Assembly: GCA_033580375.1 (NCBI GenBank)
Contig: GCA_033580375.1_4527.1
Length of the DNA stretch: 64,000 bases
Origin: a phage
Strand: one strand, 5' to 3'
In this document: positions 1-64,000 of the stretch, one piece after another
How the letters are laid out: each line of letters begins with the position of its first letter
Numbering within the stretch: the first letter of the stretch is position 1
Program-made: the position numbers and the translations under genes
The notes under the pieces: generated by a model
What the model saw: only the letters and a program-made list of their open reading frames with translations
The model's database searches: none
What the model was told of the DNA's origin: nothing

Positions 1-63
1 CGCAGAAGCTCTGGTGTGGTCAAGACGACGATTGATTTTGTTAATTTTATTATTTGATAACAT
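1..63 (-). CDS. hypothetical protein, N-terminal fragment (gene runs off window start)
   Basis: ATG at 63..61 on minus strand preceded by GAGGA-like SD; frame open to window edge (MLSNNKINKINRRLDHT...). Confidence 0.3.
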   Translation of the reverse strand, partial: MLSNNKINKINRRLDHTRASA

Positions 64-215
64 AATATTTTCCTCTGTCTTACGGACGTTAGGTCATTTA
101 GCTGATAAGCTTATAATATCATGCCCTCAGGCAGTGTACACTCTTTTTTCATAAAATGCTTTAATTTTTTATGTGTTATAATGGTTCTGAGTTCCATCCG
201 GTTATTCCAATCCAG

Positions 216-824
216 TCAGTAACTGACAATAGTCAGATTCCAGATTGTATAATTTCCGTCTTGAATAATAGAATCTACACGCAGTGTAGTCCCTATAGGG
301 AGCATAAATTCACATTCGTCAGATATAAGTCTAGCATTAGACCGTCTTGTCGCTTCAGGGAAAGCTCCATTGAACTCACAAGACGGCGCAGCCAGAATCA
401 TATTAAGCATATGTTCACGGAAGTTGAAAGCAAATGGTGCATCTTTGATGCAGAACATATTAAATGTTCCGTAAAAATTATACGAAGCGAAGTTACGTGC
501 TACACCGAACACCGGGCTGAAGCTCATTACTCTATCAAATTTAATAATACTACCAACGCCTTTATCATCAAGTGTGGCCATAGTTTTCTTAGAGATTCCA
601 CGATACATTGTCTCAGGAACAGAAGACGACCAATTTCTACGAACAATTGCACTTAAATCTTGTTGGATGCTATCAGGCTTGTTTTCCATACACTGCCATA
701 GTACACTTTGTTCAATGTCGCTGAATTGCTCATCGATTTTGTACTGAAGCATATCTTGATAATCTGGACATTGAGCACGTCGAACCATTTCCTCAATTTC
801 ACATTCATTATACGGCATAAACAT
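216..824 (-). CDS. ADP-ribosyltransferase, ModA/ModB-like
   Basis: 202 aa; R (YRGISKK), S-x-S (SFSPVF) and E-x-E (DECEF) motifs in the order expected for Arg-specific ARTs; sits near soc as mod genes do in T4. Confidence 0.5.
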   Translation of the reverse strand: MFMPYNECEIEEMVRRAQCPDYQDMLQYKIDEQFSDIEQSVLWQCMENKPDSIQQDLSAIVRRNWSSSVPETMYRGISKKTMATLDDKGVGSIIKFDRVMSFSPVFGVARNFASYNFYGTFNMFCIKDAPFAFNFREHMLNMILAAPSCEFNGAFPEATRRSNARLISDECEFMLPIGTTLRVDSIIQDGNYTIWNLTIVSY

Positions 825-1232
825 TTTGGTTTCTCCTATGGTTGATAAAGGTATAGTATCATCATCGGAAGAGTTTGTACACTAAAAATTCAACATTTTC
901 AAATGAATGATTTTGTATAATCGAGATAAAGGGATATATTCTAAGTCTTCAATTTCCACAATCTCAAATCTAGAGATACTTGAGACCATGTACTCTTATT
1001 CAGATTGACATGTCATGATAGACCTCCATTTAAAGATAAGCCTATCATAACACGAAAGGAGGGAATGTAAACTACTTTTTAAGCTTTCCTACTAAAGGAC
1101 CGTCAGGCCCAGGTTGTTCTAACATGAATGGTGATGCTTTAAGAAGCAATGCCAACCCTTTCACCATTCGATACCATATCTCAAAGTCCTTTTTCTTGGT
1201 TTCCACTAAGAATTGCTCTTTCAAATGCTCTT

Positions 1233-1421
1233 TCATTTCCAAGGACTCCACGGTGGTGGGTCGTCATAATAAGAGGCTAGGTCTTTCAGGACTTCTAATG
1301 GTAAACTAAAACCATGACGTTGTATAATACTATCAATTTCATTGACAAGTTCACCACGTTGTTCTTTAGGAGCCTTGACTTCAGGCTCATCAAACATACT
1401 CATCAAGTCCATATTATTCAC
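1233..1421 (-). CDS. hypothetical protein
   Basis: 62-aa ORF on dominant strand, overlaps next gene by 8 nt. Confidence 0.35.
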   Translation of the reverse strand: MNNMDLMSMFDEPEVKAPKEQRGELVNEIDSIIQRHGFSLPLEVLKDLASYYDDPPPWSPWK

Positions 1422-1878
1422 CGAGATAAAAACTAGCCGGTTCAGAGAATGTTTCTAGTGCTACACCTTTTGTCTTAAAAAATTTCCAAATAGCTCGTTG
1501 CAAATGGATTAAATCTGCTAATGATGTAATAAAGTATTTTTTGGCAAAATACTTATGGTCTCGCTTTTCAAACAGGTCTAAACGCTTTTCAGGATTCACA
1601 TAAACAGCATTTTCTGTAGATTCGTACCCTAAATCCTTTATGCCTTCTTCAAGACTAAATGGAGAATTTTTAGAATGAGTAATAGCTCCAACTCGCTCTA
1701 CACGAATTTTGTAACCTTTAGGAATCTGCAATTTACAGAATTCTTCTACGATATATTGCGGATTATTTAGACTTTTGTTAATGAGAATAGCTATTTCTAG
1801 TGGAGTCTTATCTTCTACTGGTATATGTTTAAATGACTTGGCTTCAAGCAAATACATTTTAAATAACATAGCATCCAT
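1414..1878 (-). CDS. hypothetical protein
   Basis: 154-aa ORF on dominant coding strand; no recognisable motif. Confidence 0.5.
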   Translation of the reverse strand: MDAMLFKMYLLEAKSFKHIPVEDKTPLEIAILINKSLNNPQYIVEEFCKLQIPKGYKIRVERVGAITHSKNSPFSLEEGIKDLGYESTENAVYVNPEKRLDLFEKRDHKYFAKKYFITSLADLIHLQRAIWKFFKTKGVALETFSEPASFYLGE

Positions 1879-2053
1879 TATAATTTCCTCAATGGTTCAC
1901 CCATATAAAGTTTTACAATACGTTCGCCTTCATCTTCGACGAGCTTTTCTTCATGTTTCTGGAGTTCTTTGACCATTTTCTCTTCAAAAACATCTAACCA
2001 ATCTTCTGGACCGACACCATCATTCAAGCTTTTAAACCATTTTACTATTCTGT

Positions 2054-2377
2054 TCATTCACAGCTCCCTGAGCTTGAACTACAATCAGAATCACTTGTCC
2101 CAGAATCACCAGGCCAAGACGATACGTATGAATGATTATAACTTGAAGAGCTTGAAGCATTAACCTGTTTTGTTTTTGGACGAATAATTTCTTCCATCAT
2201 TCCGTCACCGATATATTCCCAACTTTTTTCATGTGTATCAGGAATAGGCATCATCCCCTCGCCTGGTTTAGCAGCAAACAACTTCTTCAGCATCGTAAGC
2301 ATTAATTGTTCCTCGAACAAAACGAACACCACCATCATCCCAACGGATTTCGGCATTAAATTTGACGTCTTCACCAT
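2054..2377 (-). CDS. hypothetical protein, Ser-rich C-terminus (start uncertain; internal ATGs possible)
   Basis: 107-aa ORF; 5' end overlaps ORF 2268..2495 in another frame, so true start is probably internal. Confidence 0.35.
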   Translation of the reverse strand: MVKTSNLMPKSVGMMVVFVLFEEQLMLTMLKKLFAAKPGEGMMPIPDTHEKSWEYIGDGMMEEIIRPKTKQVNASSSSSYNHSYVSSWPGDSGTSDSDCSSSSGSCE

Positions 2378-2495
2378 CCATCATGAATGAGTGTACGACT
2401 ACATCATCGTAATATCCAAGACCGTATTTCAACGAAACTTCTTGAGCAATCAAAGCACCTAATGTGTTATTAGGTTTAATCCAACGATTTAACAT
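2268..2495 (-). CDS. hypothetical protein
   Basis: 75-aa ORF on dominant strand. Confidence 0.35.
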   Translation of the reverse strand: MLNRWIKPNNTLGALIAQEVSLKYGLGYYDDVVVHSFMMDGEDVKFNAEIRWDDGGVRFVRGTINAYDAEEVVCC

Positions 2496-2562
2496 ATTGT
2501 TCTCCTCTTGAGTAAGTAAGAATATCTTAACATAGTTTTTAGTGGTTGTAAACTCTAGAAAC

Positions 2563-2588
2563 GAAAAAAGGAATCCCGAAGGATTCCT
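2563..2588 (-). terminator. rho-independent terminator, UUCG-tetraloop hairpin plus U-tract
   Basis: minus-strand RNA AGGAAUCC-UUCG-GGAUUCCU followed by UUUUUU, just after soc stop. Confidence 0.6.
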
Positions 2589-2596
2589 TAAATTAT

Positions 2597-2833
2597 TTAA
2601 CCACTTACTGGTGTAGGGGTAAACATTGTAGCGTTCTTAGTACGCCAATCTTCTGCGCTTGACACTACCGTAGTGTAAGCAGCTTTTTCAGATGGGAAAG
2701 TCTGATAATGAGCATCAGCAATTCGGTGCTCATTTGAGTAAATCTCAAACGGAACCGAAACTTCCATACCTTTAACTTCTTTGCCTTCACCAGCAGGATG
2801 CGTAAAGGTTTTGATGTTTACATAACCACCCAT
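2597..2833 (-). CDS. soc: small outer capsid protein Soc
   Basis: 78 aa; GYVNIKTF...AHYQTFPSEKAAY matches T4 Soc as I recall it. Confidence 0.8.
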   Translation of the reverse strand: MGGYVNIKTFTHPAGEGKEVKGMEVSVPFEIYSNEHRIADAHYQTFPSEKAAYTTVVSSAEDWRTKNATMFTPTPVSG

Positions 2834-2864
2834 AATTAACTCCTTTGTTGTTTAATTACAGGTG

Positions 2865-2872
2865 TATTTATA
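2865..2872 (-). promoter_or_regulatory. T4-type late promoter TATAAATA upstream of soc
   Basis: plus tatttata = minus TATAAATA about 30 nt upstream of soc ATG. Confidence 0.5.
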
Positions 2873-2878
2873 ACTTAA

Positions 2879-3400
2879 TTAGTACCCATTATCCTGACGT
2901 TCAAAGTTGTGTTGGTTTTTCAAGTAGTAAAGTTTAAAGATTTCTTCAGCCGAAAGACCTAGACCCTGGAACATATTTAGAACGAAATGCAGAATATCAA
3001 TCATTTCAAATTTAATTTCAAGTTGGTCTTCAGGAGACAGTTCATCGATACGACGATTTCGATATTCAGCATGTTGTGCTTTCCAAGGCTTCCATACACT
3101 GCTGGCAGCTTTTTCACCATTGCTCATACCACCAAGTGAAGTCAGCAGTTCACGGAATTCATCATCAATATAATCTTTCTGATTACGCAGCCAATCAACA
3201 ACATCGCCAGCAGTGACCAATTCATCAGGATGTTTGTTATGTTCAGGCTTGTCATTTGCCAGACGAACCTGTAAAGATTTCTGCATATCAAGCATTACCT
3301 GCAGTGGGTCTTTATCTTCGTGAATCAGAGCATTAAAATAAGCTTCTTCTGCTTTATCAACACCAGAAATAAGTTGTGAACATTCATTAAAGTGTGCCAT
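2879..3400 (-). CDS. 56: dCTP pyrophosphatase (dCTPase/dUTPase) gp56
   Basis: MAHFNEC...DPLQVMLDMQ...DDEFRELLTSLG...KFE..DI.HFVLNMF..LG..AEEIFKLYYLKN matches T4 gp56; start set at ATG 3400 (173 aa). Confidence 0.85.
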   Translation of the reverse strand: MAHFNECSQLISGVDKAEEAYFNALIHEDKDPLQVMLDMQKSLQVRLANDKPEHNKHPDELVTAGDVVDWLRNQKDYIDDEFRELLTSLGGMSNGEKAASSVWKPWKAQHAEYRNRRIDELSPEDQLEIKFEMIDILHFVLNMFQGLGLSAEEIFKLYYLKNQHNFERQDNGY

Positions 3401-3489
3401 TATTTTTCCTTTCAATTCAGTATAAGAGAGTTAATTCTAACATTAATTTTATAAAGCGTAATAAATAATAAGGTAACTAAGGAGATATT

Positions 3490-3687
3490 ATGTTTAAACT
3501 TCCATCGTTAATCAATGCTATTAAAGGCAATAAAAAGAAAACTGCTATCGCTGCAATAGTTGTAGGTGGCATTATTTCATGGAACTTCGGTATCGCACCG
3601 GTGTTAGTTGCTAATGGTATTATAGTTCCTTCTGTTCCGTTGGATACTGTTGTTGACCTAGCTTTTGCTGTTATAGGGCTAGTCTAA
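3490..3687 (+). CDS. small hydrophobic (membrane) protein, plus strand
   Basis: 65 aa, strong SD AAGGAG 8 nt upstream of ATG, two predicted TM segments; late-promoter-like ATAAATA upstream. Confidence 0.5.
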   Translation: MFKLPSLINAIKGNKKKTAIAAIVVGGIISWNFGIAPVLVANGIIVPSVPLDTVVDLAFAVIGLV

Positions 3688-4718
3688 ATTTTAGAATACC
3701 GAGATAATCTCATTTTAGCATGCAACCCACTTGAAATATTCTGTTTCATATATTCTAAAATTTCTTGTGGTGTTGCATTTTCTTTCATTACCATATCATT
3801 CACATCCTTTGATCTCCATGGAGCTCTATCCCAGAACATGACACGTTCGCCTGCATCAACTAATCGCTTCATACGAGCTATAGTATCCGGATGCCTAGGT
3901 TCATTATCCATTACCCATACCCGACGTTCTTTAAATGGTACCACATCTAAATCTATTGAGCCGCCTGTAATAGCGATTGCATTAGGTATGAATAAACTAT
4001 CAATAGGGCCTTCCATTACCCAGACGTCTCCTTCCTTAACACGTTCAACACCATAAATTTTTGTTGCGGACTCAAAAGCTTTAATAGTGATATATTTTTG
4101 AGGAGCATCTTTGCGAAGTGCACGTCCTTGAAATGACTCGGCCTTCCCGTCTTTATTAAAAATAGGAATCACTAAACGCGGTTCGGGAATCTCTTTCTTA
4201 TACGTACCAGGTTGAATCTTGTTGACCAATTTAGGCCATTCTAATGTGAACCATAATCTGTTCCACGATTCTTTAGGAATACACCGAGACTTAACATATT
4301 TCACAATAGGATGCTCTTCAGGCAACTTGTCCAGACGAGAACAAGACGGCAAAGAATTTATAGTCTTTTTCTCCGGTTCTGGTTTATGTTCAGGAACCTT
4401 TTCGATCTTTGGTTCCATTCTAGCTTTTTCTTTACGAACTTCCATTAGATATTCGCGATAAAGCTCTTCGTCATACTCTTTTAAGTATCCAGAAATCGTA
4501 TTATGATATTGGCAGTTATAGCAATGCACATTACCTGGAGTACCGCCATAATACCATCCGCGGGCTTTCATTGCATCTGTCTGAGAGTCGCCACAAACTG
4601 GACAACGAAACGTTAATTTAAATGTGCTTGAATTATTGATTTGTCTAAAACGAGGTAGGTGAGAAAACGCACGATAAGCAAATTCATTATCTATCCATTC
4701 AGCCATAGTATTCTCCAA
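3684..4718 (-). CDS. 61: DNA primase gp61
   Basis: WIDNEFAYRA...NNSSTFKL.FRCPVCGDS..D..KARGWYYG zinc-ribbon N-terminus matches T4 gp61. Confidence 0.9.
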   Translation of the reverse strand: MENTMAEWIDNEFAYRAFSHLPRFRQINNSSTFKLTFRCPVCGDSQTDAMKARGWYYGGTPGNVHCYNCQYHNTISGYLKEYDEELYREYLMEVRKEKARMEPKIEKVPEHKPEPEKKTINSLPSCSRLDKLPEEHPIVKYVKSRCIPKESWNRLWFTLEWPKLVNKIQPGTYKKEIPEPRLVIPIFNKDGKAESFQGRALRKDAPQKYITIKAFESATKIYGVERVKEGDVWVMEGPIDSLFIPNAIAITGGSIDLDVVPFKERRVWVMDNEPRHPDTIARMKRLVDAGERVMFWDRAPWRSKDVNDMVMKENATPQEILEYMKQNISSGLHAKMRLSRYSKI

Positions 4719-4745
4719 AGGCCTTAAATTAATAAGGCCATCATA

Positions 4746-5240
4746 TCACAACTTATTGATATTTACTTTAATTCGCTTTCTTTTCTTGTAAGGAATTTGT
4801 TCTGGACCTTTATTTACGACTGCACCTGTAGTTGTTCCTGATGCAATAGCTTGAGGGCTGCCACCTGAATCACCGGCCACCATATCCTCAAATAAAGGGA
4901 GTTCTTTAAATATTTCTTTCTGTTGTTCTTCAGTAATGTTATAGCGTGAAGCTACAGCACTCCAAGCAGACATCATTGAGGCCATTCCATTAAGACCCGG
5001 AACAGTGCTCATCATTCGCTTCATTGAACGAACTGAAGCATGAAAAGGTGTATAAGCCGCTTTCTCTTCAGGAGTAGAAGGACGTTTAAGAACACTTCCA
5101 CGTTCGTCGATTATTTTGGCTTCGTACGCTTTCCATTCTGTAAAAGGTTTTTGCATTAGTCGAATAAACTTATATGCATAAACTGAATCTATTGCAGTGT
5201 TAATAATACCCATAGGTACCTCCTGAGTATATTTAATCAA
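4746..5240 (-). CDS. hypothetical protein
   Basis: 164-aa ORF between primase and helicase genes. Confidence 0.5.
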   Translation of the reverse strand: MIKYTQEVPMGIINTAIDSVYAYKFIRLMQKPFTEWKAYEAKIIDERGSVLKRPSTPEEKAAYTPFHASVRSMKRMMSTVPGLNGMASMMSAWSAVASRYNITEEQQKEIFKELPLFEDMVAGDSGGSPQAIASGTTTGAVVNKGPEQIPYKKRKRIKVNINKL

Positions 5241-5430
5241 TCACAAAGATCGCTTTATCGCCGTTCGCATCTGTGACTTCATATGTAGTGTCTTCATAGT
5301 GTGGAATATTCCAAATTACACCATCATTAGCTTTTACGCTAATATGACATTGGTGTTTTGAAACAACTTCATAATCTTCAAAACTTGTAAAAACACTAAT
5401 TTTAGAACCAGTGCAAATTGCAGTAGTCAT
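5233..5430 (-). CDS. hypothetical protein
   Basis: 65-aa ORF, tightly packed with neighbours. Confidence 0.4.
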   Translation of the reverse strand: MTTAICTGSKISVFTSFEDYEVVSKHQCHISVKANDGVIWNIPHYEDTTYEVTDANGDKAIFVID

Positions 5431-5431
5431 T

Positions 5432-6091
5432 TTAACCTCGATTCATAAATGCATTAAATATTTGGTCATCAACAGAAATTTCTAATTCGACTTCAATTGC
5501 TTCAGCCTTTTCTTCAGGTGGTAATTCGTATCCACACACTACAATTTTTTCATCGATATCAAAATATACAGAAGCAATATGATTAATGTTATTTTCAGTT
5601 AAGTCTAAATCAACATCAACATCTTTTTGACCTACACTTAAAGGATAACTAATACGGGTTATTTTATTATCTTTAACAAAGAGTCCACCAACATACTCTG
5701 TACTACGTTTGAAGTTTACACGTTTCCGAATTGAAAGATATGATGCATCTTTACCGTGGGCTCGGCTCATAGGACATAATGAATAACTAGAATAAGAGAT
5801 ATCAAATCCTACGCCTTCAACATGTGCCAGAGTATCATGAGTAAACCAATTATAGTCGTATGCCAAATCCATTAAATTATAATATGTGAATGGAACCGGA
5901 TTAACGTCATACGTTGTACCTTTAAAATCTGCCCAGGCAACGATTTCGTTATCTTTAACAATTACAAAAATTACACCAATATGGTATCCGTTATTATTTT
6001 CATTCGGCGTTATATTATAACATTGTGCATTAGGAAATTTACCATATTTAAATGGCGCGTTTTTGTGCATATAATAAATCATATTATTCAC
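5432..6091 (-). CDS. hypothetical protein
   Basis: 219-aa ORF, no recognisable motif. Confidence 0.5.
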   Translation of the reverse strand: MNNMIYYMHKNAPFKYGKFPNAQCYNITPNENNNGYHIGVIFVIVKDNEIVAWADFKGTTYDVNPVPFTYYNLMDLAYDYNWFTHDTLAHVEGVGFDISYSSYSLCPMSRAHGKDASYLSIRKRVNFKRSTEYVGGLFVKDNKITRISYPLSVGQKDVDVDLDLTENNINHIASVYFDIDEKIVVCGYELPPEEKAEAIEVELEISVDDQIFNAFMNRG

Positions 6092-6377
6092 CTGTGATTT
6101 CGGTTACGATATCTTTGTTATCGAAATTAGGGTCACAATACAAAACATAGTTGTACTGCATGATACCGCCAGACTTAAGTTGTTCAACAACTTTATTAAC
6201 CATATTAGGACGGTCTCGTTTAGTGATGTTCATGATATCAGAGAAGATTTGTTGTTCAACATCTTCTTGATTTGCAGTCATTGACCACTCACAGAGGTCT
6301 TTATCATAACCTGCTGTAACTGGAGCTGGTGCACATGATACTGCAAGTAAGATTGCTGCCAATGATAACTTTTTCAT
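6084..6377 (-). CDS. sp: Spackle periplasmic protein (superinfection exclusion)
   Basis: 97 aa with signal peptide; AGYDKDLCEWSMTA...DIMNI.KRDRP...QLKSGG.MQYNYVLYCD.NF.NK matches T4 Sp. Confidence 0.8.
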   Translation of the reverse strand: MKKLSLAAILLAVSCAPAPVTAGYDKDLCEWSMTANQEDVEQQIFSDIMNITKRDRPNMVNKVVEQLKSGGIMQYNYVLYCDPNFDNKDIVTEITGE

Positions 6378-6394
6378 TTTAACTCCTTAGTTGA

Positions 6395-6436
6395 TTTGAT
6401 AGGACTACTATACTATAGTCCATCTATAATGTAAAC
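6395..6436 (-). promoter_or_regulatory. T4-type early promoter (GTTTAC -35, TATAGT -10) with inverted repeat
   Basis: minus-strand GTTTAC...TATAGT upstream of sp; ggacta/tagtcc inverted repeat around the -10. Confidence 0.5.
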
Positions 6437-6440
6437 AAGT

Positions 6441-6689
6441 TTATTCTTTTTCGCGAATAATAATTACTTGTTGAGGCTGCTGAGCAGATTTCTTTTCGGC
6501 AACGATAGACCAAATTAAAGTTCCAATCCAACCAACCATCGTCCAGTTAAAGAGCAAAGATACAAAGAAGATTGCTGTTGTGCTTTTTGTGCCACGAATA
6601 AGTGCGATTACCCAAGGCAACATGTAAATGATGATTGAACCAATACCTGCGATTAAAACTGCTACTGAACTAGCTACGAATAATTCCAT
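6441..6689 (-). CDS. small inner-membrane protein
   Basis: 82 aa, two long hydrophobic segments. Confidence 0.5.
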   Translation of the reverse strand: MELFVASSVAVLIAGIGSIIIYMLPWVIALIRGTKSTTAIFFVSLLFNWTMVGWIGTLIWSIVAEKKSAQQPQQVIIIREKE

Positions 6690-6750
6690 GTTAATTTCCT
6701 CTTGATTTGTTATGTTTATAGTATCTTGTTTTAACTTTGGCGTAAACCAA

Positions 6751-7119
6751 TTAATTAAATTTGTTTAAACGTTCAATACACTGGACGTAGTTATTCGCGA
6801 TTTGTTTCTGGGTAGGCTCTTTACCAGTTGTTTCAACATAGCGAATGAATGCGATTTCAGTAGCCTGTAGACAATGTTCTTTAACGCGTTGTTCTTTTGT
6901 CAATGCTACAGTATCAGAGTCACGATAACGTTGAGCATGGGCATCGGCTTGAATCATTCGATTACCTACAGTAACCGGGTCTTCCACTTCAACTTTAGGT
7001 TGGTTGTACTGTTTAACATTCGGGTTATAAATCAATTGGCCAACATTATTAGGGATAAAGCCATGAGCACCACATCCAGTTAATCCGAATACCATTGCTA
7101 AAGCTATTAATTTTTTCAT
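6751..7119 (-). CDS. predicted lipoprotein
   Basis: 122 aa; signal peptide with lipobox LTGC. Confidence 0.5.
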   Translation of the reverse strand: MKKLIALAMVFGLTGCGAHGFIPNNVGQLIYNPNVKQYNQPKVEVEDPVTVGNRMIQADAHAQRYRDSDTVALTKEQRVKEHCLQATEIAFIRYVETTGKEPTQKQIANNYVQCIERLNKFN

Positions 7120-7190
7120 TTCAATTTCCTCTGTAGTTGATAGAAAGATAGTAACACAGTATGCGGTGCTTGTAAACAGTTATTTTAAAA

Positions 7191-7379
7191 TTATCGAAAA
7201 TCTGCTTCAAAAACTTTCTCGTCATTAATAAATGCTTTAACTAATGCGTTGTTCACTTCAGCAAGTTGTACCGCAACCCACTCGATTTCTTCACGATCAC
7301 CTGATAACATGATATCTTTAGTGAACATCTCACCGCTTTTAAACCAGCCAATAAAAGTAATTTTAGTTAATTTGCTCAT
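7191..7379 (-). CDS. dmd: Dmd-like antitoxin (inhibitor of RnlA/LsoA-type toxins)
   Basis: FIGWFKSGEMFTKDI...AEVNNALVKAFIND resembles T4 Dmd as recalled; start taken at internal Met. Confidence 0.5.
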   Translation of the reverse strand: MSKLTKITFIGWFKSGEMFTKDIMLSGDREEIEWVAVQLAEVNNALVKAFINDEKVFEADFR

Positions 7380-7693
7380 ATTTCCTCGCAAAATGCCCAT
7401 TCAGCGTGATAAACTGTAGCACCTTTAGTATCATTCATTTGAACTACATCTACCGGAGAAATTACTCGATAGAGACGTGGTTCACCTCCATAAGAGCGTG
7501 CTGCTCGTCCTGCATAAATCTTTGCTAAACCGATATCTTCAGTAAAGAATACACGATCCAAGTTTTTCTTACGTCCGGTTTCAGACAGAACTCCTGTTTC
7601 TTCAGGAGGACAAAGCATGTTTTCGATGTTAGCTGAACTACTTGAACCGTGATAAAAAATCTTAAATTCTGCTTTACAATCAATGGTTTTCAT
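7376..7693 (-). CDS. hypothetical protein
   Basis: 105-aa ORF with SD GGAGAA. Confidence 0.45.
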   Translation of the reverse strand: MKTIDCKAEFKIFYHGSSSSANIENMLCPPEETGVLSETGRKKNLDRVFFTEDIGLAKIYAGRAARSYGGEPRLYRVISPVDVVQMNDTKGATVYHAEWAFCEEI

Positions 7694-7699
7694 TTTGTT

Positions 7700-7748
7700 C
7701 TCCAGTAGTTGATATGTCTATAATAACACAACTACTGGAGAAGTAAAC
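7700..7748 (-). promoter_or_regulatory. early promoter embedded in 12-bp inverted repeat that can sequester the downstream SD
   Basis: minus GTTTAC-tt-CTCCAGTAGTTG-[loop with TGTTATTAT]-CAACTACTGGAG-aacaaa-ATG; 3' arm contains GGAG of the SD. Confidence 0.6.
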
Positions 7749-8123
7749 TTAAAAACGTAATTTAGATATATCTGCGTTGATTTCGTTTTGGTTTGCGTCG
7801 TATGCAATTAAACGAACCGCTTTAGATGGGTCATTCAATGCATAGAAATGATGGAACATTGCTCGAACGATATCACCATTTACGAGTTCTACCTGGATAG
7901 GAGAACCTTTTTCGAGTTGGAAATGTTCATAAGCTTTGATGGTTCGCAGATAATCAAGTTTTTGATTTCCGGCTCCAACGATTTGTACGATACGTTTGCC
8001 CATGTTTTCCATACGAGATACAATAGTTTTAGGAGCAAGAATAACGTAGGTTGCCAGCGGAGAAACTACTTCAACAGTTGTGTTTTCGGTGATTGCAGTA
8101 AAAATTGCTTGAGACATATTCAT
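7749..8123 (-). CDS. hypothetical protein
   Basis: 124-aa ORF. Confidence 0.45.
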   Translation of the reverse strand: MNMSQAIFTAITENTTVEVVSPLATYVILAPKTIVSRMENMGKRIVQIVGAGNQKLDYLRTIKAYEHFQLEKGSPIQVELVNGDIVRAMFHHFYALNDPSKAVRLIAYDANQNEINADISKLRF

Positions 8124-8185
8124 AATGTTTTCCTCTTGGTTGGTGTAAGTACATCATATCATGCCTAGAGGAAGATGTAAACCCC

Positions 8186-8210
8186 GAAAGGAGACCGAAG
8201 TCTCCTTTTT
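8186..8210. terminator. hairpin terminator (GGAGAC-CGAA-GTCTCC) next to gp41 stop
   Basis: perfect 6-bp stem with tetraloop, T5 run on plus side, weaker U-run on minus side. Confidence 0.45.
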
Positions 8211-8211
8211 A

Positions 8212-9654
8212 TTAAAATTTTAACTCATTGGCTAAGCTATCTAGGTCAGCCCGTGTTGCCTTGGCTTTACCTACGCGTTCCGTGCGATTCACCTCTGCCT
8301 GACGCATCTGAGCACCTGCGTTTTCATTTACCGTGTTAGGTGTGTTCATGCCTTCTTGCTCAATCTCAACCCATTTCTGATTGCCTTTACGTACACCCAT
8401 CAAGAACTTGTTCCACTTATTCTTATCACCATATCGTGATTTGATTTGTTTGATAAGTTGTTGTTCAGCTTGTGCAAGTTCTTCGGTTTCAATTACGGCC
8501 AACATGAAATCTGCTGTCGCCGGTAAACCTGCTGATTCTGCAATATCACTCATGTTCATGTCTGAAGCATCCCATGCTGCACGTCCTACTTGAGCTGCAG
8601 TCCATAGAACTGTTTCAGATTCTACTGCTAATGCACGAAGTTCTTCTGCGATAGCTTTAACTAATGTGTAACTATTTTCAGTGTAAACTCTGATACGACA
8701 AGACCCACAAATACCTAAGTAATCGACTATAATTACAGACGGCACAAAGTTCTTCTTAAGTTTCAATTCATTAAGCAATGCACGGAATGTATTAGCATTA
8801 GCTCCACCAGTAGGATACTGTTTAACTACTAAACGTCCTAATGTTGATTTTGAACGCCATTTTTCCATCTTGGCTTTATATTCAGCATAAGATACGTTAC
8901 CATCATCGATATCATCGAGTGATACGTCAAGCATGTTTGCATCTATACGCTTAGCACAAACTTCTTCAGCCATTTCCATGGAAATATAAAGAACATTATG
9001 TCCTGTTTGAAGATAATCTGCAGCAAGTGAACAAAGGCCTAAAGATTTACCAACGTTAACACCAGCCATTAAAACGTTTAGTGTACCTGTTTCTGCACCA
9101 CCTTTAGTGATTTTATTCAGAATGTTTAATTTGAACGGGACCTTACGTGCTTTATTTAGATAAGAAAGCCAGCGTGATTCGTAGTCTTCCATCCAGTCAT
9201 GACCAACATAACTATCAAACGAAATTGAAAGTGCTTGACGCATAATATCAGGAATAGCTCCTACGTCAGGCATTTTCTTGTTACGTTGTTCTGGAGGTAG
9301 TTCGGCATTAGTCTGAATCTCAATGATTTTGGACGTGGCATTATACATCGCTTTTTGCTGGACATATTTCTCAGTTTCTTTAACCAACCATTCGTGGTCT
9401 TCAGGAGTATCAGCCAATTTTTCAATTAGGTCTGAAGTTCCTTTATATTCGGCTTCAGTTAAAGAACTGTTATCTAAAGCCACCTTTAATGCATTGATAG
9501 ATGGCATTGCATTATATTCGTTAACGTGGCTCTTTATAATTTTAAAGACATTTTTTGCCGGTCCACGCTCAAAATACTCAGAATCCATATAAGGCCAGAC
9601 CTTAGAAAAATAAGCCTGGTCGTATACGAGATGAGACAAAATAATTTCTACCAC
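8212..9654 (-). CDS. 41: replicative DNA helicase gp41 (DnaB-like)
   Basis: 480 aa; Walker A GVNVGKS, DnaB-family layout, matches T4 gp41. Confidence 0.9.
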   Translation of the reverse strand: MVEIILSHLVYDQAYFSKVWPYMDSEYFERGPAKNVFKIIKSHVNEYNAMPSINALKVALDNSSLTEAEYKGTSDLIEKLADTPEDHEWLVKETEKYVQQKAMYNATSKIIEIQTNAELPPEQRNKKMPDVGAIPDIMRQALSISFDSYVGHDWMEDYESRWLSYLNKARKVPFKLNILNKITKGGAETGTLNVLMAGVNVGKSLGLCSLAADYLQTGHNVLYISMEMAEEVCAKRIDANMLDVSLDDIDDGNVSYAEYKAKMEKWRSKSTLGRLVVKQYPTGGANANTFRALLNELKLKKNFVPSVIIVDYLGICGSCRIRVYTENSYTLVKAIAEELRALAVESETVLWTAAQVGRAAWDASDMNMSDIAESAGLPATADFMLAVIETEELAQAEQQLIKQIKSRYGDKNKWNKFLMGVRKGNQKWVEIEQEGMNTPNTVNENAGAQMRQAEVNRTERVGKAKATRADLDSLANELKF

Positions 9655-9663
9655 GATAACTCC

Positions 9664-10026
9664 TTAAAAGAATTTAAATTTTTTCTTGGTTCGTTCATTA
9701 AAAGCTTGTTGTACCTGCATTGTAACACATTTTTCAACATGCGGCGCAAGTTCTGCTTTTCTGTCCTGGTCAAGAACTGCAAAGTCCATTACGATTTTAC
9801 CATCAACCCAGTCTAGTTTTGTAATATAGACTATATGATGAGAACCGTCTTCAAGTGTAATCAGAATCTCTTGAATGACGTTTTCCATTGCTGAACGGAT
9901 AATTTTAAGAGATTCATTAAACACTCGTTCTTTGCGAATGTCTTCCCCTTCCGAAGAAGGGGATTCATCAACGATTTCTAGATTTAAATCATCGAGATTA
10001 TTCATCGAAATCTTCCATTTCGTCAA
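9664..10026 (-). CDS. 40: gp40-like protein (head vertex assembly chaperone)
   Basis: 120-aa ORF in the conserved 41-40-uvsX position; call by synteny only. Confidence 0.45.
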   Translation of the reverse strand: MTKWKISMNNLDDLNLEIVDESPSSEGEDIRKERVFNESLKIIRSAMENVIQEILITLEDGSHHIVYITKLDWVDGKIVMDFAVLDQDRKAELAPHVEKCVTMQVQQAFNERTKKKFKFF

Positions 10027-11170
10027 GGTCGTTTTCTATATCTGCTGCAGATGGAGCATCAGAAGTTTTAACCGGAACTTTAGTTGTTGCTTTGCAATTA
10101 ATAAGGTCGTTAACTGCGTCATCAACTTCTTTAATAGAAGAGATAGCGCCTAGTTTATATTTAGTTTCAATTGCATCTCGGAAAGGTTTGTGTTTAAACA
10201 ACGGTCCCCAGAATTCTACGCAATCAGTAGCTTTAGCACGCCATGATTTCTCTTCACGAATCATTTCACCTGTTTCTTCGTCAAGGAATTCACGAGCATA
10301 CCAACCGGCTTTAGGTTTAACCACAAAACCAATTTCAGTTGCCATTTCTAACAAGCCACTGAATGGGTCAATACCGCCATCAAAATTAACCGTGATCGGG
10401 AAAGTAGATTTCTCTTTAACAGTACGAGATTTTTCTGCTTTCAACGTGAAGTCATAACCGGTCAATTCTGTACCTTCTTTAACCTGACGTTTAGAGATAA
10501 AGAATACAGTGTTAGCAGAGTAAAGAATACCTGTACCACCACCCATAATCTCTTTAGGATATAGTCCACCGATTTCCATTGCTGTATGGTTAATTGCAAC
10601 ACATGGAATATCTTTAATAGTCAGATACGGGGTCACAATACGGAACAGAGATTTAAGTGCCTTAGCACGAGACATATCACCTACGACTTTCTCGTTCAAT
10701 GCATCTTCGGTTTCTTTCTTAGATGCAGTATTACCGATTGAATCGATAAAGATAATAACTTTATCACCGCGTTCAATAGCGTCAAGCTGATTAGTCATAT
10801 CAACTTTAAGTTGTTCGACGGACTGAATTGGTGTGTGAACTACACGGTCTAAATCAACACCCATTGAACGAAAATAAGATTCTGAAGCACCGAATTCTGA
10901 ATCATAGAACAAACAAATTGCATCTTTATATTTCTTCATATACGCTGCAACCATGGTCAGCCCAAACAATGTTTTAAAATGTTTAGAAGGTGCAGCAAAA
11001 ATAGTCAAGCCTGATTGCAATCCTGCATTCAGAGCACCACCTAGTGCAATATTCAACATCGGAATACGAGTAGGGACTTCATCGCGATTATTAAACAGCT
11101 TAGACTTAGTCAAGTCTGCAGTCATTTTAGAAGTAGAAGCTTTAATCAGACGAGATTTTAAATCAGACAT
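9998..11170 (-). CDS. uvsX: recombinase UvsX (RecA-like)
   Basis: MSDLKSRLIKASTSK...RIPMLNIALGG...NHT...WYAREFLDEETGEMIREEKSWRAK nearly co-linear with T4 UvsX. Confidence 0.9.
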   Translation of the reverse strand: MSDLKSRLIKASTSKMTADLTKSKLFNNRDEVPTRIPMLNIALGGALNAGLQSGLTIFAAPSKHFKTLFGLTMVAAYMKKYKDAICLFYDSEFGASESYFRSMGVDLDRVVHTPIQSVEQLKVDMTNQLDAIERGDKVIIFIDSIGNTASKKETEDALNEKVVGDMSRAKALKSLFRIVTPYLTIKDIPCVAINHTAMEIGGLYPKEIMGGGTGILYSANTVFFISKRQVKEGTELTGYDFTLKAEKSRTVKEKSTFPITVNFDGGIDPFSGLLEMATEIGFVVKPKAGWYAREFLDEETGEMIREEKSWRAKATDCVEFWGPLFKHKPFRDAIETKYKLGAISSIKEVDDAVNDLINCKATTKVPVKTSDAPSAADIENDLDEMEDFDE

Positions 11171-11269
11171 TGTATTTTTCCATAGGCATCATTATATTTT
11201 ACTCATGTTTAAAAGATAAGATGATTATATACTAATGATTATACAGCATTTAAAACTTTAAACAGGCTC

Positions 11270-11818
11270 TTAACGAGCCCATTTGATGATTTCTGTAATC
11301 AAATCATTACGTTCGCTTGCATTAAATCCTATAACTTTGTTAGCACCATCATGATTAAGTAATTGATACGTTTGGATTTTGTTATGAATTGCAAACTCTT
11401 CAAAATGTGAAATGACTGTATTAAAACTGAGTGAAGACAAAGTAATAAGATCGTCTTCAAAACTTTCAGTCATTTCGTTACGTGTTAAAATAATTGTGAA
11501 CACGTCATGGTTTTGGCAAAGACGAACATAATCCTGCTCATAAACATCAAGAACCGAGTCCGCATCTTGTCGAATACGTCCATAAACCCAGTTACTAATA
11601 TATCCACGGTCTAACAGATAAATCTTAGTAGGGTCTAAATAATTCAACATCGTTTCGAAACAACCAACTTCATTTCGAGACTTAACATCGAAACGTCCAT
11701 CAACTGTTCGTTTAGGGAAATCAATCTTTACATATCTTTCACTAATTTCCATTATGACATTAATGAAAGTTGTTTTGCCGGCATTATCTGGGCCATCTAC
11801 TAAAATAATTTTAGCCAT
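11270..11818 (-). CDS. thymidylate-kinase-like P-loop nucleotide kinase
   Basis: 182 aa; ILVDGPDNAGKTT Walker A and DRGYISNWVYG resembling the Tmk DR motif. Confidence 0.5.
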   Translation of the reverse strand: MAKIILVDGPDNAGKTTFINVIMEISERYVKIDFPKRTVDGRFDVKSRNEVGCFETMLNYLDPTKIYLLDRGYISNWVYGRIRQDADSVLDVYEQDYVRLCQNHDVFTIILTRNEMTESFEDDLITLSSLSFNTVISHFEEFAIHNKIQTYQLLNHDGANKVIGFNASERNDLITEIIKWAR

Positions 11819-11819
11819 T

Positions 11820-12716
11820 TTATTCCTCGATTACGACATCTTCGTATTTAGGTATATTATACGGCGAAGAAATTAAAGCATTAAAGTAGATGAACTCACC
11901 AAGACCTGGATGGAATACTTCTTCAGGATTTTCGAAATATTGAATCTTCGGACGTCCTTTAAGAATTTGATAGTACTCAGTTTTAGTTGGTTTAAAAATT
12001 CGAATCAGCGCTTCTTCAGGATACTTATTTCTGTCGAAGCTATTATTTGGATCGGTTATATAAAGTGGTTGTCCTAATTGAATTGCACATTCAACCACTT
12101 GTTCAAAATGATAACACGGATCACTAATTCGAAATGGATGAAAAATACCATCTACATGAATAGGAGCCAAATCACCTACAAGACGCTGCATGATGGAAGG
12201 ACGTATAACTTTCTGCGTTACGATAATCTTATTATCTGCGCCAGCGTTAACCAGCACTTCTTTTTGACGTTCATTCAACACAGTAGTTTGAAGTGAACGA
12301 TTAACCGACAACATGTCGGTTTTTAAGAATTCGTCAATATAAAAACGTGGTTTATTAGGGTCTGCAGTGATATTGAAATTGAATTCTACATCAAAAGCGC
12401 CGTCATATCCAGTGATATCTGTGATTAGAAAATCACAATCATAATAAGCAATTAATGAATCAACAACAAATTCATTTTCAGACCAGAAATATTTACGAGT
12501 GTTATACGCGTTATCTTTATACCATAATGGAACAAACTTAAATTCTGGGAAAAGACGTTCACATTCTTTAATATCAGATGCATTACGTGGATATGTAATC
12601 ACATCACCCGGATTAGCACGGTGCAAATGAAGTTGGAAGTTGCCATCCTTAAGGATAGCATACTGTCCAGTTTCATAAGACCGCATACTCAAGATTGGTA
12701 CGCGGAAAATAGCCAT
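11820..12716 (-). CDS. hypothetical protein at the T4 beta-gt position; candidate DNA-modifying transferase
   Basis: 298-aa ORF; no similarity to T4 beta-gt recognisable by eye. Confidence 0.45.
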   Translation of the reverse strand: MAIFRVPILSMRSYETGQYAILKDGNFQLHLHRANPGDVITYPRNASDIKECERLFPEFKFVPLWYKDNAYNTRKYFWSENEFVVDSLIAYYDCDFLITDITGYDGAFDVEFNFNITADPNKPRFYIDEFLKTDMLSVNRSLQTTVLNERQKEVLVNAGADNKIIVTQKVIRPSIMQRLVGDLAPIHVDGIFHPFRISDPCYHFEQVVECAIQLGQPLYITDPNNSFDRNKYPEEALIRIFKPTKTEYYQILKGRPKIQYFENPEEVFHPGLGEFIYFNALISSPYNIPKYEDVVIEE

Positions 12717-13432
12717 TAGTCAAGGAATCCTTTAACATAATCAAAATCACGTTCAAACACATGGGCACTTACCATGGTATGAGTATAATCACCAACTTCT
12801 ACACCGCATTCGTTAGCGATATAATGAAGTAATTTTCCTTGGAGATAAAAATCCAACTGCATAACAACAGCACAGTTCTGAGAACGCATATGACAGTGGG
12901 TATAAAGCTTACCATCACGAATATAATAAGTCACTGAGTCAGTACATGGATATTCAAGTGTTTCATCTGAATCAAGCAAAGCCTGATCAGAACTTTCTAG
13001 AATTTGGAACACAACTCTTCGAGAGTTAGGTTTTTCTTTAAGTTCTTTTAGAAGAGCTGGTAATTGAGCCGCAATGCGAGGACCATAGAAAGTGTTGAAG
13101 TTTGCAGGCAAAGCATCTGATTTTGGTTTAGAAATAAATTTAGCGACATTAGGATATGCCTTAAACGCTTCTTCTGCATCAGTACCACCGGAAATCATAA
13201 ACTTCCAGAAGTCTTCGGCATATTCATAAGATATGCGATTAATACGTGGGTCGGTCATTTTGAATGATGATGGAGTGTCAACAACTACTGTCATAGACCC
13301 AATTTCATTACAACGTCCAATACGAGAATCAGTTACGAATTCTGGGTTTTCTAAAATTTCACGATTGACTGCTTTAAATGCGGTTTGAAAATCTGCGGCT
13401 TTGATATATTTCATTGTGTTATGTTTTCCCAT
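12716..13432 (-). CDS. 42: dCMP hydroxymethylase gp42 (thymidylate-synthase fold)
   Basis: 238 aa; YPCTDSVTYYIRDGKL (catalytic Cys) and HMRSQNCAVVMQLDF resemble T4 gp42/ThyA motifs; syntenic position. Confidence 0.8.
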   Translation of the reverse strand: MGKHNTMKYIKAADFQTAFKAVNREILENPEFVTDSRIGRCNEIGSMTVVVDTPSSFKMTDPRINRISYEYAEDFWKFMISGGTDAEEAFKAYPNVAKFISKPKSDALPANFNTFYGPRIAAQLPALLKELKEKPNSRRVVFQILESSDQALLDSDETLEYPCTDSVTYYIRDGKLYTHCHMRSQNCAVVMQLDFYLQGKLLHYIANECGVEVGDYTHTMVSAHVFERDFDYVKGFLD

Positions 13433-13710
13433 GTTTACCTCAATACAATTTATTATATACTCAATTCGTAAAGCTTATTTGAATTTCTTGGCAATGTTGA
13501 TATAACGTAAAGCTTCAGCATCGATACTTCCAAGAACACTATGAAGAAATGCATCAGCTTAGTATTCTAATTGAACAGGTTCTTTAATCACTTTAGCCGC
13601 TTTGGTTTCAAACAGGCCCATAAGGGCCTTTTTAAGAATTTGTTCGTTAGTGTTCAGTTTCATAGTCAAAATCTCTTCATTAAGTTTATAATTAAAAGCT
13701 TTTCTAGAAA

Positions 13711-14871
13711 TCATTCCGGGTACCTCAAAGCGTCATCAGAGTTAGTTATATCAATAATAGATATGGAGTTTTCTGCTAACCCGTTTTTAGATAATTGACG
13801 TTTGTAATATCTTTCACAATATGTACACGTTGACCCACAGATTTCATTAGCACAATCGAAATCCGGATGTCTGAACCACCTTTTTTCTAAAAAGCCATCT
13901 AACAAAGAGGTTTCAATATTTACTGTATGTGAAAACTCAGTCTCATTTTCAAGAGTGAAAATAGTCTCTAAAGGCTTCCACAGTTCTAACAAATTACCTT
14001 CAAACTTTTCAGAAGCGTATGCTTCAAGAACTTTCAAAATGTAGTCTGTGCTACCTGTACGTCCTGAAACTTTGAATTGAGTGATACCAATATCATTATA
14101 AAGTTTCAAATCTTGAGGACGAACAAAACGAGTTCTCAGCCAGTTAAATGGGTCTGTATCACGAGCTTTAATGCAGTGTTGCATTGGATATCCATTTAAG
14201 GATTTAGCATCATCAGCGGTAACATCAGTACTATGGAAAATATAGCAAGAGTCACGATAACTACAATGTGTTGTATACCCTTTACCAGCATTAGAACAGA
14301 ACTCATTTACAAGAACTTCAAATATTATATTGTTCTTATTGCAAAACTCTGCTGCACGCTTCAGGAAAGAAACTGAACGGTTCTTATGAATTCCACAGCA
14401 GACCTTTTTGATATTATATTGGTCATGCAAGTATTTGATTTGAGTTACGGCATCAACATGTAGAATTGTTGAAACTTCAATCTCAATATCTTTATTGACT
14501 TCACGAACAATTTCCATAACAACAGGGTTAGCGATAGTAATACGCCATACACCTATTGACCAAAGATACTGAACATAATCCTGAATAGCTTTCTTCTTCC
14601 ACTCAACTAGTTCTCTTTTTGAACCAGGATTTATCGTGTTGAGTGTATAGTTAAAGCAAATACCTAATTCGTTACAACGTTTAACATAGTCTTCTAACAT
14701 TTTTTTGTCAACGTCAGGAAGCCTAAAATCAGGTCTGGCTGCTACAAAAGCCATTTCTCTTGTAGAGCCATATACTTCGTTTATCAAGCTATTAGGATAA
14801 GTTTTATTGAGCTCTACGATTTTATCAAGAAGAGCTAAATCAAAATTCGTTCCGATTTTAAAAGTATTCAT
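13711..14871 (-). CDS. hypothetical Cys-rich protein, function unknown
   Basis: 386 aa; C-terminal CANEICGSTCTYC cluster plus further conserved-looking Cys; lies between gene 42 and the sugar-nucleotide genes. Confidence 0.5.
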   Translation of the reverse strand: MNTFKIGTNFDLALLDKIVELNKTYPNSLINEVYGSTREMAFVAARPDFRLPDVDKKMLEDYVKRCNELGICFNYTLNTINPGSKRELVEWKKKAIQDYVQYLWSIGVWRITIANPVVMEIVREVNKDIEIEVSTILHVDAVTQIKYLHDQYNIKKVCCGIHKNRSVSFLKRAAEFCNKNNIIFEVLVNEFCSNAGKGYTTHCSYRDSCYIFHSTDVTADDAKSLNGYPMQHCIKARDTDPFNWLRTRFVRPQDLKLYNDIGITQFKVSGRTGSTDYILKVLEAYASEKFEGNLLELWKPLETIFTLENETEFSHTVNIETSLLDGFLEKRWFRHPDFDCANEICGSTCTYCERYYKRQLSKNGLAENSISIIDITNSDDALRYPE

Positions 14872-14929
14872 TTTTTTGCATCTCGCGTTAATTGATGCGA
14901 TGGGTTTTTTGCAGGTCTTACTTAAATTA

Positions 14930-15331
14930 TTATAGATTCGGTTTATACGATTTAAATGTTTCGAATTCGCCTTTATTCATAAGAGCTTTGAATTCGTCAG
15001 GACGCATAGCTTTGTCGTCGATAATCCAATCATATACTGGTTTATGTGTTAGCAAATTATGGTACTTCAAACCAATGTTTTCCAAGTTCTGAATCAGACT
15101 TGGGAGAATGTCAATTGCTATACGACCAGGACCTACTGACTTCATACCACGAGCAGTGTAAAGCGTTATGGTATGCCCTGCATCATACAGGGCATTAATG
15201 GCGGTCACCATTTCGACGTCTGGTTTGAAGTTCGCGTAATCACGATTGTTATTCCATTCCGTGATGCAATCATCGACATCAAAACAAAGATTAAGCATGT
15301 TTTCTACACGGCGCATTAGATTCGTTCCCAT
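14930..15331 (-). CDS. small HAD-superfamily sugar-phosphate phosphatase (KdsC/GmhB-like)
   Basis: 133 aa; FDVDDCI DxD nucleophile motif near N-terminus, TARG motif II. Confidence 0.55.
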   Translation of the reverse strand: MGTNLMRRVENMLNLCFDVDDCITEWNNNRDYANFKPDVEMVTAINALYDAGHTITLYTARGMKSVGPGRIAIDILPSLIQNLENIGLKYHNLLTHKPVYDWIIDDKAMRPDEFKALMNKGEFETFKSYKPNL

Positions 15332-17001
15332 TGATGAGTGATATCGCCACCGATTGGACGATAGGAAACACCAGTTTCTTTATCAGTTAGTACCCATTTA
15401 CCAGGATTTTTTGTAATCAGAGTAGCCGTTACAGGTTCTGCTACGTCATAACTAATAGAGCCGTCTTGAAGTACACGACCCATGTTACGTAATTGCTTAG
15501 TCAGAAGTTCCATACCTTTATAATATGCGGCTACCGCTTTAAGTGGATTATTCTTGAAATAACCACCTAATGCAATCCAGATAATCGCCACTGCCAAATG
15601 ATGATACTCGTTAAACGAACTCATCTTTCCATATTTGTAAACTAATGGATTGATGTTAATAGTCACATTACAAGTTGTTTCGTCAATAGTAAACTGTCCC
15701 CAGGTCGGATTAGCATTGAATTCATCATAACCTGAAACAGCATAAAGCACTTTAGCTTCATCGTACAATTTTGGCCCGTAAATCTTGGTTTCACCAAAAT
15801 ATCCACGAGGGTCGATAAACTTGACTTCGCCGTTATCAGTAATCATAGTATTACTGAAGTTCGGGTCACCGTGAATAACAGAGTACTGTCCCTGAGAACG
15901 GTTATGATAACGAATAAGGTGTTCTAAAGCTTGTTTCAACATTGGCTTCAGACGTCCAATCTTAGTGTAGTTCACATGTGTGATTTTACCAAATGAATCA
16001 ATCAATGGTTGAATGCTTTCACAACGATCAATAACTTTCGTATAGAATTCTTTAGTGAAATCACGACGAACAGTTTCAGGACTTACAAAATAAATGTCTG
16101 TGCTGAATTTCAGTGCATCTAAAATTGCATCAACAATTTGTGGACGAGCAAGACTTGATTTGGATTTAATATATTCAAATGCTGGCTTACCTTTAATGCG
16201 TTCCATTTCAAAGTTATTTTCATTAACAGAAACTAACTGAGGAACTGAATCTGATTTTACTTTCAAATACCATGAAATCTCATCTTTTTGAAGAGCTCGT
16301 CCCTGTTCTGTTAATGCGAATTTAGTTACAGTTTCTTCACCAATTTCAACTGCATTAAAACTACGATTAAGTTCACGAACTTCATGAGCCTTTTCAAGTT
16401 TAGGCATATCACCTAAATCAATTAGATTCATAAGCTCTGATTTATTGAATGCACTGCCGTAAAGGAATTCTACAAAATCACGTCCTTTACAGTATTCGTG
16501 AATTTCCTCGTCAGTAGAACCCATGTAGAATTCCCAGTCTTTGAACTGATAAATTCCTACAACATTACCGCCTGTTGAACCTACGTTAGTGATATTTTCA
16601 CCATCGAAATTATATCGACATTCATCACCCTTAACATAGATTGCGTTAACATTCCAAGACCATGAACCAAAATCTGGAATAATATCACACCAGTTAACAA
16701 CTACGTTATGGCCGTCTAAATCTTTATGTAATTTAGCAAGAGCATAAGCAGAACCATACGCTTCATCAACTGTACGAATAGTCACATTGAACCCTTCTTG
16801 CTCACAATAAGCTCGAACAGTTTCAGCAAATTTTGAATGAACTACTACAATAATTTCATCTGCACCAAGGTCAGAATAAATTGTATACAAATTGCTCAGA
16901 ATAGTGTCTTGTTTATAGTTCACAAGAACTTTTGGAATATGGTGAGTAATTGGATATAAACGAGTTGCCAGTCCAGCACCAAGAATAACAGCTTTTTTCA
17001 T
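15316..17001 (-). CDS. bifunctional sugar-1-phosphate nucleotidyltransferase (N-term) / APH-type sugar kinase (C-term)
   Basis: 561 aa; N-term ILGAGLATRLYPIT (RmlA/GalU-like G-x-G-x-R), C-term HGDPNFSN Brenner motif and FIDPRG as in choline/aminoglycoside-kinase fold. Confidence 0.65.
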   Translation of the reverse strand: MKKAVILGAGLATRLYPITHHIPKVLVNYKQDTILSNLYTIYSDLGADEIIVVVHSKFAETVRAYCEQEGFNVTIRTVDEAYGSAYALAKLHKDLDGHNVVVNWCDIIPDFGSWSWNVNAIYVKGDECRYNFDGENITNVGSTGGNVVGIYQFKDWEFYMGSTDEEIHEYCKGRDFVEFLYGSAFNKSELMNLIDLGDMPKLEKAHEVRELNRSFNAVEIGEETVTKFALTEQGRALQKDEISWYLKVKSDSVPQLVSVNENNFEMERIKGKPAFEYIKSKSSLARPQIVDAILDALKFSTDIYFVSPETVRRDFTKEFYTKVIDRCESIQPLIDSFGKITHVNYTKIGRLKPMLKQALEHLIRYHNRSQGQYSVIHGDPNFSNTMITDNGEVKFIDPRGYFGETKIYGPKLYDEAKVLYAVSGYDEFNANPTWGQFTIDETTCNVTININPLVYKYGKMSSFNEYHHLAVAIIWIALGGYFKNNPLKAVAAYYKGMELLTKQLRNMGRVLQDGSISYDVAEPVTATLITKNPGKWVLTDKETGVSYRPIGGDITHQWERI

Positions 17002-17042
17002 GTTGAAGTCCTCATTGGTAAGTAGGAGTATTGTACACTATT

Positions 17043-17186
17043 CTAGTTAAAGCATTCATACTTTGCTTGTAGTCCAATCATAATCCATCCAATTACAAGT
17101 GTTGGAATCATTACTGGAGCCGTTAAGCTCCAGTAGATAGTCATGACAAGCATCAATAGTAAAAGTCCTATTGTTATTGCTTTCAT
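17043..17186 (-). CDS. small hydrophobic peptide at the T4 imm position
   Basis: 47 aa, below track threshold; ATG with GAGG SD, entirely hydrophobic. Confidence 0.3.
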   Translation of the reverse strand: MKAITIGLLLLMLVMTIYWSLTAPVMIPTLVIGWIMIGLQAKYECFN

Positions 17187-17818
17187 TGCTCGCCTCGTAA
17201 CATGGCACCTAGAGCACCGCCAGGGTGGAACTTAAGGAAATCATTAGAGGTAAATCCACGTTCAGACGAAAGGTTGATAGCAAACGTATCGATAAGCGCT
17301 AACAACAATGTAGTGGACATGGTCGGAGCTAAAGAGTTCTCGTCAACTTCTACCGCGATACCGGTACAGAACGTATAATCAAAAAGAGCTTCGTATTCTT
17401 GCGGAATGTCAGGGTTACAATGTAACAGAATCTGTTTAACCTGAGGACGAATCATACGAAGATGTTTAGCAACACCTATCATTTCTTCAGTCTTACCAGA
17501 ACGACTGATGTGAACTAATACATCATTAGGTGCAATAAATCCTGCGTCGCCATGAGAATAATGCCCAGTGTTCAAATACATGCTAGGAATACCGAGTGAA
17601 GCAAATGTCTCAGAAGCTTTAGTTGCAATATTAGCATTCTTACCAACACCTGTAATAATTACACGACTTTCATAATTACTCAGTCCAGGGCGTCGAAGAG
17701 TTTCAAGAATAGCATTATAACGAGCAGGGTTTTGACTAATTACTTTGGCCATAGCGGCCAAAGAAGAAGCTTGTTTTATGATTGCGTCAATAGCGATAGT
17801 AATAGGAGTAGTTTTCAT
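17183..17818 (-). CDS. SIS-domain sugar-phosphate isomerase (KdsD/GutQ-like arabinose-5-phosphate isomerase, single domain)
   Basis: 211 aa; ITGVGKNANIATKASETFASLG...HGDAGFIAPNDVLVHISRSGKTEE matches KdsD-type SIS motifs. Confidence 0.65.
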   Translation of the reverse strand: MKTTPITIAIDAIIKQASSLAAMAKVISQNPARYNAILETLRRPGLSNYESRVIITGVGKNANIATKASETFASLGIPSMYLNTGHYSHGDAGFIAPNDVLVHISRSGKTEEMIGVAKHLRMIRPQVKQILLHCNPDIPQEYEALFDYTFCTGIAVEVDENSLAPTMSTTLLLALIDTFAINLSSERGFTSNDFLKFHPGGALGAMLRGEQ

Positions 17819-17858
17819 ATTTCTCTCATTTAATTAGTTTACCGTCCTTGGCATTATA

Positions 17859-20570
17859 TCAAAAATCGAACATATCGAATAGAGATGCTTTCTTCTCGTA
17901 ATCGAGTTTCGCTGCTGATGTGAATCCTTCAAGTGGTTTAATAAATGTCTTCTCAAGGAGAACAGTGTAGTCCATCCAATGAAGTACATCATCTTTGATT
18001 AAATCAGTGATTTCAGTACCAGAAGGCCATGCGATACATTTATCACCGAACGGGTTTCCTTCACGTAAAGGCAGAACATATACTTTTTCACCTTCTACAA
18101 CTTGTGGTGCATCGATATTACCTTTGATAGCCCGGTTATACGTCAGAATTCCACGAATATGGAACGGACATTTAGGACCAGGGAATCCACCTACATCATA
18201 TTTAGCAATGTTATTCGCAGAAGATACCGACGCGATGCTAATATAATTCAATTGACGGAATTCTTTTTCAAACTCTTTAAAATATTCTTGTAATGATTCT
18301 TCACCTTCTTGAAGCATACGACGAATACATTCTTTAAGAGCTTTCTGTACCGCTTTAGGAGTTGAAGATTTCTGTGTTTCGAGACCCATGATTTTGAGTT
18401 TAGGCTCAGCGTAACGAGTACCTTCCATATCCCACACGTTTAATGCATAACGTTTCTTACCAGTCCAGAATCCGCCAATACCTTTAGAACCGAGCGGAGG
18501 ACCAGCGATAGCTTCTCGGTCCATGAACATTAAGTGTTGTTTATTGTTCATGTATTCACACATTTCACGGAAACCTCTATCAATAGCCGGTTCCATACGT
18601 TCACGAGCGAACTTATCTAAGAAGTCTACCCAATGGTTGGTATCACGGAATTTAGATTCACCAACCTTATCAATAATTTTATCTGCAGATACATAAATGG
18701 AGTCTGTATCACCATAAAGAACGAAAGCTTCACCTTCTGTACCACAAACTTCGTTCAGATATTCATTAACTTTACGTTCAATCCACTGTAAAGCCATTTG
18801 CCCGAATGTTGTGATTGCAGTAGCATTACGCAAATCGTAATAACGGAACCAAACGTTTCCAAGTGCACCATAAAGCGAGTTGATGAGTAATTTACGGTTA
18901 ATCTGTGCAGTCATACCTGCAACTTCAGTACGTTGAGCTCTAAACAACATTTCATTAAGAGATTTAGCAGACAACTTTTTAATCTTTTCTTTAATCTCGT
19001 CAGTGAAGTCGAAACGATAATCAACATCTAATGGTTCATCAACAGAAAGATTAGGATTATGCAATGCCTCTTTAATTATTTCACCATTACGTTGAGCTGC
19101 AAGCATGTAACCTTTATGTTCTTTACGCTGATTAAAGACCTTAGTGATTTCGGTTGGAACTACACCATCACGGTCTTTATAATACATCATGCCATTAGGA
19201 GAGCAACTGTACACATCTGAAGGACGTTCAGCAACAGCGTTAATATAATCATGCAATGGAGCTACTTTAAACGTTCCTGCTATTGTTTCTGGGCTAATAT
19301 TCACTTGGCGAATAATACTTGGATACAGAGATGTAAGGTCGAAACTCATTACATATTTGTATCGATTTGGAATAGGTTCCTTAACAAAAGCGCCAGGATA
19401 AGGTTGAACCGGGTGAGAACGACCTTGTGGAATCACCTTGTTCTGCTCTTTAAGGCTATTAAAAATAATAGCATCCCATGTTTTAATTGGGCTAAACACA
19501 GATTGAATCTGTATCTTAGCATAATAACCCATGTCCAAACTCAAGTTGATGAACTGACGCTTAGCATCAATTTGCAATACACGATACACGTCGATAATGT
19601 TATAAGAAATATATCGTTGGTGATTGCTTTCACGAAGCTTAGAAATAGGGCCTTCATATTTCAGTTTACCAACGTTCAATTCAAATTCTGAAATGTAATC
19701 CAGAGAATACGACGGTTGATTGGTAAAAGAGAATTTTTTGTAAAGGTCAATGTAATCAAGAACAGAGATACCGAACAATGTAATGATTTCACGAGAACCA
19801 TACATGTTTTCGATAACTTTAACACGAGTTTTACGATGTGGTGATAAACGTTTCGCAGTAGATTCGCCAAAAATATTCTTGATTCGGTTATACACATATG
19901 GAATATCAAATGACTCAACGTTCCATCCAGTCAAAATGACAGGAGTTTTCTGTTGCCAGAAGTTGAGATATTCCATCAACAATTCTTTTTCGTTATCGAA
20001 CGGCATATAAATGATTTTATCAATAATTTCGGATGGAACTTCATCACCACCTTGTTCTTGAAGCTTAGCCGCAATTTCGATAGACCATTCTTCCACATTA
20101 CCATATGGAGAATTCAATAGATCAAATACGTAGAACCTGTCGTCAATTGAGTCATAATGGGTGATAGCATCAATCGGATGTTTTGCTTGTGACGGCTCAG
20201 GGAACCCATCCGGAGATGTTACTTCGATGTCGAAGTTAGCCACACGAATTTTTGTATGGTCGTATTTGATTTCATAGTTATAAGTGTCAGACAAATACGC
20301 TAATTTGAAATCGTCCATGCCAAGTGCTTCAAGTCCGATATCTTCCATGCGTTTAATCCATTGGGAGGCATCACGCATATTAGCGAACAACTTACGAGTA
20401 CATGGCTTACCGTAGATATCGAAATATTTCGTAGCCTGACTTTCTGGACAATGAGCAAACAGTGATGGTTTATATTCTACTTCACGAGTACGTTCACGGC
20501 CGTTAGAATCGATGTAACGTTCAAAAATTGAATCACCGATCTGTTCAACCGTTAAGTAAAATTCTTTCAT
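17859..20570 (-). CDS. 43: DNA polymerase gp43 (family B)
   Basis: 903 aa; MKEFYLTVEQIGDSIFERYIDSNGRERTREVEYKPSLFAHCPESQATKYFDIYGKPCTRKLF... matches the RB69 gp43 sequence from structural studies; exo and pol motifs (LYGDTDS) present. Confidence 0.95.
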   Translation of the reverse strand: MKEFYLTVEQIGDSIFERYIDSNGRERTREVEYKPSLFAHCPESQATKYFDIYGKPCTRKLFANMRDASQWIKRMEDIGLEALGMDDFKLAYLSDTYNYEIKYDHTKIRVANFDIEVTSPDGFPEPSQAKHPIDAITHYDSIDDRFYVFDLLNSPYGNVEEWSIEIAAKLQEQGGDEVPSEIIDKIIYMPFDNEKELLMEYLNFWQQKTPVILTGWNVESFDIPYVYNRIKNIFGESTAKRLSPHRKTRVKVIENMYGSREIITLFGISVLDYIDLYKKFSFTNQPSYSLDYISEFELNVGKLKYEGPISKLRESNHQRYISYNIIDVYRVLQIDAKRQFINLSLDMGYYAKIQIQSVFSPIKTWDAIIFNSLKEQNKVIPQGRSHPVQPYPGAFVKEPIPNRYKYVMSFDLTSLYPSIIRQVNISPETIAGTFKVAPLHDYINAVAERPSDVYSCSPNGMMYYKDRDGVVPTEITKVFNQRKEHKGYMLAAQRNGEIIKEALHNPNLSVDEPLDVDYRFDFTDEIKEKIKKLSAKSLNEMLFRAQRTEVAGMTAQINRKLLINSLYGALGNVWFRYYDLRNATAITTFGQMALQWIERKVNEYLNEVCGTEGEAFVLYGDTDSIYVSADKIIDKVGESKFRDTNHWVDFLDKFARERMEPAIDRGFREMCEYMNNKQHLMFMDREAIAGPPLGSKGIGGFWTGKKRYALNVWDMEGTRYAEPKLKIMGLETQKSSTPKAVQKALKECIRRMLQEGEESLQEYFKEFEKEFRQLNYISIASVSSANNIAKYDVGGFPGPKCPFHIRGILTYNRAIKGNIDAPQVVEGEKVYVLPLREGNPFGDKCIAWPSGTEITDLIKDDVLHWMDYTVLLEKTFIKPLEGFTSAAKLDYEKKASLFDMFDF

Positions 20571-20630
20571 TTAATTTCCTTTAGACGAGTTATTGTCTTT
20601 TGTTTGTTGATGAACTTATTATACTCCAAA

Positions 20631-20648
20631 TGGGACCGAAGTCCCATT
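20631..20648 (-). promoter_or_regulatory. UUCG-tetraloop hairpin between regA and gene 43 (terminator or translational-operator candidate)
   Basis: minus RNA AUGGGAC-UUCG-GUCCCAU; lies in the leader of gene 43. Confidence 0.4.
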
Positions 20649-20651
20649 GCT

Positions 20652-21020
20652 TTAATTACCAATTGTATATTTTGCTTTCAAAGTCCAGTCATCTTTCTGT
20701 TTAAAAGAGATAACACGGAAGTTATTAGTCAGGCTAAATAGATCTTCACGAGCAGAGTCTTCAATAACAATTAATCCCCAGTCTTCAAGCAACTGAGCAA
20801 TCGAATCACGTCGCTGATAGTCTTCACCATCAATATCAACCTGACGTCCGTCCATACGCAGCATTTCTTTAAAGTGGACGATGTAATATTTACCTTGCTT
20901 TTGGAGGATATGACAGGACTGATAAAGGATTTTATCCTTGTTATTAGCGATGCCCATACGGGTCAAAGTCTCTTTGACTTTCAGAAAATCTTCAGGGTTC
21001 TTCAATTTAATTTCAATCAT
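20652..21020 (-). CDS. regA: translational repressor RegA
   Basis: MIEIKLKNPEDFLKVKETLTRMGIANNKDK.LYQSCHILQK.G.YYIVHFKEMLRMDGRQV matches T4 RegA; 122 aa from ATG 21020. Confidence 0.9.
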   Translation of the reverse strand: MIEIKLKNPEDFLKVKETLTRMGIANNKDKILYQSCHILQKQGKYYIVHFKEMLRMDGRQVDIDGEDYQRRDSIAQLLEDWGLIVIEDSAREDLFSLTNNFRVISFKQKDDWTLKAKYTIGN

Positions 21021-21022
21021 TT

Positions 21023-21586
21023 TTACCATTCCAATGCTAATTTTTTAAATTGTTTTTGTTCTTTTACGTTTTTAGTAACTTCTTTGAGAAATTCATCAGT
21101 GACCATGGCCTTCAGTTCTTTAAGGACTATTGGCAGCTTGTTATTTTTTTCAAGGAGCCGCTTATACTCGGTAGCATCATTCATGTTGATTGTGTAATGT
21201 TTCATCAACAGTTTGATAACTAGTAACTCTGAAGTGTCTTCGACTAGTTTAGCCCATTTAGAGAATCGACGACCACGCGGAATTGCCGCCATCATATAGT
21301 TGAAGTGCGCTTCATCACTTAATTCAGAACCGACTAAGTTCATCATGTAAACGGCTGGCATACATTCTGGGAACTGGGATAATGAGTTCTCAATCATAAA
21401 TTTTGAGTAGTCGACCTGAGCAATTGACATAGATTTCTTTTCATTAATGGCATTAATGATTTTAAAGAATTCATTCTCAGGTTTTTCTTTAAACATATCA
21501 GCACATTTTTGAATCGCATCAGCGTCATTAGACTTCCATGCAATTTGGTGCTCGTTAAGCTGGACGTCATCATCGAATAAGTTCAT
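21023..21586 (-). CDS. 62: clamp-loader small subunit gp62
   Basis: 187 aa, same length and position as T4 gp62. Confidence 0.8.
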
Positions 21587-21587
21587 A

Positions 21588-22550
21588 TTATTTCCAAGTC
21601 AGTTCACAGGTCAGTTGAAGAAGCATATACATAACATGTAATTCAATATTACTTGCTAGTCCATGAAACTTATTATTTTCGCCTGCAATTTCGTAAAGCG
21701 AAATAATACTTTTACCAGGTGCAACTTGGTCATAACATTCTGAAACTAATTTATCGATGAACCACGAATAATCTGCAGCATATTTTGGAGCTAATGCACG
21801 AAGCTGTTTGATATCTTTGTTCTTCATTGCTTCGATAACATCAGAGACTGTTCCACGGTCATTAGTTACGATAGACAGAATACCTGCATCAAGAACACCT
21901 TTAGACGAGTACTGGTCTAATTGGCCGATTGTGCGACGAAAGTCTGGGAAGTTCTTTTTAACCAGAGCTGCAACAACTTTCATATCAGCGATTTCGATAT
22001 TTTCATTCTTACAGATTTCAACCATACGATGAATCATTTTCTTCATCATCGAGATTTTATCTTCTTCGGTCGGACGACCGAATTCGATAACTCGACAACG
22101 GCTACGTAATGGTTCAATAATTCCATCGATGTTGTTAGCAGTAATAATAATAGAACAGTTACTAGAGAATTCTTCCATGAATGTACGAAGGTGACGTTGT
22201 GATTCGGCGAGGCCACTACGGTCAAATTCATCAATAACAATAACTTTAGGCTTGCCTTCCATTGAGACTGAACGAGCGAATGCAGTTAACGGACCACGCA
22301 CAAAATCAATTTTACAATCAGAACCGTTGACGAACATCATTTCGGCATTGATATCATTACATAATGCTTTTGCTACGGTTGTTTTACCTGTACCAGGAGA
22401 TGGAGAGTGTAAAATAATATGAGGAAGTTTTCCTTTAGATACTAAAGACTTGAATGTTTCATGGTCATACGCAGGCAGAATACATTCGTCAATGGAAGAA
22501 GGACGATATTTCTGTTCTAGAATGTGTTCTTTGGAATTGATAGTAATCAT
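21588..22550 (-). CDS. 44: clamp-loader large subunit gp44 (AAA+)
   Basis: [11 protein letters not shown] Walker [10 protein letters not shown] Walker B; near-identical to T4 gp44. Confidence 0.9.
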
Positions 22551-22625
22551 GTAATTTTCCTCATTATCATTAAACTGGAGGATTTCTCCTCCATAATCGT
22601 ACTACATTAAACGTAAAGCTTTAAC

Positions 22626-23312
22626 TTAGAAGTCGTGGGTAGAATCGGCTTCCATCGCAATAACATAACTTACTTGAGAGCTTTCAAACTTAGCTGCAAC
22701 TTTATCACCAGCTCCCCACAACATTACTTTATAGTTACCTGGCTGGATTTTCATATTAGCCATATTGATTACGAAGTTAAAGTTATTAGAACCATCATAA
22801 TCGGTAAGAGTCAAAGAATACTTAGGACGAGTTAGTCCAGAATCTTCAACTTTATTATAACCGTTGATAACAATTTTACCATCTTTATTTGTAATAGCAA
22901 TTGTATCAATCTGAAGACCACGTGAAACTCGAAGCAATTGTTGAAGGTCTTCAGCTTTAATTTCAGTAATCACCGAAGCCACTGGGAATTGAATTGGCTT
23001 ATTAGGAAAAACAATGGTGCTCTTGTCGGCAGCAGGCCAATAAACTGTGGAACGTGTATCTGCAATTTTAATATTGCCATCGGTGTGCATTGAAATTTCA
23101 GCATCATCAGACACTAGACTCAAAATGCTTAAGAAGCTATTCAAATCATAAAGTGCTACGTCAAAATCAATTTCATCAGAGATATTTGCTTCCGCATAAG
23201 TGGTGCCATTAACTGCACGGGTCATAATAAATTTACCTTGACTCAGCAGAATGCCGGAGTTAATAGAGGCAAAGTTTTTCAGAATAGCGATAGTATCTTT
23301 AGACAGTTTCAT
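22626..23312 (-). CDS. 45: sliding clamp gp45
   Basis: MKLSKDT.A.LKNFA.INSGI.L..G.FIMTRAVNGTTYAEANISD matches T4 gp45; 228 aa from ATG 23312. Confidence 0.9.
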   Translation of the reverse strand: MKLSKDTIAILKNFASINSGILLSQGKFIMTRAVNGTTYAEANISDEIDFDVALYDLNSFLSILSLVSDDAEISMHTDGNIKIADTRSTVYWPAADKSTIVFPNKPIQFPVASVITEIKAEDLQQLLRVSRGLQIDTIAITNKDGKIVINGYNKVEDSGLTRPKYSLTLTDYDGSNNFNFVINMANMKIQPGNYKVMLWGAGDKVAAKFESSQVSYVIAMEADSTHDF

Positions 23313-23354
23313 TTTATTTCCTTTCAAGACAATTCAAAGTTTAAAAAAAATTTA

Positions 23355-23771
23355 TTATGCAGCAACCATCTGCTTTTTAATAGCTTCAGGCAGTGATTCA
23401 ATATATTCTGGAATTTTAGAAGCAACAATTTCGCCGGCTGCAATTAATTGTTCGTCGGCATCAACACAGTAGAAATCTTCCAGACGCTCAGAACCATCTT
23501 TATCAAGAACGATTTTTCCACCAGCTTCAATAGAATCTTTATAGTGCTTACGCATCAGATGAATCCACATATCAGATACATCGTTGTCGATAAAACCATA
23601 AATCATAAAACGAGTTTCTTGTGGCAAAGATTGAAGCTTTTTAGCACTTGCGTCATCACAATGCAGGACCCATGCTTTACGAACACGATTATGGTTATGT
23701 GGGTTAGCGTCAGTACGGATAGAAGTAACTTTCAGATCAGCAGCAGTAAAACCTTTAGCAGTAGTAAACAT
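23355..23771 (-). CDS. rpbA: RNA polymerase-binding protein RpbA-like
   Basis: 138-aa ORF directly downstream of gene 45 as in T4; call by synteny. Confidence 0.45.
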   Translation of the reverse strand: MFTTAKGFTAADLKVTSIRTDANPHNHNRVRKAWVLHCDDASAKKLQSLPQETRFMIYGFIDNDVSDMWIHLMRKHYKDSIEAGGKIVLDKDGSERLEDFYCVDADEQLIAAGEIVASKIPEYIESLPEAIKKQMVAA

Positions 23772-23783
23772 ATTATTTCTCTC

Positions 23784-23984
23784 TTATTCGTAGAAGTCGG
23801 TAACTGTCCATGCGGAATTGCGATTAGACATTATTTTATTATACTCATCTTTAAAAGCAGATTTGAGCATTTGTTCAGTAACAATATGTTCTTCACCTGA
23901 AAACGTATTGGTCAAAACATATTTTTTAATTTCAGGGACAACAAGAAGATGTTGTCCGGTTGAATACTCCATGTTGTTCTCCAT
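23784..23984 (-). CDS. hypothetical protein
   Basis: 66-aa ORF. Confidence 0.4.
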   Translation of the reverse strand: MENNMEYSTGQHLLVVPEIKKYVLTNTFSGEEHIVTEQMLKSAFKDEYNKIMSNRNSAWTVTDFYE

Positions 23985-24026
23985 TTAATTTGATGTGGTC
24001 ATTATAACCACATCGTGTTAAAGCGT

Positions 24027-25715
24027 TTATGAAACAGTCATTACCGTAAATCGTCCAACTTTGCTCATCTGAAGATGTTGTCCATAAGCTTGTGGGTCAT
24101 GGTCTCTGTGACTAATTATAAACACGTTTGCATCGGTTAGAGAGTTAAGAATTGTTGAAATAGCTTTAATACCTTCAGAATCAGTCGCGGAATCCATGAC
24201 TTCGTCCATAATTAATGTATTGATTCTAACACCAGAAACCTTTTCAGCAATATCTCGCCATGTAAACAACAATGCGATATCGATACGTGCTTTTTCACCT
24301 TGACTAAATGAAGCATAACTAAAATCTTCACGGCCGCGTGATTTTATAGATTCATTGAATTCTTCGTCAATAGAAAACACATAATCAGCTTCCATGATTT
24401 TAAGATAATGGTTAATCTGCTTGTTGAACAGAGGCACATATTTTTTAATGATAGCACCTTTAATACCAGAATCTTTTAACATATCTGTGATAATACCACG
24501 ATGGTATTTTTCAAGAACGATATCCGATTTTGTTTTAATGATTTTATCAAGTTCTTTTTGAAGCAAAGCTATCTCATCGGCATGGTCGATAAATTCCGCC
24601 GAGGCTTGTTCTATTGCAGCTTTAACTTTCTTAGCTTTATCAATAGTGGCAATCATTGCTTGTTTCTTGGTACGAATATCGGATGCAAGGTCCTGTTTAG
24701 TCTTAACATTAGCTCGATATTCGTCCACTAGGACACTCAGATTATCTCTGTGACAGGTAAGTTGCTCGAATGAGTGATTACATTCATGAAGCTTATCGGT
24801 AATCTTAGAGACAATAGGATCACCCTGGTGCAACTGCGATGCACAAGTAGGACATGTGCCACCATCGTGATACATCTTAATAACTTTGTTATATGAGTCA
24901 ATTTTAGATTTAATCAAGAATGCTTCTTGTCCGATCTTGTTGAACGCCTCAGTAGGGTCTTCATCAAGAACGATATTAAGTAGACGCTCATTAGCTTCTT
25001 CGATTTCTGCTTTTAATGAACGAGCTTCTTTGGCTAGGTCGTCATACATATTCTGTAGACGTGCTACATTATCGCCAGATAATTTCTTTTGACGTTCGAT
25101 ATTCTCGTTATAAATCTTAATTTGTTGGATAATACCATCTTTCTTGGCATCGAGAACTTGTCCCTGGGAATTAAGTTCGCGAACTTGAGACTTATTGATT
25201 TTATCCATTTCAGCGAGTGTGCCGACTTCTAAAAGGTCTTCGACAAGTTTTCTACGAGCAGGGGTGCTAAGAGCCATGAAAGGGGTATACCCTGCCGTCC
25301 CAAGCACAACGATTTGTTTAAAAGACGCGTATGACATTCCGATGCTACGTTCAAATTCTTCTTGGAAGTCACGACTGCTGGCAGATTCATCGAGACGAAC
25401 ACCGTCAACGGAGATTTCGAAAATATTGGGCTTTTGGCCACGTTTAATGAAGTATTTTTTACCATCGAATTCCATCCAAAGCTCAACTAAGAGCTCTTTC
25501 TTGTTCGTGCTATTAATGATTTGTCCTTTCTTAACATCACGAAATGGTTTACCGAAAAGTCCGAAAGTAATGGCTTCTAACATCGTAGATTTACCACCGC
25601 CATTTTTACCAGTGATTAATGTCTTTTGGACTTTATCTAATTGGATATCGATAGGATTCCCACCTACCGACATGATGTTTTGATAACGAACACGATTTAA
25701 TTTAAATGATTTCAT
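24027..25715 (-). CDS. 46: recombination endonuclease subunit gp46 (Rad50/SbcC-like ATPase)
   Basis: 562 aa; GKNGGGKST Walker A, long coiled coil, CPTC zinc hook, C-terminal signature; near-identical to T4 gp46. Confidence 0.9.
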   Translation of the reverse strand: MKSFKLNRVRYQNIMSVGGNPIDIQLDKVQKTLITGKNGGGKSTMLEAITFGLFGKPFRDVKKGQIINSTNKKELLVELWMEFDGKKYFIKRGQKPNIFEISVDGVRLDESASSRDFQEEFERSIGMSYASFKQIVVLGTAGYTPFMALSTPARRKLVEDLLEVGTLAEMDKINKSQVRELNSQGQVLDAKKDGIIQQIKIYNENIERQKKLSGDNVARLQNMYDDLAKEARSLKAEIEEANERLLNIVLDEDPTEAFNKIGQEAFLIKSKIDSYNKVIKMYHDGGTCPTCASQLHQGDPIVSKITDKLHECNHSFEQLTCHRDNLSVLVDEYRANVKTKQDLASDIRTKKQAMIATIDKAKKVKAAIEQASAEFIDHADEIALLQKELDKIIKTKSDIVLEKYHRGIITDMLKDSGIKGAIIKKYVPLFNKQINHYLKIMEADYVFSIDEEFNESIKSRGREDFSYASFSQGEKARIDIALLFTWRDIAEKVSGVRINTLIMDEVMDSATDSEGIKAISTILNSLTDANVFIISHRDHDPQAYGQHLQMSKVGRFTVMTVS

Positions 25716-25960
25716 ATGTATTCTCTTCGAATGAAGTCCTCTACATATTTTAACATGTCATCCCTATCAGCAAAATATTCATCTAGTTCTGCATACATAA
25801 CAACACCCGGTGCATACTCACAGGTAACATACATTGTTCCAAAGAAACGAGGAGATGATTCCTCGTAATTCTCAGTCCATTCAACGATACCAATATAACC
25901 GTCGCCAATACTAAATTCATGACGATGGATTTCATAGTCAGTCTTCGTCATTATACGCAT
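25712..25960 (-). CDS. hypothetical protein
   Basis: 82-aa ORF between 46 and 47. Confidence 0.45.
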   Translation of the reverse strand: MRIMTKTDYEIHRHEFSIGDGYIGIVEWTENYEESSPRFFGTMYVTCEYAPGVVMYAELDEYFADRDDMLKYVEDFIRREYI

Positions 25961-26195
25961 CCTCGATACATGCTTCAGCCATTTTAAGAATAGAGCCAGG
26001 AGTATCGTTGTCCATTATATTAAAGCTAAATTCAATAGCCCAGTCGGTACAGACATGAACGGCTTTAACTTCATTGCCTTCAACGCGTAATGGCTCAATC
26101 CAATACTTGATGGTGTTCTCGAATCCATCATCATCTTTAACGTCTATTTCAGCTTCAAGTCCGAGCCCAGCATTGTTAAATTCATCTAAAGTCAT
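25938..26195 (-). CDS. hypothetical protein
   Basis: 85-aa acidic ORF. Confidence 0.45.
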   Translation of the reverse strand: MTLDEFNNAGLGLEAEIDVKDDDGFENTIKYWIEPLRVEGNEVKAVHVCTDWAIEFSFNIMDNDTPGSILKMAEACIEDAYNDED

Positions 26196-27211
26196 TGTGT
26201 TGCCTCAATATAAAGTTCGTTGGAATATTTGACCAGCGCTTCTCTGTCTTCGTCTGAGATATCTGGAATCGCGTCAATATATTCTTTAATGATATCTTGA
26301 AGTGATTTAATCTCGATTTCCTGGTCGTCATCAGATTCAACACTGTTATCAACTTTAGAAACCATACGAAGAGAGTGAACTACTTTTTCAAGTTCAGATT
26401 CAAACTTAGTCAACTCTGAATCAATTTCTGATACTATAACACGTACGGCTAGATTAGTATAATCAGAATAATTGATTTTGCCTTTAAACGGATAAGTGAT
26501 TCGTCGATGCCATGTTGTTTCATTAGGAATAAATTCCATACGTTCAACATCAGTGTCAAATACCCAGAATCCGCGCGGGTCGTTCTCGTCACCTGCAGTA
26601 AGGGTCCATGGTGTCCCAATATATTTGACGTTAGCAGCTTCAGAGATTGTGTGGAAGTGGCCAGACCAGACTTGTTTATAGGTCTTTAAGAAATCAGGTT
26701 CAAGCCCATGAGACTTCATTCCTTTATAGAAATAAAAGCCATTCAGTTCCCAGTGCCCAACACAATATGCCGCAGAAGAAGTCTTGATGTGCTCTAAGAT
26801 TTCACCTGTATTTTCTTCACACATCCACGGAACGATATCAATCAGACATCCGTCAAAATCTACAGTAGTTGGATGTTCGTAAATAGTAAAGTTTTCAAAT
26901 TGAGTTAACAATTCAGAAACAGTGTTAGGTGTTATTGTATTCTTAAACGCCATGTCATGGTTTCCTATCGTGACATGAACGTGAATGCCTGCTTTAGAAA
27001 TCATATCAACGATTTCACGATTGAATTCCATTGTACGATGTGTAATTGCTTTACGGACGTCAAACCAATCACCGTACTGAATCCAAGTTTTAATCCCGTG
27101 TTTCTTAGAGTATTCAATTGCTTGACGAATACCATCACGTTGAATATCTTGAACCCATGGGTCATCTTGTTTGACTCCGATATGGAAGTCGCCTAAGTGC
27201 AAAATTTTCAT
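26192..27211 (-). CDS. 47: recombination endonuclease subunit gp47 (Mre11/SbcD-like phosphoesterase)
   Basis: 339 aa; MKILHLGD.H.G, GNHD, GHWE phosphoesterase motifs; near-identical to T4 gp47. Confidence 0.9.
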   Translation of the reverse strand: MKILHLGDFHIGVKQDDPWVQDIQRDGIRQAIEYSKKHGIKTWIQYGDWFDVRKAITHRTMEFNREIVDMISKAGIHVHVTIGNHDMAFKNTITPNTVSELLTQFENFTIYEHPTTVDFDGCLIDIVPWMCEENTGEILEHIKTSSAAYCVGHWELNGFYFYKGMKSHGLEPDFLKTYKQVWSGHFHTISEAANVKYIGTPWTLTAGDENDPRGFWVFDTDVERMEFIPNETTWHRRITYPFKGKINYSDYTNLAVRVIVSEIDSELTKFESELEKVVHSLRMVSKVDNSVESDDDQEIEIKSLQDIIKEYIDAIPDISDEDREALVKYSNELYIEATQ

Positions 27212-27247
27212 ATTATTTCCTCATTAGTTAATTCATTCTATCATCCG

Positions 27248-27457
27248 TTTATAAAGCAAAAAAAAAAGAACTCCGAAGAGTTCCTATCCACATAGTACAC
27301 CGTACAGAGGCTCATTTGAACTTTTAAATCGAATGGGCTTGTGCGTAATAGTTCCTTCGGCTTTAGCTTTATCATAAGACTCTTTAAAACGTCTCATTCT
27401 TTCTGCTTTGCCTTTACGGATTTTATCGAAATTTTCAGAGGTCAGGTCGTTCGTCAT
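27248..27457 (-). CDS. small basic protein (ORF not in supplied track)
   Basis: 69-codon ATG ORF with GAGAGG SD, checked triplet by triplet; 3' end runs through the terminator hairpin. Confidence 0.3.
27257..27282 (-). terminator. rho-independent terminator (GAACUC-UUCG-GAGUUC + U10)
   Basis: UUCG tetraloop hairpin followed by ten U on minus-strand RNA, upstream of gene 47. Confidence 0.65.
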
Positions 27458-27496
27458 GCATAAGCACCTCTCAGAAAATGCCTAAATCGATTTCTC

Positions 27497-27718
27497 TCAT
27501 CGTTTCCACCATTTCTTAACTTGAAATGAATCGACCCACACGAGTTGTTTTGGGTCTGCCTTTACAATAGGCGGACAAATTTCTGTAATAGAACCGTCGT
27601 GATATTCCTTTTCAGAAATTTTAACACAAAGAGGACCACCCAATTTAATGGTGAACCCTGCGTTCAGCTTCAGACGTTTAAATTTTGTTTGAACTAGCGC
27701 CATTAATGATGTCCTCAA
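27497..27718 (-). CDS. hypothetical protein
   Basis: 73-aa ORF. Confidence 0.4.
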   Translation of the reverse strand: MRTSLMALVQTKFKRLKLNAGFTIKLGGPLCVKISEKEYHDGSITEICPPIVKADPKQLVWVDSFQVKKWWKR

Positions 27719-28001
27719 TAGCCTGACGAGTAGTAATCCACTGGATTTTAATTAACTTGTCATTATATGGTTGTCGTAGAATATCCCGAGATTTCTTAAT
27801 AGCATATTCGTAAGCTTCGAAGTTGTTTTGAATTGCTGCTTCTTGAGCATGTGCATAAAGACGGTTTAGTTCAAAACGATTCTTTTTAAGAATCTTTTCA
27901 GATTTTTTACGTGCTTCAGCTTCATTTTTCTTTTGGATTTCTTGTAGCATTTTAGCCACTGCATCTTCTGCTTCTTTATTTTCAATAATCTCGGTAGTCA
28001 T
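27678..28001 (-). CDS. hypothetical protein
   Basis: 107-aa ORF, helical/charged. Confidence 0.45.
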   Translation of the reverse strand: MTTEIIENKEAEDAVAKMLQEIQKKNEAEARKKSEKILKKNRFELNRLYAHAQEAAIQNNFEAYEYAIKKSRDILRQPYNDKLIKIQWITTRQAIEDIINGASSNKI

Positions 28002-28002
28002 A

Positions 28003-28212
28003 TTATCTCATTAAATTAAAATAAAAACGTCCGTCCTCTTCAATACAGAACTCGTACTCAACTGGAGTCCCATTTATCGAAAATGACACGTCATGTGGGT
28101 TCAAAGGGTCGATGTCAAAATTAATTTTAAATTCTCGACCCAACAGTTTTACCAAATAAGGGATTGCTTCGTCAAAAGGTTCTTCTAAGTAGTTAGAGAT
28201 ATCAATTGTCAT
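28003..28212 (-). CDS. hypothetical protein (start trimmed to internal ATG to avoid 95-nt overlap with gene 55)
   Basis: ORF 28003..28296 overlaps gp55 3' end; internal Met at 28212. Confidence 0.35.
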
Positions 28213-28777
28213 CCTCATATAAAAAATCCAAACTAGGTGAATCGCTAACAACTTCCTTCTTTTCAGCCCCAGGAGCTTTATAAGCGGATTCTTCATAATG
28301 CGTCATTTTATCGTAGATGTCTTGAATAAACGTTTCATCTACCAACGCTACCATATCATCGTCATGACTGTCGTAGACGTTATGAACGAAGTAACTATAT
28401 TTCTTTGCAACTTCCTTACGTTCTTTTTTGATACGTTGGACAAAAGCATTAAAACAAGCTCGAGTTATGTATGCATGTGGGTTATTGTACTTAGTTTCGT
28501 CGAAATTATGAAGTCCCTTAATAGAGGCTTCAATCCCATCTGCAATCATCTCCTGCTTCCAAGACTGGGTATATCCTGAAAAGTTGAAACGTTTGGACAG
28601 GCCTTCGGCGATAAGCATAATTGCTAAACCGATGGTATCATTCTGACGAATAATTTTGTTTGGGTCTTTATTATTTAAGAGCTCCTTTTTCCACTCGATT
28701 ATAGCGGCGAGAAGCTCTTTATTATTCACATAGTTATTTTTAGGTTTTTGTTCAGTCATAAGTACCTCTTGGCTCAA
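28202..28777 (-). CDS. 55: late-transcription sigma factor gp55
   Basis: [77 protein letters not shown] matches T4 gp55. Confidence 0.9.
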
Positions 28778-28914
28778 TTCATAGGTCTATTATATCATAA
28801 TATTTAGAGACCTATCTTAAAGCACGAGATACTATCAAAGATACGTAACTTTCATAAAGTTGACGACTTAAAATTCACCAAACTTTTCTTCGGTTATAGC
28901 AATTCGAGATAGTT

Positions 28915-29142
28915 TCATTCTAATTCCTTCGCTGCAAATAAGGCAGCATCCAACGAATCAAATTGGTCAACGAAATCAATATTCAACGCATCGTCAACCG
29001 TAGCATATAACCACCATTGTTTGAATTCGTATTCTAGAATAAATCCAGGACCTTCAATCTGAGGAAGACCTAGGCTATTTGTACCAACTTCGTAACCAGC
29101 TAGACGCAGGTCATTAATCAAAGTTTCTGTTAATACGCTCAT
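28915..29142 (-). CDS. hypothetical protein
   Basis: 75-aa ORF. Confidence 0.4.
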   Translation of the reverse strand: MSVLTETLINDLRLAGYEVGTNSLGLPQIEGPGFILEYEFKQWWLYATVDDALNIDFVDQFDSLDAALFAAKELE

Positions 29143-29519
29143 TTTACCGCCTTAACAATTTTCAGGTCAACGAATTTTTTCTTACGTTGATTTTTCATAC
29201 GACGGATAGTCTTTTCAGAGATTTCATGTTTCTGATAAGCTTTAGATTCAACACCAAATGCAGCAACGTCAAATTCAGAAAGAATATATTGTACTAGAAT
29301 TTCGCGAATAGAATTACGTCCAATTTTCTGGTCGTGTTTTTGCATGATTTCATAAAGACGGAATTCCCACGCATCAAGAACTTGAGGAGTAACAATATTG
29401 CCGGATTCCAGAAGAGCAACAACTTTATCGAAAGCGAAAGAATTAACTACGTTTTTGATTTTAGTAGACATATTATTTTCCTCGGTTATTTTATTATCCA
29501 ATGAGAGAATTATACTCAT
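29139..29519 (-). CDS. hypothetical protein
   Basis: 126-aa ORF. Confidence 0.45.
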   Translation of the reverse strand: MSIILSLDNKITEENNMSTKIKNVVNSFAFDKVVALLESGNIVTPQVLDAWEFRLYEIMQKHDQKIGRNSIREILVQYILSEFDVAAFGVESKAYQKHEISEKTIRRMKNQRKKKFVDLKIVKAVK

Positions 29520-29776
29520 CTCTCAAGAGTTTCTATACTATTTTTAAGCATGAAAAGTAAGTAATTTGTATCACGTGGAGTAATATCAACACCCATATCA
29601 AAGATGCCTTTATAGATTGGGTATTTGTTTTCGGTTGTATCGAAGCTGAAACTATTTCCATCACATCTAACAGTAATAGCATCTGTTAAAATGTCATACT
29701 CAATCCTAACAATTGAATCCCCAATTTTAACGTCGAGGTGTTTTTTGAATTTGATAAAATCTAATTCTTCGGCCAC
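29516..29776 (-). CDS. hypothetical protein
   Basis: 86-aa ORF. Confidence 0.4.
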   Translation of the reverse strand: MAEELDFIKFKKHLDVKIGDSIVRIEYDILTDAITVRCDGNSFSFDTTENKYPIYKGIFDMGVDITPRDTNYLLFMLKNSIETLER

Positions 29777-29839
29777 GATATTTTCCTCATTTTAAGACGA
29801 TAGGAAGATAATAACATGTCTTCCTATCGTTGTACATTA

Positions 29840-30040
29840 TTAACCGAACTTTTTAGCGCCTTTCCAGCCTTCGTACATAACTGCACAAGTCAGTAGTACA
29901 GCGTGCTGGCATTCTTTGTATTTGTAAATCCAGAACCAGCGTAAGAAGTCTTCGTCCTCAACACCATTGAGTTTCATATTGGCAAAGAATTCTGCACGTT
30001 CTTCACGAAGTTGCCATGACACAATATTTTCAGGATTCAT
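29840..30040 (-). CDS. hypothetical protein
   Basis: 66-aa ORF. Confidence 0.35.
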   Translation of the reverse strand: MNPENIVSWQLREERAEFFANMKLNGVEDEDFLRWFWIYKYKECQHAVLLTCAVMYEGWKGAKKFG

Positions 30041-30265
30041 TTAAATTTTCCAGTTACCGTTTTCATCAATAAATTTAATCCAGTCATTTACTGACCACTT
30101 AGTTGTATCGCCTTTTGGAGCAGAATTTAAAGTGTAGAACCCTTGCTTAAAAAGCCAGCGTTTGATATTCATAATTTCCTCAACTGTAACGATAACATTC
30201 GTTAGCTTTACGTTTGGCTTCAGTATGAGAAGTATTATAATCATACTCTTCTTTACTGTAAACAT
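30041..30265 (-). CDS. hypothetical protein
   Basis: 74-aa ORF. Confidence 0.35.
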   Translation of the reverse strand: MFTVKKSMIIILLILKPNVKLTNVIVTVEEIMNIKRWLFKQGFYTLNSAPKGDTTKWSVNDWIKFIDENGNWKI

Positions 30266-30500
30266 CTTTTTTCAACTTACGAACTTCTTTGCGGAGTTGT
30301 CGATTCATTTCATTCTTGACTTCAGAATCAACGCCTTTCATACGTTTCCATTTATCTGAGCGGAAGATGTTTTCAACCATGTCTTTGTGGCTAACACCGT
30401 CAGGAGCTTTACGCTTACCAAAATAGTCGTAATCGCGAACTTTCAAATCTTTACGACGATATGTTTTACCCATAAGTACCTCAGAGGTTGATTGATACAA
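30180..30500 (-). CDS. hypothetical basic protein
   Basis: 106-aa Lys/Arg-rich ORF; overlaps the neighbouring ORF, start uncertain. Confidence 0.35.
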   Translation of the reverse strand: MYQSTSEVLMGKTYRRKDLKVRDYDYFGKRKAPDGVSHKDMVENIFRSDKWKRMKGVDSEVKNEMNRQLRKEVRKLKKDVYSKEEYDYNTSHTEAKRKANECYRYS

Positions 30501-30729
30501 TGCGTTTGATAAAATTCACTTCACTTACTGAAAGGTCTTTAAGACCGATTGATTCTAAACGCTGAGTAAGCGTCAACATTGGGATATAGTCCCAATGAGT
30601 TTTATTTGCTTGATAAGTACGAACGTCATTAGCAATTTCAACATGCAAATCGGAAATGGTAATGAATACCTGATGCTCGTCATTAACTTTAAGGGTTAGA
30701 ACAACCTTCTTTGAATCTAAACTAATCAT
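30481..30729 (-). CDS. hypothetical protein
   Basis: 82-aa ORF. Confidence 0.4.
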   Translation of the reverse strand: MISLDSKKVVLTLKVNDEHQVFITISDLHVEIANDVRTYQANKTHWDYIPMLTLTQRLESIGLKDLSVSEVNFIKRIVSINL

Positions 30730-31070
30730 GGCTTAATTTCCTTCGCAATTGAACAGAAGATACTACGGTCACAAAGCATTTCACCAATTTCTGGATATTT
30801 GATTGAACGGTACCAAACATCCAGGCTTGAAACTCTGGTTATCTGTACTGCGTTACCGTTGACAGAATAGTACTGCTCAACCTTAATTTCTTTATCTTCA
30901 ATTGTCATTTTGTTTTCCTCTATAGCAGTTGGTTTAATCTTAACACATCTATCGAGGATGTAAACTGTTTTATGAAAAATATTTTTGATTTGAGAGGGGC
31001 ACAAGGAGATAGTGAAGTGAAGATTCCAATGGATTATATTAGAAATAGGATAAAGAAGACCAGGCGGCAC
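30726..31070 (-). CDS. hypothetical protein
   Basis: 114-aa ORF. Confidence 0.4.
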   Translation of the reverse strand: MPPGLLYPISNIIHWNLHFTISLCPSQIKNIFHKTVYILDRCVKIKPTAIEENKMTIEDKEIKVEQYYSVNGNAVQITRVSSLDVWYRSIKYPEIGEMLCDRSIFCSIAKEIKP

Positions 31071-31074
31071 CTGG

Positions 31075-31398
31075 TCAATCTTCTATGATATCAGAGTCGT
31101 ATCCTAATGAAATCAAGGACTTTTTAAACTCTGCAATATTCTTTTGTTTCTTATCATTTAAAAATATGACAGGATAACGAATATTAAGTGAAGTGAATCC
31201 TGCACGTTTAGCAAGAGATACGATTAAAGGACGGTCGTATTCAATCTTACCATTATTAGTGAGGACTTTATAAAATGTATAAGGAACATTGAGCTCCTTT
31301 AAAAGTTTTGTAACAGTATAACATCCTGGACAACGTCCAACTTCTTCAGGGATGCCATAAATTTCAATCTTGTTCTTTAAGTTCGAGTTTTGTTCCAC
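31075..31398 (-). CDS. nrdH: glutaredoxin/thioredoxin-fold protein, NrdH-like (start uncertain, possibly GTG)
   Basis: CPGC active-site motif in a roughly 100-aa thioredoxin-fold region; sits upstream of nrdG as nrdH does in T4. Confidence 0.45.
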   Translation of the reverse strand: MEQNSNLKNKIEIYGIPEEVGRCPGCYTVTKLLKELNVPYTFYKVLTNNGKIEYDRPLIVSLAKRAGFTSLNIRYPVIFLNDKKQKNIAEFKKSLISLGYDSDIIED

Positions 31399-31681
31399 GA
31401 GAAATAATTCCTTGGTAAGCCCAATAAGGAGGATTAACAGAATCCTCACCCGAGTTTTCTTCAGGAAAATAAACCTGGATAACGAAGCCGGATTCATCAA
31501 ATGTAAAATAAACTGTAGGCAGTTCACCTAACAATTCGGCGCGAGCATTAATTTCTTCGAGATCTCGTTCACGTCCAGCCCAAAAACTAGGATTTAGATT
31601 ACATTCGTAAAAATAATAGTCATTACCGAACATATCAAACCCATTCCAACTCTCTACCACGTACCGCTCAAAACTAATCAT
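31364..31681 (-). CDS. hypothetical protein
   Basis: 105-aa acidic ORF. Confidence 0.4.
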   Translation of the reverse strand: MISFERYVVESWNGFDMFGNDYYFYECNLNPSFWAGRERDLEEINARAELLGELPTVYFTFDESGFVIQVYFPEENSGEDSVNPPYWAYQGIISRGTKLELKEQD

Positions 31682-31683
31682 AA

Positions 31684-31899
31684 TTAAGCCTTTTTATCAA
31701 GAACAGAATTCAGTTTGTTAGTAATTTTATCCAGACGCTCATTGAACTCATTAGAAGATAAGCCCTTTTCTGGAGAAATTAAACTAATCACGAAAAATAC
31801 ACCAGTAAAAGGAATAAGAAAAATAGCTCCAACTGCCATAAACAAAAAGAACGTTACAGTTGTAAGAAAATCAGCTAAACCTTTACGAAATTTATACAT
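31684..31899 (-). CDS. small membrane protein
   Basis: 71 aa with one long hydrophobic segment. Confidence 0.4.
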   Translation of the reverse strand: MYKFRKGLADFLTTVTFFLFMAVGAIFLIPFTGVFFVISLISPEKGLSSNEFNERLDKITNKLNSVLDKKA

Positions 31900-32013
31900 A
31901 TTTACCCTTAATTAATTAACCAAGCATTGATAAGCACTAAACTATATTGCGAATAAAATTCTGGACCAAAATGAAAAATCATATCATTTATAGTATCCAT
32001 AATGTAGTTCAAT

Positions 32014-32484
32014 TTAATCATGTTTCCACACCCCATCGGTATTTGACCAAAGTCGCTGATTATCTGATCCTCGCCATAGCTTTTTGGTCGGAAGATTTTT
32101 CTCATACTTCCCATCAATAATAACATCAACATATTTAAGCATTTCTAGCTGTTTAATATCTTCAAACTTATATCCTGTCCACAACCAAATGCTTTTATTG
32201 GGATAAAGATTTTTAATAGTTTGAACCACAGAATGAATAACATCTCGGTTGTCAGGATAGAGAGGGTCTCCTCCAGATATAGTTAATCCTTCTATATAAT
32301 CATTATTCAAACATTCAATTAATTGTTCTAGTGTCTCTCCGGTGAATGGAGCACCATTTCTAGCGTTCCATGTTGATTTATTATAACACCCTTCACATTT
32401 ATGCAAACACCCTGTAACGAAAAGAACGACCCTACAACCAGGGCCATTAACAAAATCGCAAGGATAAAATCTATCATAATTCAT
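32014..32484 (-). CDS. nrdG: anaerobic ribonucleotide reductase activating protein NrdG
   Basis: 156 aa; Cys cluster near N-terminus (GCLHKCEGCYN) typical of NrdG; same length as T4 NrdG. Confidence 0.85.
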   Translation of the reverse strand: MNYDRFYPCDFVNGPGCRVVLFVTGCLHKCEGCYNKSTWNARNGAPFTGETLEQLIECLNNDYIEGLTISGGDPLYPDNRDVIHSVVQTIKNLYPNKSIWLWTGYKFEDIKQLEMLKYVDVIIDGKYEKNLPTKKLWRGSDNQRLWSNTDGVWKHD

Positions 32485-34298
32485 TGGTGTTTAACCCTAT
32501 GCATGATTTCTTTATTTTTACCGAGATTAAATCCGCGTTCGTTCGGATTTCCAAGATAACCGCATGTTCTTCTTATGGTGTTCATCTTTTTAGGATCAGT
32601 TTCTCCGCAAACTGAACAAACAAATCCATTTTCAGTAGGAGTCATTTCATGAGTACTTCCACATGTAAAACATTTATCTACTGGCATATTAACACCAAAA
32701 TAATCTAAATGTTGTGCAGCATAATCCCAGACAGCCTCAAGTCCCTTTAAATTGTTTTTCATATCAGGAAGTTCAACATAAGAAATGTGACCACCTGTCG
32801 CAATGAAATGATATGGCGCTTCACGAGAAATCTTTTCAAACGGAGTAATATTTTCTTCTACTGAAACGTGGAAACTATTAGTGTACCAGCCTTTATCGGT
32901 AACATCTTTTACACTTCCGTATTTTTCTGTATCAAGTTTACAGAAGCGATAACAAAGGTTTTCAGCAGGAGTCGAATATAAACTAAAAGCAAATCCAGTT
33001 CTTTCAGTCCACTGTTTAAGATGAGCATTCATTTTAGTTAAAATTTCTTGCCCAATATCACGACCGACAAGAATATTCAATTCGTGAATACCAATGTATC
33101 CCAAAGACACTGAACTTCTACCGTTTTTAAATAACTCAATTATGTCGTCATCTGGTTTAAGACGAACCCCGAATGCACCTTCTTGGTAAAGAATAGGAGC
33201 AACAGTCGCTTTAACTCCTTTTAAGGAACTAATTCTACACATCAAAGCTTCAAAACATAAATCCATTCGTTCATTGAATAATTCAACAAATTTCTGTTCA
33301 TTGAACTGTGTTCCAATATAAGAATCTAATGCGATACGAGGAAGATTCAGCGTTACAACACCGAGATTATTACGCCCATCAAGAATTTCATTACTGGTTG
33401 AATCTTTCCATACGCTCAAGAAACTACGGCAACCCATTGGAGAAACTGGAACTGAAGAACCGGTAATAACTTTGTTATTCTTAACCGAAATGATGTCAGG
33501 ATACATTCTTTTGCTTGCACATTCTAACGCAAGCTGCTTAATATCATAGTTCGGGTCGTCTTTATAAAGATTAACACCTTCTTCAATGAACATAACAAGT
33601 TTAGGGAAAATAGGAGTTATTCCATCACGACCAAGACCTTTAATCCGATTTTTCAGAATTGCTTTCTGAATCATTCGTTCAGTCCAATCGGTTCCCGTAC
33701 CAAATGTAATTGTTACAAAAGGCGTTTGTCCATTTGAACTAAAGAGAGTATTTACTTCATATTCATAAGCTTGGAATGCATCGTATACGTCTTTTTCTGT
33801 TTTAGATTGAGCATAATTCAACGCATCAGCGATTTGCCATTTTTCTGCATCCTCAATATGTTTTGCATAGGTGCGTTTAACATAAGGAGAAAGTACTTTA
33901 TCTACATTAGCAAAAGTCGTTCCGCCGTATTGATGTGAAGCAACTTGTGCAGTAATTTGTGCCATAATTGCAGTAGCAACACCAATCGATTTAGGCGTTT
34001 CAATTTGAGCATTGCCTAATTTAAAACCATTCTCAAGCATCCCCTTTAAATCGACTAAACAGCAATTGGTAAACGGAAGAGCAGGAGAATAATCAATATC
34101 ATGCATATGAATGATTCCGCTTTCATGCGCATTCATAATAAAAGACGGGACCATATTTTTGGCAATGTGCTTAGACACAATACCAGCCATAAGGTCCCGT
34201 TGAGTTGGAAAAACACGAGAATCTTTATTAGCATTCTCGTTCAAAAGATCTTTATTAGTTTTATAAATTAATCCTTCAATTTCTTTTTCAATTTTCAT
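32481..34298 (-). CDS. nrdD: anaerobic ribonucleoside-triphosphate reductase NrdD
   Basis: 605 aa; C-terminal glycyl-radical motif RTCGYLG and Zn-ribbon cysteines; uninterrupted ORF. Confidence 0.9.
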   Translation of the reverse strand: MKIEKEIEGLIYKTNKDLLNENANKDSRVFPTQRDLMAGIVSKHIAKNMVPSFIMNAHESGIIHMHDIDYSPALPFTNCCLVDLKGMLENGFKLGNAQIETPKSIGVATAIMAQITAQVASHQYGGTTFANVDKVLSPYVKRTYAKHIEDAEKWQIADALNYAQSKTEKDVYDAFQAYEYEVNTLFSSNGQTPFVTITFGTGTDWTERMIQKAILKNRIKGLGRDGITPIFPKLVMFIEEGVNLYKDDPNYDIKQLALECASKRMYPDIISVKNNKVITGSSVPVSPMGCRSFLSVWKDSTSNEILDGRNNLGVVTLNLPRIALDSYIGTQFNEQKFVELFNERMDLCFEALMCRISSLKGVKATVAPILYQEGAFGVRLKPDDDIIELFKNGRSSVSLGYIGIHELNILVGRDIGQEILTKMNAHLKQWTERTGFAFSLYSTPAENLCYRFCKLDTEKYGSVKDVTDKGWYTNSFHVSVEENITPFEKISREAPYHFIATGGHISYVELPDMKNNLKGLEAVWDYAAQHLDYFGVNMPVDKCFTCGSTHEMTPTENGFVCSVCGETDPKKMNTIRRTCGYLGNPNERGFNLGKNKEIMHRVKHQ

Positions 34299-34768
34299 TT
34301 TAAACTCTTTCTAAGCTGCTTTTTGAATGAAGCTATTAATTGTGTTTTAGTATCAGATTCATTATATTCAAATCCTCTTTGAAGCATCTCAGCCATCATT
34401 TCCTCTTTACCTAGTCTTGAGAACTCTTTAGTTTTGTCTGGAACAAAATTAGGATGTATATTATTATCAGAATAATCTTGTTTCAAATAAGCAAGAAGAG
34501 CTTCAAGCCATTCGAGGTAGTCGACATCACGACCTTTAAGACCAGAACGGTTGAACTTATGCTTCATTTGGCCTTCTGCTGCGTTGCACAGAGAACAGAG
34601 TAACCCACGAACTCTACCGGCTTTTGGCCCGTTTAATTCATGGTCGTGGTCAAGATGGTTACCTTGAACATCAGAGTCTAATTCACGGTGGCAAATAGGA
34701 CACTTACCGTTCTGTGCATCATAAAATTTTTGTTTTTCTTCTTTATATTTTGCGCCTGATAATAACAT
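34295..34768 (-). CDS. 49: endonuclease VII gp49 (Holliday-junction resolvase)
   Basis: 157 aa; KYKEEKQKFYDAQNGKC.IC.REL...HLDHDHELNGPKAG.VRGLLC.LCNAAEGQMKHKFNRSGLKG...LGKEEMMAEMLQRGFEYNESDTKTQLIASFKKQLRKSLK near-identical to T4 endo VII. Confidence 0.9.
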   Translation of the reverse strand: MLLSGAKYKEEKQKFYDAQNGKCPICHRELDSDVQGNHLDHDHELNGPKAGRVRGLLCSLCNAAEGQMKHKFNRSGLKGRDVDYLEWLEALLAYLKQDYSDNNIHPNFVPDKTKEFSRLGKEEMMAEMLQRGFEYNESDTKTQLIASFKKQLRKSLK

Positions 34769-34807
34769 GATAAACCCTTACCTTAAATAGATAAGGGTAT
34801 TTATAAT

Positions 34808-35005
34808 TTAGTAAACTTTATAAAAGTTACGATGAGAACGTTTAGCTTTGCGAAGCTGACGTTTAGTAGGACGAACTGTAAATGGTTGTCCAGAGAAAAA
34901 ATTCGGATCGGTTTTAATAAGCAAATACCAATCATGCTTGCCATTTTTTAATAAACGGTACAATAATTTAACTTGCATAATAATCTCTTCCCATTTCCAT
35001 ATCAA
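34808..35005 (-). CDS. hypothetical basic protein
   Basis: 65-aa ORF. Confidence 0.35.
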   Translation of the reverse strand: MIWKWEEIIMQVKLLYRLLKNGKHDWYLLIKTDPNFFSGQPFTVRPTKRQLRKAKRSHRNFYKVY

Positions 35006-35106
35006 TTAATTCATTTATTGAAGGTTCATCATAACACGGTTCTTCGTCGTTGTAAACAGTTTCGACGTCTGGCTCGACAGTCTCCCATCGAGCAGAATAC
35101 CACGGT

Positions 35107-35463
35107 TTAACCCCGGAGTTTATTGAGCTCTTCATAATCAATCCAGGATTCTAGTCCGGATGGCAGGTCACATTCAATGTTCCACAGAAGCTCTTCAATG
35201 GCTTGCAGGCGATTATATTCTTCAACGGTAATGGTAACCATTGGTGCAACCGGTTCTGCCTTTTTAACCATCATATCGTTCATCAGGACGTAAAGGTCAT
35301 CACGAACGACAGTGTCGTTCCAACCCCATGATTTGGCTTCGTAAGCTAATGATGAAGGGAGCACATTTAAAACTTCAATAATAGTTGGAGCATCAGGACC
35401 AAGTTCATTGGCACAAACTTCGTATACATCTTGGAAATCTTTAAGATTTAATGAATATGTCAT
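35107..35463 (-). CDS. hypothetical protein
   Basis: 118-aa acidic ORF. Confidence 0.45.
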   Translation of the reverse strand: MTYSLNLKDFQDVYEVCANELGPDAPTIIEVLNVLPSSLAYEAKSWGWNDTVVRDDLYVLMNDMMVKKAEPVAPMVTITVEEYNRLQAIEELLWNIECDLPSGLESWIDYEELNKLRG

Positions 35464-35723
35464 TTAAAATATTCTCGTAGTTGGTCAAAGCCACCGATCG
35501 AAGTTCCATCAGGAGCAAACACCTGAGGCATAGTCAATCCAACTTGTGATTCACGTCCAAGCTTAACCAGAAGCTCAGCAATTTTCTCATCATCGAACAC
35601 ACCTTTTTCTGGCATCACGTTAATGAATTCGAACGGCTGTTTCTTAACAGTCAGCAATCGTTTCGCATTATCACAATAAATGCATTTATGAATAGTAGAG
35701 TCATACCCGTACACTTTAAACAT
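35460..35723 (-). CDS. nrdC: thioredoxin NrdC (glutaredoxin-like)
   Basis: MFKVYGYDS.IHKC.YCDNAKRLLTVKKQPFEFIN.MPEKGVFDDEKIAELL.KLGR matches T4 NrdC; 87 aa from ATG 35723. Confidence 0.85.
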   Translation of the reverse strand: MFKVYGYDSTIHKCIYCDNAKRLLTVKKQPFEFINVMPEKGVFDDEKIAELLVKLGRESQVGLTMPQVFAPDGTSIGGFDQLREYFK

Positions 35724-36129
35724 TATTTTTCCTTTCGTCAATTAAGCAATTAACACCCAATACAATACATGTAATAAAACCTGTGATACCGATAGAAAAC
35801 ATCAACACTGTACCAAAGAACCAAATGATGTTATCTCGAGTATTTTGCTGAATATCCATCTCACGAATTTCTATAGCTATAGTATCACCTTTATTCAGAA
35901 GCGTATAAAACGATGGTGATACATGCCTGTCAAAAACTCGTCCTTGCTCATCTTTATAGACTGCAATAAATTCTAATTTAGAATATTTTCCTGTAGATTG
36001 GCCTGAGATTAATTCCACTACCTCCACAGGAATTACTTTAGTTTCCATATAAGTATTCTGGCTGTTCCAAATGAATGGAATAACAGCAAAAACTAAAGCT
36101 GCGATAAAACAACGAAGGCTATATCTCAT
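35716..36129 (-). CDS. membrane protein
   Basis: 137 aa with N- and C-terminal hydrophobic segments. Confidence 0.45.
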   Translation of the reverse strand: MRYSLRCFIAALVFAVIPFIWNSQNTYMETKVIPVEVVELISGQSTGKYSKLEFIAVYKDEQGRVFDRHVSPSFYTLLNKGDTIAIEIREMDIQQNTRDNIIWFFGTVLMFSIGITGFITCIVLGVNCLIDERKNNV

Positions 36130-36434
36130 TATAATGTTCTCTCAAATTTGTGGAAGCATTTACGGCATTTCAATTTCAAGTTATCAGTGGTCCAGTTAAC
36201 CAATTGGACTTGGATAGTTCCACATTCCGGACATGGATGTTTTGCTGCCGATTTGGCAGCATTTTCACGTCGTTCAACCATTTTCATTATTTCGTTCCAT
36301 GCCGGAGGAACGAACTCTTCTTCACCATGGATTTTATCTCGCTGAACAAATTCAATCTTTGAACTATCATCAATAAACTTAACTAAGCCATGATTAGTGT
36401 TCATATCAATATCCTCTAGAAGACGTAGGTTCAT
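36129..36434 (-). CDS. zinc-ribbon protein
   Basis: 101 aa; CPECG...CRKC Cys4 arrangement. Confidence 0.45.
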   Translation of the reverse strand: MNLRLLEDIDMNTNHGLVKFIDDSSKIEFVQRDKIHGEEEFVPPAWNEIMKMVERRENAAKSAAKHPCPECGTIQVQLVNWTTDNLKLKCRKCFHKFERTL

Positions 36435-37375
36435 TATAACACCTCAATGGCATTTCGTAAACCGTCCGCTTTCGCATTCAGAGCTTTTAACGATTTAGTC
36501 TGTTCTTTAATCTGAGCTTCGACTTCTTTCAGACGAGATTTGAGATATTCACGTTCTTCGCTCAGGTTATCAACCTTTTCAACTTTAGGTTCTTTAGGCT
36601 TATACTCGTTAGGATTCTTCAGTTTAATTCGAATTCGAGAACTGAATAACATTGAACCGTTATCTTCGGTTTCGTCGAACATTTCAACAACATCCATAGT
36701 CTGTAACATCACGCAGAGTTTATAAGACAACGAACGAATAGTTTTGTTGTGCTTATTAATTTCTTCGGCTTTCATGGTACCGAGATTACGTGAGTAGTAA
36801 TAAGGAACCTGGATATCAATTGATAATGATGCGTTACCATTACCAGTTGGTTTGAATACTGCAGTAACCCAATCTTTAACATGAACTTTATTTGTACGAC
36901 CATCACCGCCTGTGAATAATTTACGAGAATGTTTAAAAAGCATATTCACTTGTTTATTGAATTCACAAGCAAATTTATCAGCAAATTTAGTTTCAGGAAT
37001 GGTAGATAACCAATCAGCCAAATGAGTCTTTTTAACATCATTAACAATAGTGAATTCAACCAAATCGGTTTTAGATGTCACAGATTTAATAAAGCTCGGT
37101 TTCATAAAGTTTTTAATGTTATCACGAGCTACAGTAGAAGATAATAAACGAGAACGTTTGAACCATTGAAGCAGCGTCCCTAATGAATGAGAATACGCAT
37201 TCTGAGTATCTTTACAGATATGATTTTCTTGGCCTGTGTATGTACCAAAATCTCGAAGAATACCACTTACTACATCTCGGTGTGGAACATCAAATCCTAG
37301 TGCACCAGAAGCGCGCTGAGCATGAACGTTAGCGATAAGACCGGCAAAGTATTCAATGTAATGTGAACGCGTCAT
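36434..37375 (-). CDS. hypothetical protein with C-terminal coiled coil
   Basis: 313 aa; heptad-like C-terminus; preceded by conserved promoter cassette. Confidence 0.5.
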   Translation of the reverse strand: MTRSHYIEYFAGLIANVHAQRASGALGFDVPHRDVVSGILRDFGTYTGQENHICKDTQNAYSHSLGTLLQWFKRSRLLSSTVARDNIKNFMKPSFIKSVTSKTDLVEFTIVNDVKKTHLADWLSTIPETKFADKFACEFNKQVNMLFKHSRKLFTGGDGRTNKVHVKDWVTAVFKPTGNGNASLSIDIQVPYYYSRNLGTMKAEEINKHNKTIRSLSYKLCVMLQTMDVVEMFDETEDNGSMLFSSRIRIKLKNPNEYKPKEPKVEKVDNLSEEREYLKSRLKEVEAQIKEQTKSLKALNAKADGLRNAIEVL

Positions 37376-37403
37376 AATATTTTCCTCTCGTTAAGATAGA
37401 AAG

Positions 37404-37435
37404 ATTATACTCCAACCATCCTTGGTTGTAAACTG
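37404..37435 (-). promoter_or_regulatory. early promoter GTTTAC-N18-TATAAT with inverted repeat in spacer
   Basis: minus GTTTACaaccaaggatggttggagTATAAT; 26-nt core identical to copy at 38423..38448. Confidence 0.6.
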
Positions 37436-37437
37436 AT

Positions 37438-38397
37438 TTATGATTTTAATGCATTCATTGCGTTAAAAAGTTTAGAGTACTGCAACTGGAGATTGGTCAC
37501 CACCTGTTGAGCATCACGAAGCTTAGCTTGTGCTTTATCAAGTTCAACGGATAGTTGGTCTACAGTGGCCTTGATTTGATTATAATGGTAGTCTTCGGCA
37601 GGAAGAAGGTCATTAGAAACATTTAGTTTTACTGCAGACAGTTTGCACACATTTGGCAAACCTTTAAACATACCAGATTGTGCTGGAGAATATGCACCTA
37701 GAACCTCTGCATTACCGACTGGTGTTGCTGTAATATTGCCTTCAAACAATGCATTTTCCTTTTTAAGATTTTGATAGTATTCAGAGTCTTTGTGCCACCA
37801 TGGTGCAGGAACCTTTTTACCAATAGATACACGAGCTTGGATAGCGATATGGCCCTTATTCTTGATAAGGTCGACAATATTAAGCTCACGAGAATAAATT
37901 GCTTTAATCTGGTGGATATTATCACCTAAAACTTCCAACGCTTGGTGGAATACACGAGCAACGTTATCATTCTTAGGTTTATACGTAAGAGTGAACTCAT
38001 TCTCACTGATAACCATGATTTCCAACTTATCGTAAGTATATTTCAAATGTTTCATGTTAATTGCTTGAGGACGAATACGAGAAGCAATGGCCATCAGATT
38101 GTTAAGGTTATTCCGGAACTGCTTAGCGAAATATTGTCCTTCACCGTCAATACAAAAATTACGAAGTTTCTGTTTGGCTAATAAACGGCTGAACTCACCA
38201 TTTTTAATGAACTCTTTAACGGGTGTGTTAGTAACGCATTCAAATTGAGTAAACTTACGAGAAGTAATCCCATAATACGAACAGACTTCCTCAATCTCTT
38301 CAGGAGTCTTTACAGGCATACGGATAGGATTAGGTCCTGGAGTATATGCGTTCGAGGTAAATTCTTTGATAAGTTCTCTACGTGTAATAAAAGACAT
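37438..38397 (-). CDS. hypothetical protein with C-terminal coiled coil
   Basis: 319-aa ORF. Confidence 0.5.
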   Translation of the reverse strand: MSFITRRELIKEFTSNAYTPGPNPIRMPVKTPEEIEEVCSYYGITSRKFTQFECVTNTPVKEFIKNGEFSRLLAKQKLRNFCIDGEGQYFAKQFRNNLNNLMAIASRIRPQAINMKHLKYTYDKLEIMVISENEFTLTYKPKNDNVARVFHQALEVLGDNIHQIKAIYSRELNIVDLIKNKGHIAIQARVSIGKKVPAPWWHKDSEYYQNLKKENALFEGNITATPVGNAEVLGAYSPAQSGMFKGLPNVCKLSAVKLNVSNDLLPAEDYHYNQIKATVDQLSVELDKAQAKLRDAQQVVTNLQLQYSKLFNAMNALKS

Positions 38398-38422
38398 TTT
38401 ATATTCCTCATGTTGAAAAAAT

Positions 38423-38452
38423 TATTATACTCCAACCATCCTTGGTTGTACA
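38423..38452 (-). promoter_or_regulatory. early promoter, duplicate of 37404..37435 cassette
   Basis: attatactccaaccatccttggttgta identical 26-mer. Confidence 0.55.
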
Positions 38453-39448
38453 TCATTCCTTAAGAAGTTTTACTACTTGAATAAGATTAGCTCGTTCTGT
38501 TTTATTTTTACCGTTTAAGCCTGCTAATCGTGAGATTTCATCGTCAGTCTGTTGAATAGTTACATTAAGTTCGTTAATCAAAGCTTCAAAGTATTTGATT
38601 TGCTCAGCATGTTTTGATTCAAATTTCTGAACCGGAATAACGTCTTGGTTCAGTTCATCAATAAGGTCTTTAAGAGCATCTTCTTGGTTGATATCGTATT
38701 CAACTTCTTTTATTTCTTCAACGAGCTCGTCTTTATATCTAACGTCTTTTAGTCCTGGTGCTGGTCCTGAAATCTCTTCTTTAAGAGTACAAACATACCC
38801 AATACGGTATCCAATGCCGTCTCGCTTGATATCAACTTCGTCGATAAATCCACAATGTTTAAGTCCAGAGCCGATTATGTCAAAATATCCTTGACGTCGT
38901 CCTTCAAACGTTACACGAACTACTAAGACAGTTTTGCCACCAACCTTTTGAAGCTCACATTTATAAAAGTCTGTTGAACCTGAATAACGTGGATGAGTTT
39001 TAAAGTTCATCTGACGATCTAGGCCCATTTGTAAACGTGCTGTTACAGCCATAAAACGTGTTTGGTTCTCGTTAAGATGAGCAACGATCCATTTCAAAGG
39101 CATTTTACACTGTTCACGACCGAACAAGTCGGTATGTCCTAGATTACGCAGGATGTTGTTAGAGTTAATCATCGACAGAACGTTAAGTTTATTCAGCGCG
39201 CTGAAGATTCCATCAGCCATTGATTTTCCATAACCTTTACACGCTTTAATAAGTGCTCGCGGCAGATTAGTATAGATTTCGGACGGCATATGAAAATCAA
39301 ATTTACTAGTCAGTAATTGATGAACCTGGATAGCAATTTGCTCATAATTAAGTGCTCTGCGATCGTTATGGTCTTTAAACCACACTTTAATCTGTGAAGC
39401 ACATAAACCGTTAATTTCATGTTTTACCGCATCAGATGTAATGCTCAT
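38453..39448 (-). CDS. hypothetical protein with C-terminal coiled coil
   Basis: 331-aa ORF. Confidence 0.5.
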   Translation of the reverse strand: MSITSDAVKHEINGLCASQIKVWFKDHNDRRALNYEQIAIQVHQLLTSKFDFHMPSEIYTNLPRALIKACKGYGKSMADGIFSALNKLNVLSMINSNNILRNLGHTDLFGREQCKMPLKWIVAHLNENQTRFMAVTARLQMGLDRQMNFKTHPRYSGSTDFYKCELQKVGGKTVLVVRVTFEGRRQGYFDIIGSGLKHCGFIDEVDIKRDGIGYRIGYVCTLKEEISGPAPGLKDVRYKDELVEEIKEVEYDINQEDALKDLIDELNQDVIPVQKFESKHAEQIKYFEALINELNVTIQQTDDEISRLAGLNGKNKTERANLIQVVKLLKE

Positions 39449-39510
39449 AACTATTTCCTCAGATTGAATTGGAACTCAAAACCATTATAACCCGTCCTTG
39501 GGTAAAGCGT

Positions 39511-40038
39511 TTATGCGTGAACCGTCTTTAAACGTTCTTCAAATTTCCGAAGAGTACTAATACGTTCTGCTTTCTGTTTTGTGTAGTTTGCAATACGTTC
39601 TGAAGTGAGAGCGTATCGTTCGTTTACTGTTTCTTTCATGAAGTCAGGGATTTCACGAGAAGCTTTAATTTCATCAAACTTATCGAGTACTGCCTGGTCT
39701 TCAGCAATTAAATTTTCGTACATCTCGATATCTTTCTTAATGAACTCGATATCTTCCTGGGTTACTTTGGATAAACGAAATGCTTTATCCTTTTTGTACT
39801 GCTCGTTGGTTTCACGAGACCAGAATAATGTACGTTTTTTATTAGTGTTTTTGTAGACTTCCACAATTCCAACTAAATCGATGATAACAATCCAATTCCA
39901 GCGAGATTTGAAAATCTGACCTCCGTCCACGGTAATCTCGTTACCATAAGCAACGTCATTAAAGAACTTGCTTTGTGCTTCAGATTTAAATTTACCGTCG
40001 TTATAATTTACCAGGTTGAAAATATCTTTAGCGTTCAT
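39511..40038 (-). CDS. hypothetical protein
   Basis: 175-aa ORF. Confidence 0.5.
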   Translation of the reverse strand: MNAKDIFNLVNYNDGKFKSEAQSKFFNDVAYGNEITVDGGQIFKSRWNWIVIIDLVGIVEVYKNTNKKRTLFWSRETNEQYKKDKAFRLSKVTQEDIEFIKKDIEMYENLIAEDQAVLDKFDEIKASREIPDFMKETVNERYALTSERIANYTKQKAERISTLRKFEERLKTVHA

Positions 40039-40045
40039 GTTTTAC

Positions 40046-40094
40046 CTCCAGTAGTTGATAGGTCTATAATAACATAACCATAGACCTTGTAAAC
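40046..40094 (-). promoter_or_regulatory. early promoter with inverted repeat (aggtctat / atagacct)
   Basis: minus GTTTAC...TGTTATTATAGACC; arm contains SD of downstream gene. Confidence 0.5.
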
Positions 40095-40096
40095 AA

Positions 40097-40372
40097 CTAA
40101 AAGAAACTTTTTTCGGTATTTTTTCCACTGAACCAAACAGACTTCGGGATTTTTTGTAATTTTTCAGATTTAAGTTTCTCTTCCTGTTCTTTCTTATACG
40201 CATCCTTGTCGTACTGGAGCATCTCTATGGCATTCTTTTGCAAACGATCTAAGGTAATTAAGGCTTTAGTTTTTCCTTTCAAGGAAGAGTCCTGGCGAAC
40301 CTCCTCGCTATATTGTTCTGTTGCACTAATCATACGATGGGCATATAATTCACGACTGGCTTGGATATTCAT
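40097..40372 (-). CDS. hypothetical protein
   Basis: 91-aa ORF. Confidence 0.4.
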   Translation of the reverse strand: MNIQASRELYAHRMISATEQYSEEVRQDSSLKGKTKALITLDRLQKNAIEMLQYDKDAYKKEQEEKLKSEKLQKIPKSVWFSGKNTEKSFF

Positions 40373-40379
40373 AATTTCC

Positions 40380-41372
40380 TCATTTCAGTAAAGTTACTTC
40401 GGAGATTTCCTCCCAACCATCTTTATCAGTTGAAATAAAATCTGCTACATAAAGAGCCGTACGTAATGATACATTGCGAAGACGAGATATGTTAGCCTTC
40501 ATCCAGGACAATGCTTTGTACGTTTCTGCATCCGTCAGGCCACGTTTCTGCATCATGTCAGTAGATAATATTACATCTTCAACTCGGACCATAATCTCTT
40601 CATTAGAGTGTACTCCAAGGTCCAAATACACTGAACGAGATACTAAAGCTTGAAGGTGTGGAGCAAGTTTCGAACCGCGTTCTAACTCTTTATCGATATC
40701 AACGTTTGTAATGAAAACGATAGTACCTTCAAACTCAAATTCTTTATCTATACCCTTATCATCAAGATAAGATGATGCAGTGCTCCAGCAAACTTTGCGT
40801 TTATCGCCAGTATCTAATGCTGCTTTAAGAAGGTTCAAGATGTCCATATCAGAGAATACGTCAACGTCATCGATTAAGAGAACGCTGTCTGCATCACGGT
40901 TGAGCCAAAGTTGTTCGTAAAGGCCAATACCAGAGATTTTGCCATTAATGCTTTTGTATTTGATGAAACCATTATCATTAGCATTATTAAGCGCTTTATC
41001 CAGAGAATATGTCTTACCAATACCGGCTGCACCTGAAATAATGAGTGAACGAATTTTGCCATCGATAATGCCATTCGTCATCATGTTCATTACTTTAAAG
41101 CGTTTGTTGATACGAGTTTTCATATCTTCAGCGTTTTCAACAACTGCAACTGGTGATGTCTCAACTCCTTCCATTACGATGTCTGATTTGAAGACCCATA
41201 CTCCACGTTCAGAACCATCAATCATAACGAAAATTTTACCGTCACCTAAGTGGGAACATTCAGGATTAAGCTTTGCCGGGAACCATGTCTTTGTGGCAAC
41301 ATAAGAACCAGAGATTTCGTTATTACGATAGATACCTTTTTTGATTTGAACGTTGAACATTTTATTCTCCAA
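40380..41372 (-). CDS. P-loop NTPase (AAA-like)
   Basis: 330 aa; Walker A SGAAGIGKT and Walker B LLIDDVD. Confidence 0.55.
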   Translation of the reverse strand: MENKMFNVQIKKGIYRNNEISGSYVATKTWFPAKLNPECSHLGDGKIFVMIDGSERGVWVFKSDIVMEGVETSPVAVVENAEDMKTRINKRFKVMNMMTNGIIDGKIRSLIISGAAGIGKTYSLDKALNNANDNGFIKYKSINGKISGIGLYEQLWLNRDADSVLLIDDVDVFSDMDILNLLKAALDTGDKRKVCWSTASSYLDDKGIDKEFEFEGTIVFITNVDIDKELERGSKLAPHLQALVSRSVYLDLGVHSNEEIMVRVEDVILSTDMMQKRGLTDAETYKALSWMKANISRLRNVSLRTALYVADFISTDKDGWEEISEVTLLK

Positions 41373-41430
41373 ATTTACTCATTTCGTTTCGATAGGTCTA
41401 TAATAACATGTTTAAAGCAAAAGTAAACAA

Positions 41431-41649
41431 TTATTTGCGACGAGATTTTTTGGTAAGAGGTTGAAAGAACACTGCTTTACCAGCAGGAGTCAAAGTGACT
41501 CGTAATGCATTACCGATTCCTAAGGATGCTTTAACTAGACCTTTAGCTTTCAGTTCACCGAATGCTTGACGTTGGTCTGCATCACGAGTGTTAACCATAA
41601 GACCTTTATCACCAGCTTCACGAATCATTTCTAACATTTTGGTTTTCAT
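41431..41649 (-). CDS. hypothetical protein
   Basis: 72-aa ORF. Confidence 0.4.
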   Translation of the reverse strand: MKTKMLEMIREAGDKGLMVNTRDADQRQAFGELKAKGLVKASLGIGNALRVTLTPAGKAVFFQPLTKKSRRK

Positions 41650-41730
41650 TTTGTTTTCTCCTCTTGTTTTGATAGGTCTATAATAACATATCCTAAAAGC
41701 ATGTACACTACTTTTTAAAAATATTTTGAC

Positions 41731-41752
41731 CCCCTAAAGGGCCCGAAGGCCC
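41731..41752 (-). terminator. UUCG-tetraloop hairpin after gene stop (terminator-like)
   Basis: minus RNA GGGCC-UUCG-GGCCC then U-rich tract. Confidence 0.45.
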
Positions 41753-41755
41753 TTA

Positions 41756-42745
41756 TCATTTATAGTATGAATTGTGGTTTTCTAAGTAGACTTGCTCAAG
41801 GAAGTCATCCCAGAAACTCATATCTACTTTTTGCTGCATACCGTTCTTAGCAGCTTGTTCTGCCGCATGTTCAACTTGGTCAACGATATCTTCTAGGAAT
41901 TCTTGTACGGTTTTAAACGTATGTTTACCAAGCTTAACATCGAGAATAAATGGAGCATCCTGAAGCGGGTAAACCAGGTCGCCGGTTTTGTAAATTTCTA
42001 AGAGCTGAAGTCCACCACGGCATGCGTGACTCAATGCTTTCCAATCAATACCTTCATTGGCTTCTGCCTTACGAGCACGTTCACCGTAGTTCTCTTCAAG
42101 TTTAACCAGGATGGCATTGAACTCTTTGTTAGTTAACGTATCTTGGAATTTACGGTCTAACAGATTATAGAATGTTTGCTTACCTGTTTTCTCGTTTTCG
42201 GTTTCAACCCATGAAGCAAATTCACCTACAGGCAGAACATTCTTCATATGTGATAAACGAATTACTGCACCATTATCAAAGTATTGTCCCCATTCATTAG
42301 AACGTTTAAGGGCTTGACGAAGAACAGCCAGTCGAGAACCCTTGACACCGTATTTAGAAGCTTGCTTACGGACATACCCTAAATAAGATTTCATGTTAGT
42401 AGTATAGAAACGAGACCTGTTATCTTGAATATACTTCCATACATCAGGCAAATCAGATTTAACTACTAGACTTGGTGGAGTGTGAAGCATATCTAATGCG
42501 ACAGTTTCACCATCTGCAGCTAGTTTAAAGAAATATTTGAGACTATATAACTCATGGTCCACGTCGTCTTTTGTGTTCTTAGAAGATGTGTTATTCGTGT
42601 TCTTGCTCATATGTTCTTTAACGTTACCGGTCAAAATATCACGAGCATGAGGGACATAAATTTCTTTAAAATCGACGTCAGATTCAGGAGTAGACGTTCC
42701 ATAAAGGTGGCTACCAAAGTAGCCTTTCATAATTGTTTTCATCAT
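41756..42745 (-). CDS. nucleotidyltransferase-fold protein (Pol-beta superfamily)
   Basis: 329 aa; N-terminal GSHLYGTSTPESDVDF resembles the G-S...D-x-D minimal NTase signature. Confidence 0.45.
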   Translation of the reverse strand: MMKTIMKGYFGSHLYGTSTPESDVDFKEIYVPHARDILTGNVKEHMSKNTNNTSSKNTKDDVDHELYSLKYFFKLAADGETVALDMLHTPPSLVVKSDLPDVWKYIQDNRSRFYTTNMKSYLGYVRKQASKYGVKGSRLAVLRQALKRSNEWGQYFDNGAVIRLSHMKNVLPVGEFASWVETENEKTGKQTFYNLLDRKFQDTLTNKEFNAILVKLEENYGERARKAEANEGIDWKALSHACRGGLQLLEIYKTGDLVYPLQDAPFILDVKLGKHTFKTVQEFLEDIVDQVEHAAEQAAKNGMQQKVDMSFWDDFLEQVYLENHNSYYK

Positions 42746-43215
42746 TTAGCCTTATATTCAAGAGTAGGACAGACTTTTTCTTTACGAGCTTTAAGGTATT
42801 CACCTATTAATGATTTCTTACGTTCAATAGGCTCAAGTCCATTTTTAATTCGTTCTTGGTTTTGTGCAATGAGCTCAACTTCTTTATAATACTTCCGCTC
42901 TCTGTATAAGTCGATTAGCCATGGTATGCCTAATACTAAAACTATAGAAATACCAACACATAATGCAATGAATAAAACACCTACACCAATTGAGGCCGGA
43001 ACTAATGTCCATAAACTACTAAAGACAAAGAATTTAGTTAAAATTTCCTGGCCAATGATTGTGGCTGCTGCTAAAATCGCAAATCCAATAATCGAAACAA
43101 ACAATACAGGGAGAAACGTTTTCCAAAAATAAGCACACAGCGTTTTCGGACGATTCCATGTACTATTGAACGCGGCATAAATTTTAAAGTGCCAAGAGTT
43201 TTCATTGATAATCAT
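42742..43215 (-). CDS. membrane protein
   Basis: 157 aa with three or four hydrophobic helices. Confidence 0.45.
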   Translation of the reverse strand: MIINENSWHFKIYAAFNSTWNRPKTLCAYFWKTFLPVLFVSIIGFAILAAATIIGQEILTKFFVFSSLWTLVPASIGVGVLFIALCVGISIVLVLGIPWLIDLYRERKYYKEVELIAQNQERIKNGLEPIERKKSLIGEYLKARKEKVCPTLEYKAK

Positions 43216-43224
43216 AATAATTCC

Positions 43225-43767
43225 TTATTTCAAAGTCGGGATAACAGAATCAAGATAAGCTTTAAGAGCAACAGCTTCGTCTTTGGTAAACGTAGTAATA
43301 TGTGAACGTAAATCATCAATTTGGCGAATAACTACGACATCACCGTCTTCATAAGAAGGATTAACGCCCAAGACAGTTGTAGAGTCAGGGTTGGCCAGAT
43401 TTGTAATAAAAGCATTACGGCATTTAGCCCATTGAAGTTTGGCCTTTTTGGCTGTTTCAGATTCAATGAATTCTTTCACCTTAGTGACGAATGTTTTCCA
43501 ATTATTAATAGAAAAACATTCGTCTTCAGTTTCGATATTAACCCCACTATAAAGTCCGTGATAAAAACGAACTTGAAGGTCTTCATCAATGTTAATTACA
43601 GATGCATGGCCTGGTGGATTTAGTTTCAAAATCTTGTCCAGTTCCATAGGAAGAATAGTAACAGCATCATCTTCTTGTGTCAGAACGTAAGCGTAACCAC
43701 GTTTTTCGATACATAAATCACCAAACAACTCAGTTGTTTCAATTACAGTTTTCATATTATTCACCAA
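43225..43767 (-). CDS. hypothetical protein
   Basis: 180-aa ORF. Confidence 0.5.
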   Translation of the reverse strand: MVNNMKTVIETTELFGDLCIEKRGYAYVLTQEDDAVTILPMELDKILKLNPPGHASVINIDEDLQVRFYHGLYSGVNIETEDECFSINNWKTFVTKVKEFIESETAKKAKLQWAKCRNAFITNLANPDSTTVLGVNPSYEDGDVVVIRQIDDLRSHITTFTKDEAVALKAYLDSVIPTLK

Positions 43768-43936
43768 TTAAAGTTTCAACAAAATTCACCAAATCATTCA
43801 GACAAGCATCAACCTGATTTTCATAAAACTCTTCGTTATCATTTACCGCATGATAAGCTACATCATTCAAATCTGAATCGGCTTCACGTAAGTTACGGAT
43901 AAGTTCCATCAATTTATTAGCTTGTTCACGGGTCAT
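43757..43936 (-). CDS. small acidic protein (below track threshold)
   Basis: 59-aa ATG ORF; its ATG overlaps the TGA of the upstream 36-aa ORF (ATGA). Confidence 0.3.
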   Translation of the reverse strand: MTREQANKLMELIRNLREADSDLNDVAYHAVNDNEEFYENQVDACLNDLVNFVETLIGE

Positions 43937-44043
43937 TTTACCATACTCGTTTCAATAAGATTCACTATGCCGTTTACCATGTTATAAGTAAACATCGGAT
44001 AATTGTATTGTACTACAACATAAGCGATAAGCAAAAGTTTCAT
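43934..44043 (-). CDS. small hydrophobic peptide
   Basis: 36-aa ORF with strong SD GGAGAA directly downstream of an early promoter. Confidence 0.3.
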
Positions 44044-44064
44044 TTTGTTCTCCATTCGTTTTAG

Positions 44065-44101
44065 TAGGACTACTATAACATAGTCCTACCAAGATGTAAA
44101 C
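44065..44101 (-). promoter_or_regulatory. early promoter with TAGGACTA / TAGTCCTA inverted repeat
   Basis: minus GTTTACatcttggTAGGACTAtgttatagTAGTCCTA; same cassette at 55166, 56457, 63389, 63713. Confidence 0.55.
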
Positions 44102-44337
44102 TACCGATTGTGTTTTAAATGTTGATAAAGTTCTTCAACTTGTTTAGGGTCCAAAACAATTAAGTCATTTTCTTGACGAAGATAAATCCATCCCTTATCC
44201 CCAGGACCATTTTTACAAAACATCACCGTCGTCATATCATCATCTTCAGCGCTTTCAGGTAAAAGTTCAAGTACGCCGTCTTCAGATTTTCCAGTATAAT
44301 CGTAAAGCATAATGTCCTCACATAATCTCGTTAACAT
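44101..44337 (-). CDS. hypothetical protein
   Basis: 78-aa ORF. Confidence 0.4.
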   Translation of the reverse strand: MLTRLCEDIMLYDYTGKSEDGVLELLPESAEDDDMTTVMFCKNGPGDKGWIYLRQENDLIVLDPKQVEELYQHLKHNR

Positions 44338-44536
44338 ACATTTGCAATTCAGTGTGCGTATCAGCCATCTTTTTCATTGCCTTATTGATATCGATATCAC
44401 CGTCTTCACACCCATGGGCATTTTCCCAATCAGATACAGCATTAGCATACTCTTCAATCAAAAACATTAACTTAGAAATTTTTTCTTTACGTGACATAAC
44501 GTTCTCCTCTAGTAAGTAAGGTCTACTATAACACAA
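44318..44536 (-). CDS. hypothetical protein
   Basis: 72-aa ORF. Confidence 0.4.
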   Translation of the reverse strand: MCYSRPYLLEENVMSRKEKISKLMFLIEEYANAVSDWENAHGCEDGDIDINKAMKKMADTHTELQMYVNEIM

Positions 44537-44563
44537 CCTGAGGAGAAGTAAACTGATAGATAC

Positions 44564-44592
44564 AAAAAAGCCCCAACCTTTCGGAAGGGGCT
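44564..44592 (-). terminator. rho-independent terminator
   Basis: hairpin AGCCCC...GGGGCU followed by U6 on minus RNA; identical hairpin at 61057..61085. Confidence 0.6.
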
Positions 44593-44598
44593 AGTAAA

Positions 44599-44901
44599 TT
44601 AGATAGATGTAGGCTCTAATTTTATTTTCATGAACTCGGCAAATTGTCTGGCAGTTTTTATGCCTTGTTCCTGGCATTCAAATGCATCATCACAGGGGCT
44701 ATTTTTGTAATGCTTTGCCATATACTTATAAAATTTTTCAGAATTCTCAACATTTTGAATTTCGAACAAAGTATATACGTTTTTAATCCCTGATTCCATA
44801 AAGTTATCAAAGTACGGGTCAACATATGCAGTACCAACAATAGGAGTCGTTGCTGCAAAAAACCCCAGCATCGCCACAATGGCTATCGCTCTTAAGGCCA
44901 T
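44599..44901 (-). CDS. secreted protein (signal peptide)
   Basis: 100 aa; N-terminal hydrophobic signal-like segment, Cys pairs. Confidence 0.45.
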   Translation of the reverse strand: MALRAIAIVAMLGFFAATTPIVGTAYVDPYFDNFMESGIKNVYTLFEIQNVENSEKFYKYMAKHYKNSPCDDAFECQEQGIKTARQFAEFMKIKLEPTSI

Positions 44902-44913
44902 ATAGGCCTCCTG

Positions 44914-45126
44914 TTAATTTTGGCCAGTATTTATTTTTCGCCTTTGAACGGCCTTAACATCTGCGAGGTATTTTTCCAGCTTGCGCTTGCGTGTATAATC
45001 AGCTTTAGAACCAGTTTGACGGATATCCTCGTTTAAATGAGAAATAGAATGTCCTAATTCTCTTCGGATTTCATCCAATTGGGTTACAGTAAGATTACGA
45101 AGTTGTCTTTCGTTTAATTGCTGCAT
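44914..45126 (-). CDS. hypothetical protein
   Basis: 70-aa basic ORF. Confidence 0.4.
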
Positions 45127-45153
45127 ATATACCTCTTGGTTAGATATTAGTAT

Positions 45154-45735
45154 TTATAACAACCCTGTCAAATCATTCCAATGCTTCCGGCATAATGACA
45201 CATATCTATCGGTATCACCAATTTCAATTTGTCCACCGTCTGTAATTGGAAGTCCATCTTCCGTGACTCTAGCTACCATAGTGGCCTTTTTACCACAATG
45301 ACAGACACCTTTAAGTTCAACAAGCTTGTCGGCAATAGCCATTAATGCTTGAGAACCTTCAAATAGATTACCTTTAAAATCTGTTCGTAGTCCATATGCC
45401 ATTACTGGCACATTGTATACGTCAACAATACGACTAAGTTGATACACCTTTTCAGTAGTTAAGAACTGAGCTTCGTCAACAAATACACAGTGAATATCCT
45501 TTTGTGCTGCAGCCCATTTATAGAATTCAAAGATATCCATGTCTTTTGTAATTATATTGGCATCCTGACGAATACCAATACGAGAGACTATTTCACCTTT
45601 TGAATCACGAGTATCAATATCCGGTTTAAGAACTAATACACCCATGCCACGTTCTTTATAGTTATGTGCGGCAGTAAGTAATGAAGCAGACTTACCAGCG
45701 TTCATTGCTGCATAAGTAAAAATTAAACTCGCCAT
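45154..45735 (-). CDS. tk: thymidine kinase
   Basis: 193 aa; YAAMNAGKS Walker A, VDEAQF, C-terminal CxCG...C zinc motif; same length as T4 Tk. Confidence 0.9.
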   Translation of the reverse strand: MASLIFTYAAMNAGKSASLLTAAHNYKERGMGVLVLKPDIDTRDSKGEIVSRIGIRQDANIITKDMDIFEFYKWAAAQKDIHCVFVDEAQFLTTEKVYQLSRIVDVYNVPVMAYGLRTDFKGNLFEGSQALMAIADKLVELKGVCHCGKKATMVARVTEDGLPITDGGQIEIGDTDRYVSLCRKHWNDLTGLL

Positions 45736-45744
45736 AAGAGTCCC

Positions 45745-45927
45745 TTATAATGAATTCACATAGTCAATGAGTTCTTGTTCTTTCCTGTCAAATGATTCCA
45801 ACAACGCTTGATATTCTTCATCTGTTAAAGGAGCATATTCATCGTACGCATTGGTGGCTGCTTGCTCATCCAATAGGTCATGGATAAGTTCGAACAGTTT
45901 AGCTTTCTCTTCTTTAGTCAATTTCAT
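45745..45927 (-). CDS. hypothetical protein
   Basis: 60-aa acidic ORF. Confidence 0.35.
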   Translation of the reverse strand: MKLTKEEKAKLFELIHDLLDEQAATNAYDEYAPLTDEEYQALLESFDRKEQELIDYVNSL

Positions 45928-46151
45928 TTAGGTTCACCTTCTTTAACGAAATCTGGGTAAGGGTAAAATCCTGAGTAAAACCCTTCACCTTTGTGATTGC
46001 TACAACCTTTGTTCGAACAGTAGCACCAATAATCAAAATCACAAGCCATTTCATCATTGCATAAAGCAAAAACTACAGGCCATTCACATCTTTCGCATTT
46101 AGCACCTGTAAGAATTTTTGTTTGACTCATAACCATTTGACCTGCATGCAA
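45924..46151 (-). CDS. small Cys-rich protein
   Basis: 75 aa with about 10 Cys (possible Zn binding). Confidence 0.4.
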   Translation of the reverse strand: MHAGQMVMSQTKILTGAKCERCEWPVVFALCNDEMACDFDYWCYCSNKGCSNHKGEGFYSGFYPYPDFVKEGEPK

Positions 46152-46339
46152 TATTCTTCGACATGCTTTTTACGACCTTTCTTATCAATAAAGGTGTATT
46201 CCATAAAGCGTCCATGATAACGACGTTCAACATCGTGAGGGGTGTTAATAGGACACTTAGTCTGACGAATTTCTTCCCATTCACGAATAATAACTGCTTT
46301 ATTCTTTGGGTCATACGGGTGAGGATAATGCACATTCAT
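46127..46339 (-). CDS. hypothetical protein
   Basis: ATG at 46339 overlaps the TGA of the macro-domain gene (ATGA). Confidence 0.4.
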   Translation of the reverse strand: MNVHYPHPYDPKNKAVIIREWEEIRQTKCPINTPHDVERRYHGRFMEYTFIDKKGRKKHVEEYCMQVKWL

Positions 46340-46833
46340 AATAATGGTTCCCAATCAACAATCACAATTTCTAGTTTAGTGGAATATGTATCAAGAATTT
46401 CTTCGATAACGTCCCAGTTTCCACCACCGATACCTGCACCAATTCTTGGCATATAAATTACAGGCTTTGTTATCTTATTCTTTCCGAATTCATTTAATTC
46501 TATTATACAATTCATTAAAGCAGAGTACTCAAAATTAGGTCCCGGCTCAAACTGTGTATAAAGATTAAAGCAATAAGCTTTATGGGTCTTAAAATATTTT
46601 TCATAAACTGAATAAGACCCGAGTTTAGACTCGTCTCCGAATTCGGTTTGAAGTTTATCAGCTTCCAGAATTTTTGGATAAGCCTTTGCTAATTGTCCTG
46701 CCACACCAGCGCCCATTGTATGAAAACAATTACACCCATGAGCAATATTGTTACCTTTAGAAAACAGGGCGACAATATCGCCCTTGATATAGTTTTTAAT
46801 CACTTGCTGCAAGTCCTCTAGTATAAGAGTCAA
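46336..46833 (-). CDS. macro-domain protein (ADP-ribose binding / hydrolase fold)
   Basis: 165 aa; AHGCNCFHTMGAGVAGQLAKAYP and MPRIGAGIGGG resemble macro-domain glycine-rich motifs. Confidence 0.55.
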   Translation of the reverse strand: MTLILEDLQQVIKNYIKGDIVALFSKGNNIAHGCNCFHTMGAGVAGQLAKAYPKILEADKLQTEFGDESKLGSYSVYEKYFKTHKAYCFNLYTQFEPGPNFEYSALMNCIIELNEFGKNKITKPVIYMPRIGAGIGGGNWDVIEEILDTYSTKLEIVIVDWEPLL

Positions 46834-47143
46834 CTAGACGGTCCACCATAGAATTGCATGCTGCCTTATCTTTAGGTTCCGCCACCGAGCATTCTAATAT
46901 TTGCCATTTTTTATGATATCGTTTAATTAAGGTAGACGCCTTGAACCTACTAGACGCCCCATCTTTTTCTCCGTCTTTATATGCGTATAACAATTTTTGT
47001 GAAAAATCTACTTTACACTCTTGACTTTTACCACAATAATCAGACGCCGTTCTGTTTGTATACTCCGTTACATCAGTATATGTAGTATTAGCAAGAGCGT
47101 TAAATGAAACCAAGCCAACTATTAAAGCCAACATTTTGGTCAT
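46796..47143 (-). CDS. secreted protein (signal peptide)
   Basis: 115 aa; hydrophobic N-terminus, ends ALA-NT. Confidence 0.45.
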   Translation of the reverse strand: MTKMLALIVGLVSFNALANTTYTDVTEYTNRTASDYCGKSQECKVDFSQKLLYAYKDGEKDGASSRFKASTLIKRYHKKWQILECSVAEPKDKAACNSMVDRLVDSYTRGLAASD

Positions 47144-47682
47144 TCTTTTACTTCCAGTAGTTTATTTGATTTAAGGTAATTAGCCTTTTCTAGGACTTCA
47201 GAAGCATATTTACTTCCAGCACTTGTCTTCCATCCCGCATTATATGAGGATATAGCTTTTCTTATATCCCCGTTATGTATATTTAACCAATAAGAAAATT
47301 CGATATAAGCCCATCTGGCTGAATTAGACCGCTTAGATAGCATTTTCTTAATTTGGGCATCAGTCATATTATAACCAAGCTGGTTAATTCTTGCCCTCAT
47401 TGTTGGTAGATAGTTTTGGAACATTCCATACGCATGGTGACCTTTCTTATCTTTAAGATTAACACCGGCAGATGATTCCTGCCATAGTATTGCGGCCATT
47501 ATGTATCCAAGTCCTTTCTTATGCATATTTTCATGCGTTTTAAATTTTCCGTCCTTAGAAAACTGTTCCCCAAACTGATAAGCATAATTCAAGTTATCGA
47601 GTTGGACATTACTAAAAGTATGCTCGGAGCTATGTGCTGATAACGAAAGAGCAAATAGACCAGCGAGTAGTGCTTTTCTCAT
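47140..47682 (-). CDS. periplasmic lytic transglycosylase-like (SLT domain) protein
   Basis: 180 aa; signal peptide; QESSAG (catalytic E-S) and SSYNAG motifs typical of SLT/goose-lysozyme fold. Confidence 0.5.
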   Translation of the reverse strand: MRKALLAGLFALSLSAHSSEHTFSNVQLDNLNYAYQFGEQFSKDGKFKTHENMHKKGLGYIMAAILWQESSAGVNLKDKKGHHAYGMFQNYLPTMRARINQLGYNMTDAQIKKMLSKRSNSARWAYIEFSYWLNIHNGDIRKAISSYNAGWKTSAGSKYASEVLEKANYLKSNKLLEVKE

Positions 47683-47690
47683 GTTTACCT

Positions 47691-48149
47691 CTAGATTTTA
47701 ATAACTGCTTTAGAAGCTTTTCCTGGTAGTCGTTTACTGTTAATAATAGCCATTCTACATTGAAGAGTCTTCATTTTGAATGCCGGATTTTCGCGACAAA
47801 CTGTAAGGCCTAGCCAAAGATTTCCATCAGTTATTTCTAAACGGCCTGGGCGGTATTCGACACCTTCGACAAAATCTTCATCAACATCTGGACGTGCCGG
47901 CATTGATAAAAATTCTGCAACTTCTTTAACGTGATTTTTTACTTTACGAAATAATTCAAAAACGTAATTCTCATCTATTTCTCTCTGGATGGCACGATCT
48001 AAGAGATGTTGAGAATACTTGATATGAAAGCCTGGTAGTCCAAGAGACTTTGCAGCATCTTTTATACCGGCATTTATTTTGCGGAACTCCGTTTCAAAGA
48101 TTCGACGGAGTTTATTACGGCGGATAAAAACTTCCGAATTGATAGTCAT
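47691..48149 (-). CDS. regB: endoribonuclease RegB
   Basis: MTIN.EVFIRRNKLRR.FE.EFR.IN...YSQHLLDRAIQREIDE.YVFELF...PGRLEITDGNLWLG.TVC...LQCRMAIINS.RLPGKASKAVIK matches T4 RegB. Confidence 0.9.
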   Translation of the reverse strand: MTINSEVFIRRNKLRRIFETEFRKINAGIKDAAKSLGLPGFHIKYSQHLLDRAIQREIDENYVFELFRKVKNHVKEVAEFLSMPARPDVDEDFVEGVEYRPGRLEITDGNLWLGLTVCRENPAFKMKTLQCRMAIINSKRLPGKASKAVIKI

Positions 48150-48157
48150 TTTGATTT

Positions 48158-48206
48158 CTCCTCTAGTTGACAGGTCTATAGTAACACAACTAGAGGAGAA
48201 GTAAAC
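48158..48206 (-). promoter_or_regulatory. early promoter embedded in 12-bp inverted repeat sequestering regB SD
   Basis: minus GTTTACtt-CTCCTCTAGTTG-[loop TGTTACTATAGACCTG]-CAACTAGAGGAG-aaatcaaa-ATG. Confidence 0.6.
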
Positions 48207-48210
48207 TACT

Positions 48211-48426
48211 TTATTGATAAAATGGAGTTAAAGCCCAAGATTCTTTAGATACCATATCGGCGAAATGCCTCATCTCTTCGATTTGGCGACGACGCTGGTC
48301 AGCATAGTCTTCTTCGCCTTCTTCTTTACAATCTTCAAGGTCTTCTTCAAGATACTTTAAGTATTCACTACAAATTTTGTTGATCTTTTCCTGGAAGTCC
48401 AATAACCCAGTAATAGTAGAAGCCAT
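48211..48426 (-). CDS. hypothetical protein
   Basis: 71-aa acidic ORF. Confidence 0.4.
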   Translation of the reverse strand: MASTITGLLDFQEKINKICSEYLKYLEEDLEDCKEEGEEDYADQRRRQIEEMRHFADMVSKESWALTPFYQ

Positions 48427-48692
48427 TAGTATTTTTCCTCAGGTCGAAATACTGCGCGGCATGCCCACATGCTGGCTTCTTTTAGATGTTGCTTAGCATA
48501 CTTAAGAGCCTGCACTGCATCCATATCTTCTTTGGTTTGTTGCTCTGTTTCATTTTCTTTCAAGATATATGCTTCTTCAATCAGAGCATCAAACAACAAT
48601 CCAAGACGGACTTCAGCATCTTTAATAGCGTTCACTTTACCAATTTTATCATCGGTATGCGGCTTGTAGCCTTTGATGTCTTCAATCGACAT
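48426..48692 (-). CDS. hypothetical protein (start trimmed to internal ATG)
   Basis: ORF 48426..48860 overlaps 48682..48906; internal Met MSIEDIKGYK gives compact arrangement. Confidence 0.4.
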   Translation of the reverse strand: MSIEDIKGYKPHTDDKIGKVNAIKDAEVRLGLLFDALIEEAYILKENETEQQTKEDMDAVQALKYAKQHLKEASMWACRAVFRPEEKY

Positions 48693-48906
48693 AAGGAATT
48701 TCCTCATCGGTGGCAAGGTCATATTCGACCAATTGGATAGGCTCATTAATACCATATCCACGTACAGTGATATCAGTTGTCGGATAGTTTCCAGTAATAT
48801 CACCCATTCTAAATGCTTCAATGAATGATTGCTCGCCTGAGCAACTAAACCAGGCGGCAAAACATTTTAAAACATCTTCAGACCCTTCTATAATCAATTT
48901 AGCCAT
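48682..48906 (-). CDS. hypothetical protein
   Basis: 74-aa ORF starting right at the GrcA-like stop. Confidence 0.4.
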   Translation of the reverse strand: MAKLIIEGSEDVLKCFAAWFSCSGEQSFIEAFRMGDITGNYPTTDITVRGYGINEPIQLVEYDLATDEEIPYVD

Positions 48907-49268
48907 TATAGACTCTCAGTAAAGGTACGAGCGATAACGTCGCGCTGCTGTTCTGGAGTCAGAGAGTTAAAGCGAACTGCATAACCGGATACACGAATGG
49001 TCAGCTGAGGATATTTTTCCGGATGCTTAACTGCATCTTCCAGAGTTTCACGACGCAGAACGTTAACGTTCAGATGTTGACCACCTTCAATTTTAACTTT
49101 AGGTTGATGTTCAATTTCAATTTCACGGGCATTCAAACCGTAGAAAATTTCAGGGTCTACAATAGCGTCTTCTTTAAAAGTCTTAGAGACAATAATCCGG
49201 GCTTGAGTACCGTCTTCAAAATAAATAGTGCCTTTATGTGCACCTTCAAGAATTTGATATGCTTTCAT
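48906..49268 (-). CDS. autonomous glycyl-radical cofactor, GrcA (YfiD)-like
   Basis: 120 aa; C-terminal [58 protein letters not shown] matches the E. coli GrcA C-terminus as recalled, including the RVSGY glycyl-radical motif. Confidence 0.85.
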
Positions 49269-49274
49269 ATAACC

Positions 49275-49583
49275 TCAATTAGAAAATAAATTTATCCAAG
49301 TTTTTTCTTTAATCAAAAATGGGTCGGAATTAAACGCCATTAAACTTTGAGTGATTAATCCCTTAAATGGCCCATCAATAAATTCCATTTTGAAATGCGG
49401 AATACTAGTCATCAACCGTGCATTAGGAGCAGTACAAAGAACCTGCTGACCTGCGAATGGACCTTTAGTCAAACGATATCGTTTAGGTTTAAAATGGTAG
49501 ATCTCGTAATTTTCTACAAGAGCCCTTTTATTGCATACTGGGCTATTATAACAATATTCAAAAACTTCAATAGTGGTCATCAT
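49275..49583 (-). CDS. hypothetical protein (start uncertain)
   Basis: ORF 49275..49646 trimmed to internal Met to avoid overlap. Confidence 0.4.
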   Translation of the reverse strand: MMTTIEVFEYCYNSPVCNKRALVENYEIYHFKPKRYRLTKGPFAGQQVLCTAPNARLMTSIPHFKMEFIDGPFKGLITQSLMAFNSDPFLIKEKTWINLFSN

Positions 49584-50119
49584 TGCATTCCAATCACAAA
49601 AAATTGAGGACGAGCAATACCGCCGATGCAATATTTGCTTTTGCAACAGTGTTGGACTGTTTTAATATGTATGTTATAAATCTTATCCATATCAGGAGCT
49701 TTAATAGGCTCGTCAATTATATACAGAATACGAGAAAGCGTTAATCCACGGAATTTAGAACCTTCGTTGCCAATAAAACTACGGACAGAATCAGTAAATA
49801 AACGGAATCGAATATCGTCGCTAGAATAACGAGAAAATTCTTTTTTAATGTTGCCAGCAGAAATTTTAGAATAAGCTGAAGTATTAGAAAGAATAATAAC
49901 TGTTCCACCATCATACAGCCAATTAACAGCAAAATTAGTTACTGCGGTCGATTTACCTGATTGTCTGCCGCCGTCTAAACGAAGTGTACAGTACTGCTTG
50001 AGTACGTCTTCAAATGGTGGGGCATAACCGTTCTTACAAATTTCTTCTACTCTAGCATCAGAATGGTGTGTAAAAGCATTCATCAGGGATAGATAAGGTC
50101 CAGTTAAAAATGTTCTCAT
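49580..50119 (-). CDS. small P-loop ATPase (start uncertain)
   Basis: Walker A GGRQSGKST and Walker B ILYIIDEP; ATG at 50119 chosen, ORF could extend to 50233. Confidence 0.45.
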   Translation of the reverse strand: MRTFLTGPYLSLMNAFTHHSDARVEEICKNGYAPPFEDVLKQYCTLRLDGGRQSGKSTAVTNFAVNWLYDGGTVIILSNTSAYSKISAGNIKKEFSRYSSDDIRFRLFTDSVRSFIGNEGSKFRGLTLSRILYIIDEPIKAPDMDKIYNIHIKTVQHCCKSKYCIGGIARPQFFVIGMQ

Positions 50120-50282
50120 ATTATTTCTCTTAAGGTTGGGGGCCATTCCATGGCGCATGAATTGTCCATTTCTGTATTTACCCATTACCGCACTTGGGCT
50201 CGACCTTATTACAGGTTGGCGGGAATCCCTCATAGAATCATGAGGTCCAGGTTGTTCCCATTTTATTTGAATGTAAATATTT

Positions 50283-50328
50283 TTGCCACGTGTTTACGAA
50301 TTATACCAAAAAAAAAACACGTGGCAAT
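50283..50328 (-). promoter_or_regulatory. sigma70-like promoter (TTGCCA-16-TGgTATAAT) inside a perfect 12-bp inverted repeat
   Basis: plus ttgccacgtgtt...aacacgtggcaa; minus strand reads TTGCCAcgtg-T10-gg-TATAAT. Confidence 0.45.
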
Positions 50329-50452
50329 TCACAGTATTCGGCGATTAAATGTTGATCAGCAAATTTAGATACTAAAGTCAAATTAATATAAGTCATTTAC
50401 CCATCCAAGTAATTATGAATATACTATCACAATTCTAGGAGAAAGTAAACTG

Positions 50453-50755
50453 TTATTTACCTTTAATTACTTTAGCTGCTTCGATAGCCGCTTGCTGAAG
50501 GTCATCCATAGACATACCGAATTTAGAAGCAAAGTTATCAATTTTCTTTTCGACAGCATTCAAAGGCTTGGCCTGTTTACCTTCATTAGCGCCAGGAAGA
50601 GCGAGAATACGCTCTTTGTCAATATAAAGGCTTACAAGTTTCTTACGGTCTTTATCGGACAAATCATGAAATGAATGGGCCTTTTTATTTATAGCGGCTT
50701 CTAATTTACCTGCACTCACTCGAGCTTCAGTAATAAATTCTTGATATGTTTTCAT
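50453..50755 (-). CDS. ipII: internal protein IPII-like (capsid-targeting N-terminus)
   Basis: 100 aa; N-terminal MKTYQEFITEA matches the T4 internal-protein targeting sequence cleaved by the prohead protease. Confidence 0.65.
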   Translation of the reverse strand: MKTYQEFITEARVSAGKLEAAINKKAHSFHDLSDKDRKKLVSLYIDKERILALPGANEGKQAKPLNAVEKKIDNFASKFGMSMDDLQQAAIEAAKVIKGK

Positions 50756-50796
50756 ATGTTTCCTTTAAATGTAAATAGGCCTATACTTAGACCTTA

Positions 50797-51375
50797 TTAA
50801 TTACCACGGGCTGCATTAGCAACGGCGTAAGCGTACTGAACATTAGCGTCTTTAAACGTACCTTTAGATGTATCTATTTCTGCCTTAAAGCCACCTTTAG
50901 CCATAACATCGGCAAATTCTTTACGGAAAGCCATTGCATCAAGACCTTTCCATGATGATTTATGCTTGGCAAATTCAAGACCAGCGTAGTTGACAGCTTT
51001 AGCTAATTTATTATCAATAACCCATTTACCGGCTTTAGGCACAAACTTCGGGCCTTTTTGTTTAGAGAACAGTTTTAAATTCCAGCGACGAAGGTCACTG
51101 TCGGCTTTAACAAAAGCTGCGTCTAAGTTACTAGCAACAACATCTTCAATATGAGCAAATTTAAGTCCGTCAACTTCAATATTTAGATCGTTACGCCAGC
51201 GTAGTCCTTCCCAAGCGAAGGCTTTAAAATCAGAAGCCTTTGTAGCTAAGTACCGTTCAATAGGAGCTGTTTTAGGGTCAAAGCCGTTTCCGCCACGATA
51301 AGTCCACTCGTCCTTATTAATGCCTTGAGCTTTTCCTGCAAAGGCCTCGGCGATAAATTCTTTATACGTTTTCAT
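50797..51375 (-). CDS. ipIII: internal protein IPIII-like
   Basis: 192 aa; N-terminal MKTYKEFIAEA. Confidence 0.65.
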   Translation of the reverse strand: MKTYKEFIAEAFAGKAQGINKDEWTYRGGNGFDPKTAPIERYLATKASDFKAFAWEGLRWRNDLNIEVDGLKFAHIEDVVASNLDAAFVKADSDLRRWNLKLFSKQKGPKFVPKAGKWVIDNKLAKAVNYAGLEFAKHKSSWKGLDAMAFRKEFADVMAKGGFKAEIDTSKGTFKDANVQYAYAVANAARGN

Positions 51376-51438
51376 TTTTGTTTCCTTGTTTGTTTTGATA
51401 GAGTAATTATACCATATTAATACTTAAGCGTAAACAAT

Positions 51439-51699
51439 TTAAGCTTTACCGCCAGAAATAATTCCGAAGTTGTTAAAATCGTATCCAATATCGTCAGCAT
51501 CTACTTTAGGACTTGCTACAACATAAGCAATTTCACTACGTTTTGCATAGGTGTTGATTTCTTTACCATCGCCACCTAAGAAAGAATACCCATTACGTTT
51601 TAATGAGCCAAAGTCTTCCGCATCACCAATGAAAGCTTTAACTTTAAATTTGGGGTCTTTGGCATCCGCTTCAGTGATAAATTCTTGATACATTTTCAT
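51439..51699 (-). CDS. internal-protein-like (CTS-bearing) small protein
   Basis: 86 aa; N-terminal MKMYQEFITEA. Confidence 0.55.
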   Translation of the reverse strand: MKMYQEFITEADAKDPKFKVKAFIGDAEDFGSLKRNGYSFLGGDGKEINTYAKRSEIAYVVASPKVDADDIGYDFNNFGIISGGKA

Positions 51700-51705
51700 T
51701 TTTCC

Positions 51706-52119
51706 TTAGTAAATTGATTTACCATAGTATTTGTACCAAGTGGGACGTTGAGCAATTTTTTCATCTAAGCGTGCTTGACTTATCGCAATGGACGCTTCGG
51801 ACGGGACATAATTATTACGAAATTCTACAGGAATGTCGGAAATATCCTGGACTGTCGTGTCCTTGATTTTGAAACCACGTTTCAAACATTCAGCTATTAG
51901 CTCGATTTGACGTAAACGTAAAAATTCGAGTTTGTCGTAAAAGAATGTTACGTGGCCCGTGCCTAAAATAAATGTTGGAGAGATTTTAAAATCTTTTACA
52001 CGTTTACCATTTTGAACATGTTTACGGACTGCACCGAATACACGAGGTAATTCACGATACTCAGCCATAAGATGTTGGTCGGTCAGTTCAGAAACAAGTG
52101 TTAAATTGATACGGGTCAT
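51706..52119 (-). CDS. denV: endonuclease V (pyrimidine-dimer DNA glycosylase) DenV
   Basis: [91 protein letters not shown] near-identical to T4 DenV. Confidence 0.9.
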
Positions 52120-52177
52120 AATTTCCTCCAAGTAGTTGATAGATGTATAGTATCAAAACCCTTGGAGGAAGTAAACA
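52120..52177 (-). promoter_or_regulatory. early promoter with inverted repeat (cctccaag / cttggagg)
   Basis: minus GTTTACttCCTCCAAGggttttgatactatacatctatcaactaCTTGGAGG. Confidence 0.45.
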
Positions 52178-52459
52178 CTATTTTTCTGAAGCGCCTGAAA
52201 TATATTTTTCAAGACGTTGTTTCATCAGCGAGCCGTTCTTAGCGATTTCTTCGGGTTTATCGCACATACGCAACAGTGCTTCAAGCTTAACGATATCACT
52301 GGTGCGCTCAAATTTGCGAGTATCTATCTTACTGGCAAGTTCAGAAATACGTGCTAATAGACTTTCAGCTTCGACCAAAGCTGCACCTAGCTTAGTTGCA
52401 AATGTGTCAGTAGCTTCATTAAGAATAGATTCTGATAAAAATTCATTATATGTTTTCAT
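52178..52459 (-). CDS. internal-protein-like (CTS-bearing) protein
   Basis: [11 protein letters not shown] from ATG 52459, which overlaps the lysozyme TGA (ATGA). Confidence 0.5.
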
Positions 52460-52944
52460 ATATACGCTTTCCAAGTTCCTGTTTTAAATGTTGAGATTAC
52501 GCGTTTCGCGCGATTAGGTGTCTGACGATACCATTTAGATTGGGCGAGATTTACTGCCGCTTCATCCCAACGTTTCTGTTGAAGCATACGAAGAGAATTA
52601 GTAAAACCAGCAACGCCTGCTACACCCATTTGGAAGACCATATTGACCAATGCACATCGACGAACTGCATCTAAAGAATCATATACCGGTTTAAGTTTAG
52701 CATTACCCAAGATTCCGCGAACGGCTTTATCAACATCTTCATTAAATAGCTTTTCAGCCTCATCAAGGGTAATTGTACCGTTGCATTTACGACCGATCAT
52801 TCTATCAAGTTCAGCTTTAGCTACGGCTAAAGACGGGTTCTTTGTTACCAAATGGCCTATGCCAATAGTCCAAAAGCCTTCGGTGTCTTTGTATAAAGAC
52901 AGTCTAAGACCTTCGTCATTACGAAGCATTTCAAATATATTCAT
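52456..52944 (-). CDS. e: lysozyme (endolysin) e
   Basis: [37 protein letters not shown]...[50 protein letters not shown] near-identical to T4 lysozyme. Confidence 0.9.
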
Positions 52945-52949
52945 AATAC

Positions 52950-52975
52950 CTCCCACGTTTATAGGAGGTATTTAT
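52950..52975 (-). promoter_or_regulatory. hairpin sequestering the gene e SD, with late-promoter-like TATAAAC in loop
   Basis: plus tacctcc-cacgtttata-ggaggta; minus RNA ACCUCC pairs with GGAGGU (SD) just 5' of AUG, as in the classical T4 gene e arrangement. Confidence 0.55.
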
Positions 52976-52978
52976 TAC

Positions 52979-53437
52979 TTATAGGAGTGTAGTGAGCACC
53001 TTATATAATGATTTGCCCATCACATATTCCCATTGAGAAGGTTTAATTAAAGCGAATGCATCAAATTCAGGAATCTGTCGTCCGTCTGGGAATGTATGAT
53101 AGGAATTACAAACACTGTTTCTGAATTGCTCGTGCTCTACAGGGATGGTATATAGGAACAGATGAATATTCTTATTGTCTGAGTAATGATGTTCGCCTAG
53201 GTCTTTCAGGAAGGCAGGGTCATATTGTGTAAACCCAGTTTCTTCTTCGCATTCACGAATAGCGGCTTCGATAGGAGATTCGCCGGGTTCGACACGGCCT
53301 TTAGGAATATCCCACCGATGAGCTAAAGAACCTTTAGGACGAGAACCAGTTACACGGCCCATGAATAACTCTTTATCTTCGGTAAGGAAAATAATACCGG
53401 CTGATAGCTCTTTCACTTTATTTTTCTTACTCATCAT
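52979..53437 (-). CDS. nudE: Nudix hydrolase NudE
   Basis: 152 aa; Nudix box GRVEPGESPIEAAIRECEEETGF. Confidence 0.8.
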   Translation of the reverse strand: MMSKKNKVKELSAGIIFLTEDKELFMGRVTGSRPKGSLAHRWDIPKGRVEPGESPIEAAIRECEEETGFTQYDPAFLKDLGEHHYSDNKNIHLFLYTIPVEHEQFRNSVCNSYHTFPDGRQIPEFDAFALIKPSQWEYVMGKSLYKVLTTLL

Positions 53438-53678
53438 CTCGGTCCCATGATTTAGCCATTAATTCGGACATAAATTCTTCAATGCGCGTTTCTTTAGATG
53501 GACTTTCACTATTAGAGACCGCAAGTTTGTAATCTGCAATAGGACGGAACAAATCAAGGTCCATATTAAGATCGTCTTTGATTTTTTCTTCTGACACATC
53601 TTTATCATATGTGTACAGATAACTATCACATGATTCTGATTTAATGTAAATTGCTATACTCATCTCAAATTCCTGCAT
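53427..53678 (-). CDS. hypothetical protein
   Basis: 83-aa acidic ORF. Confidence 0.4.
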   Translation of the reverse strand: MQEFEMSIAIYIKSESCDSYLYTYDKDVSEEKIKDDLNMDLDLFRPIADYKLAVSNSESPSKETRIEEFMSELMAKSWDRDDE

Positions 53679-54151
53679 TCGGTAATAAAACGTTCAACTT
53701 CATTATTCTTGGCTTTTATCTTGTCTTTACGTTCCTGTAAACTACTTTTAACAAGATTAATAATGATGCCTATAGTACCTCCACCAATAATACCACCAAT
53801 AATACTTACGATAGTAGATGCTAATAATATAGCGATAATATCTGGTATGGCAAAGGCACTTACTTTAGTACTAAAAAACCATACCGACGGTGCAAATATA
53901 ATCCATCCTGTTATCCATTGGCACTTATTGAAAAACTTTTCAAGCTCAGCTTGAGTTGTTCGTATTACTTCATCGATAGGTTGATATCCATTAATGTATC
54001 TGTTCACGATAATACCTGCTGGCTGGTCGATTTTAAATTCTTGGCAAATACGTTTCACTAAGTAGGATGGACATCCTGTCCAATCTACTGAGTAGTACGA
54101 AATACCTTCATTACCGTCGTCTATATTAGACCAATATGTTTTGTTAATCAT
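53660..54151 (-). CDS. membrane-anchored protein
   Basis: 163 aa; hydrophobic segments in C-terminal half including Gly-zipper IIGGIIGGGTIGII. Confidence 0.45.
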   Translation of the reverse strand: MINKTYWSNIDDGNEGISYYSVDWTGCPSYLVKRICQEFKIDQPAGIIVNRYINGYQPIDEVIRTTQAELEKFFNKCQWITGWIIFAPSVWFFSTKVSAFAIPDIIAILLASTIVSIIGGIIGGGTIGIIINLVKSSLQERKDKIKAKNNEVERFITECRNLR

Positions 54152-54837
54152 TACCAGCCTTCCATAGGGAATTCCAGATAAACTTGGGCATTGACACGAA
54201 TTTCATTGGTAATCTTTTTAACTCGGTCTGTATTACGAGATACACGTCCGAACCAACGCCATCCATTACTAATTGCACGAGAACCAGTGTGCCATGTTTG
54301 CCAATCAAACTGAAGAAGAGTACGGTCTGGAGCTTCCCATTTCTCTAGTTCACCTTTTTCAATTTTTTCGAGGACTTCTTTGTGCCATTGTCGATAGATA
54401 AGTTCGCCATCAGGAATCTGACTGAACTCTGCAGTTCCTGTTGCAAAATGAGTAGGACACACGTCAGCGTTAACAAGGCCAAGAATATGTTCAGACAAAT
54501 AGCGAGGATTGTCATAATCAGGTTGTCCTGCAGTAATAAAATGTTGACCAACTGGAATATCCGGGCGTGGTACATCGTCATGGTGATAACCTGGGATAGC
54601 AGGGTACCAACCAGGCATCAGCATGTGGACTCGTGAATCAAATACCACATCCGAGCCTTTCCAATCGTCAGGGAGATTTTGGATAAAGCTACGAGTAATT
54701 GGGCCGCCATTATCAAAAGCAAAATTCAAATCGCAGTTAAAGAACATAGGCTCGTTTTTAATCTGGTCATTTTTAATCGCATGAGCAAAACCACCTACTG
54801 CACGAGCTTGACTATTAAACACTTTAGAACTATTCAT
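54151..54837 (-). CDS. hypothetical protein
   Basis: 228-aa ORF. Confidence 0.45.
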   Translation of the reverse strand: MNSSKVFNSQARAVGGFAHAIKNDQIKNEPMFFNCDLNFAFDNGGPITRSFIQNLPDDWKGSDVVFDSRVHMLMPGWYPAIPGYHHDDVPRPDIPVGQHFITAGQPDYDNPRYLSEHILGLVNADVCPTHFATGTAEFSQIPDGELIYRQWHKEVLEKIEKGELEKWEAPDRTLLQFDWQTWHTGSRAISNGWRWFGRVSRNTDRVKKITNEIRVNAQVYLEFPMEGW

Positions 54838-54838
54838 A

Positions 54839-55144
54839 TTATTTTCCTCGACATTCTTTAATGAAATTTTCTAGATTGGTAGATTCAATAGCTTTTTTAC
54901 GAGCTTCTGCATGTTCTTCTTCAGACAATTTACATTTATAATTAACCCAGACGTTATGGTCAAAACTAGTCGTGGCGTATAATAACAAAGCCCCGACAAA
55001 TAATAAAAATGGTGATAAGAATACAAAACCAGGAACACCATCCATATCGTAAGCCTTTTGTAATACTGCAACAGAAAGAGCTGCATAAAAAGGTGATGCA
55101 AATATTGTTAAAAGACCAATTCGGTTGGTTTCTGTTAATTTCAT
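54839..55144 (-). CDS. membrane protein
   Basis: 101 aa with two hydrophobic helices. Confidence 0.45.
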   Translation of the reverse strand: MKLTETNRIGLLTIFASPFYAALSVAVLQKAYDMDGVPGFVFLSPFLLFVGALLLYATTSFDHNVWVNYKCKLSEEEHAEARKKAIESTNLENFIKECRGK

Positions 55145-55165
55145 AATATTCTCCTCATGTTTTAA

Positions 55166-55202
55166 TAGGACTACTATAACATAGTCCTATAATTGTGTAA
55201 AC
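55166..55202 (-). promoter_or_regulatory. early promoter with TAGGACTA / TAGTCCTA inverted repeat
   Basis: taggactactataacatagtccta + gtaaac; copy of the 44065 cassette. Confidence 0.55.
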
Positions 55203-55214
55203 AGTTTTGCGAAA

Positions 55215-56171
55215 TTATTTGAAAGGTTTTACCATATGGAAATTTTGTTTGAAACGTTTGACGTAATCATCATGTCCTAAGCTTTGGTACATACTTACTA
55301 CTTTGCTGTAGTTTTCCCAAGCGTATTCACGGAACCAACCGGAGGTGATGCTTGTGCAGACTTTTTCTAATGCCATCATAAAACTGGCTTCAGGGTTAAT
55401 TTTAAAGTCATTAGGAATCTGAGAACGTTCTAATGCTAGTACACATGATTCTTCGTATACACCGGCCAATTTGACCATTTCTGGTAATGATTCGAACTTC
55501 TCGCGTGAGGTCATGACTTCAGAACCATCTTTCATGTAAAACGTATAAGCAGGGCGGTCTGTTAGTGCAATGGCTTCGTGAATAGTATCATGGACATACG
55601 TATAGATGTCATCTTTAAAGAATGCGCTTTTAGAAGTGTCAAGAACTGGGTGAGCATAGTTCAAGGTTTCTTTCTGGCGTTTCAGCATAATTTCAGTAAG
55701 TTCATCGTTCAGTGTAACACCTTTACCACGAAGATACTGAATATGGTTCATAGTCTTTAAAAAGAATGGATTATTTTTCTTGAAACGATGAGACATCTTA
55801 ATTGCAAGACACATCTCAGGAGTTGCCCAGTAAAACCCGTTCAAACGGTCTTTAGTCAAATTTTTCTTGGCGTATTTTAAAAGGTCATAAGAAGACGTGA
55901 AATCTTCAGGAGTGAGTTCACCGACTAATTCACGGACATTAGTGATTGCCGGAACAATATATGCTTCAAAATGAGTTTCGCGTCCATTATGGAAGCATTT
56001 GAAAACTTGGACATCAGGATTATCTTGGTGAACATATACACCCATCATTTGATTTTTGAATGCATTCCAAGAACCTTGGTCCGCAATAAAGTCCCAGTCA
56101 CTATTTTTAATAGCGCTAGAATCAATAAGGCCGTGATAGTGAAGTGCACGAGAACCAATAACTAACATCAT
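55215..56171 (-). CDS. hypothetical protein
   Basis: 318-aa ORF, no motif recognised. Confidence 0.5.
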   Translation of the reverse strand: MMLVIGSRALHYHGLIDSSAIKNSDWDFIADQGSWNAFKNQMMGVYVHQDNPDVQVFKCFHNGRETHFEAYIVPAITNVRELVGELTPEDFTSSYDLLKYAKKNLTKDRLNGFYWATPEMCLAIKMSHRFKKNNPFFLKTMNHIQYLRGKGVTLNDELTEIMLKRQKETLNYAHPVLDTSKSAFFKDDIYTYVHDTIHEAIALTDRPAYTFYMKDGSEVMTSREKFESLPEMVKLAGVYEESCVLALERSQIPNDFKINPEASFMMALEKVCTSITSGWFREYAWENYSKVVSMYQSLGHDDYVKRFKQNFHMVKPFK

Positions 56172-56196
56172 AATAATTTCCTCGAATTTAGATTAC

Positions 56197-56448
56197 TTAA
56201 ATTTCGCGACATGCGATATTATATTCATCCCAGAGGTCATCGTGTGAAGCCTCTACCAATGGAACGATTGTACCGTTTATGTCTTCATTATAAGGACAAA
56301 TTGTACAGTGCGCATCTTCGAATCGTATGCCTTTGTGTTCAGATTTTTTATAACGCATATCGAATATCTTTGCAAACTTTTCACGAGTAATGGTTTTACC
56401 AACCACTTTGGTTCCGATACTTTCGTAATAAATCATTGTGGACTCCAT
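56197..56448 (-). CDS. hypothetical protein
   Basis: 83-aa ORF. Confidence 0.4.
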   Translation of the reverse strand: MESTMIYYESIGTKVVGKTITREKFAKIFDMRYKKSEHKGIRFEDAHCTICPYNEDINGTIVPLVEASHDDLWDEYNIACREI

Positions 56449-56456
56449 TTAATTTG

Positions 56457-56494
56457 ATAGGACTACTATAACATAGCCCTATCTTGTTGTAAAC
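56457..56494 (-). promoter_or_regulatory. early promoter cassette (taggactactataacatagccctat)
   Basis: near-copy of the 44065 cassette with GTTTAC. Confidence 0.5.
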
Positions 56495-56498
56495 TGTT

Positions 56499-56696
56499 TT
56501 AGCAAGAATAACTAGACGATACCCAGCCTTGAACAGTAATACTATTATTGGATAATGAGATTGCGTTCTGGAGATTCAGACCTGCGTTATCTTCAATCCA
56601 CAATGTAACTTCTTCGCGTTCTTCTGTTGCAATTTGGAACAGGTTTTCCAGAGCAGCTACTGCCGTACGTACAGCACAATCTAATTCACGAGACAT
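56499..56696 (-). CDS. small protein, paralog family with C-terminal GWVSSS..C (member 3)
   Basis: 65 aa ending QGWVSSSYSC. Confidence 0.45.
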   Translation of the reverse strand: MSRELDCAVRTAVAALENLFQIATEEREEVTLWIEDNAGLNLQNAISLSNNSITVQGWVSSSYSC

Positions 56697-56705
56697 ATGG
56701 TTTCC

Positions 56706-56978
56706 TTAGCAAGTGTGAGAAGATGCAACCCAACCGCCGTCTTCAAGGCTCAGGTTGTAGTCGTATTGGTAAACGTCAGCCCATTCAGCATAACCGTTTT
56801 TTGTACAACGTTCAAGATCGGCTTTAAGATGTCCAGGTGAATGATAGGTTCCACCCATACCATAAGCTGGATACAAGTCGAATGTTGTGTTTTGTTTATT
56901 AGCAATTTCTTTGGCTGCCTCAATAGCTGCATAGATTTTTGCTACGGCTTCAGCCAGTTCGGTTTGTTCTTTAGACAT
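56706..56978 (-). CDS. small protein, paralog family with C-terminal GWVSSS..C (member 2)
   Basis: 90 aa ending GGWVASSHTC. Confidence 0.45.
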   Translation of the reverse strand: MSKEQTELAEAVAKIYAAIEAAKEIANKQNTTFDLYPAYGMGGTYHSPGHLKADLERCTKNGYAEWADVYQYDYNLSLEDGGWVASSHTC

Positions 56979-56987
56979 AATGATTCC

Positions 56988-57293
56988 TTAGCACAATGCA
57001 GAAGAGGAAACCCAAGCACCTTCAGTAATAACGTAACCATTACCTTCACGCTTAACATCGCCACCATTATTTTCAATTTCATCTTTCATCCACTGGGATA
57101 CAATTTCACCCTTAGGATAATAAGTACGACCGCTACCATAATCACCTACAGAAAACGATACGGCGTATTGGTCTGCGATCTTTGTTGCTTCTTCTTCGAT
57201 ACGTTCAGCTTGATTCAGAAGTTTATAAATTGCATCTGAAGCGGATTTGGCATCATTAAACTCTGGTACTTTAATTTCGATAATCTTACTCAT
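56988..57293 (-). CDS. small protein, paralog family with C-terminal GWVSSS..C (member 1)
   Basis: 101 aa ending GAWVSSSALC. Confidence 0.45.
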   Translation of the reverse strand: MSKIIEIKVPEFNDAKSASDAIYKLLNQAERIEEEATKIADQYAVSFSVGDYGSGRTYYPKGEIVSQWMKDEIENNGGDVKREGNGYVITEGAWVSSSALC

Positions 57294-57649
57294 TTTCTAC
57301 ATTCCTTAATAAAGTTTTCGATTGTTTCATTTTCACGTTTAGCTAGGAGTTCATTATAACTAATCATTTGAGAAGCGTAAACCTTTTTATTTTTCTTGTT
57401 ATGGTTTATAAAATCGTAGTAAAAATAGACTACAGTACAAAATGATGCGATGGATGCAAAGGCTTGGGTATACCGTAAGTCCTGCCATTGGTCTGTGAAT
57501 CCACCAGTGTTCCCTATAAATCCTAACACAACGCCGTCAATAATAAATCCAACTAATCCAAAGGCAAATCCCATGCCAATACTCATAATAAAAATTAGAA
57601 TGTTCTCGCCAAGAGAAGGCCATACGGTTAAGAGTTGAGGCTTTTGCAT
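57290..57649 (-). CDS. membrane protein
   Basis: 119 aa with about three TM helices. Confidence 0.45.
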   Translation of the reverse strand: MQKPQLLTVWPSLGENILIFIMSIGMGFAFGLVGFIIDGVVLGFIGNTGGFTDQWQDLRYTQAFASIASFCTVVYFYYDFINHNKKNKKVYASQMISYNELLAKRENETIENFIKECRK

Positions 57650-58053
57650 CTTATTTCCTTAACGAATTCCATAGCTTCTTCATATTCATACTTTTTAACA
57701 GCTTCATCATACTGAGCTTGGGCTTTTGCGCACTGAACTTTCCATTCTCTTAATCGGGCTCTGTGATGACGGCCTTGGTGCCAATATCCGGCCCAATTAA
57801 TAGGCATTAATAAAAACGGTACAATAAGTGGTGCGACGAACATTAATGAAAACGCTGCATCAGACGATATAACTTTATTGGAATCTAAAATAGCTCCTAT
57901 AATCATAAAGATTAAAAATGCTAAAGCTAAAATAGGACCAAACAACACTTCATTTGGGATTAATTTACGCTTGTATTCATACGCCCAGGGCTTACTTGGC
58001 ATGTATAGGGTTGGCTTTGACATATTCTCTACATTCCATAATAAATTGCTCAA
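57628..58053 (-). CDS. membrane protein (start uncertain)
   Basis: 141 aa with two TM helices and basic C-terminus. Confidence 0.4.
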   Translation of the reverse strand: MSNLLWNVENMSKPTLYMPSKPWAYEYKRKLIPNEVLFGPILALAFLIFMIIGAILDSNKVISSDAAFSLMFVAPLIVPFLLMPINWAGYWHQGRHHRARLREWKVQCAKAQAQYDEAVKKYEYEEAMEFVKEIRCKSLNS

Positions 58054-58594
58054 GGATTAAATTGTTAGTGAAATTAGGACTAACAACCATAGTTTCATAA
58101 AGCGCATCAATAGCACTTAAAGCATCAACTCTTTTAAGCAAAGGCTTGCCTTCATACATAGTTTCAGAATCTACGATTAACGTAAAGTAATATTTTTTAT
58201 TATCGACTAGAACTTCAGTATCGATATAAAACATGTTAGACCTTAAAAGCTTATCTCTAAAACCATAATAATCTTCAGAGCGTTCGCTGATATATTCCCA
58301 TTCGGTGTTTAAACAACAAACAGACCACGTAGGAGCAACGAAATCAGTGAATCTAATATCATGGTCTGCAACTAGTTTAGCAATAGCTCCGATATCATTA
58401 ATCATAATACCTGGGGCTAATAAAGATTTTCTGCTATGGCTAGCCGTTTTCTCAGTAGTCTCATAAGAAGACGACCAGTACCATTTACGTCCAGTTGCAA
58501 CATATCGTAATGAATCAACTAAAGACGTAGGTGGATTTACCTTATCTCGGAACTCTTCGAACATTGAGTCAATATCATTATTTTGGTTTCGCAT
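57992..58594 (-). CDS. hypothetical protein
   Basis: ATG at 58594 with AAGGAG SD (track ORF starts further upstream on a non-ATG codon). Confidence 0.45.
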   Translation of the reverse strand: MRNQNNDIDSMFEEFRDKVNPPTSLVDSLRYVATGRKWYWSSSYETTEKTASHSRKSLLAPGIMINDIGAIAKLVADHDIRFTDFVAPTWSVCCLNTEWEYISERSEDYYGFRDKLLRSNMFYIDTEVLVDNKKYYFTLIVDSETMYEGKPLLKRVDALSAIDALYETMVVSPNFTNNLILEQFIMECREYVKANPIHAK

Positions 58595-58611
58595 GTTAAC
58601 TCCTTTATTAT

Positions 58612-58635
58612 CCAAAAGGAGGACCGGAGTCCTCC
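58612..58635 (-). terminator. rho-independent terminator
   Basis: minus RNA GGAGGAC-UCCG-GUCCUCC followed by UUUU. Confidence 0.55.
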
Positions 58636-58643
58636 GTATTATT

Positions 58644-59237
58644 TTATTTCAAAGAGTTAATATATTCTTGTACATCAGCAGAAGTGGTTTCGACACCAGC
58701 TGGAGCGCCATTGAACGTTTCAACACGAGTCAGAGTGTCTTCGATATCAACCTTAGTCAGTGCAGCGATTTCAATTACATCATCAGCCGTAGAGATACCA
58801 AGGGCATTGGCTGCTCGAGTTTCACGAATGTATTCGAGTTTGATTGCCAGGTTCTGACGAGCATCGTCAAGTTCAACCACCTTACGAGCAATTTCAATTC
58901 GCATAGCGGCATACCCGTCAGCTTTTGTATTAAGTTGTTCGGCAGTTCGACGATACAGAAGACCAAGCTTAGCATGCATGGTAACATCTTGTCCTTCAGC
59001 CAGGAGCTTACGAATTTCACGTTCTTTAGAAGCGGCTTGCTTGTTCTTTTCATTAACAAGTTCTCGAATACGTTTTTCTTCGTTAATAGATTTAACAGAA
59101 GCAGTTTTTAGTTCTTTGATTTGGGTAATCAACTTATCTGCGGCTGCGTTATACTGTTCTTCGACAGTCAGATTTTTAGCCATAGCAGTACCCAGTTTAG
59201 TGCGGATGAATTCAACAAGTTTCTTCAGTGTGTTCAT
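58644..59237 (-). CDS. PspA/IM30-like coiled-coil protein
   Basis: about 197 aa, all-helical heptad-rich sequence resembling phage-shock protein A. Confidence 0.4.
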
Positions 59238-59307
59238 ATTATTACCTTTCAATTGGTGGTTTATTATCCAACGAGAGCATTATACTCTGCTCTCAAGAGT
59301 TTGTACA

Positions 59308-59535
59308 TTATTTTTTAATCAAATTGACATAAAACTCTGCGTCTTCCGGGTGCATGCCTTCGCAGTATTCTTCAACCATGAACTTCTTAACAGCTTCATA
59401 AGGACCACTCAGATTAAGCTCAGTTGTCCAAAACTTGGAATCTTGGGCTGAATCGATACGAACTTCAGGGTGACGGTTGCGAATAACTTCTTCGGTGTAT
59501 TCATAATCAACGACATCAATACTAACTTTAGCCAT
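59308..59535 (-). CDS. hypothetical protein
   Basis: 75-aa acidic ORF. Confidence 0.4.
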   Translation of the reverse strand: MAKVSIDVVDYEYTEEVIRNRHPEVRIDSAQDSKFWTTELNLSGPYEAVKKFMVEEYCEGMHPEDAEFYVNLIKK

Positions 59536-59602
59536 TTTGTTTCTCCTCTGTAGTTGATAAGTTTATAGTATCACCATCATTGGTGCTTGTACATCATTAT
59601 TT

Positions 59603-59935
59603 TTAATTTTTCCAACTTAACAACTTGTAGTGTCCTTCATTCGTACGAGGTTTATCCCAAGAAATACTAATATATGATTCGCTGTCAATAGAAGTCGCCG
59701 GGTTTTTCTCTACAGTAAGACCTTCGCTTTCCAGCCATTCAATAGTGTTTGCGCATAAATCAGAAGAACACCTCATTGGAAACTGACAAGATTTTTCACC
59801 TTTAGCTGCAGTGTTATACATCTTTTCTAAAATACGCTTTTGCACGTTTTTAAAAATAGTTTCAGCAGATTCTTCAGATTTTTTATTCAGTTCAGTATAA
59901 AGACTCATAACATTCTTCTCGTTAATAGGGCTCAT
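59603..59935 (-). CDS. hypothetical protein
   Basis: 110-aa ORF. Confidence 0.45.
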   Translation of the reverse strand: MSPINEKNVMSLYTELNKKSEESAETIFKNVQKRILEKMYNTAAKGEKSCQFPMRCSSDLCANTIEWLESEGLTVEKNPATSIDSESYISISWDKPRTNEGHYKLLSWKN

Positions 59936-59965
59936 AATATCTTAATCATGAGCCCATGTAAACAA

Positions 59966-60241
59966 TTATTTCATATTATTGAAATAATCTTCCGCATCAA
60001 AATCGTTATCATGATAAACTTTGGTAGACGATTTGGCGTAGCCTTCAGCTGAGAACATATTAATCACAACTTTAATTGTATACCACTGCCCGTCTTCATT
60101 ACCCATTACTGCGTAGGTTTCATACACTGGGTGTTCAGGTCCAATAACTTTAATATCATTCACCGTACGTCCGAAATCTTCTGGAACGCATTTCATAAAG
60201 AAGTTGAACAGTTCACCGTAATTATCCATTTCATTCTCCAA
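59966..60241 (-). CDS. hypothetical protein
   Basis: 91-aa acidic ORF. Confidence 0.4.
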   Translation of the reverse strand: MENEMDNYGELFNFFMKCVPEDFGRTVNDIKVIGPEHPVYETYAVMGNEDGQWYTIKVVINMFSAEGYAKSSTKVYHDNDFDAEDYFNNMK

Positions 60242-60371
60242 GGTTTTTCTGTATCGGTAGTTGATAGTTGTATAGTACCACGGAAGAACAGGGATGTAAA
60301 CAGTTTTGTGAAAAAAATTTTTAAAAAGTTTTGGGGAATTCTAGGACAGGGAGAGGAAAGGCCTAGATACC

Positions 60372-60398
60372 AAAAAGCCCTATCTAAATGATAGGGCT
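60372..60398 (-). terminator. rho-independent terminator
   Basis: minus RNA AGCCCUAUC-AUUUA-GAUAGGGCU followed by UUUUU. Confidence 0.55.
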
Positions 60399-60403
60399 TA
60401 AAA

Positions 60404-60967
60404 TTATTTACCTAGTTTAGTTATTATAGCTTCGGCAGCAGCTTTTAGCTTAGATGCAGTGTTAATACGATTTTTAATTTCAGTATACGCATCGCCAAGA
60501 ACATCAAGGCTATCAGAATAAACACTTACACTATTGCGTTCGCTATTTGAAATAGAACCTTTAGTTTTACGATCAAAATCAGTGTACACGTCTTGAAGAT
60601 CACGGGCTGCCTTCTTTGCATCATCCAATGCATCAAGAGCTTTATTCAAAGCATTGACATATTTTTTAGTGTCAAACATATTCTTAGAAATTTTAACAGG
60701 TGCACGTTCAGGAGTAGCTAAGGCGGATTTAGGAACCTGCGTGCCAGATGCCAGTTTCTTAGAAATTTTGAAAAACGCTTTATTGAAACTATTTTCTTGA
60801 CTCATCGTAAAAGAACTAGTATCGATGTTATACATTTCAATAGCTTTAGCTTTCCACTTAAGAAAATCGCCACGGTCTTTTGGATCCAAGTTGAAGAATA
60901 CTTTAGTAAGATCTGCTTCAGATGGTAATTTTGCTGCTTCGGTTAAAAATTCGGCGTAGGTTTTCAT
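60404..60967 (-). CDS. internal-protein-like (CTS-bearing) protein
   Basis: 187 aa; N-terminal MKTYAEFLTEA. Confidence 0.55.
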   Translation of the reverse strand: MKTYAEFLTEAAKLPSEADLTKVFFNLDPKDRGDFLKWKAKAIEMYNIDTSSFTMSQENSFNKAFFKISKKLASGTQVPKSALATPERAPVKISKNMFDTKKYVNALNKALDALDDAKKAARDLQDVYTDFDRKTKGSISNSERNSVSVYSDSLDVLGDAYTEIKNRINTASKLKAAAEAIITKLGK

Positions 60968-61056
60968 TTAAAATCCTTGAAATAATTTATCGGTTGGTTA
61001 TTAATTATTTATTACTTTGGTATTATCAGTAACAGCATTCTCTGAGAGATTCAAAC

Positions 61057-61085
61057 TAAAAAGCCCCAACCTTTCGGAAGGGGCT
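61057..61085 (-). terminator. rho-independent terminator (same hairpin as 44564..44592)
   Basis: AGCCCCAACCTTTCGGAAGGGGCT with A-run on plus = U-run on minus RNA. Confidence 0.6.
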
Positions 61086-61398
61086 AAGCCTTGCGGCGAC
61101 CTTGTCGGGGTTCCACCTGCTAAGGCAAGTGTTTGTACGAAACGCCGGGATTCGAACCCGGTTATTAAGCAGTTGACGCTACTCAATATTTTTAAAAGGC
61201 CATATCTCGACCATATCCGAACGTTCCGTCAAAAACGCTACTCGGCTTACGGCAAAGATATTTCCTCGAATCGATAATTCTGTGCGCCGTTTCTGCTGTG
61301 ATGTAAGGGGATATTAACGAATCATAAAGATTTATTAAGACCAGTCCTTACTCAGGGAACATCAGTCCGACGACTTGCCGGTAGCGACCCGGCTTCTC

Positions 61399-61743
61399 TT
61401 ATTTTGGCATATCATCAATTTGCTCTCTACGCCGACGCCATAGATTAATCGCTTCATAGGCACATTCTGCGTTTGGTATATGACGGCAATAATATAATGA
61501 TTCACGTTTCTGAAACCGATGTTGCAATGGGATTTCGTTTAAAAGGTCTTTACGATCAAAGTATTCAAAACTAGTTAACCCTGAACGGTTTTTAATGAAC
61601 TTCCAATGACCGAATTCATTTTGAACATAGATGTAATCAGCGTGTTGATAAAGTGAATTAATCAATCGGTCTGAAATAACTGTATCATGTTCGTTAAAAT
61701 AAAACGTTAAATCATGAACTACTAAATAGACATTACCTTTCAT
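61399..61743 (-). CDS. hypothetical protein (start trimmed so it does not overlap tRNA-Arg)
   Basis: ATG at 61743 with GAGGA SD; track ORF start 61791 would overlap the tRNA. Confidence 0.45.
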   Translation of the reverse strand: MKGNVYLVVHDLTFYFNEHDTVISDRLINSLYQHADYIYVQNEFGHWKFIKNRSGLTSFEYFDRKDLLNEIPLQHRFQKRESLYYCRHIPNAECAYEAINLWRRRREQIDDMPK

Positions 61744-61761
61744 ATTTTCCTCACTTATAAT

Positions 61762-61838
<77 letters not shown>

Positions 61839-61844
61839 AATATA

Positions 61845-61918
61845 TGACCCAGACCAGATTCGAACTGGTAACCTTTCCCTTATGAGGGGACTGCTACTAA
61901 CCGTTGAGCTACAGGGCC
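61845..61918 (-). tRNA. tRNA with CAU anticodon (Met or Ile2)
   Basis: hand-folded: T-arm ACCAG-TTCGAAT-CTGGT, anticodon loop CTCATAA, acceptor GGCCCTG/CTGGGTC with one mismatch; no encoded CCA. Confidence 0.55.
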
Positions 61919-61997
61919 TAAATAACTTTCTATTATGAAAGGCACTTTAGAGCACCTTTGGTAATAGAGGGTATGAGTTAATAATAACACATAATTC

Positions 61998-62513
61998 TTA
62001 AAGCAAATCAATCATTTTAACAGTCGGCAAAACGATTTCTTCTTCAATATAAGCAAATTCAACACATTCAACTACACGCAAGAAATCATAATCATAATAT
62101 TCAGAAGCATAGCCAAGAATATCAATGAGACCTTCTGATACTAAATATCCATTCTCACGGAACAGGTCAAATACACGTGATTCATCTTCTTCAGATTTAT
62201 TACCGAGGTCGACTTCAATATCAAAGACCTTTTTAATGAATTCTGGATAAAGCTGGTCTGAGAACAATCCTTCAACCAAGTATTCATAGATTAAAAGCGA
62301 GCAATCACTGAATGGTGTATTACCACAGTAACGTTCAGCTTTAGTGCTAGAATGACGACTCTTAAATTTCTTCAAAAGATATTTAAACTGTTGGAGCTCA
62401 TGCTCTTCCACTTCAAACAATGTTTTGGTTTTATAGTTGTCACCATCATTTTCATAGGTAGTGACATCAATTACATAACCCTTAGGAATTGTACTGCCTA
62501 AACAAATATTCAT
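61998..62513 (-). CDS. hypothetical protein
   Basis: 171-aa acidic ORF. Confidence 0.5.
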   Translation of the reverse strand: MNICLGSTIPKGYVIDVTTYENDGDNYKTKTLFEVEEHELQQFKYLLKKFKSRHSSTKAERYCGNTPFSDCSLLIYEYLVEGLFSDQLYPEFIKKVFDIEVDLGNKSEEDESRVFDLFRENGYLVSEGLIDILGYASEYYDYDFLRVVECVEFAYIEEEIVLPTVKMIDLL

Positions 62514-62517
62514 TTAC

Positions 62518-62808
62518 TCACCGTACCATATTAATGTAATTATATTCAATGCAACGTAATTTCAAAGGATTCTTGAAAATATCATATTCAAGAGGACCTT
62601 TTTCTGTTTCAATAAAGAAATCAAAGTTAACTGTATTAAATTTATCATCTTCACAGAGTAATTTAACTTGCGAAGATGAACGGTCGATATAAACCTTTTC
62701 AACCTCAAAGTTAGTCAGAATACCGTAGTCATCAACTAGTGCTTTAGCTGCACGTTGGTCGCTTTCGTATCCGTTCTCAATAGATGACACTTTAGCATAA
62801 AGAATCAT
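62518..62808 (-). CDS. hypothetical protein
   Basis: 96-aa ORF. Confidence 0.45.
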   Translation of the reverse strand: MILYAKVSSIENGYESDQRAAKALVDDYGILTNFEVEKVYIDRSSSQVKLLCEDDKFNTVNFDFFIETEKGPLEYDIFKNPLKLRCIEYNYINMVR

Positions 62809-63167
62809 GAATGTTCCACCACTTCAAAGCTATGAGCATCAACAATATGATACCAGTCAAAATTTTCTTCTGCGTTTTTATAAATTTCGCGAAGAGCTTC
62901 AACAGTTTTTCCTGTAGCAACAAGATCATCAATACCACCAAGAGGATAACAGTCATAACCAGCAAACAGAAGGAAATTAATAGTTTCTGTAGGTTCTGGA
63001 TGCAGAACACCGTTATCATCTACCACTTCAAAGAAAGTGTAAGAAGGAGTACAAGTTTTAATCCAAGCCCATGCTTGAGATGCCGAATCAAATGGTCTAC
63101 GTATCAAACGACAATCAGGGTCTTTAGAAGGATTTGCTTCAAAATCTGCATATACATGATATTTCAT
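62805..63167 (-). CDS. hypothetical protein
   Basis: 120-aa ORF; preferred over overlapping 62792..63019. Confidence 0.45.
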   Translation of the reverse strand: MKYHVYADFEANPSKDPDCRLIRRPFDSASQAWAWIKTCTPSYTFFEVVDDNGVLHPEPTETINFLLFAGYDCYPLGGIDDLVATGKTVEALREIYKNAEENFDWYHIVDAHSFEVVEHS

Positions 63168-63374
63168 TTACTCACCTTTTGCAATTTTATCCATAACAAT
63201 AGCGATTAAACCGATTAGAAATGCTACTACCAATGAGATAGAATTTTCGGTTGTTGTCAGTAGTCCGCAAATGAATCCTACAAACATCGAAAAACTAAAA
63301 GCCATTGAAGCAATTACTACAGCAACATTACGAATCAGTTCAGCGCGTTTCATTTTATTTCTCCATTTACTCAT
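63168..63374 (-). CDS. small membrane protein
   Basis: 68 aa, two TM helices. Confidence 0.45.
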   Translation of the reverse strand: MSKWRNKMKRAELIRNVAVVIASMAFSFSMFVGFICGLLTTTENSISLVVAFLIGLIAIVMDKIAKGE

Positions 63375-63388
63375 TTTGTTTTGATAGG

Positions 63389-63420
63389 ACTACTATAACA
63401 TATCCATATAGGCTTGTATA
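63389..63420 (-). promoter_or_regulatory. early promoter cassette (taggactactataacatatccatat)
   Basis: same -10-region cassette, -35 variant GTATAC. Confidence 0.45.
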
Positions 63421-63423
63421 CCT

Positions 63424-63687
63424 TTATTTCAAATATATTGCGTATTTTTTATAGCCACCAGGCTCATGTCGAAGACCTTTATCATTCGCAAAACGTTGAA
63501 TGTTATTGAACTGATTTTCGTCAAGTTCGGATGTGTCAAATATGAAAAAGTTTCGTTTGTTACCAAGCGTGATATGCGGAGTTAAGTCAATGTTATACAA
63601 ATTAAGAATATCAGCAATAACCTGATTGACCGCTTTGTTAATTTTCACACCAGACGATTCTGAGATGAATTCGTTGAAAGTTTTCAT
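63424..63687 (-). CDS. internal-protein-like (CTS-bearing) small protein, possibly IPI-like
   Basis: MKTFNEFISES from ATG 63687; located just past the tRNAs, where ipI lies in T4. Confidence 0.5.
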   Translation of the reverse strand: MKTFNEFISESSGVKINKAVNQVIADILNLYNIDLTPHITLGNKRNFFIFDTSELDENQFNNIQRFANDKGLRHEPGGYKKYAIYLK

Positions 63688-63712
63688 TTTAGGTTCCATT
63701 TGGTTGTTTTGT

Positions 63713-63750
63713 TAGGACTACTATAACATAGTCCTACAAAGATGTAAACT
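63713..63750 (-). promoter_or_regulatory. early promoter with TAGGACTA / TAGTCCTA inverted repeat
   Basis: ttaggactactataacatagtcctacaaagatgtaaac. Confidence 0.55.
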
Positions 63751-64000
63751 ATTTTATGCCTTTAGATGAAATAGTGTTCTGGCGTTTAACCCCAGTTTGT
63801 GAAAAATCATGGTTATCAATTTGGTCAACTCGCATAACACCAAACGCAGATTTAATTTTGGCCTTTGAACCTTTTTTGATACTAATTACCATATAAGTGT
63901 CATTTTTCTTATATTCGTAATTTGATACTTCAACGCCTTGATTAGAAATTGACTTAATAATAGCATTAGCGTATTCATCATCTAACGGGCCGTTAGTGTT
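63745..64000 (-). CDS. hypothetical protein, C-terminal fragment (start beyond window end)
   Basis: open frame from window edge to TAA at 63745 (...KGSKAKIKSAFGVMRVDQIDNHDFSQTGVKRQNTISSKGI). Confidence 0.4.

Follow-up and report, generated by a model that had tools for sequence, protein, structure and literature searches.

A conserved, probably late membrane protein gene of T4-like phages, convergent with primase gene 61 and with putative holin-family relatives

The stretch of phage DNA analysed here (the window, 64,000 nucleotides) carries, between genes 56 and 61, a 65-codon open reading frame on the plus strand. The features of the locus are the following.

2879..3400 (or 3415), minus strand: gene 56, dCTPase (phrog_173, E 1.6e-45; a 522-nt gene in relatives)
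3434..3459, minus strand: candidate MotA-type middle promoter for gene 56, with acGCTTTA (3459..3452), a 12-nt spacer and TAGAAT (3439..3434)
3460..3467, plus strand: late-promoter-like box AATAAATA, 22 nt before the ATG, agreeing at 7 of 8 positions with the T4 consensus TATAAATA and carrying A at -13
3473..3474, plus strand: predicted late transcription start, about 6 nt past the box, placed by T4 geometry
3479..3484, plus strand: Shine-Dalgarno sequence AAGGAG, 5 nt from the ATG
3490..3687, plus strand: coding sequence of the 65-aa membrane protein, with an ATG start (phrog_2024 match, purifying selection, codon score)
3532..3612, plus strand: codons of the single predicted transmembrane (TM) helix, residues 15-41, with Trp31-Asn32 and Pro37 (AlphaFold2, hydropathy, insertion energy, invariant columns)
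3640..3672, plus strand: codons of a C-terminal helix, residues 51-61, acidic and hydrophobic, short of membrane-spanning length
3684..3687, both strands: 4-nt convergent overlap of stop codons, TAA of the 65-aa gene and TAG of gene 61
3684..4718, minus strand: gene 61, DNA primase (phrog_47, E 8e-102, and the annotation of relatives)
3720..3786, plus strand: imperfect hairpin followed by a UUUUCUUUC tract, within the 3' end of gene 61 (fold of 3660-3800, z = -1.98)

The preliminary description of this DNA had placed here a 65-aa plus-strand frame with a strong AAGGAG Shine-Dalgarno site, lying between genes 56 and 61 and running antiparallel into the 3' end of 61, and had regarded it as the only convincing plus-strand gene of the window. 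These points hold. Aligned to phrog_2024, its translation is covered from end to end (E 2.2e-26, residues 1-65 on profile positions 1-65 of 65). Its codon-usage score, 0.324 bits per codon, ranks first among the 155 plus-strand ORFs of at least 45 aa and compares with 0.351 +/- 0.094 for true minus-strand genes. It is considered the only convincing plus-strand gene because none of the other plus-strand ORFs in the 64 kb has both a gap in minus-strand coding and a Shine-Dalgarno site. Rfam and tRNA scans of positions 3200-4000 and 3000-4200 returned no known RNA gene.

A tblastn search with the 65-aa protein matched 693 phage records, 686 of them at full length with the frame intact. Between genera synonymous sites are saturated (pS ~0.75 versus pN ~0.31), while within genera omega lies at ~0.05-0.4, on few substitutions, and at ~0.1 in the better-sampled pairs. 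An AGGAG/GGAGG site is retained upstream of the gene in every lineage compared. These comparisons show that 3490..3687 on the plus strand is a genuine, conserved and syntenic phage gene under clear purifying selection.

In the T4-like lineages examined, the gene lies on the strand opposite to primase gene 61 and converges with it. The 4-nt stop overlap recurs in T4, RB69 and S16 as well as in diverged metagenomic T4-likes. The upstream neighbour varies among T4-likes, being gene 56, dam or another ORF; in the window it is the divergent gene 56.

On sequence comparison, the window gene (Mosigvirus, RB69-like) is the orthologue of RB69ORF029w, T4T dam.1 and Salmonella phage S16 gp16.1. These, together with RB32ORF030w, are members of PHROG 2024, which is labelled as of unknown function, and all 17 diverse family members tested also match phrog_2024. 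The window protein is identical (100%) to phiE142 gp048 and shares 52-55% identity with the T4-type proteins. T4T Dam.1, RB69ORF029w, RB32ORF030w and S16 gp16.1 have the same length, position, stop overlap, NATAAATA box and Shine-Dalgarno site; nothing essential differs between the window gene and Dam.1, RB69ORF029w or S16 gp16.1, and they are one gene. Carriers of the gene occur in Tequatrovirus, Mosigvirus, Gaprivervirus, Gelderlandvirus and diverged metagenomic T4-likes. In Tequatroviruses dam is inserted ahead of the orthologue, Gapriverviruses possess a further tandem copy that has diverged (subfamily B), and subfamily B proteins are also present in some Klebsiella T4-likes. Alignment of 30 sequences reveals W31, N32, P37 and G43 as invariant and P47, V49 and G63 as nearly so. 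The core motif, W-N-x4-P-x5-G-x3-P-x-V, lies within and after the TM helix and is present in the window protein.

The T4 RefSeq record does not annotate dam.1, and we found no paper on dam.1, RB69ORF029w or RB32ORF030w. Scans of Pfam, NCBIfam and PADLOC with the window protein and 17 family members gave nothing above noise, and the most distant homologue (P0118) had no tblastn match in the phage collection. Foldseek returned no match to the predicted structure in the PDB, and in BFVD only members of the protein's own family. The source records read for T4-type clusters and for one E. coli prophage homologue say 'hypothetical', except for one UniRef label, 'Holin'. Two other labels were rejected as noise of automatic annotation: 'DNA packaging ATPase' in UPEC01, and 'head morphogenesis protein' in T6 (AP018814), a record in which gene 56 is called 'ferredoxin' and soc 'terminase'.

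That the product is a membrane protein, as the preliminary description had it, is predicted by hydropathy and AlphaFold2 alike. The same description counted two TM helices, and here it has to be corrected. The AlphaFold2 model (pLDDT 86.8) has helices at residues 3-11, 15-41 and 51-61, only one of which, the 27-residue central helix, is predicted to span the membrane. For the C-terminal 19-residue windows the summed insertion energy is unfavourable, at +6 to +12 kcal/mol on the crude position-independent Hessa scale. Kyte-Doolittle values of the C-terminal windows are 1.3-1.9 (up to 1.94) and straddle the usual cut-off of 1.6, which accounts for the earlier count. Five of the first 18 residues are Lys or Arg and the C-terminus is hydrophobic (…DLAFAVIGLV), the charge cluster being N-terminal. 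From the N-terminal Lys/Arg residues and the helix at 15-41 we infer an N-in topology with one TM helix. The lysine-rich N-terminus would thus be cytoplasmic, the protein would be inserted in the inner membrane, and a Pro/Gly-rich loop and the short acidic-hydrophobic helix would face the periplasm.

The late-promoter-like box noted earlier upstream of the gene is present and is conserved across genera close to the start codon. Of 13 first-gene loci, 12 have NATAAATA 12-33 nt 5' of the ATG, in diverged flanks, and no lineage has T at -13 of the box. T4 late promoter boxes span -13 to -6, and the natural variant met most often is A(-13), with 9 of 50 T4 late sites (PMC2988020). Counts in the window are at or below those in shuffled sequence for both TATAAATA (4 versus 7.45 +/- 2.67) and AATAAATA (5 versus 10.78 +/- 3.20), so these are not abundant chance motifs; one TATAAATA in the window precedes the late gene soc. 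T4 GenBank records hold no promoter feature for the dam.1 region. The conserved box makes it most likely that the gene is expressed late, and gp55-RNA polymerase would transcribe it from the slightly off-consensus promoter AATAAATA. Directly back to back with this box is the candidate middle promoter of gene 56, read against the published MotA middle-promoter consensus; T6-like phages have a perfect TTGCTTTA-N11-TATAAT in its place.

Distant homologues of 57-99 aa are encoded by temperate enterobacterial prophages. A T4-type lysozyme gene lies within ~2 kb in 21 of the 23 non-T4 loci, and this co-occurrence persists over three gene orders and at 30-45% protein identity. In four loci (L019, L034, L035 and L052) the homologue is the first gene of an operon whose last gene encodes a lysozyme 55% identical to T4 E. 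The module sits at prophage ends in E. coli chromosomes, beside a tail-tip gene. It also encodes conserved soluble proteins of ~190 aa and ~110 aa, no homologues of which were found in the window, and its sole other TM protein (~90 aa) resembles Rz or XhlA. The homologue is the last gene before cargo or defence-like genes at the prophage end, and in one case a RelA/SpoT-domain gene comes next. The linkage to lysozyme was observed in prophages of related lineages, and common descent of the module as a whole may account for part of it.

Long forms of 86-99 aa (E. coli WP_023328017.1; IMG/VR loci L036-L051) are clearly homologous to the window protein (hhalign of T4-type against long forms, probability 98%, E 1e-13). 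Both have a TM helix with [WY]N and Pro, a loop of the type G..LPP.PL[DE] and a C-terminal helix, whereas only the long forms possess an additional N-terminal amphipathic helix and a polar linker with a WRQGLGW motif. The long forms adjoin the T4-type lysozyme (<2 kb) and the ~190-aa, ~110-aa and Rz/XhlA-like proteins; the window gene does not. These longer homologues are the best holin candidates of the prophage modules, whose T4-type lysozyme is soluble.

A further resemblance is to the GTA-type 3TM holins (PF11351). The best score of the long forms against PF11351 is 20.6 bits (E 6.6e-4, collinear over ~75 residues), which, like every score of the family, is below the gathering threshold of 24.8 bits, and TM composition can inflate such scores. 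Aligned by hhalign with eight PF11351-type holins, one of which was verified as a bona fide member by its score of 70.4 bits, the long forms gave P 5.6e-5 and a probability of 66%, and the T4-type profile P 0.002 and 14%; reversed controls gave P 0.29 (long forms) and 0.35. Long forms and 3TM holins have in common the motif WR[PQ]xxGWV...[WY][NQ][FY]xxxPxL...PPxP[LI][DE]. In GTA_holin_3TM proteins such as UOF80177.1, encoded beside a lysozyme in the podovirus MW202665, the TM helix, loop and C-terminal helix are collinear with those of the family, with WRPxxGWV...YQFxxYP...PPxPLD...LG.G. An N-terminal amphipathic helix is reported for the GTA-type holins and on this family's side as well. Pseudanabaena phage Pan1 has a 'GTA-like holin', which was discounted as separate evidence, being itself below the PF11351 threshold.

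The window protein itself has no match at E <= 1 in Pfam, PF11351 included, and at 65 aa it is half as long as the ~140-150 aa GTA-type 3TM holins. PF11351 proteins, of ~120-150 aa, run from an N-terminal helix through a coiled-coil linker and GWRPxxGW to a TM helix, and from there by way of a loop to a C-terminal TM helix and charged tail. In contrast, the window protein has one predicted TM helix, and the ~45-residue coiled-coil linker, GWRP motif and charged C-terminal tail are missing from it. Bona fide 3TM holins and the long forms are encoded next to endolysin genes, unlike the T4-like gene. Taken over the family as a whole, the alignments suggest derivation from, or common ancestry with, the C-terminal half of the GTA-type 3TM holins.

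The main holin of T-even phages is T, on which lysis depends, and T4 t-null mutants do not lyse. The 65-aa protein therefore cannot release lysozyme on its own, and is most likely an accessory or vestigial member of the holin family. Its relatives belong to cell-lysis modules, so it could be a holin remnant or helper. Our preferred reading, to which we give a probability of about one half, is that of a late inner-membrane protein of holin-family derivation that is accessory or vestigial in lysis and not the primary holin. It would act at the membrane late in infection, on lysis timing or by modulating hole formation. The preliminary guess of a holin or antiholin-like protein is thus retained in part. 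In its favour are the prophage homologues in lysozyme modules and the likeness, below threshold, of the long forms to 3TM holins; on the other side, the highly charged hydrophilic C-terminus typical of holins is absent from the window protein, and the lysozyme gene e (~52462-52938, minus strand) is 49 kb distant rather than adjacent.

No sequence similarity was detected to the T4 holin T, the antiholins RI and RIII, or Imm and Sp, all of them, like the window protein, small envelope-targeted proteins of the inner membrane or periplasm. Holin T has a large domain in the periplasm, RI a SAR signal and a periplasmic domain, RIII is cytoplasmic and Imm has two TM helices. The sole family match of the window protein is phrog_2024, with no Pfam family and neither Imm nor Spackle.

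Dam.1 might, however, be a real late membrane protein with a job unrelated to lysis, be it superinfection exclusion, interference with host membrane proteins or defence, or protection of the envelope. The prophage lysozyme linkage would then be a by-product of a late or accessory position at the prophage end. We hold this to be unlikely, though it is a serious competitor. Its setting agrees with it: the window cluster is rich in envelope and exclusion genes, sp (6084..6377) and imm (6441..6689) being separate genes less than 3 kb away, and a prophage-end site before cargo or defence-like genes, with its RelA/SpoT-domain neighbour, is a typical moron position. So do the single predicted TM helix and the missing charged tail. 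The T4 rapid-lysis loci, too, are rI, rII, rIII, rIV (sp) and rV (t), none of which is dam.1 (PMC6832632); rIV, which maps nearby in T4, was considered as dam.1 and rejected because it is sp (PMC6832632). Against a function outside lysis, the protein resembles neither Imm nor Sp, nor any family in PADLOC or NCBIfam. Known T4 exclusion genes, including imm and sp, are early, whereas the box here is of late type. Nor does such a function explain why the lysozyme co-occurrence survives rearrangement and divergence, or why the similarity to PF11351, sub-threshold as it is, is collinear.

A bolder version of the lysis role makes T-even Dam.1/ORF029w a cryptic second holin-family protein, in T4 itself as well, that would have escaped standard annotation and all lysis genetics. 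A late promoter kept below consensus on purpose would drive it, and the protein would either adjust the timing or manner in which holin T triggers or depolarise the membrane. The late transcript, having no terminator, would at the same time silence primase gene 61 by antisense. The gene would be what T-even phages have left of an ancestral cassette of mini-holin and E-lysozyme, still intact in enterobacterial prophages. This combination we regard as distinctly doubtful.

A part in morphogenesis or in the virion, as a small membrane-associated factor acting for instance in membrane-bound prohead initiation, has little probability. The late-type promoter would suit such a factor, as would soc nearby in the window and tail genes nearby in the prophages. 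The 'head morphogenesis' label of a single GenBank record, which might also be invoked, is the unreliable automatic one dealt with above. Similarity to any structural family is lacking, and a deeply hydrophobic single helix is unlikely in a capsid component.

The preliminary description also predicted a transcript antisense to the primase mRNA, and this prediction agrees with what is found downstream. A consensus scan of 3600-6500 finds no intrinsic terminator on the plus strand, and the hairpin at 3720..3786 would be at best a weak stop. With no terminator, the late transcript would continue antisense into gene 61. One may ask whether the unit is mainly a device for late antisense transcription that shuts down primase and the early genes upstream of it, the peptide being secondary. 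The tail-to-tail arrangement with 61, usually with the 4-nt overlap, is constant in T4-likes while the upstream gene varies, and the plus strand has no terminator for 2.8 kb. Both strands of T4 DNA are, moreover, transcribed at different times at several sites (PMC2988020). However, it is the amino-acid sequence that is under purifying selection, with residues invariant across 15-50% identity, and the strong Shine-Dalgarno site is conserved. Prophage homologues have no primase gene nearby, and the tight linkage to 61 is broken in some T4-likes, by an inserted 124-aa gene (L021) or by gaps of 17 nt (L024) and 108 nt (L007). Antisense as the principal function is very improbable.

Finally, a chance ORF in an intergenic promoter region, as a short (65 codons), AT-rich frame left out of the curated T4 reference annotation might be, is effectively refuted by the comparative data, namely the unbroken frame in 686 of 693 records, the excess of pS over pN and the low omega (on few substitutions), the top codon score and a motif retained in homologues at 20-30% identity.

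Nearly 700 sequenced T4-like phage records thus encode a conserved membrane protein, probably late and with holin-family relatives, that is not in the T4 reference annotation. As dam.1 is absent from that annotation, omics and genetic screens based on it would not have scored the gene. Should the protein have no role in lysis, it would be one more conserved small membrane protein. T4 lysis (T, RI, RIII, E and the spanins) is a textbook system thought to be complete, and dam.1, as read here, adds to that set. If lysis timing or lysis inhibition is modulated by Dam.1, our model of how T-even phages control lysis would change, and the gene would offer a handle for engineering lysis timing in therapeutic T4-like phages. 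The prophage homologues, in turn, point to an unrecognised type of holin serving T4-type lysozymes in Enterobacteriaceae.

The window belongs to a Mosigvirus, an RB69-like T-even phage; its region 2800-4800 matches phage phiE142 at 97.7% identity and many RB69-like phages at about 97%. The small gene lies between gene 56 and gene 61.

Features of the window referred to in the text
3490..3687, plus strand: small gene, an ATG-initiated ORF of 65 codons (ORF list and sequence)
3479-3484, plus strand: Shine-Dalgarno sequence AAGGAG, 5-nt spacer to the ATG (sequence)
3460-3467, plus strand: late-type box AATAAATA (sequence)
ATG at 3400, minus strand: gene 56, dCTPase (phrog_173)
3684..4718, minus strand: gene 61, primase (phrog_47)
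3459..3452, minus strand: acGCTTTA of a candidate gene 56 middle promoter, followed after a 12-nt spacer by TAGAAT at 3439..3434 (minus-strand reading)
2865-2872, 34798-34805, 45151-45158 and 50686-50693, minus strand: TATAAATA octamers (window scan)
about 52462-52938, minus strand: orthologue of gene e (T4 lysozyme), 49 kb from the small gene

The small gene is a genuine gene. Its codon-usage log-odds score, trained on the long minus-strand genes of the window, is 0.324 bits per codon (true genes, 0.351 +/- 0.094) and ranks first among 155 plus-strand ORFs; it alone among these combines a gap in minus-strand coding with a Shine-Dalgarno sequence. A PHROG 2024 match spans the whole protein (E 2e-26), and tblastn finds 693 phage records, 686 of them full length. 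The match, the full-length records and the codon rank exclude a chance ORF, and with this conservation they uphold the preliminary description of a 65-aa ORF with an AAGGAG signal as the only convincing plus-strand gene of the window. It does run antiparallel into the 3' end of gene 61, its TAA stop overlapping the gene 61 TAG by four bases. Mosigvirus, Tequatrovirus and Gaprivervirus copies differ by a pS of about 0.75, at which synonymous sites are saturated, and by a non-synonymous divergence of about 0.31. Comparisons inside a genus rest on few substitutions and give omega values of roughly 0.05-0.4, with about 0.1 for the better-sampled pairs.

The same description had proposed two transmembrane segments, of which only one is supported. 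AlphaFold2, run with a 30-sequence alignment (pLDDT 86.8), predicts helices at residues 3-11, 15-41 and 51-61. All five Lys/Arg of the protein fall within residues 1-18, which hold nothing acidic; the remainder carries two Asp and no basic residue. The predicted helices and this charge distribution indicate a single transmembrane helix, N-in and C-out. The hydrophobic C-terminal segment is a poor candidate for a second one, since it is short (about 12 residues), contains the two Asp and has an unfavourable summed insertion energy; a re-entrant or hairpin arrangement of this segment is conceivable. Within the family W31, N32, P37 and G43 are invariant and P47, V49 and G63 nearly so. These positions concentrate in the loop and the outer half of the helix, a pattern that would fit helix-helix association at the periplasmic face. 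T4-type proteins begin MVQKLM, so that in Tequatroviruses a second in-frame start follows five codons after the first, a Lys lying between the two. This layout recalls dual-start holin/antiholin pairs; in Mosigviruses and Gapriverviruses the protein has a single Met. The T6 record AP018814 (locus L005, about 1492-1509) has ATT for the first ATG, so that translation would begin at the second Met (residue 6).

Relatives outside the T4-like phages were sought by an exhaustive profile search, which gave 17 representatives, some only 20-30% identical, and then by an IMG/VR scan, which gave 20 homologue loci, nearly all on non-T4-like contigs of 16-37 kb. When the IMG/VR loci are counted with two Logan/ENA contigs (n=23), 21 have a T4-type lysozyme no more than about 2 kb from the homologue, in at least three gene orders. 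The prophage module comprises a protein of about 90 aa with a transmembrane segment plus coiled coil and weak Rz-spanin/XhlA-like matches, the lysozyme, an occasional SegE-type GIY-YIG insert, proteins of about 190 and 110 aa, and the Dam.1-like homologue. It sits at the prophage end beside a tail-tip gene and is also present in 32 of 5,426 complete E. coli genomes. Examples are L036 4130-6225, L037 3759-6138, L052 2653-4506 and L063 (E. coli 14EC007) 8841-11229; RefSeq leaves the module unannotated, every gene being 'hypothetical' save a glycoside hydrolase. The window encodes no counterpart of the 190-aa and 110-aa proteins. At some loci variable cargo genes come straight after the homologue (L028 129-1383, L050 6208-8078, L047 6321-7202); they encode a protein with a RelA/SpoT domain, an NTPase-like protein of 427 aa and a GTPase-like one of 293 aa. 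The homologue thus lies at the boundary of an accessory or defence-like island.

At four loci (L019, L034, L035 and L052) a translationally coupled operon starts with the homologue and closes with a lysozyme that shares 55% identity with T4 E and lacks a SAR signal. A soluble lysozyme requires a holin, and the homologue is the sole small transmembrane protein of the operon, which makes it the holin candidate there. The identity of the L019 lysozyme to T4 E hints that e and the Dam.1-like gene may once have formed a cassette.

Apart from a few of 57-84 aa, the prophage homologues are long forms of 86-99 aa, which add an amphipathic helix at the N-terminus and a WRQGLGW motif. The long forms align collinearly with PF11351 (GTA_holin_3TM) over about 75 residues, the best at 20.6 bits (E 6.6e-4), below the cut-off of 24.8; a few family members match 'holin' PHROGs weakly. 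Eight PF11351-type phage holins served for comparison, one verified at 70.4 bits and adjoining a lysozyme gene, another adjoining an endolysin gene. Local hhalign gave a probability of 98% for T4-type proteins against long forms (E 1e-13; reversed control P 0.0075), 66% for long forms against holins (P 5.6e-5; reversed, 0.29) and 14% for T4-type proteins against holins (P 0.002; reversed, 0.35). By eye, long forms and holins have in common WR[PQ]xxGWV...[WY][NQ][FY]xxxPxL...PPxP[LI][DE]...G. Common ancestry with the 3TM holins is plausible but unproven. Scores of this kind can be inflated by transmembrane composition, and the protein of the window finds nothing in Pfam by itself.

The best-supported reading is that the small gene encodes an inner-membrane protein that is made late, crosses the membrane once and descends from a holin family. 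In prophages the long form probably serves the T4-type lysozyme as its holin, and in T-even phages a shortened form would persist in an accessory or vestigial role. It is not their main holin. Loss of t alone blocks T4 lysis; the protein lacks the charged C-terminal tail of holins, its gene is unlinked to e, and none of the classical rapid-lysis loci (rI, rII, rIII, rIV=sp, rV=t) corresponds to it (PMC6832632). The earlier guess of a holin-like membrane effector therefore stands in part, through the lysozyme-linked prophage relatives and the sub-threshold PF11351 similarity. A non-lysis envelope function, such as exclusion or host interference, is less likely but retains some weight, and a morphogenetic role seems improbable.

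Late expression is suggested by the sequence upstream. A NATAAATA box occurs in 12 of 13 first-gene loci, 12-33 nt (mostly 15-22) 5' of the ATG and within diverged flanks; its first base is A, G or C, never T. Salmonella phage S16 has TATTAAATA in its place. The late-promoter-like box of the preliminary description, AATAAATA at 3460-3467, is thus a conserved element. T4 late promoters carry TATAAATA at -13 to -6 (Geiduschek and Kassavetis 2010, PMC2988020), and among 50 T4 late sites 32 are perfect and nine have A at -13 (PMC2988020). AATAAATA occurs five times in the window, at or below the number in shuffled sequence; another plus-strand copy lies at 49220-49227. The four TATAAATA copies are all on the minus strand (shuffles, 7.45 +/- 2.67; the deficit is not significant), and the one at 2865-2872 closely precedes soc (2597..2833), which fits a late gene embedded among early genes. 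From the conserved box, its likeness to the T4 consensus and these motif counts we infer, with good support, a gp55-type late promoter; the never-T first position suggests that it may be deliberately weak.

Judged by the middle-promoter consensus, gene 56 has a candidate middle promoter at 3459..3434 on the minus strand. Its MotA-box-like element abuts the late box, making 3434-3467 a compact divergent promoter region. In T6-like phages this place is taken by a perfect TTGCTTTA-N11-TATAAT, whose spacer contains the late box.

The terminator scan found no intrinsic terminator over 2.8 kb 3' of the small gene, so that its late transcript would run antisense into gene 61. A long, imperfect hairpin (GCAUGCAACCCAC...GUGGUGUUGCAU) with the U tract UUUUCUUUC behind it lies at 3720-3786 (plus strand), inside the 3' end of gene 61, and might attenuate this transcript. 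A T4 dRNA-seq study reports 150 phage TSSs, 22 of them antisense (bioRxiv 10.1101/2024.04.04.588121). That the gene is mainly an antisense regulatory unit against primase seems improbable. The gene is convergent with primase on the opposite strand in all T4-like lineages examined, even in metagenomic T4-likes with no more than 25-35% protein identity. The 4-nt stop overlap is usual, and the upstream neighbour changes (56, dam or other small ORFs). Downstream of gene 61 in the window, spackle (sp, 6084-6377, minus strand) and the superinfection-immunity gene imm (6441-6689, minus strand) lie side by side, together with imm.1 (6751..7119). In T4 imm is located elsewhere, so that this clustering of the two exclusion genes would be confined to Mosigviruses.

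The gene has been annotated before as a hypothetical protein: RB69ORF029w in RB69, dam.1 in phage T4T, RB32ORF030w in RB14 and gp16.1 in S16. The T4 references NC_000866.4 and AF158101.6 leave the 309-bp dam-61 interval empty, yet it holds an intact ORF of 66 codons, the dam.1 orthologue, at NC_000866.4 17738-17938 (plus strand; L018 2739-2939) and at the same place in AF158101.6. Studies relying on that annotation cannot have scored dam.1, and literature searches for dam.1 and the RB ORF names found no paper mentioning either. Readable source names in the family are 'hypothetical' or 'uncharacterized', the sole exception being one UniRef 'Holin'. Two subfamilies are recognized: type A, the Dam.1 type, and type B, which starts MGTxFYQIWKL and is carried by some T4-like Klebsiella phages and, as the second of two tandem copies, by Gapriverviruses. 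Such pairs lie at 2501-2698 and 2707-2907 in phage VR25 (L004) and at 1501-1698 and 1707-1907 in L006; the two copies are about 22% identical, and no separate late box precedes the second. Phage 212 (L007) no longer carries the B copy.

The family is best filed, as a diverged member, with holin-like small membrane proteins. What deserves note is that the T4 reference annotation omits the gene, that its convergent coupling to primase is rigid, that its late box is consistently off-consensus and that it has lysozyme-linked relatives in prophages.

Follow-up and report, generated by a model that had tools for sequence, protein, structure and literature searches.

Early promoters inside predicted RNA hairpins as candidate translational gates in an RB69-like T4-type phage

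Early-promoter cassettes of the window

The DNA analysed here is a window of 64,000 nucleotides that holds a phage early region, from modA/modB to the genes of the internal proteins, and its coding strand is the minus strand. A stretch of about 6 kb around the first of the two loci under study (site 1) is 98% identical to RB69-like T4-type coliphages of the genus Mosigvirus, such as ATK47; judged by sequence identity, the window is that of an RB69-like Mosigvirus. The gene behind site 1, putatively gated by it, encodes 105 aa (7376-7693, minus strand, ATG at 7693), belongs to phrog_2110 and is of unknown function, and its stop codon overlaps the start codon of dmd in the tetranucleotide ATGA (7379-7376, minus strand). 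The gene behind site 2, again the putative object of the gate, is regB, encoding an endoribonuclease of 152 aa (47691-48149, minus strand, ATG at 48149; PF10715, E = 5.9e-69). An Rfam search of the window returned two tRNAs only, and no family at site 1 or site 2.

Read on the minus strand, the cassette of site 1 (7748-7691) opens with the -35 hexamer of a T4-type early promoter, GTTTAC (7748-7743), which directly adjoins the stop codon TAA of the upstream frame (7751-7749). The hexamer is followed by tt, by CTCCAGTAGTTG (7740-7729), by tgt, which provides the TGT of an extended -10, and by the -10 hexamer TATTAT (7725-7720); downstream of the -10 come agacatat, CAACTACTGGAG (7711-7700), aacaaa and the ATG. 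These two segments are the arms of an inverted repeat. In its longer form the 5' arm, TTCTCCAGTAGTTG (7742-7729), lies within the promoter spacer and includes the anti-Shine-Dalgarno (anti-SD) motif CTCC (7740-7737), the 3' arm, CAACTACTGGAGAA (7711-7698), includes the SD GGAG (7703-7700), and the -10 hexamer is placed in the loop of the hairpin. Site 2 (48206-48147, minus strand) is built likewise. Its -35 hexamer GTTTAC (48206-48201) lies 4 nt past the stop codon TAA of the upstream frame (48213-48211) and is followed by tt, CTCCTCTAGTTG (48198-48187), tgt and the -10 hexamer TACTAT (48183-48178), both hexamers conforming to the early-promoter pattern GTTTAC-N17-TAnTAT, as do those of site 1, and then by agacctgt, CAACTAGAGGAG (48169-48158), aaatcaaa and the ATG. 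Here too the longer 5' arm of the inverted repeat, TTCTCCTCTAGTTG (48200-48187), lies within the promoter spacer, the -10 is in the hairpin loop and the 3' arm, CAACTAGAGGAGAA (48169-48156), includes the SD GGAG (48161-48158).

At both sites the arms are perfectly complementary over 12 bp and can be extended to 14 bp (TTCTCC.../...GGAGAA), and an inverted-repeat search returned 19 nt with 89% complementarity and a loop of 17 nt. The two sites are paralogous; at two stem positions they differ, each time with a compensating change in the opposite arm (AG/CT versus TC/GA). A sequence-only reading that preceded this analysis had described a perfect 12-bp repeat around the -10 with GGAG in its 3' arm, and the sequence bears this out at both sites. 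The positions and letters it gave are correct as well, but the minus strand as the functional strand went unmentioned. The pattern GTTTAC-N17-TAnnAT occurs six times in the window, all six on the minus strand, against 0.2 occurrences expected. A plus-strand reading of site 1 was considered and rejected: it offers TATAAT (7719-7724, plus strand) without a usable -35, and a promoter scan makes no call there.

Transcription is predicted to start at about A7713 at site 1 and at about 48171 at site 2; RB69 early promoters prefer C-rich positions -3 to -1 (PMC1524935). Both the -10 and the predicted start lie in the loop, and the 3' arm begins 9 nt past the -10, at site 1 as at site 2. The only RNA predicted to carry the 5' arm is RNA begun upstream. 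Such read-through is to be expected, since a terminator scan found no terminator between the upstream promoters and the cassette of either site. Between the stop codon of the upstream frame and the 5' arm there are 6 nt at site 1 and 10 nt at site 2.

A scan of the minus strand for units of promoter, leader, SD and ATG yielded 30, of which 28 are credible, and the distance from the -10 to the ATG is tightly constrained among the scanned window cassettes. Five of the 28 occlude the SD by prediction (class A), a share that comes to about 14% among 173 cassettes overall. The recurrence claimed by the sequence-only reading, which had such a cassette in front of many genes, is thus real, but with 5 of 28 the word "many" is too strong. 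Besides sites 1 and 2, class A includes a third cassette before denV (52176-52123, minus strand, GTTTAC at 52176-52171, ATG at 52119), in which the 5' arm TTCCTCCAAG (52170-52161) pairs with the 3' arm CTTGGAGGAA (52132-52123), and two weaker ones, also on the minus strand. One of these precedes a 59-aa gene of DUF7438 (44553-44502; TTCTCCTC at 44547-44540, GAGGAGAA at 44509-44502) and, unlike the other class A cassettes, lies directly downstream of a terminator; the other precedes a 60-aa gene (30965-30916; TCCTCGATAG at 30958-30949 and CTATAGAGGA at 30925-30916, with nine of ten positions paired). In a further eight to nine window cassettes a hairpin of 8-13 bp is centred on the extended -10 (class B; minus strand, at 63749, 59963, 56494, 55202, 44101, 40094, 6436 and 29836, with a partial case at 30263). 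The 3' arm of class B stops at about +1, so that the SD stays free.

Predicted folding, access to the SD and conservation of the pairing

The repeats at sites 1 and 2 did not arise by chance. When the arms must be perfect and 12 nt or longer and the loop must measure 3-40 nt, the window holds five inverted repeats, whereas 100 dinucleotide shuffles average 0.28, have a maximum of two and never reach five; four of the five bracket the -10 of an early promoter (at 7720, 29814, 48178 and 50305). As RNA, site 1 is predicted to fold with -27.2 kcal/mol (z = -6.6) and site 2 with -23.2 kcal/mol (z = -4.2), and none of 200 shuffles was as stable as either hairpin. The GGAG is paired in the predicted minimum free energy (MFE) structure and in the centroid structure of both sites.

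The cost of opening the stretch from the SD to the AUG was computed for two RNAs per cassette, a read-through RNA modelled from 40 nt upstream of the -35 and the cassette's own transcript modelled from 7 nt past the -10. The sequence-only reading had proposed that the SD is free in RNA started at the promoter and hidden in read-through RNA, and the predicted costs agree with it: at site 1, opening would take 20.8 kcal/mol in the read-through RNA and 3.9 kcal/mol in the own transcript; the corresponding values for site 2 are 17.7 and 2.8 kcal/mol. Identified by the position of their -35 on the minus strand, the cassettes of the window show differences (ddG) of +16.9 kcal/mol at 7748 (phrog_2110 gene, then dmd), +14.9 kcal/mol at 48206 (regB), +10.4 kcal/mol at 52176 (denV), +7.6 kcal/mol at 44553 (DUF7438, 59 aa) and +6.9 kcal/mol at 30965 (a 60-aa gene of unknown function), and of less than 5 kcal/mol at all remaining cassettes. 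T4 carries the same design, with ddG values of 17.5 kcal/mol for regB, 15.2 for nrdC.8, 12.8 for modB, 12.3 for motB.2, 10.1 for denV and 9.2 for e.8.

The window also contains gene e (ATG at 52944) with its classical hairpin, ATACCTCCTATAAACGTGGGAGGTAT (52971-52946), and with late-promoter motifs inside and ahead of the hairpin. Gene e serves as a positive control: the same calculation puts its opening cost at 16.8 kcal/mol in read-through RNA and at 2.2-7.8 kcal/mol in the late-promoter transcripts. In T4 the gene e hairpin cuts lysozyme synthesis 100-fold (PMC3014915). By the modelled energies, the hairpins of site 1 and regB are at least as strong as that of gene e.

Comparison of cassettes addresses whether the pairing is maintained. 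Within the window, a spacer pairs better with the SD region of its own cassette than with the others (permutation p = 0.003). In a wider, non-redundant set, which draws 110 cassettes from the window, from T4 and from T4-type contigs of IMG/VR, duplexes of -16 kcal/mol or stronger make up 13.6% of the cognate and 1.2% of the non-cognate pairs, and the observed mean cognate pairing was reached by none of 20,000 permutations. Scanning IMG/VR with the pattern GTTTACTTCTCC-N11-TANNAT brought up cassettes in which variable stem positions are compensated, among them TGTAGATG/CATCTACA, TCTGGTT/AACCAGA, GGTGGTT/AACCACT and TCATG/CATGA; in unrelated DNA, matches by chance get no further than 5-7 of 12.

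Four lineages, the most distant at about 64% protein identity, retain the regB hairpin with stems that differ from one lineage to the next: CTCTAGTTG/CAACTAGAG, TTTTCCTCTTGACTG/CAGTTAAGAGGAGAA in T4 (with two G.U pairs), CTCTTTATG/CATAAAGAG and CTGTAAG/CTTACAG. At 56% identity a class B hairpin stands in its place, and at 40% identity there is no hairpin. Given that a MAFFT alignment of the regB cassettes put the stems out of register, a matrix of arm-swap energies was used instead; cognate arms pair with a mean of -22.8 kcal/mol versus -14.3 kcal/mol for swapped arms, and each spacer prefers its own leader. Before denV the hairpin occurs in at least four compensated forms and is absent in some lineages. 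A formal count over 11 same-register cassettes finds both partners altered in 7 of 14 pairs. The cassettes score 0.306 for covariation, compared with 0.117 for shuffles (none of 500 reaches the observed score) and no more than 0.105 for slid partners; these values carry an ascertainment bias, as the rows were picked for having hairpins. The region of site 1 is variable and regB and denV are conserved genes; before the site 1 gene, only the nearest relatives have the long hairpin, so that the argument from conservation rests on regB and denV. Taken together, these sequence comparisons indicate that the pairing of spacer and SD region is under selection.

In one genome, the cassette before the orthologue of the site 1 gene (L098) has 41 nt in its promoter half in common with the denV cassette of the same genome (L148); its leader differs from that of L148 and the hairpin is lost. 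From the sequences this looks like an exchange between cassettes, with the crossover between the -10 and the SD.

Mismatches within the helices bear on the level at which selection acts. Among 173 cassettes, with the -35 hexamer excluded, the helix positions that are not Watson-Crick pairs are G.U in 13 cases and A.C in 5 (p = 0.048, a value that treats the cassettes as independent, which they are not). Class A alone gives 6 G.U and 1 A.C, and an initial count, with the -35 hexamer still in, had come out at 9 of each. The bias in these counts leans weakly towards selection on the sense-strand RNA.

Known late-gene hairpins and PeSL cassettes

The T4 genes e, soc, 49 and I-TevI are known for long upstream RNAs that fold a helix over the SD, the AUG or both, and for a promoter inside or just after the 5' arm, the transcripts of which lack that arm and are translated (PMC3014915). 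Sites 1 and 2 resemble them in that the SD is predicted to be sequestered in RNA started upstream, and in that an internal promoter would, from its predicted start, give RNA that misses the 5' arm. They differ in the promoter, which in these T4 genes is a late, gp55-dependent one (TATAAATA) and here an immediate-early promoter of the sigma70 type, GTTTAC-N17-TAnnAT. Furthermore, the 5' arm is here the promoter spacer itself, and the genes that would be gated are regB, denV and the phrog_2110 gene with dmd. The timing would be reversed with respect to the late-gene hairpins, as the gate would open at the start of infection and close later. Because the late promoter is missing, we regard the cassettes as a variant of the e/soc/49/I-TevI group and not as a member of it. 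The precedent of e and soc, which the sequence-only reading had invoked, is correct (PMC3014915), but the promoters of these precedents are late and not early. Occlusion of the SD at an early promoter was not found in the T4 reviews that the analysis covered; the older literature on T4 and regB might mention hairpins at regB or denV. A search of the literature on T4 start sites and transcriptomes yielded no relevant mention of promoter-embedded hairpins.

Cassettes that combine an early promoter with a stem-loop, followed by SD and ATG, have been described as PeSLs in RB49/phi1, T4/PST and KVP40/nt-1 (PMC2839356, PMC4122927), a literature on T4-type phages that the sequence-only reading had left out. 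The stem-loops sit between -35 and -10 or over the -10 in RB49, and just upstream of the promoter in T4/PST; one RB49 stem-loop lowered lacZ expression like a strong terminator, and crossovers of PeSL mini-circles were mapped between the -10 and the SD (PMC2839356, PMC4122927). In the PeSL papers the stem-loops are given no role in translation, and the 2010 paper (Arbiol 2010) contains neither the word "translation" nor RB69. With PeSLs the cassettes described here share an AT-rich upstream region, a sigma70-like early promoter, SD and ATG at the 3' end and a stable stem-loop that overlaps or adjoins the promoter. They also share the repetition before many small early genes and, to judge by L098 and L148, probably the exchange between cassettes (Arbiol 2010, Comeau 2014). 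The stem-loops of PeSLs are described as terminators or attenuators; the helix here spans from the spacer to the SD, has no U-run behind it and is conserved at the core genes regB and denV, besides occurring in variable regions. With the control of early mRNAs by RegB and S1 the cassettes have in common the element concerned, the GGAG SD of early genes, which here would be hidden. PeSLs and late-promoter hairpins that hide the SD are already known; it is the early promoter with SD occlusion that is a new combination.

A possible translational gate and its rivals

We somewhat favour the view that these are cassettes of promoter-gated translation, in which an early promoter lies inside an RNA hairpin that hides the SD of the next gene. 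Sequence and modelled folding make a translational gate the most likely role of the feature at site 1, regB and denV. The 5' arm with its anti-SD would be the promoter spacer, and the 3' arm the SD region of the next gene. RNA from the cassette's own promoter would have its first nucleotide in the loop, some 1-3 nt ahead of the 3' arm; without the 5' arm its SD would be open and translated, and the transcript would also be exposed to RegB where the context of the GGAG fits. Read-through RNA would have both arms, and a helix of 12-14 bp would bury the GGAG. On such polycistronic RNA the gene would be translationally silent and its GGAG probably shielded from RegB. Consequently the products of regB, denV and the pair of phrog_2110 gene and dmd would appear only for as long as their own immediate-early promoter is active, and later read-through RNA would still supply the distal genes. 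In T4 the early promoters, that of regB included, are active for 2-3 minutes before their shut-off, and published accounts have regB under tight control (PMC3014915).

RegB cleavage requires consideration in its own right. The target of RegB is a single-stranded GGAGRAYARAA and structure blocks the enzyme (PMC1702504, PMC3014915); the regB mRNA is itself a target (PMC3014915, PMC1702504). Since structure blocks RegB, the helix should shield the GGAG on long RNAs. We infer such shielding from the predicted helix; a literature search found no published link between promoter-embedded hairpins and resistance to RegB. The sequence-only reading had placed a RegB site in the 3' arm, and this applies to site 1, where the SD context GGAGAACAAAA fits the RegB/S1 consensus GGAGRAYARAA, but not to site 2, where positions 7-9 of GGAGAAAUCAA do not match it.

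A broader proposal is possible, and we put it forward only tentatively. The cassette may be a portable T-even module of promoter-gated translation that restricts regB, denV and the dmd operon (in T4 also modB, motB.2 and nrdC.8) to RNA from their own promoters. Its helix would shield intergenic GGAG on read-through RNA from RegB, so that the distal cistrons survive. As a recombining cassette of the PeSL kind, it would move this control between genes and lose it when an exchange parts the arms.

The likeliest of the rivals is that the hairpins are elements of the PeSL type. The stem-loop would then mainly attenuate or terminate transcription that comes from upstream, or make the 3' end of the preceding mRNA more stable; the conserved cassette of about 60 bp would mainly be a recombination site for gene shuffling, and the overlap with the SD would be incidental. 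Cassettes of the same make-up have been published for T4-type phages (PMC2839356, PMC4122927), class B, with the SD untouched, is equally common in the window, and the chimeric L098, set against L148, is what shuffling would leave behind. Their positions would also fit hairpins that replace terminators, in that 4 of 49 hairpin-bearing cassettes lie behind a terminator versus 34 of 124 cassettes without a hairpin (Fisher p = 0.007), and none of 24 in class B (p = 0.001). This account is nevertheless rather unlikely as the full explanation. An intrinsic terminator at sites 1 and 2 was considered and rejected, as the helices are followed by AACAAAAUG and AAAUCAAAAUG, respectively, with no U-run, and the terminator scan makes no call at them. 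Recombination needs homology and not self-complementarity, which leaves unexplained that the arms are complementary while their sequences differ among lineages. Furthermore, the 3' arm of class A always takes in the SD, and cognate arms go on pairing for 6-10 bp past the CTCC/GGAG core. Shuffling of PeSLs and gating of translation are compatible, and both may hold.

Hairpin-mediated translational coupling is well established in RNA phages and in operons. Applied here, a ribosome that ends the upstream frame would melt the 5' arm, and the downstream gene would be translated in proportion and not silenced. The upstream stop lies 6 nt (site 1) or 10 nt (site 2) before the arm, a layout similar to that of T4 regB, which makes coupling possible. 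A ribosome terminating at that distance would, from the geometry, reach 0-4 of the 14 bp and leave at least 10, and coupling does not need a strong promoter in the loop; given the length of helix left, we consider it unlikely, indeed improbable. The proximity of the stop is also a point against the gate, as a ribosome ending on the upstream frame 6-10 nt before the 5' arm might partly melt the helix.

Two further rivals, one at the level of DNA and one of mutational origin, are both less likely. The repeat overlaps the core promoter, and the mechanism of early-promoter shut-off is incompletely understood (PMC3014915), so a DNA palindrome might be the operator of a dimeric shut-off protein, or else extrude as a cruciform or single-stranded hairpin in replication or recombination. 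The initial count of G.U and A.C, nine each, is neutral towards this reading; the refined one, 13 to 5, goes against it, and the two G.U pairs of the T4 regB stem would be mismatches in DNA. With 17 nt separating the arms, extrusion of a cruciform is disfavoured. We rejected a sequence-specific operator bound by a DNA-binding protein on the ground that the arm sequences vary freely among cassettes and yet stay complementary, whereas an operator would conserve them, and the DNA-level reading as a whole is very improbable.

T4 is the phage in which templated quasipalindrome mutation was originally described. The repeat could accordingly be a non-adaptive by-product, in which a leader of the form atCAACTAC..GGAG and a spacer beginning with TTCTCC are favoured separately and such templating perfects the repeat, giving changes that appear "compensated" without selection. 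Some leaders, such as those at 40094, 7177 and 60301, have CAACTAC followed by GGAG but no spacer that pairs with it; a spacer that starts with TTCTCC pairs to a moderate degree whatever the SD (the non-cognate means are -9 to -11 kcal/mol), and the hairpin of the site 1 gene is specific to its lineage. On the other side, the regB hairpin persists to about 64% protein identity with unrelated stems, strong duplexes are 11 times commoner in cognate than in non-cognate pairs, and the predicted stability equals that of a validated regulatory hairpin, the one of gene e. We therefore give the by-product reading little credence.

If the cassettes do gate translation, they would be the early-phase counterpart of the classic T4 switch in which the ribosome binding site of late genes is occluded. 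They would explain a brief burst of tightly limited products such as RegB despite continuing transcription, and would give a reason why some intergenic GGAG sites resist RegB. PeSL cassettes, so far seen as modules of promoter and terminator or of recombination, would gain a translational function. Class B, in which the hairpin spans the promoter and the SD is left free, hints at a more general role of promoter-spanning hairpins that is independent of the SD.

Promoter hairpins that leave the Shine-Dalgarno sequence free

We find that the window carries a second type of hairpin embedded in the early promoters, class B, with a stem of 8-13 bp whose loop contains the extended -10 (tgtTAT) and whose 3' arm spans the region from the end of the -10 to approximately +1, leaving the Shine-Dalgarno (SD) free. 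Class B cassettes, named by the position of their -35, are located on the minus strand at 63749, 59963, 56494, 55202, 44101, 40094, 6436 and about 29836, and a partial one is found on the same strand at 30263. The same design is present in T4 at ipI, dmd and e.7, and the hairpin is similar to the stem-loop of the promoter-early stem-loop (PeSL) cassettes of the RB49 type. Given that the stem sequences differ from cassette to cassette (for example AGGACTA/TAGTCCT, GGGCTCATGAT/ATTATGAGCCC, AGGTCTAT/ATAGACCT and ACGATAGGAAGA/TCTTCCTATCGT), it looks as if selection acts on the pairing itself.

A crude detector for terminator-like elements within 60 nt upstream was applied to 173 cassettes, drawn from the window, from T4 (L077, L078) and from the IMG/VR loci. 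Such an element precedes 4 of the 49 cassettes that have a promoter-spanning hairpin vs 34 of the 124 others (Fisher p = 0.007, with the crude detector); for class B the count, by the same crude detector, is 0/24 (p = 0.001). The rarity of upstream terminators at hairpin cassettes suggests that promoter-spanning hairpins act on read-through RNA or substitute for terminators.

Alternative pairing and exchange of cassettes

The regB cassettes L093 and L090 can form either structure. The spacer segment TGTAAGAT is able to pair with ATCTTACA immediately 3' of the -10, yielding a class B hairpin; alternatively, spacer TCTCCTGTAAG pairs with CTTACAGGAGA at the SD, yielding class A, the SD-occluding type. 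Because CTTACA is present twice in these leaders, the class A and class B hairpins may be interconvertible. In L032, L017 and several cassettes of the window, GTTTAC plus TTCTCC comes close to being the reverse complement of GGAGAAAUAAA(C), the site that RegB prefers, and therefore in some regB cassettes the helix reaches into the -35 hexamer, with 18 of 19 positions paired.

Two cassettes of one genome (IMGVR_UViG_641509422_000001), in front of the orthologue of the site 1 gene (L098) and of denV (L148), share an identical 41-nt stretch that runs from the -35 to 'atcaac'; beyond it they diverge. Of this pair only the denV copy retains the SD-occluding helix. The pattern looks like an exchange of cassettes whose crossover fell in the stretch from the -10 to the SD, similar to the crossover reported at this place for the PeSL mini-circles of RB49.

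The dmd overlap and the gene e control

At 7376-7379 (ATGA) the site 1 gene's stop codon and the dmd start codon overlap, and thus translation of the Dmd antitoxin may be coupled to that of the gated site 1 gene and come under the same gate. This phage also has the classical SD-occluding hairpin of gene e (lysozyme), accompanied by late-promoter motifs (52971-52946, minus strand); it served as positive control (16.8 vs 2.2-7.8 kcal/mol).

Inverted repeats and a denV-like remnant

A near-perfect 19-nt palindrome with a 1-nt centre (GACGAATGTTTTCCAATTA / TAATAGAAAAACATTCGTC) lies at 43486-43524, with no adjoining promoter cassette. A near-consensus sigma70 promoter, TTGCCA-N16-TATAAT with TG (11/12 matches), is held by a perfect 13-bp inverted repeat at 50283-50327 on the minus strand (TTGCCACGTGTTT ... 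AAACACGTGGCAA), its -35 in the 5' arm and its -10 in the loop together with a T-run. On the same strand, a stretch resembling the DenV N-terminus (50396-50300) follows an early promoter at 50450 and has a degraded SD; the complete denV is found 1.7 kb upstream, at 52119-51709. Since this denV-like remnant terminates within the 13-bp repeat, the repeat may represent a rearrangement junction.

Follow-up and report, generated by a model that had tools for sequence, protein, structure and literature searches.

A Mosigvirus cluster predicted to make arabinosylated 5-hydroxycytosine, with a U32-family protein as a candidate oxygen-independent hydroxylase

The gene content between uvsX and gene 43 was analysed in a window of 64,000 nucleotides of phage DNA. 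The program ORF listing gave seven minus-strand ORFs at 11270-17818, in exact agreement with the seven-gene cluster placed there by the initial annotation. In order of position, these encode a Tmk-like P-loop kinase (11270-11818, 182 aa, homolog of RB69 gp45), a GT-B glycosyltransferase predicted to be the base-proximal arabinosyltransferase (11820-12716, 298 aa, RB69 gp46:47), a putative dCMP 5-hydroxylase (5hodCMP synthase) of the thymidylate synthase (TS) superfamily (12716-13432, 238 aa, RB69 gp48), a Cys-rich protein of the peptidase U32 family (13711-14871, 386 aa, 13 Cys, RB69 gp50), a small HAD phosphatase (14930-15331, 133 aa, RB69 gp51 and HY126 AfhF), a fused nucleotidyltransferase/kinase (15316-17001, 561 aa, RB69 gp52:53 and HY126 AfhE) and a putative KdsD/GutQ-like SIS arabinose-5-phosphate isomerase (17183-17818, 211 aa, RB69 gp55). 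A further minus-strand ORF between the U32 and TS-homolog genes (13559-13714, 51 aa), which is a shortened homolog of RB69 gp49 belonging to phrog_8601 (function unknown), was missing from the earlier gene list.

The uvsX flank (9998-11170) showed 100% identity with RB69 and 68% with T4, while the gene 43 flank (17859-20570) showed 99.8% and 61%. The same slot in T4 holds segA, b-gt, 42, imm and imm.1. The earlier view that T4 beta-gt, 42 and imm are replaced here was right for the content of the slot and not for the fate of imm, as imm and imm.1 are moved and retained elsewhere in the window (6444-6689 and 6766-7113). [quoted passage not shown] The alpha-gt slot, flanked by the homologs of genes 47 and 55, contained no ORF longer than 107 aa.

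The cluster proteins are 96-100% identical with RB69 gp45-gp55, which upholds the description of the region as a DNA sugar-modification cluster in place of the T4 glucosylation genes, and many Mosigvirus genomes match the region at 97-98% DNA identity. The genes and their order between uvsX and gene 43 are the same as in the RB69/HY126 Afh cluster; the 298-aa and 561-aa proteins are each encoded here by one uninterrupted gene and in the RB69 reference by a split one, where the split is a reported sequencing error. Lee et al. (NAR 2026), He et al. (Nat Chem Biol 2026) and Mahler et al. (Cell Host Microbe 2025) have already described this cluster. The region is thus very likely a Mosigvirus (RB69-type) cluster converting cytosine to mono- and di-arabinosylated 5-hydroxycytosine, the activities being known from relatives and assigned here by sequence.

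The TS homolog was 100% identical with RB69 gp48 (RB69p048) over 238 aa and 24.8% identical with T4 gp42, and matched PDB 9iqc (from HY126), 9ir2 and 9iqu with an E value of 4.5e-162. When aligned by MAFFT with T4 gp42 and ThyA of E. coli, it showed Cys163 (catalytic, ThyA C146), Glu160 (L143E), Asp194 (N177D), Asn186 (D169N) and Ala97 (at Trp80). All residues of the published hydroxylation signature are therefore present, that is the catalytic Cys, the Asp at N177 known for dCMP specificity and the Asn at D169 known as diagnostic for hydroxylation. The Asp169 and Trp80 pair, conserved in E. coli ThyA and gp42, was not found, its positions being occupied by Asn186 and Ala97. Experimental data exist for RB69 gp48 and gp159; gp48 makes 5-hydroxy-dCMP using a flavin cofactor and oxygen taken from O2, as seen by 18O2 labelling, and the TS-like enzyme alone is enough for 5hodC in E. 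coli. Use of flavin and O2 has been published for HY126 too. By its sequence, the TS homolog is predicted to be a flavin/O2-dependent dCMP 5-hydroxylase and is not a dCMP hydroxymethylase, so that its earlier identification as gene 42 has to be given up and the base would be arabinosyl-5-hydroxycytosine, not arabinosyl-hmC. A dNMP kinase of the phage gp1 type, encoded elsewhere, would phosphorylate the hydroxylated product for incorporation into DNA, as shown in near-identical relatives.

The arabinosyl-hmC reading, in which a T4-like gene 42 provides hydroxymethyl-dCMP and arabinose is transferred to hmC by the 386-aa or 298-aa protein, goes back to a proposal in a 2018 RB69 paper that the initial annotation had followed. 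It is in accordance with two residues that the TS homolog has in common with T4 gp42, the Asp that specifies dCMP and an acidic side chain at position 143. However, NMR and MS of the RB69 base show a direct ether link of the sugar, which is D-arabinofuranose, to the C5 oxygen; a later paper termed the 2018 assignment erroneous and corrected it to arabinosyl-5-hydroxycytosine, and independent work on Mosigvirus phage NP arrived at this linkage as well. The full identity with gp48, the change of Asp169 to Asn and of Trp80 (within 6 A of dUMP C5) to Ala, and the placing of the 386-aa protein in the U32 family and not among glycosyltransferases also stand against this reading, which is already refuted for RB69 and is very improbable here. 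The arabinosyl-5-hydroxycytosine pathway resembles T4 hmC glucosylation in genome position and in logic, as an enzyme of the TS superfamily first yields a dCMP that bears a hydroxyl, and sugar transfer follows. It differs in that the hydroxyl is placed directly on C5 with flavin and O2, whereas T4 adds a hydroxymethyl from methylene-tetrahydrofolate, and in the sugar, an arabinofuranose whose donor the phage must make itself.

The proteins predicted to supply this donor were compared with family profiles. The SIS protein showed 97.6% identity to RB69p055, a SIS domain of 38.8 bits against a cutoff of 25, and matches to TIGR00393 (KpsF/GutQ, 8.9e-32), the KdsD model NF008141 (3.9e-30) and phrog_5670 (2.6e-116); its 110.7 and 105.2 bits lie below the full-length equivalog cutoffs of 203.7 and 505, and its 211 aa span only positions 47-202 of the 328 of the KdsD model. 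The 561-aa protein, 99% identical to RB69p053 plus p052, has an N-terminal NTP_transferase domain (PF00483, residues 3-99, 39.1 bits against a cutoff of 21.2) and matched several NCBIfam uridylyl/thymidylyl-transferase models (1e-5 to 1e-14). Its C-terminal part carries the kinase motifs HGDPNFSN at 377 and IDPRG at 396, which fit the pattern of an HxDxxxxN catalytic loop with a metal-binding Asp behind it, and the scores against Pfam kinase families (14-18 bits) were all below gathering scores. The HAD protein, in which DVDDC at residue 18 supplies the DxD nucleophile motif, shared 96% identity with RB69p051 in residues 6-133 and matched TIGR01689 (1.5e-13), PDB 9iqw from HY126 (4.2e-85) and 1xpj (9.6e-11); translation probably begins at Met6, at 15316. 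Among the families named in the initial annotation, SIS, NTP_transferase and HAD were thus matched, and the kinase was present as a motif, with Pfam models under cutoff.

In the predicted route, the SIS enzyme would convert ribulose-5-phosphate to arabinose-5-phosphate, the kinase domain of the 561-aa protein would form arabinose-1,5-bisphosphate and, once the HAD phosphatase has taken off the 5-phosphate, the N-terminal domain of that same 561-aa protein would make UDP-arabinofuranose. The steps after the isomerase are modelled on HY126, for which the work of He et al., as given by Lee et al. 2026, describes AfhE phosphorylating arabinose-5-P to the 1,5-bisphosphate, AfhF taking off the 5-phosphate and AfhE then making UDP-arabinofuranose. 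The HY126 biochemistry agrees with the NDP-arabinose route of isomerase, kinase, phosphatase and nucleotidyltransferase that had been proposed for the cluster, including the order C1 kinase, C5 phosphatase, nucleotidyltransferase. The ADP-heptose pathway (GmhA, HldE, GmhB) is similar in its four steps, with a SIS isomerase, an anomeric kinase that yields a bisphosphate, a HAD phosphatase acting on the distal phosphate and a nucleotidyl transfer, and in having a kinase/nucleotidyltransferase fusion, the substrate here being a pentose and the carrier UDP. The fused domains are of APH/choline-kinase and GlmU/RmlA type, from which the two domains of HldE differ.

Related records are named 'capsule biosynthesis', 'GlmU' and 'phosphoheptose isomerase', and TIGR01689 is a capsule biosynthesis phosphatase family, which would suit sugar genes that serve host-surface or capsule chemistry and not DNA modification. 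Such a role has next to no probability, as the genes sit amid replication genes with the dCMP hydroxylase tightly linked in every relative, D-arabinofuranose occurs in RB69 DNA itself, UDP-Araf is the donor of the DLP3 transferases in vitro, and the published chemistry of RB69, DLP3 and HY126 already excludes it.

Transfer of the sugar is likely begun by the 298-aa protein, which has a GT-B fold with two Rossmann domains and would be the first, base-proximal arabinosyltransferase; out of the two transferase candidates named earlier it is the one that stands, the 386-aa candidate being the U32 protein. The role was predicted by comparison with phage Thanatos, which has one transferase only, in a syntenic position. 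The 298-aa enzyme is predicted to attach the first arabinose to the 5-hydroxyl, and the second arabinose would come from a second transferase outside the window. On 5hoC-DNA, none of the DLP3 transferases was active by itself, and whether the first transfer takes place on the nucleotide or on DNA was left undecided in that work. The Tmk-like protein (97.8% identity to RB69p045, GPDNAGKT at residue 9) matched phrog_761 thymidylate kinase at 2e-44 and scored only 18 bits with TIGR00041, far under the cutoff; Lee et al. name the RB69 gp45 homolog 'nucleotide kinase' on structure alone, and it may act on some modified nucleotide. The gp49 homolog ends at a private stop codon, TAA at 13559-13561 where RB69 has TAC, giving 51 aa against 79 aa in relatives, and is full length in ESh27, mar007P3, F31 and phiE142. 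It sits in the slot taken by chorismate mutase in other genera and was unmatched by the CM_2 (chorismate mutase) profile.

The 386-aa protein matched Peptidase_U32 (PF01136) with 42.2 bits against a cutoff of 22.4. Its predicted structure (pLDDT 92.9) had as top PDB match in Foldseek the U32 protein 5d88 (E 3.1e-7, TM 0.67 on target). The earlier suggestion that this Cys-rich protein could be a transferase is made implausible by the profile and the fold. The closest E. coli paralog was RlhA (hhalign E 1.4e-5, 262 columns), which hydroxylates cytidine at C5 (23S rRNA ho5C2501). Relative to RlhA, TrhP and UbiU-UbiV, the phage protein stands apart in a U32 subfamily of its own, with lengths of about 360-390 aa, and it presumably acts on a deoxynucleotide or on DNA. 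Ten Cys were kept among 121 homologs (nine invariant, C177 at 97-98%), and C192-X10-C203-X5-C209-X23-C233 had all four Cys invariant; a second motif, C-X4-C-X3-C-X2-C, lies at the C-terminus. The segment 'C209-YIFHS' aligns with 'C176-YISHA' of RlhA, with a spacing unlike the U32 4Fe-4S motif (C-X6-C-X15-C-X3/4-C) and with two alignments that differ on the first Cys. The protein is also the best conserved of the cluster, with 82-89% identity across genera where gp43 has 64-80%.

The genomic context of the U32 gene was then compared across phages. U32 hydroxylases take their oxygen from prephenate, the product of chorismate mutase. Chorismate mutase adjoins the U32 gene in Winklervirus, Kanagawavirus and other Straboviridae loci (CM_2, 40.9-86.1 bits against a cutoff of 27), and is found there in all the Straboviridae loci examined except three Mosigvirus loci and L010. 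It is beside U32 in 5 of the 29 viral lineages outside Straboviridae as well, and four of these chorismate mutase loci have the DAHP-synthase fusion form. The CM_2 search found no chorismate mutase in the window or in RB69, so these phages would depend on host prephenate. In 21 of the 29 unrelated lineages, U32 was clustered with the GT298 transferase family, which is that of the 298-aa protein, and no TS-like hydroxylase lay within 10 kb.

These observations point, with a probability that we put at about one half, to the U32 protein hydroxylating C5 of dCMP or of cytosine in DNA, with prephenate and without O2. In this role it would be the anaerobic counterpart of the flavin/O2 hydroxylase encoded nearby and would supply 5-hydroxycytosine when O2 is lacking, with the oxygen donor fed in many relatives by their own chorismate mutase or DAHP-synthase fusion. 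In the uncultivated phages with no TS-like enzyme nearby, U32 would be the sole source of the hydroxyl that the GT298 family glycosylates. Such pairs are known in E. coli, where TrhP (U32, prephenate) and TrhO (O2) both make tRNA ho5U, and UbiU/V (U32, prephenate) and UbiI/H/F (flavin, O2) both serve ubiquinone; if the hydroxylase reading holds, the phage cluster would likewise have a U32 protein beside an O2-dependent enzyme, giving one product by two routes. No statement of an O2-independent U32 route was found in the searchable literature, where Lee et al. 2026 mention RlhA and TrhP only as unrelated pathways; He et al. 2026 and Mahler et al. 2025 may address it.

A tentative but serious alternative is that the U32 protein hydroxylates no DNA base and is a sugar or heterocycle reductase, a protease or a host RNA hydroxylase, with chorismate mutase put to some other use. 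RB69 gp50 is labelled 'sugar or heterocycle reductase' by Lee et al., and protease is the historical annotation of U32. The sufficiency of the TS-like enzyme for 5hodC in E. coli, the phages of Acinetobacter, Pseudomonas and E. coli (Dhakavirus) that manage the pathway without U32, and the window itself, which has no chorismate mutase, would all agree with such a function, and in vitro hydroxylation is shown for no U32 protein. On the other hand, a link to hydroxylation with prephenate and without O2 exists for every characterised member (RlhA, TrhP and UbiU/V), two of them acting at pyrimidine C5, and both the adjoining chorismate mutase and the lineages that join U32 to the GT298 family favour base hydroxylation. 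Prephenate has other roles in phage DNA modification, for example through CmoA; however, no CmoA-like gene was seen in the U32 clusters.

Arabosylated 5-hydroxycytosine protects phage DNA against restriction enzymes, the Brig1 glycosylase and type I CRISPR-Cas, and therefore bears on candidates for phage therapy. This protective role is already published. For enteric phages the gut is largely anoxic, and the window encodes an anaerobic ribonucleotide reductase activase, yet the sole known route to the modified base on which these phages depend requires O2. A hydroxylase working without O2 would remove this conflict. If the hydroxylase reading is true, the U32 family, in which direct hydroxylation has so far been demonstrated for no member, would gain a small and soluble substrate, and many uncultivated phages would arrive at glycosylated hydroxypyrimidines in their DNA along a path that has no relation to thymidylate synthase.

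The cluster was located where the initial annotation had placed it, between the homologs of uvsX (9998-11170) and gene 43 (17859-20570). Seven co-directional minus-strand ORFs, tightly packed or overlapping and encoding proteins of 182, 298, 238, 386, 133, 561 and 211 aa, occupy exactly 11270-17818. The GC content of the cluster is the same as that of its flanks, and a scan of 11000-18100 found promoters and terminators no more often than expected from shuffled sequence. Over its full length, the DNA of the region shares 97-98% identity with about 150 Mosigvirus genomes, and the cluster proteins share 96-100% identity with RB69 gp45-gp55. This phage is not RB69 itself. The 298-aa and 561-aa genes are each split into two ORFs in the RB69 reference, splits explained as sequencing errors by Lee et al. 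(NAR 2026, PMC13326640), whereas both are intact in the window.

The T4 interval from uvsX to 43 differs in holding segA, b-gt, 42, imm and imm.1. T4 beta-gt found no match anywhere in the 64-kb window, T4 alpha-gt gave a chance-level match only, and the usual alpha-gt slot between genes 47 and 55 contains only ORFs of at most 107 aa; the earlier statement that both glucosyltransferases are absent is in accordance with these results. The supposed displacement of imm by the cluster did not hold, as homologs of imm (64% identity, 6444-6689) and imm.1 (33%, 6766-7113) are present about 5 kb from the cluster, beyond uvsX and gene 41. The superinfection immunity genes imm and imm.1 are relocated, not replaced.

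The 238-aa thymidylate synthase (TS) homolog (12716-13432), initially labelled gene 42, is 100% identical to RB69 gp48 and only 24.8% identical to T4 gp42. It retains the catalytic cysteine C163 and the dCMP-specifying D194. At the Asp169 position it carries Asn186, the published diagnostic for hydroxylases, and at the Trp80 position an alanine, Trp80 being among the residues within 6 Å of C5 of dUMP. The identity to gp48 together with these two substitutions makes the gene 42 label functionally wrong. RB69 DNA contains mono- and di-arabinosylated cytidines in which the sugar sits on C5 directly via an ether oxygen derived from 5-hydroxycytosine; the 5-hydroxy-dCMP is made in vivo by gp48, with oxygen coming from 18O2 and flavin loosely bound, and is then phosphorylated by the dNMP kinase gp159, the TS-like enzyme by itself being sufficient under aerobic conditions (Lee et al., PMC13326640). 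The arabinosyl-hmC proposed for this phage had to be revised to a 5-hydroxy base, and the Durham collection paper declares the former assignment of arabinosyl-hmC to RB69 erroneous. In the pathway proposed here, the TS homolog would convert dCMP to 5-hydroxy-dCMP using O2 and flavin, and the phage dNMP kinase would yield the diphosphate of the hydroxylated nucleotide, both steps having been demonstrated in near-identical relatives.

The profile searches suggested for the sugar genes matched SIS, nucleotidyltransferase and HAD families; the kinase scores stayed below their cutoffs and the 298-aa protein (11820-12716) found no family match. With the 211-aa SIS protein, the KpsF/GutQ and KdsD models gave matches of about 1e-30 whose scores lie below the full-length cutoffs; the protein falls well short of the 328 positions of the KdsD model, of which the match spans 47-202 only. 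The N-terminus of the 561-aa protein contains an NTP_transferase domain above the Pfam threshold, and its C-terminal region a kinase catalytic loop HGDPNFSN and an IDPRG motif, with Pfam kinase families below threshold. The 133-aa protein, which carries a DVDDC motif, is a HAD phosphatase, and the 182-aa protein has a P-loop and belongs to a phage thymidylate-kinase family. In HY126, a close relative of RB69, AfhE converts arabinose-5-phosphate to the 1,5-bisphosphate and later yields UDP-arabinofuranose, while AfhF strips the 5-phosphate, according to He et al. (Nat Chem Biol 2026) as summarised by Lee et al. The NDP-sugar scheme put forward initially, its analogy to ADP-heptose synthesis and the order of its steps agree with these HY126 results. 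HY126 PDB structures also match the TS homolog (E 4.5e-162) and the HAD phosphatase (E 4.2e-85) of the window. The SIS protein is predicted to form arabinose-5-phosphate from ribulose-5-phosphate, which the 561-aa and 133-aa proteins would carry through the 1,5-bisphosphate and arabinose-1-phosphate to UDP-arabinofuranose, as described for HY126. The 298-aa GT-B enzyme is predicted to attach the first arabinose, and a transferase encoded outside the window the second.

The cluster as such is already known from the literature, and its one unexplained piece is the 386-aa protein (13711-14871), entered only as 'sugar or heterocycle reductase' by Lee et al. (PMC13326640). The initial annotation had considered it as a possible transferase, which is wrong; its Pfam match is to the peptidase-U32 family, at 42.2 bits against a cutoff of 22.4. 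Its structural model has a pLDDT of 92.9, and the best solved-structure match is the U32 protein 5d88. Within this family RlhA is required for 5-hydroxycytidine at C2501 of 23S rRNA, TrhP for 5-hydroxyuridine in tRNA and UbiU/V for three ubiquinone hydroxylations, all of them O2-independent and prephenate-dependent, and in the ubiquinone case prephenate is the oxygen donor. [quoted passage not shown] E. coli pairs TrhP with the O2-dependent TrhO, both giving the same product. From this family knowledge and the gene context we put at about even odds (roughly 0.5) the reading that the U32 protein is a prephenate-dependent anaerobic hydroxylase, which would make the same hydroxylated base as the TS homolog without O2.

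The U32 protein is the best conserved of the cluster, with 82-89% identity across genera versus 64-80% for the DNA polymerase. Comparison of 121 homologs, down to 47% identity, revealed nine invariant cysteines and a tenth, C177, conserved at 97-98%; the conserved cysteines include C192, C203, C209 and C233 in the U32 domain and C340, C345, C349 and C352 at the C-terminus. A 4Fe-4S cluster is bound through four conserved cysteines in UbiU and likewise in UbiV, and the cysteine spacing of the phage protein deviates from the family Fe-S motif. By profile the closest E. coli paralog was RlhA (E 1.4e-5), ahead of TrhP (0.003) and UbiU (0.0075), with C209-YIFHS of the phage protein aligned to C176-YISHA of RlhA. 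BLASTP against E. coli UbiU, UbiV, RlhA and TrhP gave nothing at E 0.01, and phmmer against PDB sequences nothing at E 1. When the alignment comprised just 11 near-identical phage sequences, hhalign returned weak matches only, and a 73-sequence alignment was needed.

Chorismate mutase produces prephenate. An AroQ chorismate mutase gene that shares bases with the end of U32 and is followed by the TS homolog occurs in Serratia phage LC53, Enterobacter phage Entb_45 (CM_2 scores of 44.6 and 40.9 bits, cutoff 27) and most other Straboviridae loci examined. No chorismate mutase was found in the window or in RB69, which would therefore have to draw on host prephenate; in a different phage modification pathway, prephenate is also used by CmoA. 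The window instead has at 13559-13714 a 51-aa homolog of RB69 gp49 (phrog_8601), which has four bases in common with the end of the 386-aa gene. It ends at a TAA (13559-13561) where RB69 has TAC (Tyr), and the next 27 codons are readable in frame. Since gp49 is full-length (79 aa) in four close relatives, ESh27, mar007P3, F31 and phiE142, the stop is either private to this phage or a sequencing error. That gp49 might be a degenerate chorismate mutase was considered and rejected, as neither RB69 gp49 nor the window homolog matches Pfam or NCBIfam, and in several phages a gp49-like gene occurs alongside a true chorismate mutase, which makes them two different genes. At four Straboviridae loci (L011, L017, L020, L023) the two follow one another in the interval from U32 to the TS homolog; Mosigviruses have the gp49-like gene only, and Klebsiella phage Marfa (L010) has neither.

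A deeper search retrieved more than 100 U32 homologs with 47-58% identity in metagenomic phage-like contigs. Their flanks, 10 kb on either side, were scanned with our own profiles and the loci were collapsed to 29 lineages. The 298-aa transferase family was found within this distance in 21 of the 29 lineages, the fused kinase/nucleotidyltransferase in 12, the SIS isomerase in 9 and chorismate mutase in 5. A TS-like 5hodCMP synthase (dCMP 5-hydroxylase) was found in 0/29 within about 10 kb each side of U32; a hydroxylase could still be encoded farther away in those genomes. The only thymidylate synthase near U32 among the 29 lineages, at locus L051, might have been such a synthase in disguise; it has the canonical residues W80, L143, D169 and N177, which decided against this. 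Other neighbours include dCMP deaminase, thymidylate kinases, dUTPase, uracil-DNA glycosylase-family genes, a TET-associated glycosyltransferase and UDP-galactopyranose mutase.

DAHP synthase catalyses step one of the shikimate pathway. At four of the viral loci scanned, DAHP-synthase/chorismate-mutase fusions (L060:8411-9433, L061:3-971, L063:7302-8357, L064:8332-9387) lie a few hundred bases upstream of U32 and adjoin SIS, kinase/nucleotidyltransferase and 298-aa transferase-family genes. From its sequence context the fusion looks like a phage module boosting prephenate supply.

Two other arrangements were observed. An 86-kb metagenomic contig (L028:8001-14360; also L029) has two U32 paralogs, a radical SAM/SPASM protein, a 5'-deoxynucleotidase (NT5C), a deoxynucleoside kinase, an NMN transporter and a nucleoside deoxyribosyltransferase-like gene; no 298-aa-family glycosyltransferase was found at this locus. 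A GH43 gene with a dockerin domain nearby suggests an anaerobic cellulolytic host. On a 466-kb contig (L027:1448-9939) and a 60-kb contig (L030:1-9826), U32 follows genes for a thymidylate kinase, a uracil-DNA-glycosylase-family protein, a DnaE-type polymerase and dCMP deaminase, and is followed by the gene for a conserved protein, about 250 aa long and without family match. In very large phages this arrangement may represent another route to hydroxypyrimidines.

The host range of the two genes was compared. The TS-like hydroxylase occurs in 374 GenBank phage records, including 57 from Acinetobacter and 20 from Rhizobium, while U32 occurs in 222, whose listed hosts are all Enterobacterales or Shewanella. 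Within the collection, U32 was seen in none of the phages infecting Acinetobacter, Rhizobium, Agrobacterium or Pseudomonas, a pattern reflecting few independent evolutionary events. U32 and chorismate mutase are both missing from Acinetobacter phage Maestro and Pseudomonas phage PspYZU05, which do have the pathway. That U32 is present without exception in phages of facultative anaerobes is ruled out by the E. coli Dhakavirus QL01 (L024), which at 3878-8589 encodes the TS-like hydroxylase, kinase/nucleotidyltransferase, HAD phosphatase and transferase, lacks U32 and chorismate mutase, and keeps imm beside gene 43. QL01 thereby offers a natural comparison strain for oxygen dependence. At 32017-32484 the window contains a homolog (79% identity) of T4 nrdG, the anaerobic ribonucleotide reductase activase. 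This equips the phage for O2-free replication and sharpens the question of O2-dependent base synthesis under such conditions.

The U32 lead is specific, lends itself to assays that are already published and is relevant to the biochemistry of the U32 family, which is still to be solved.
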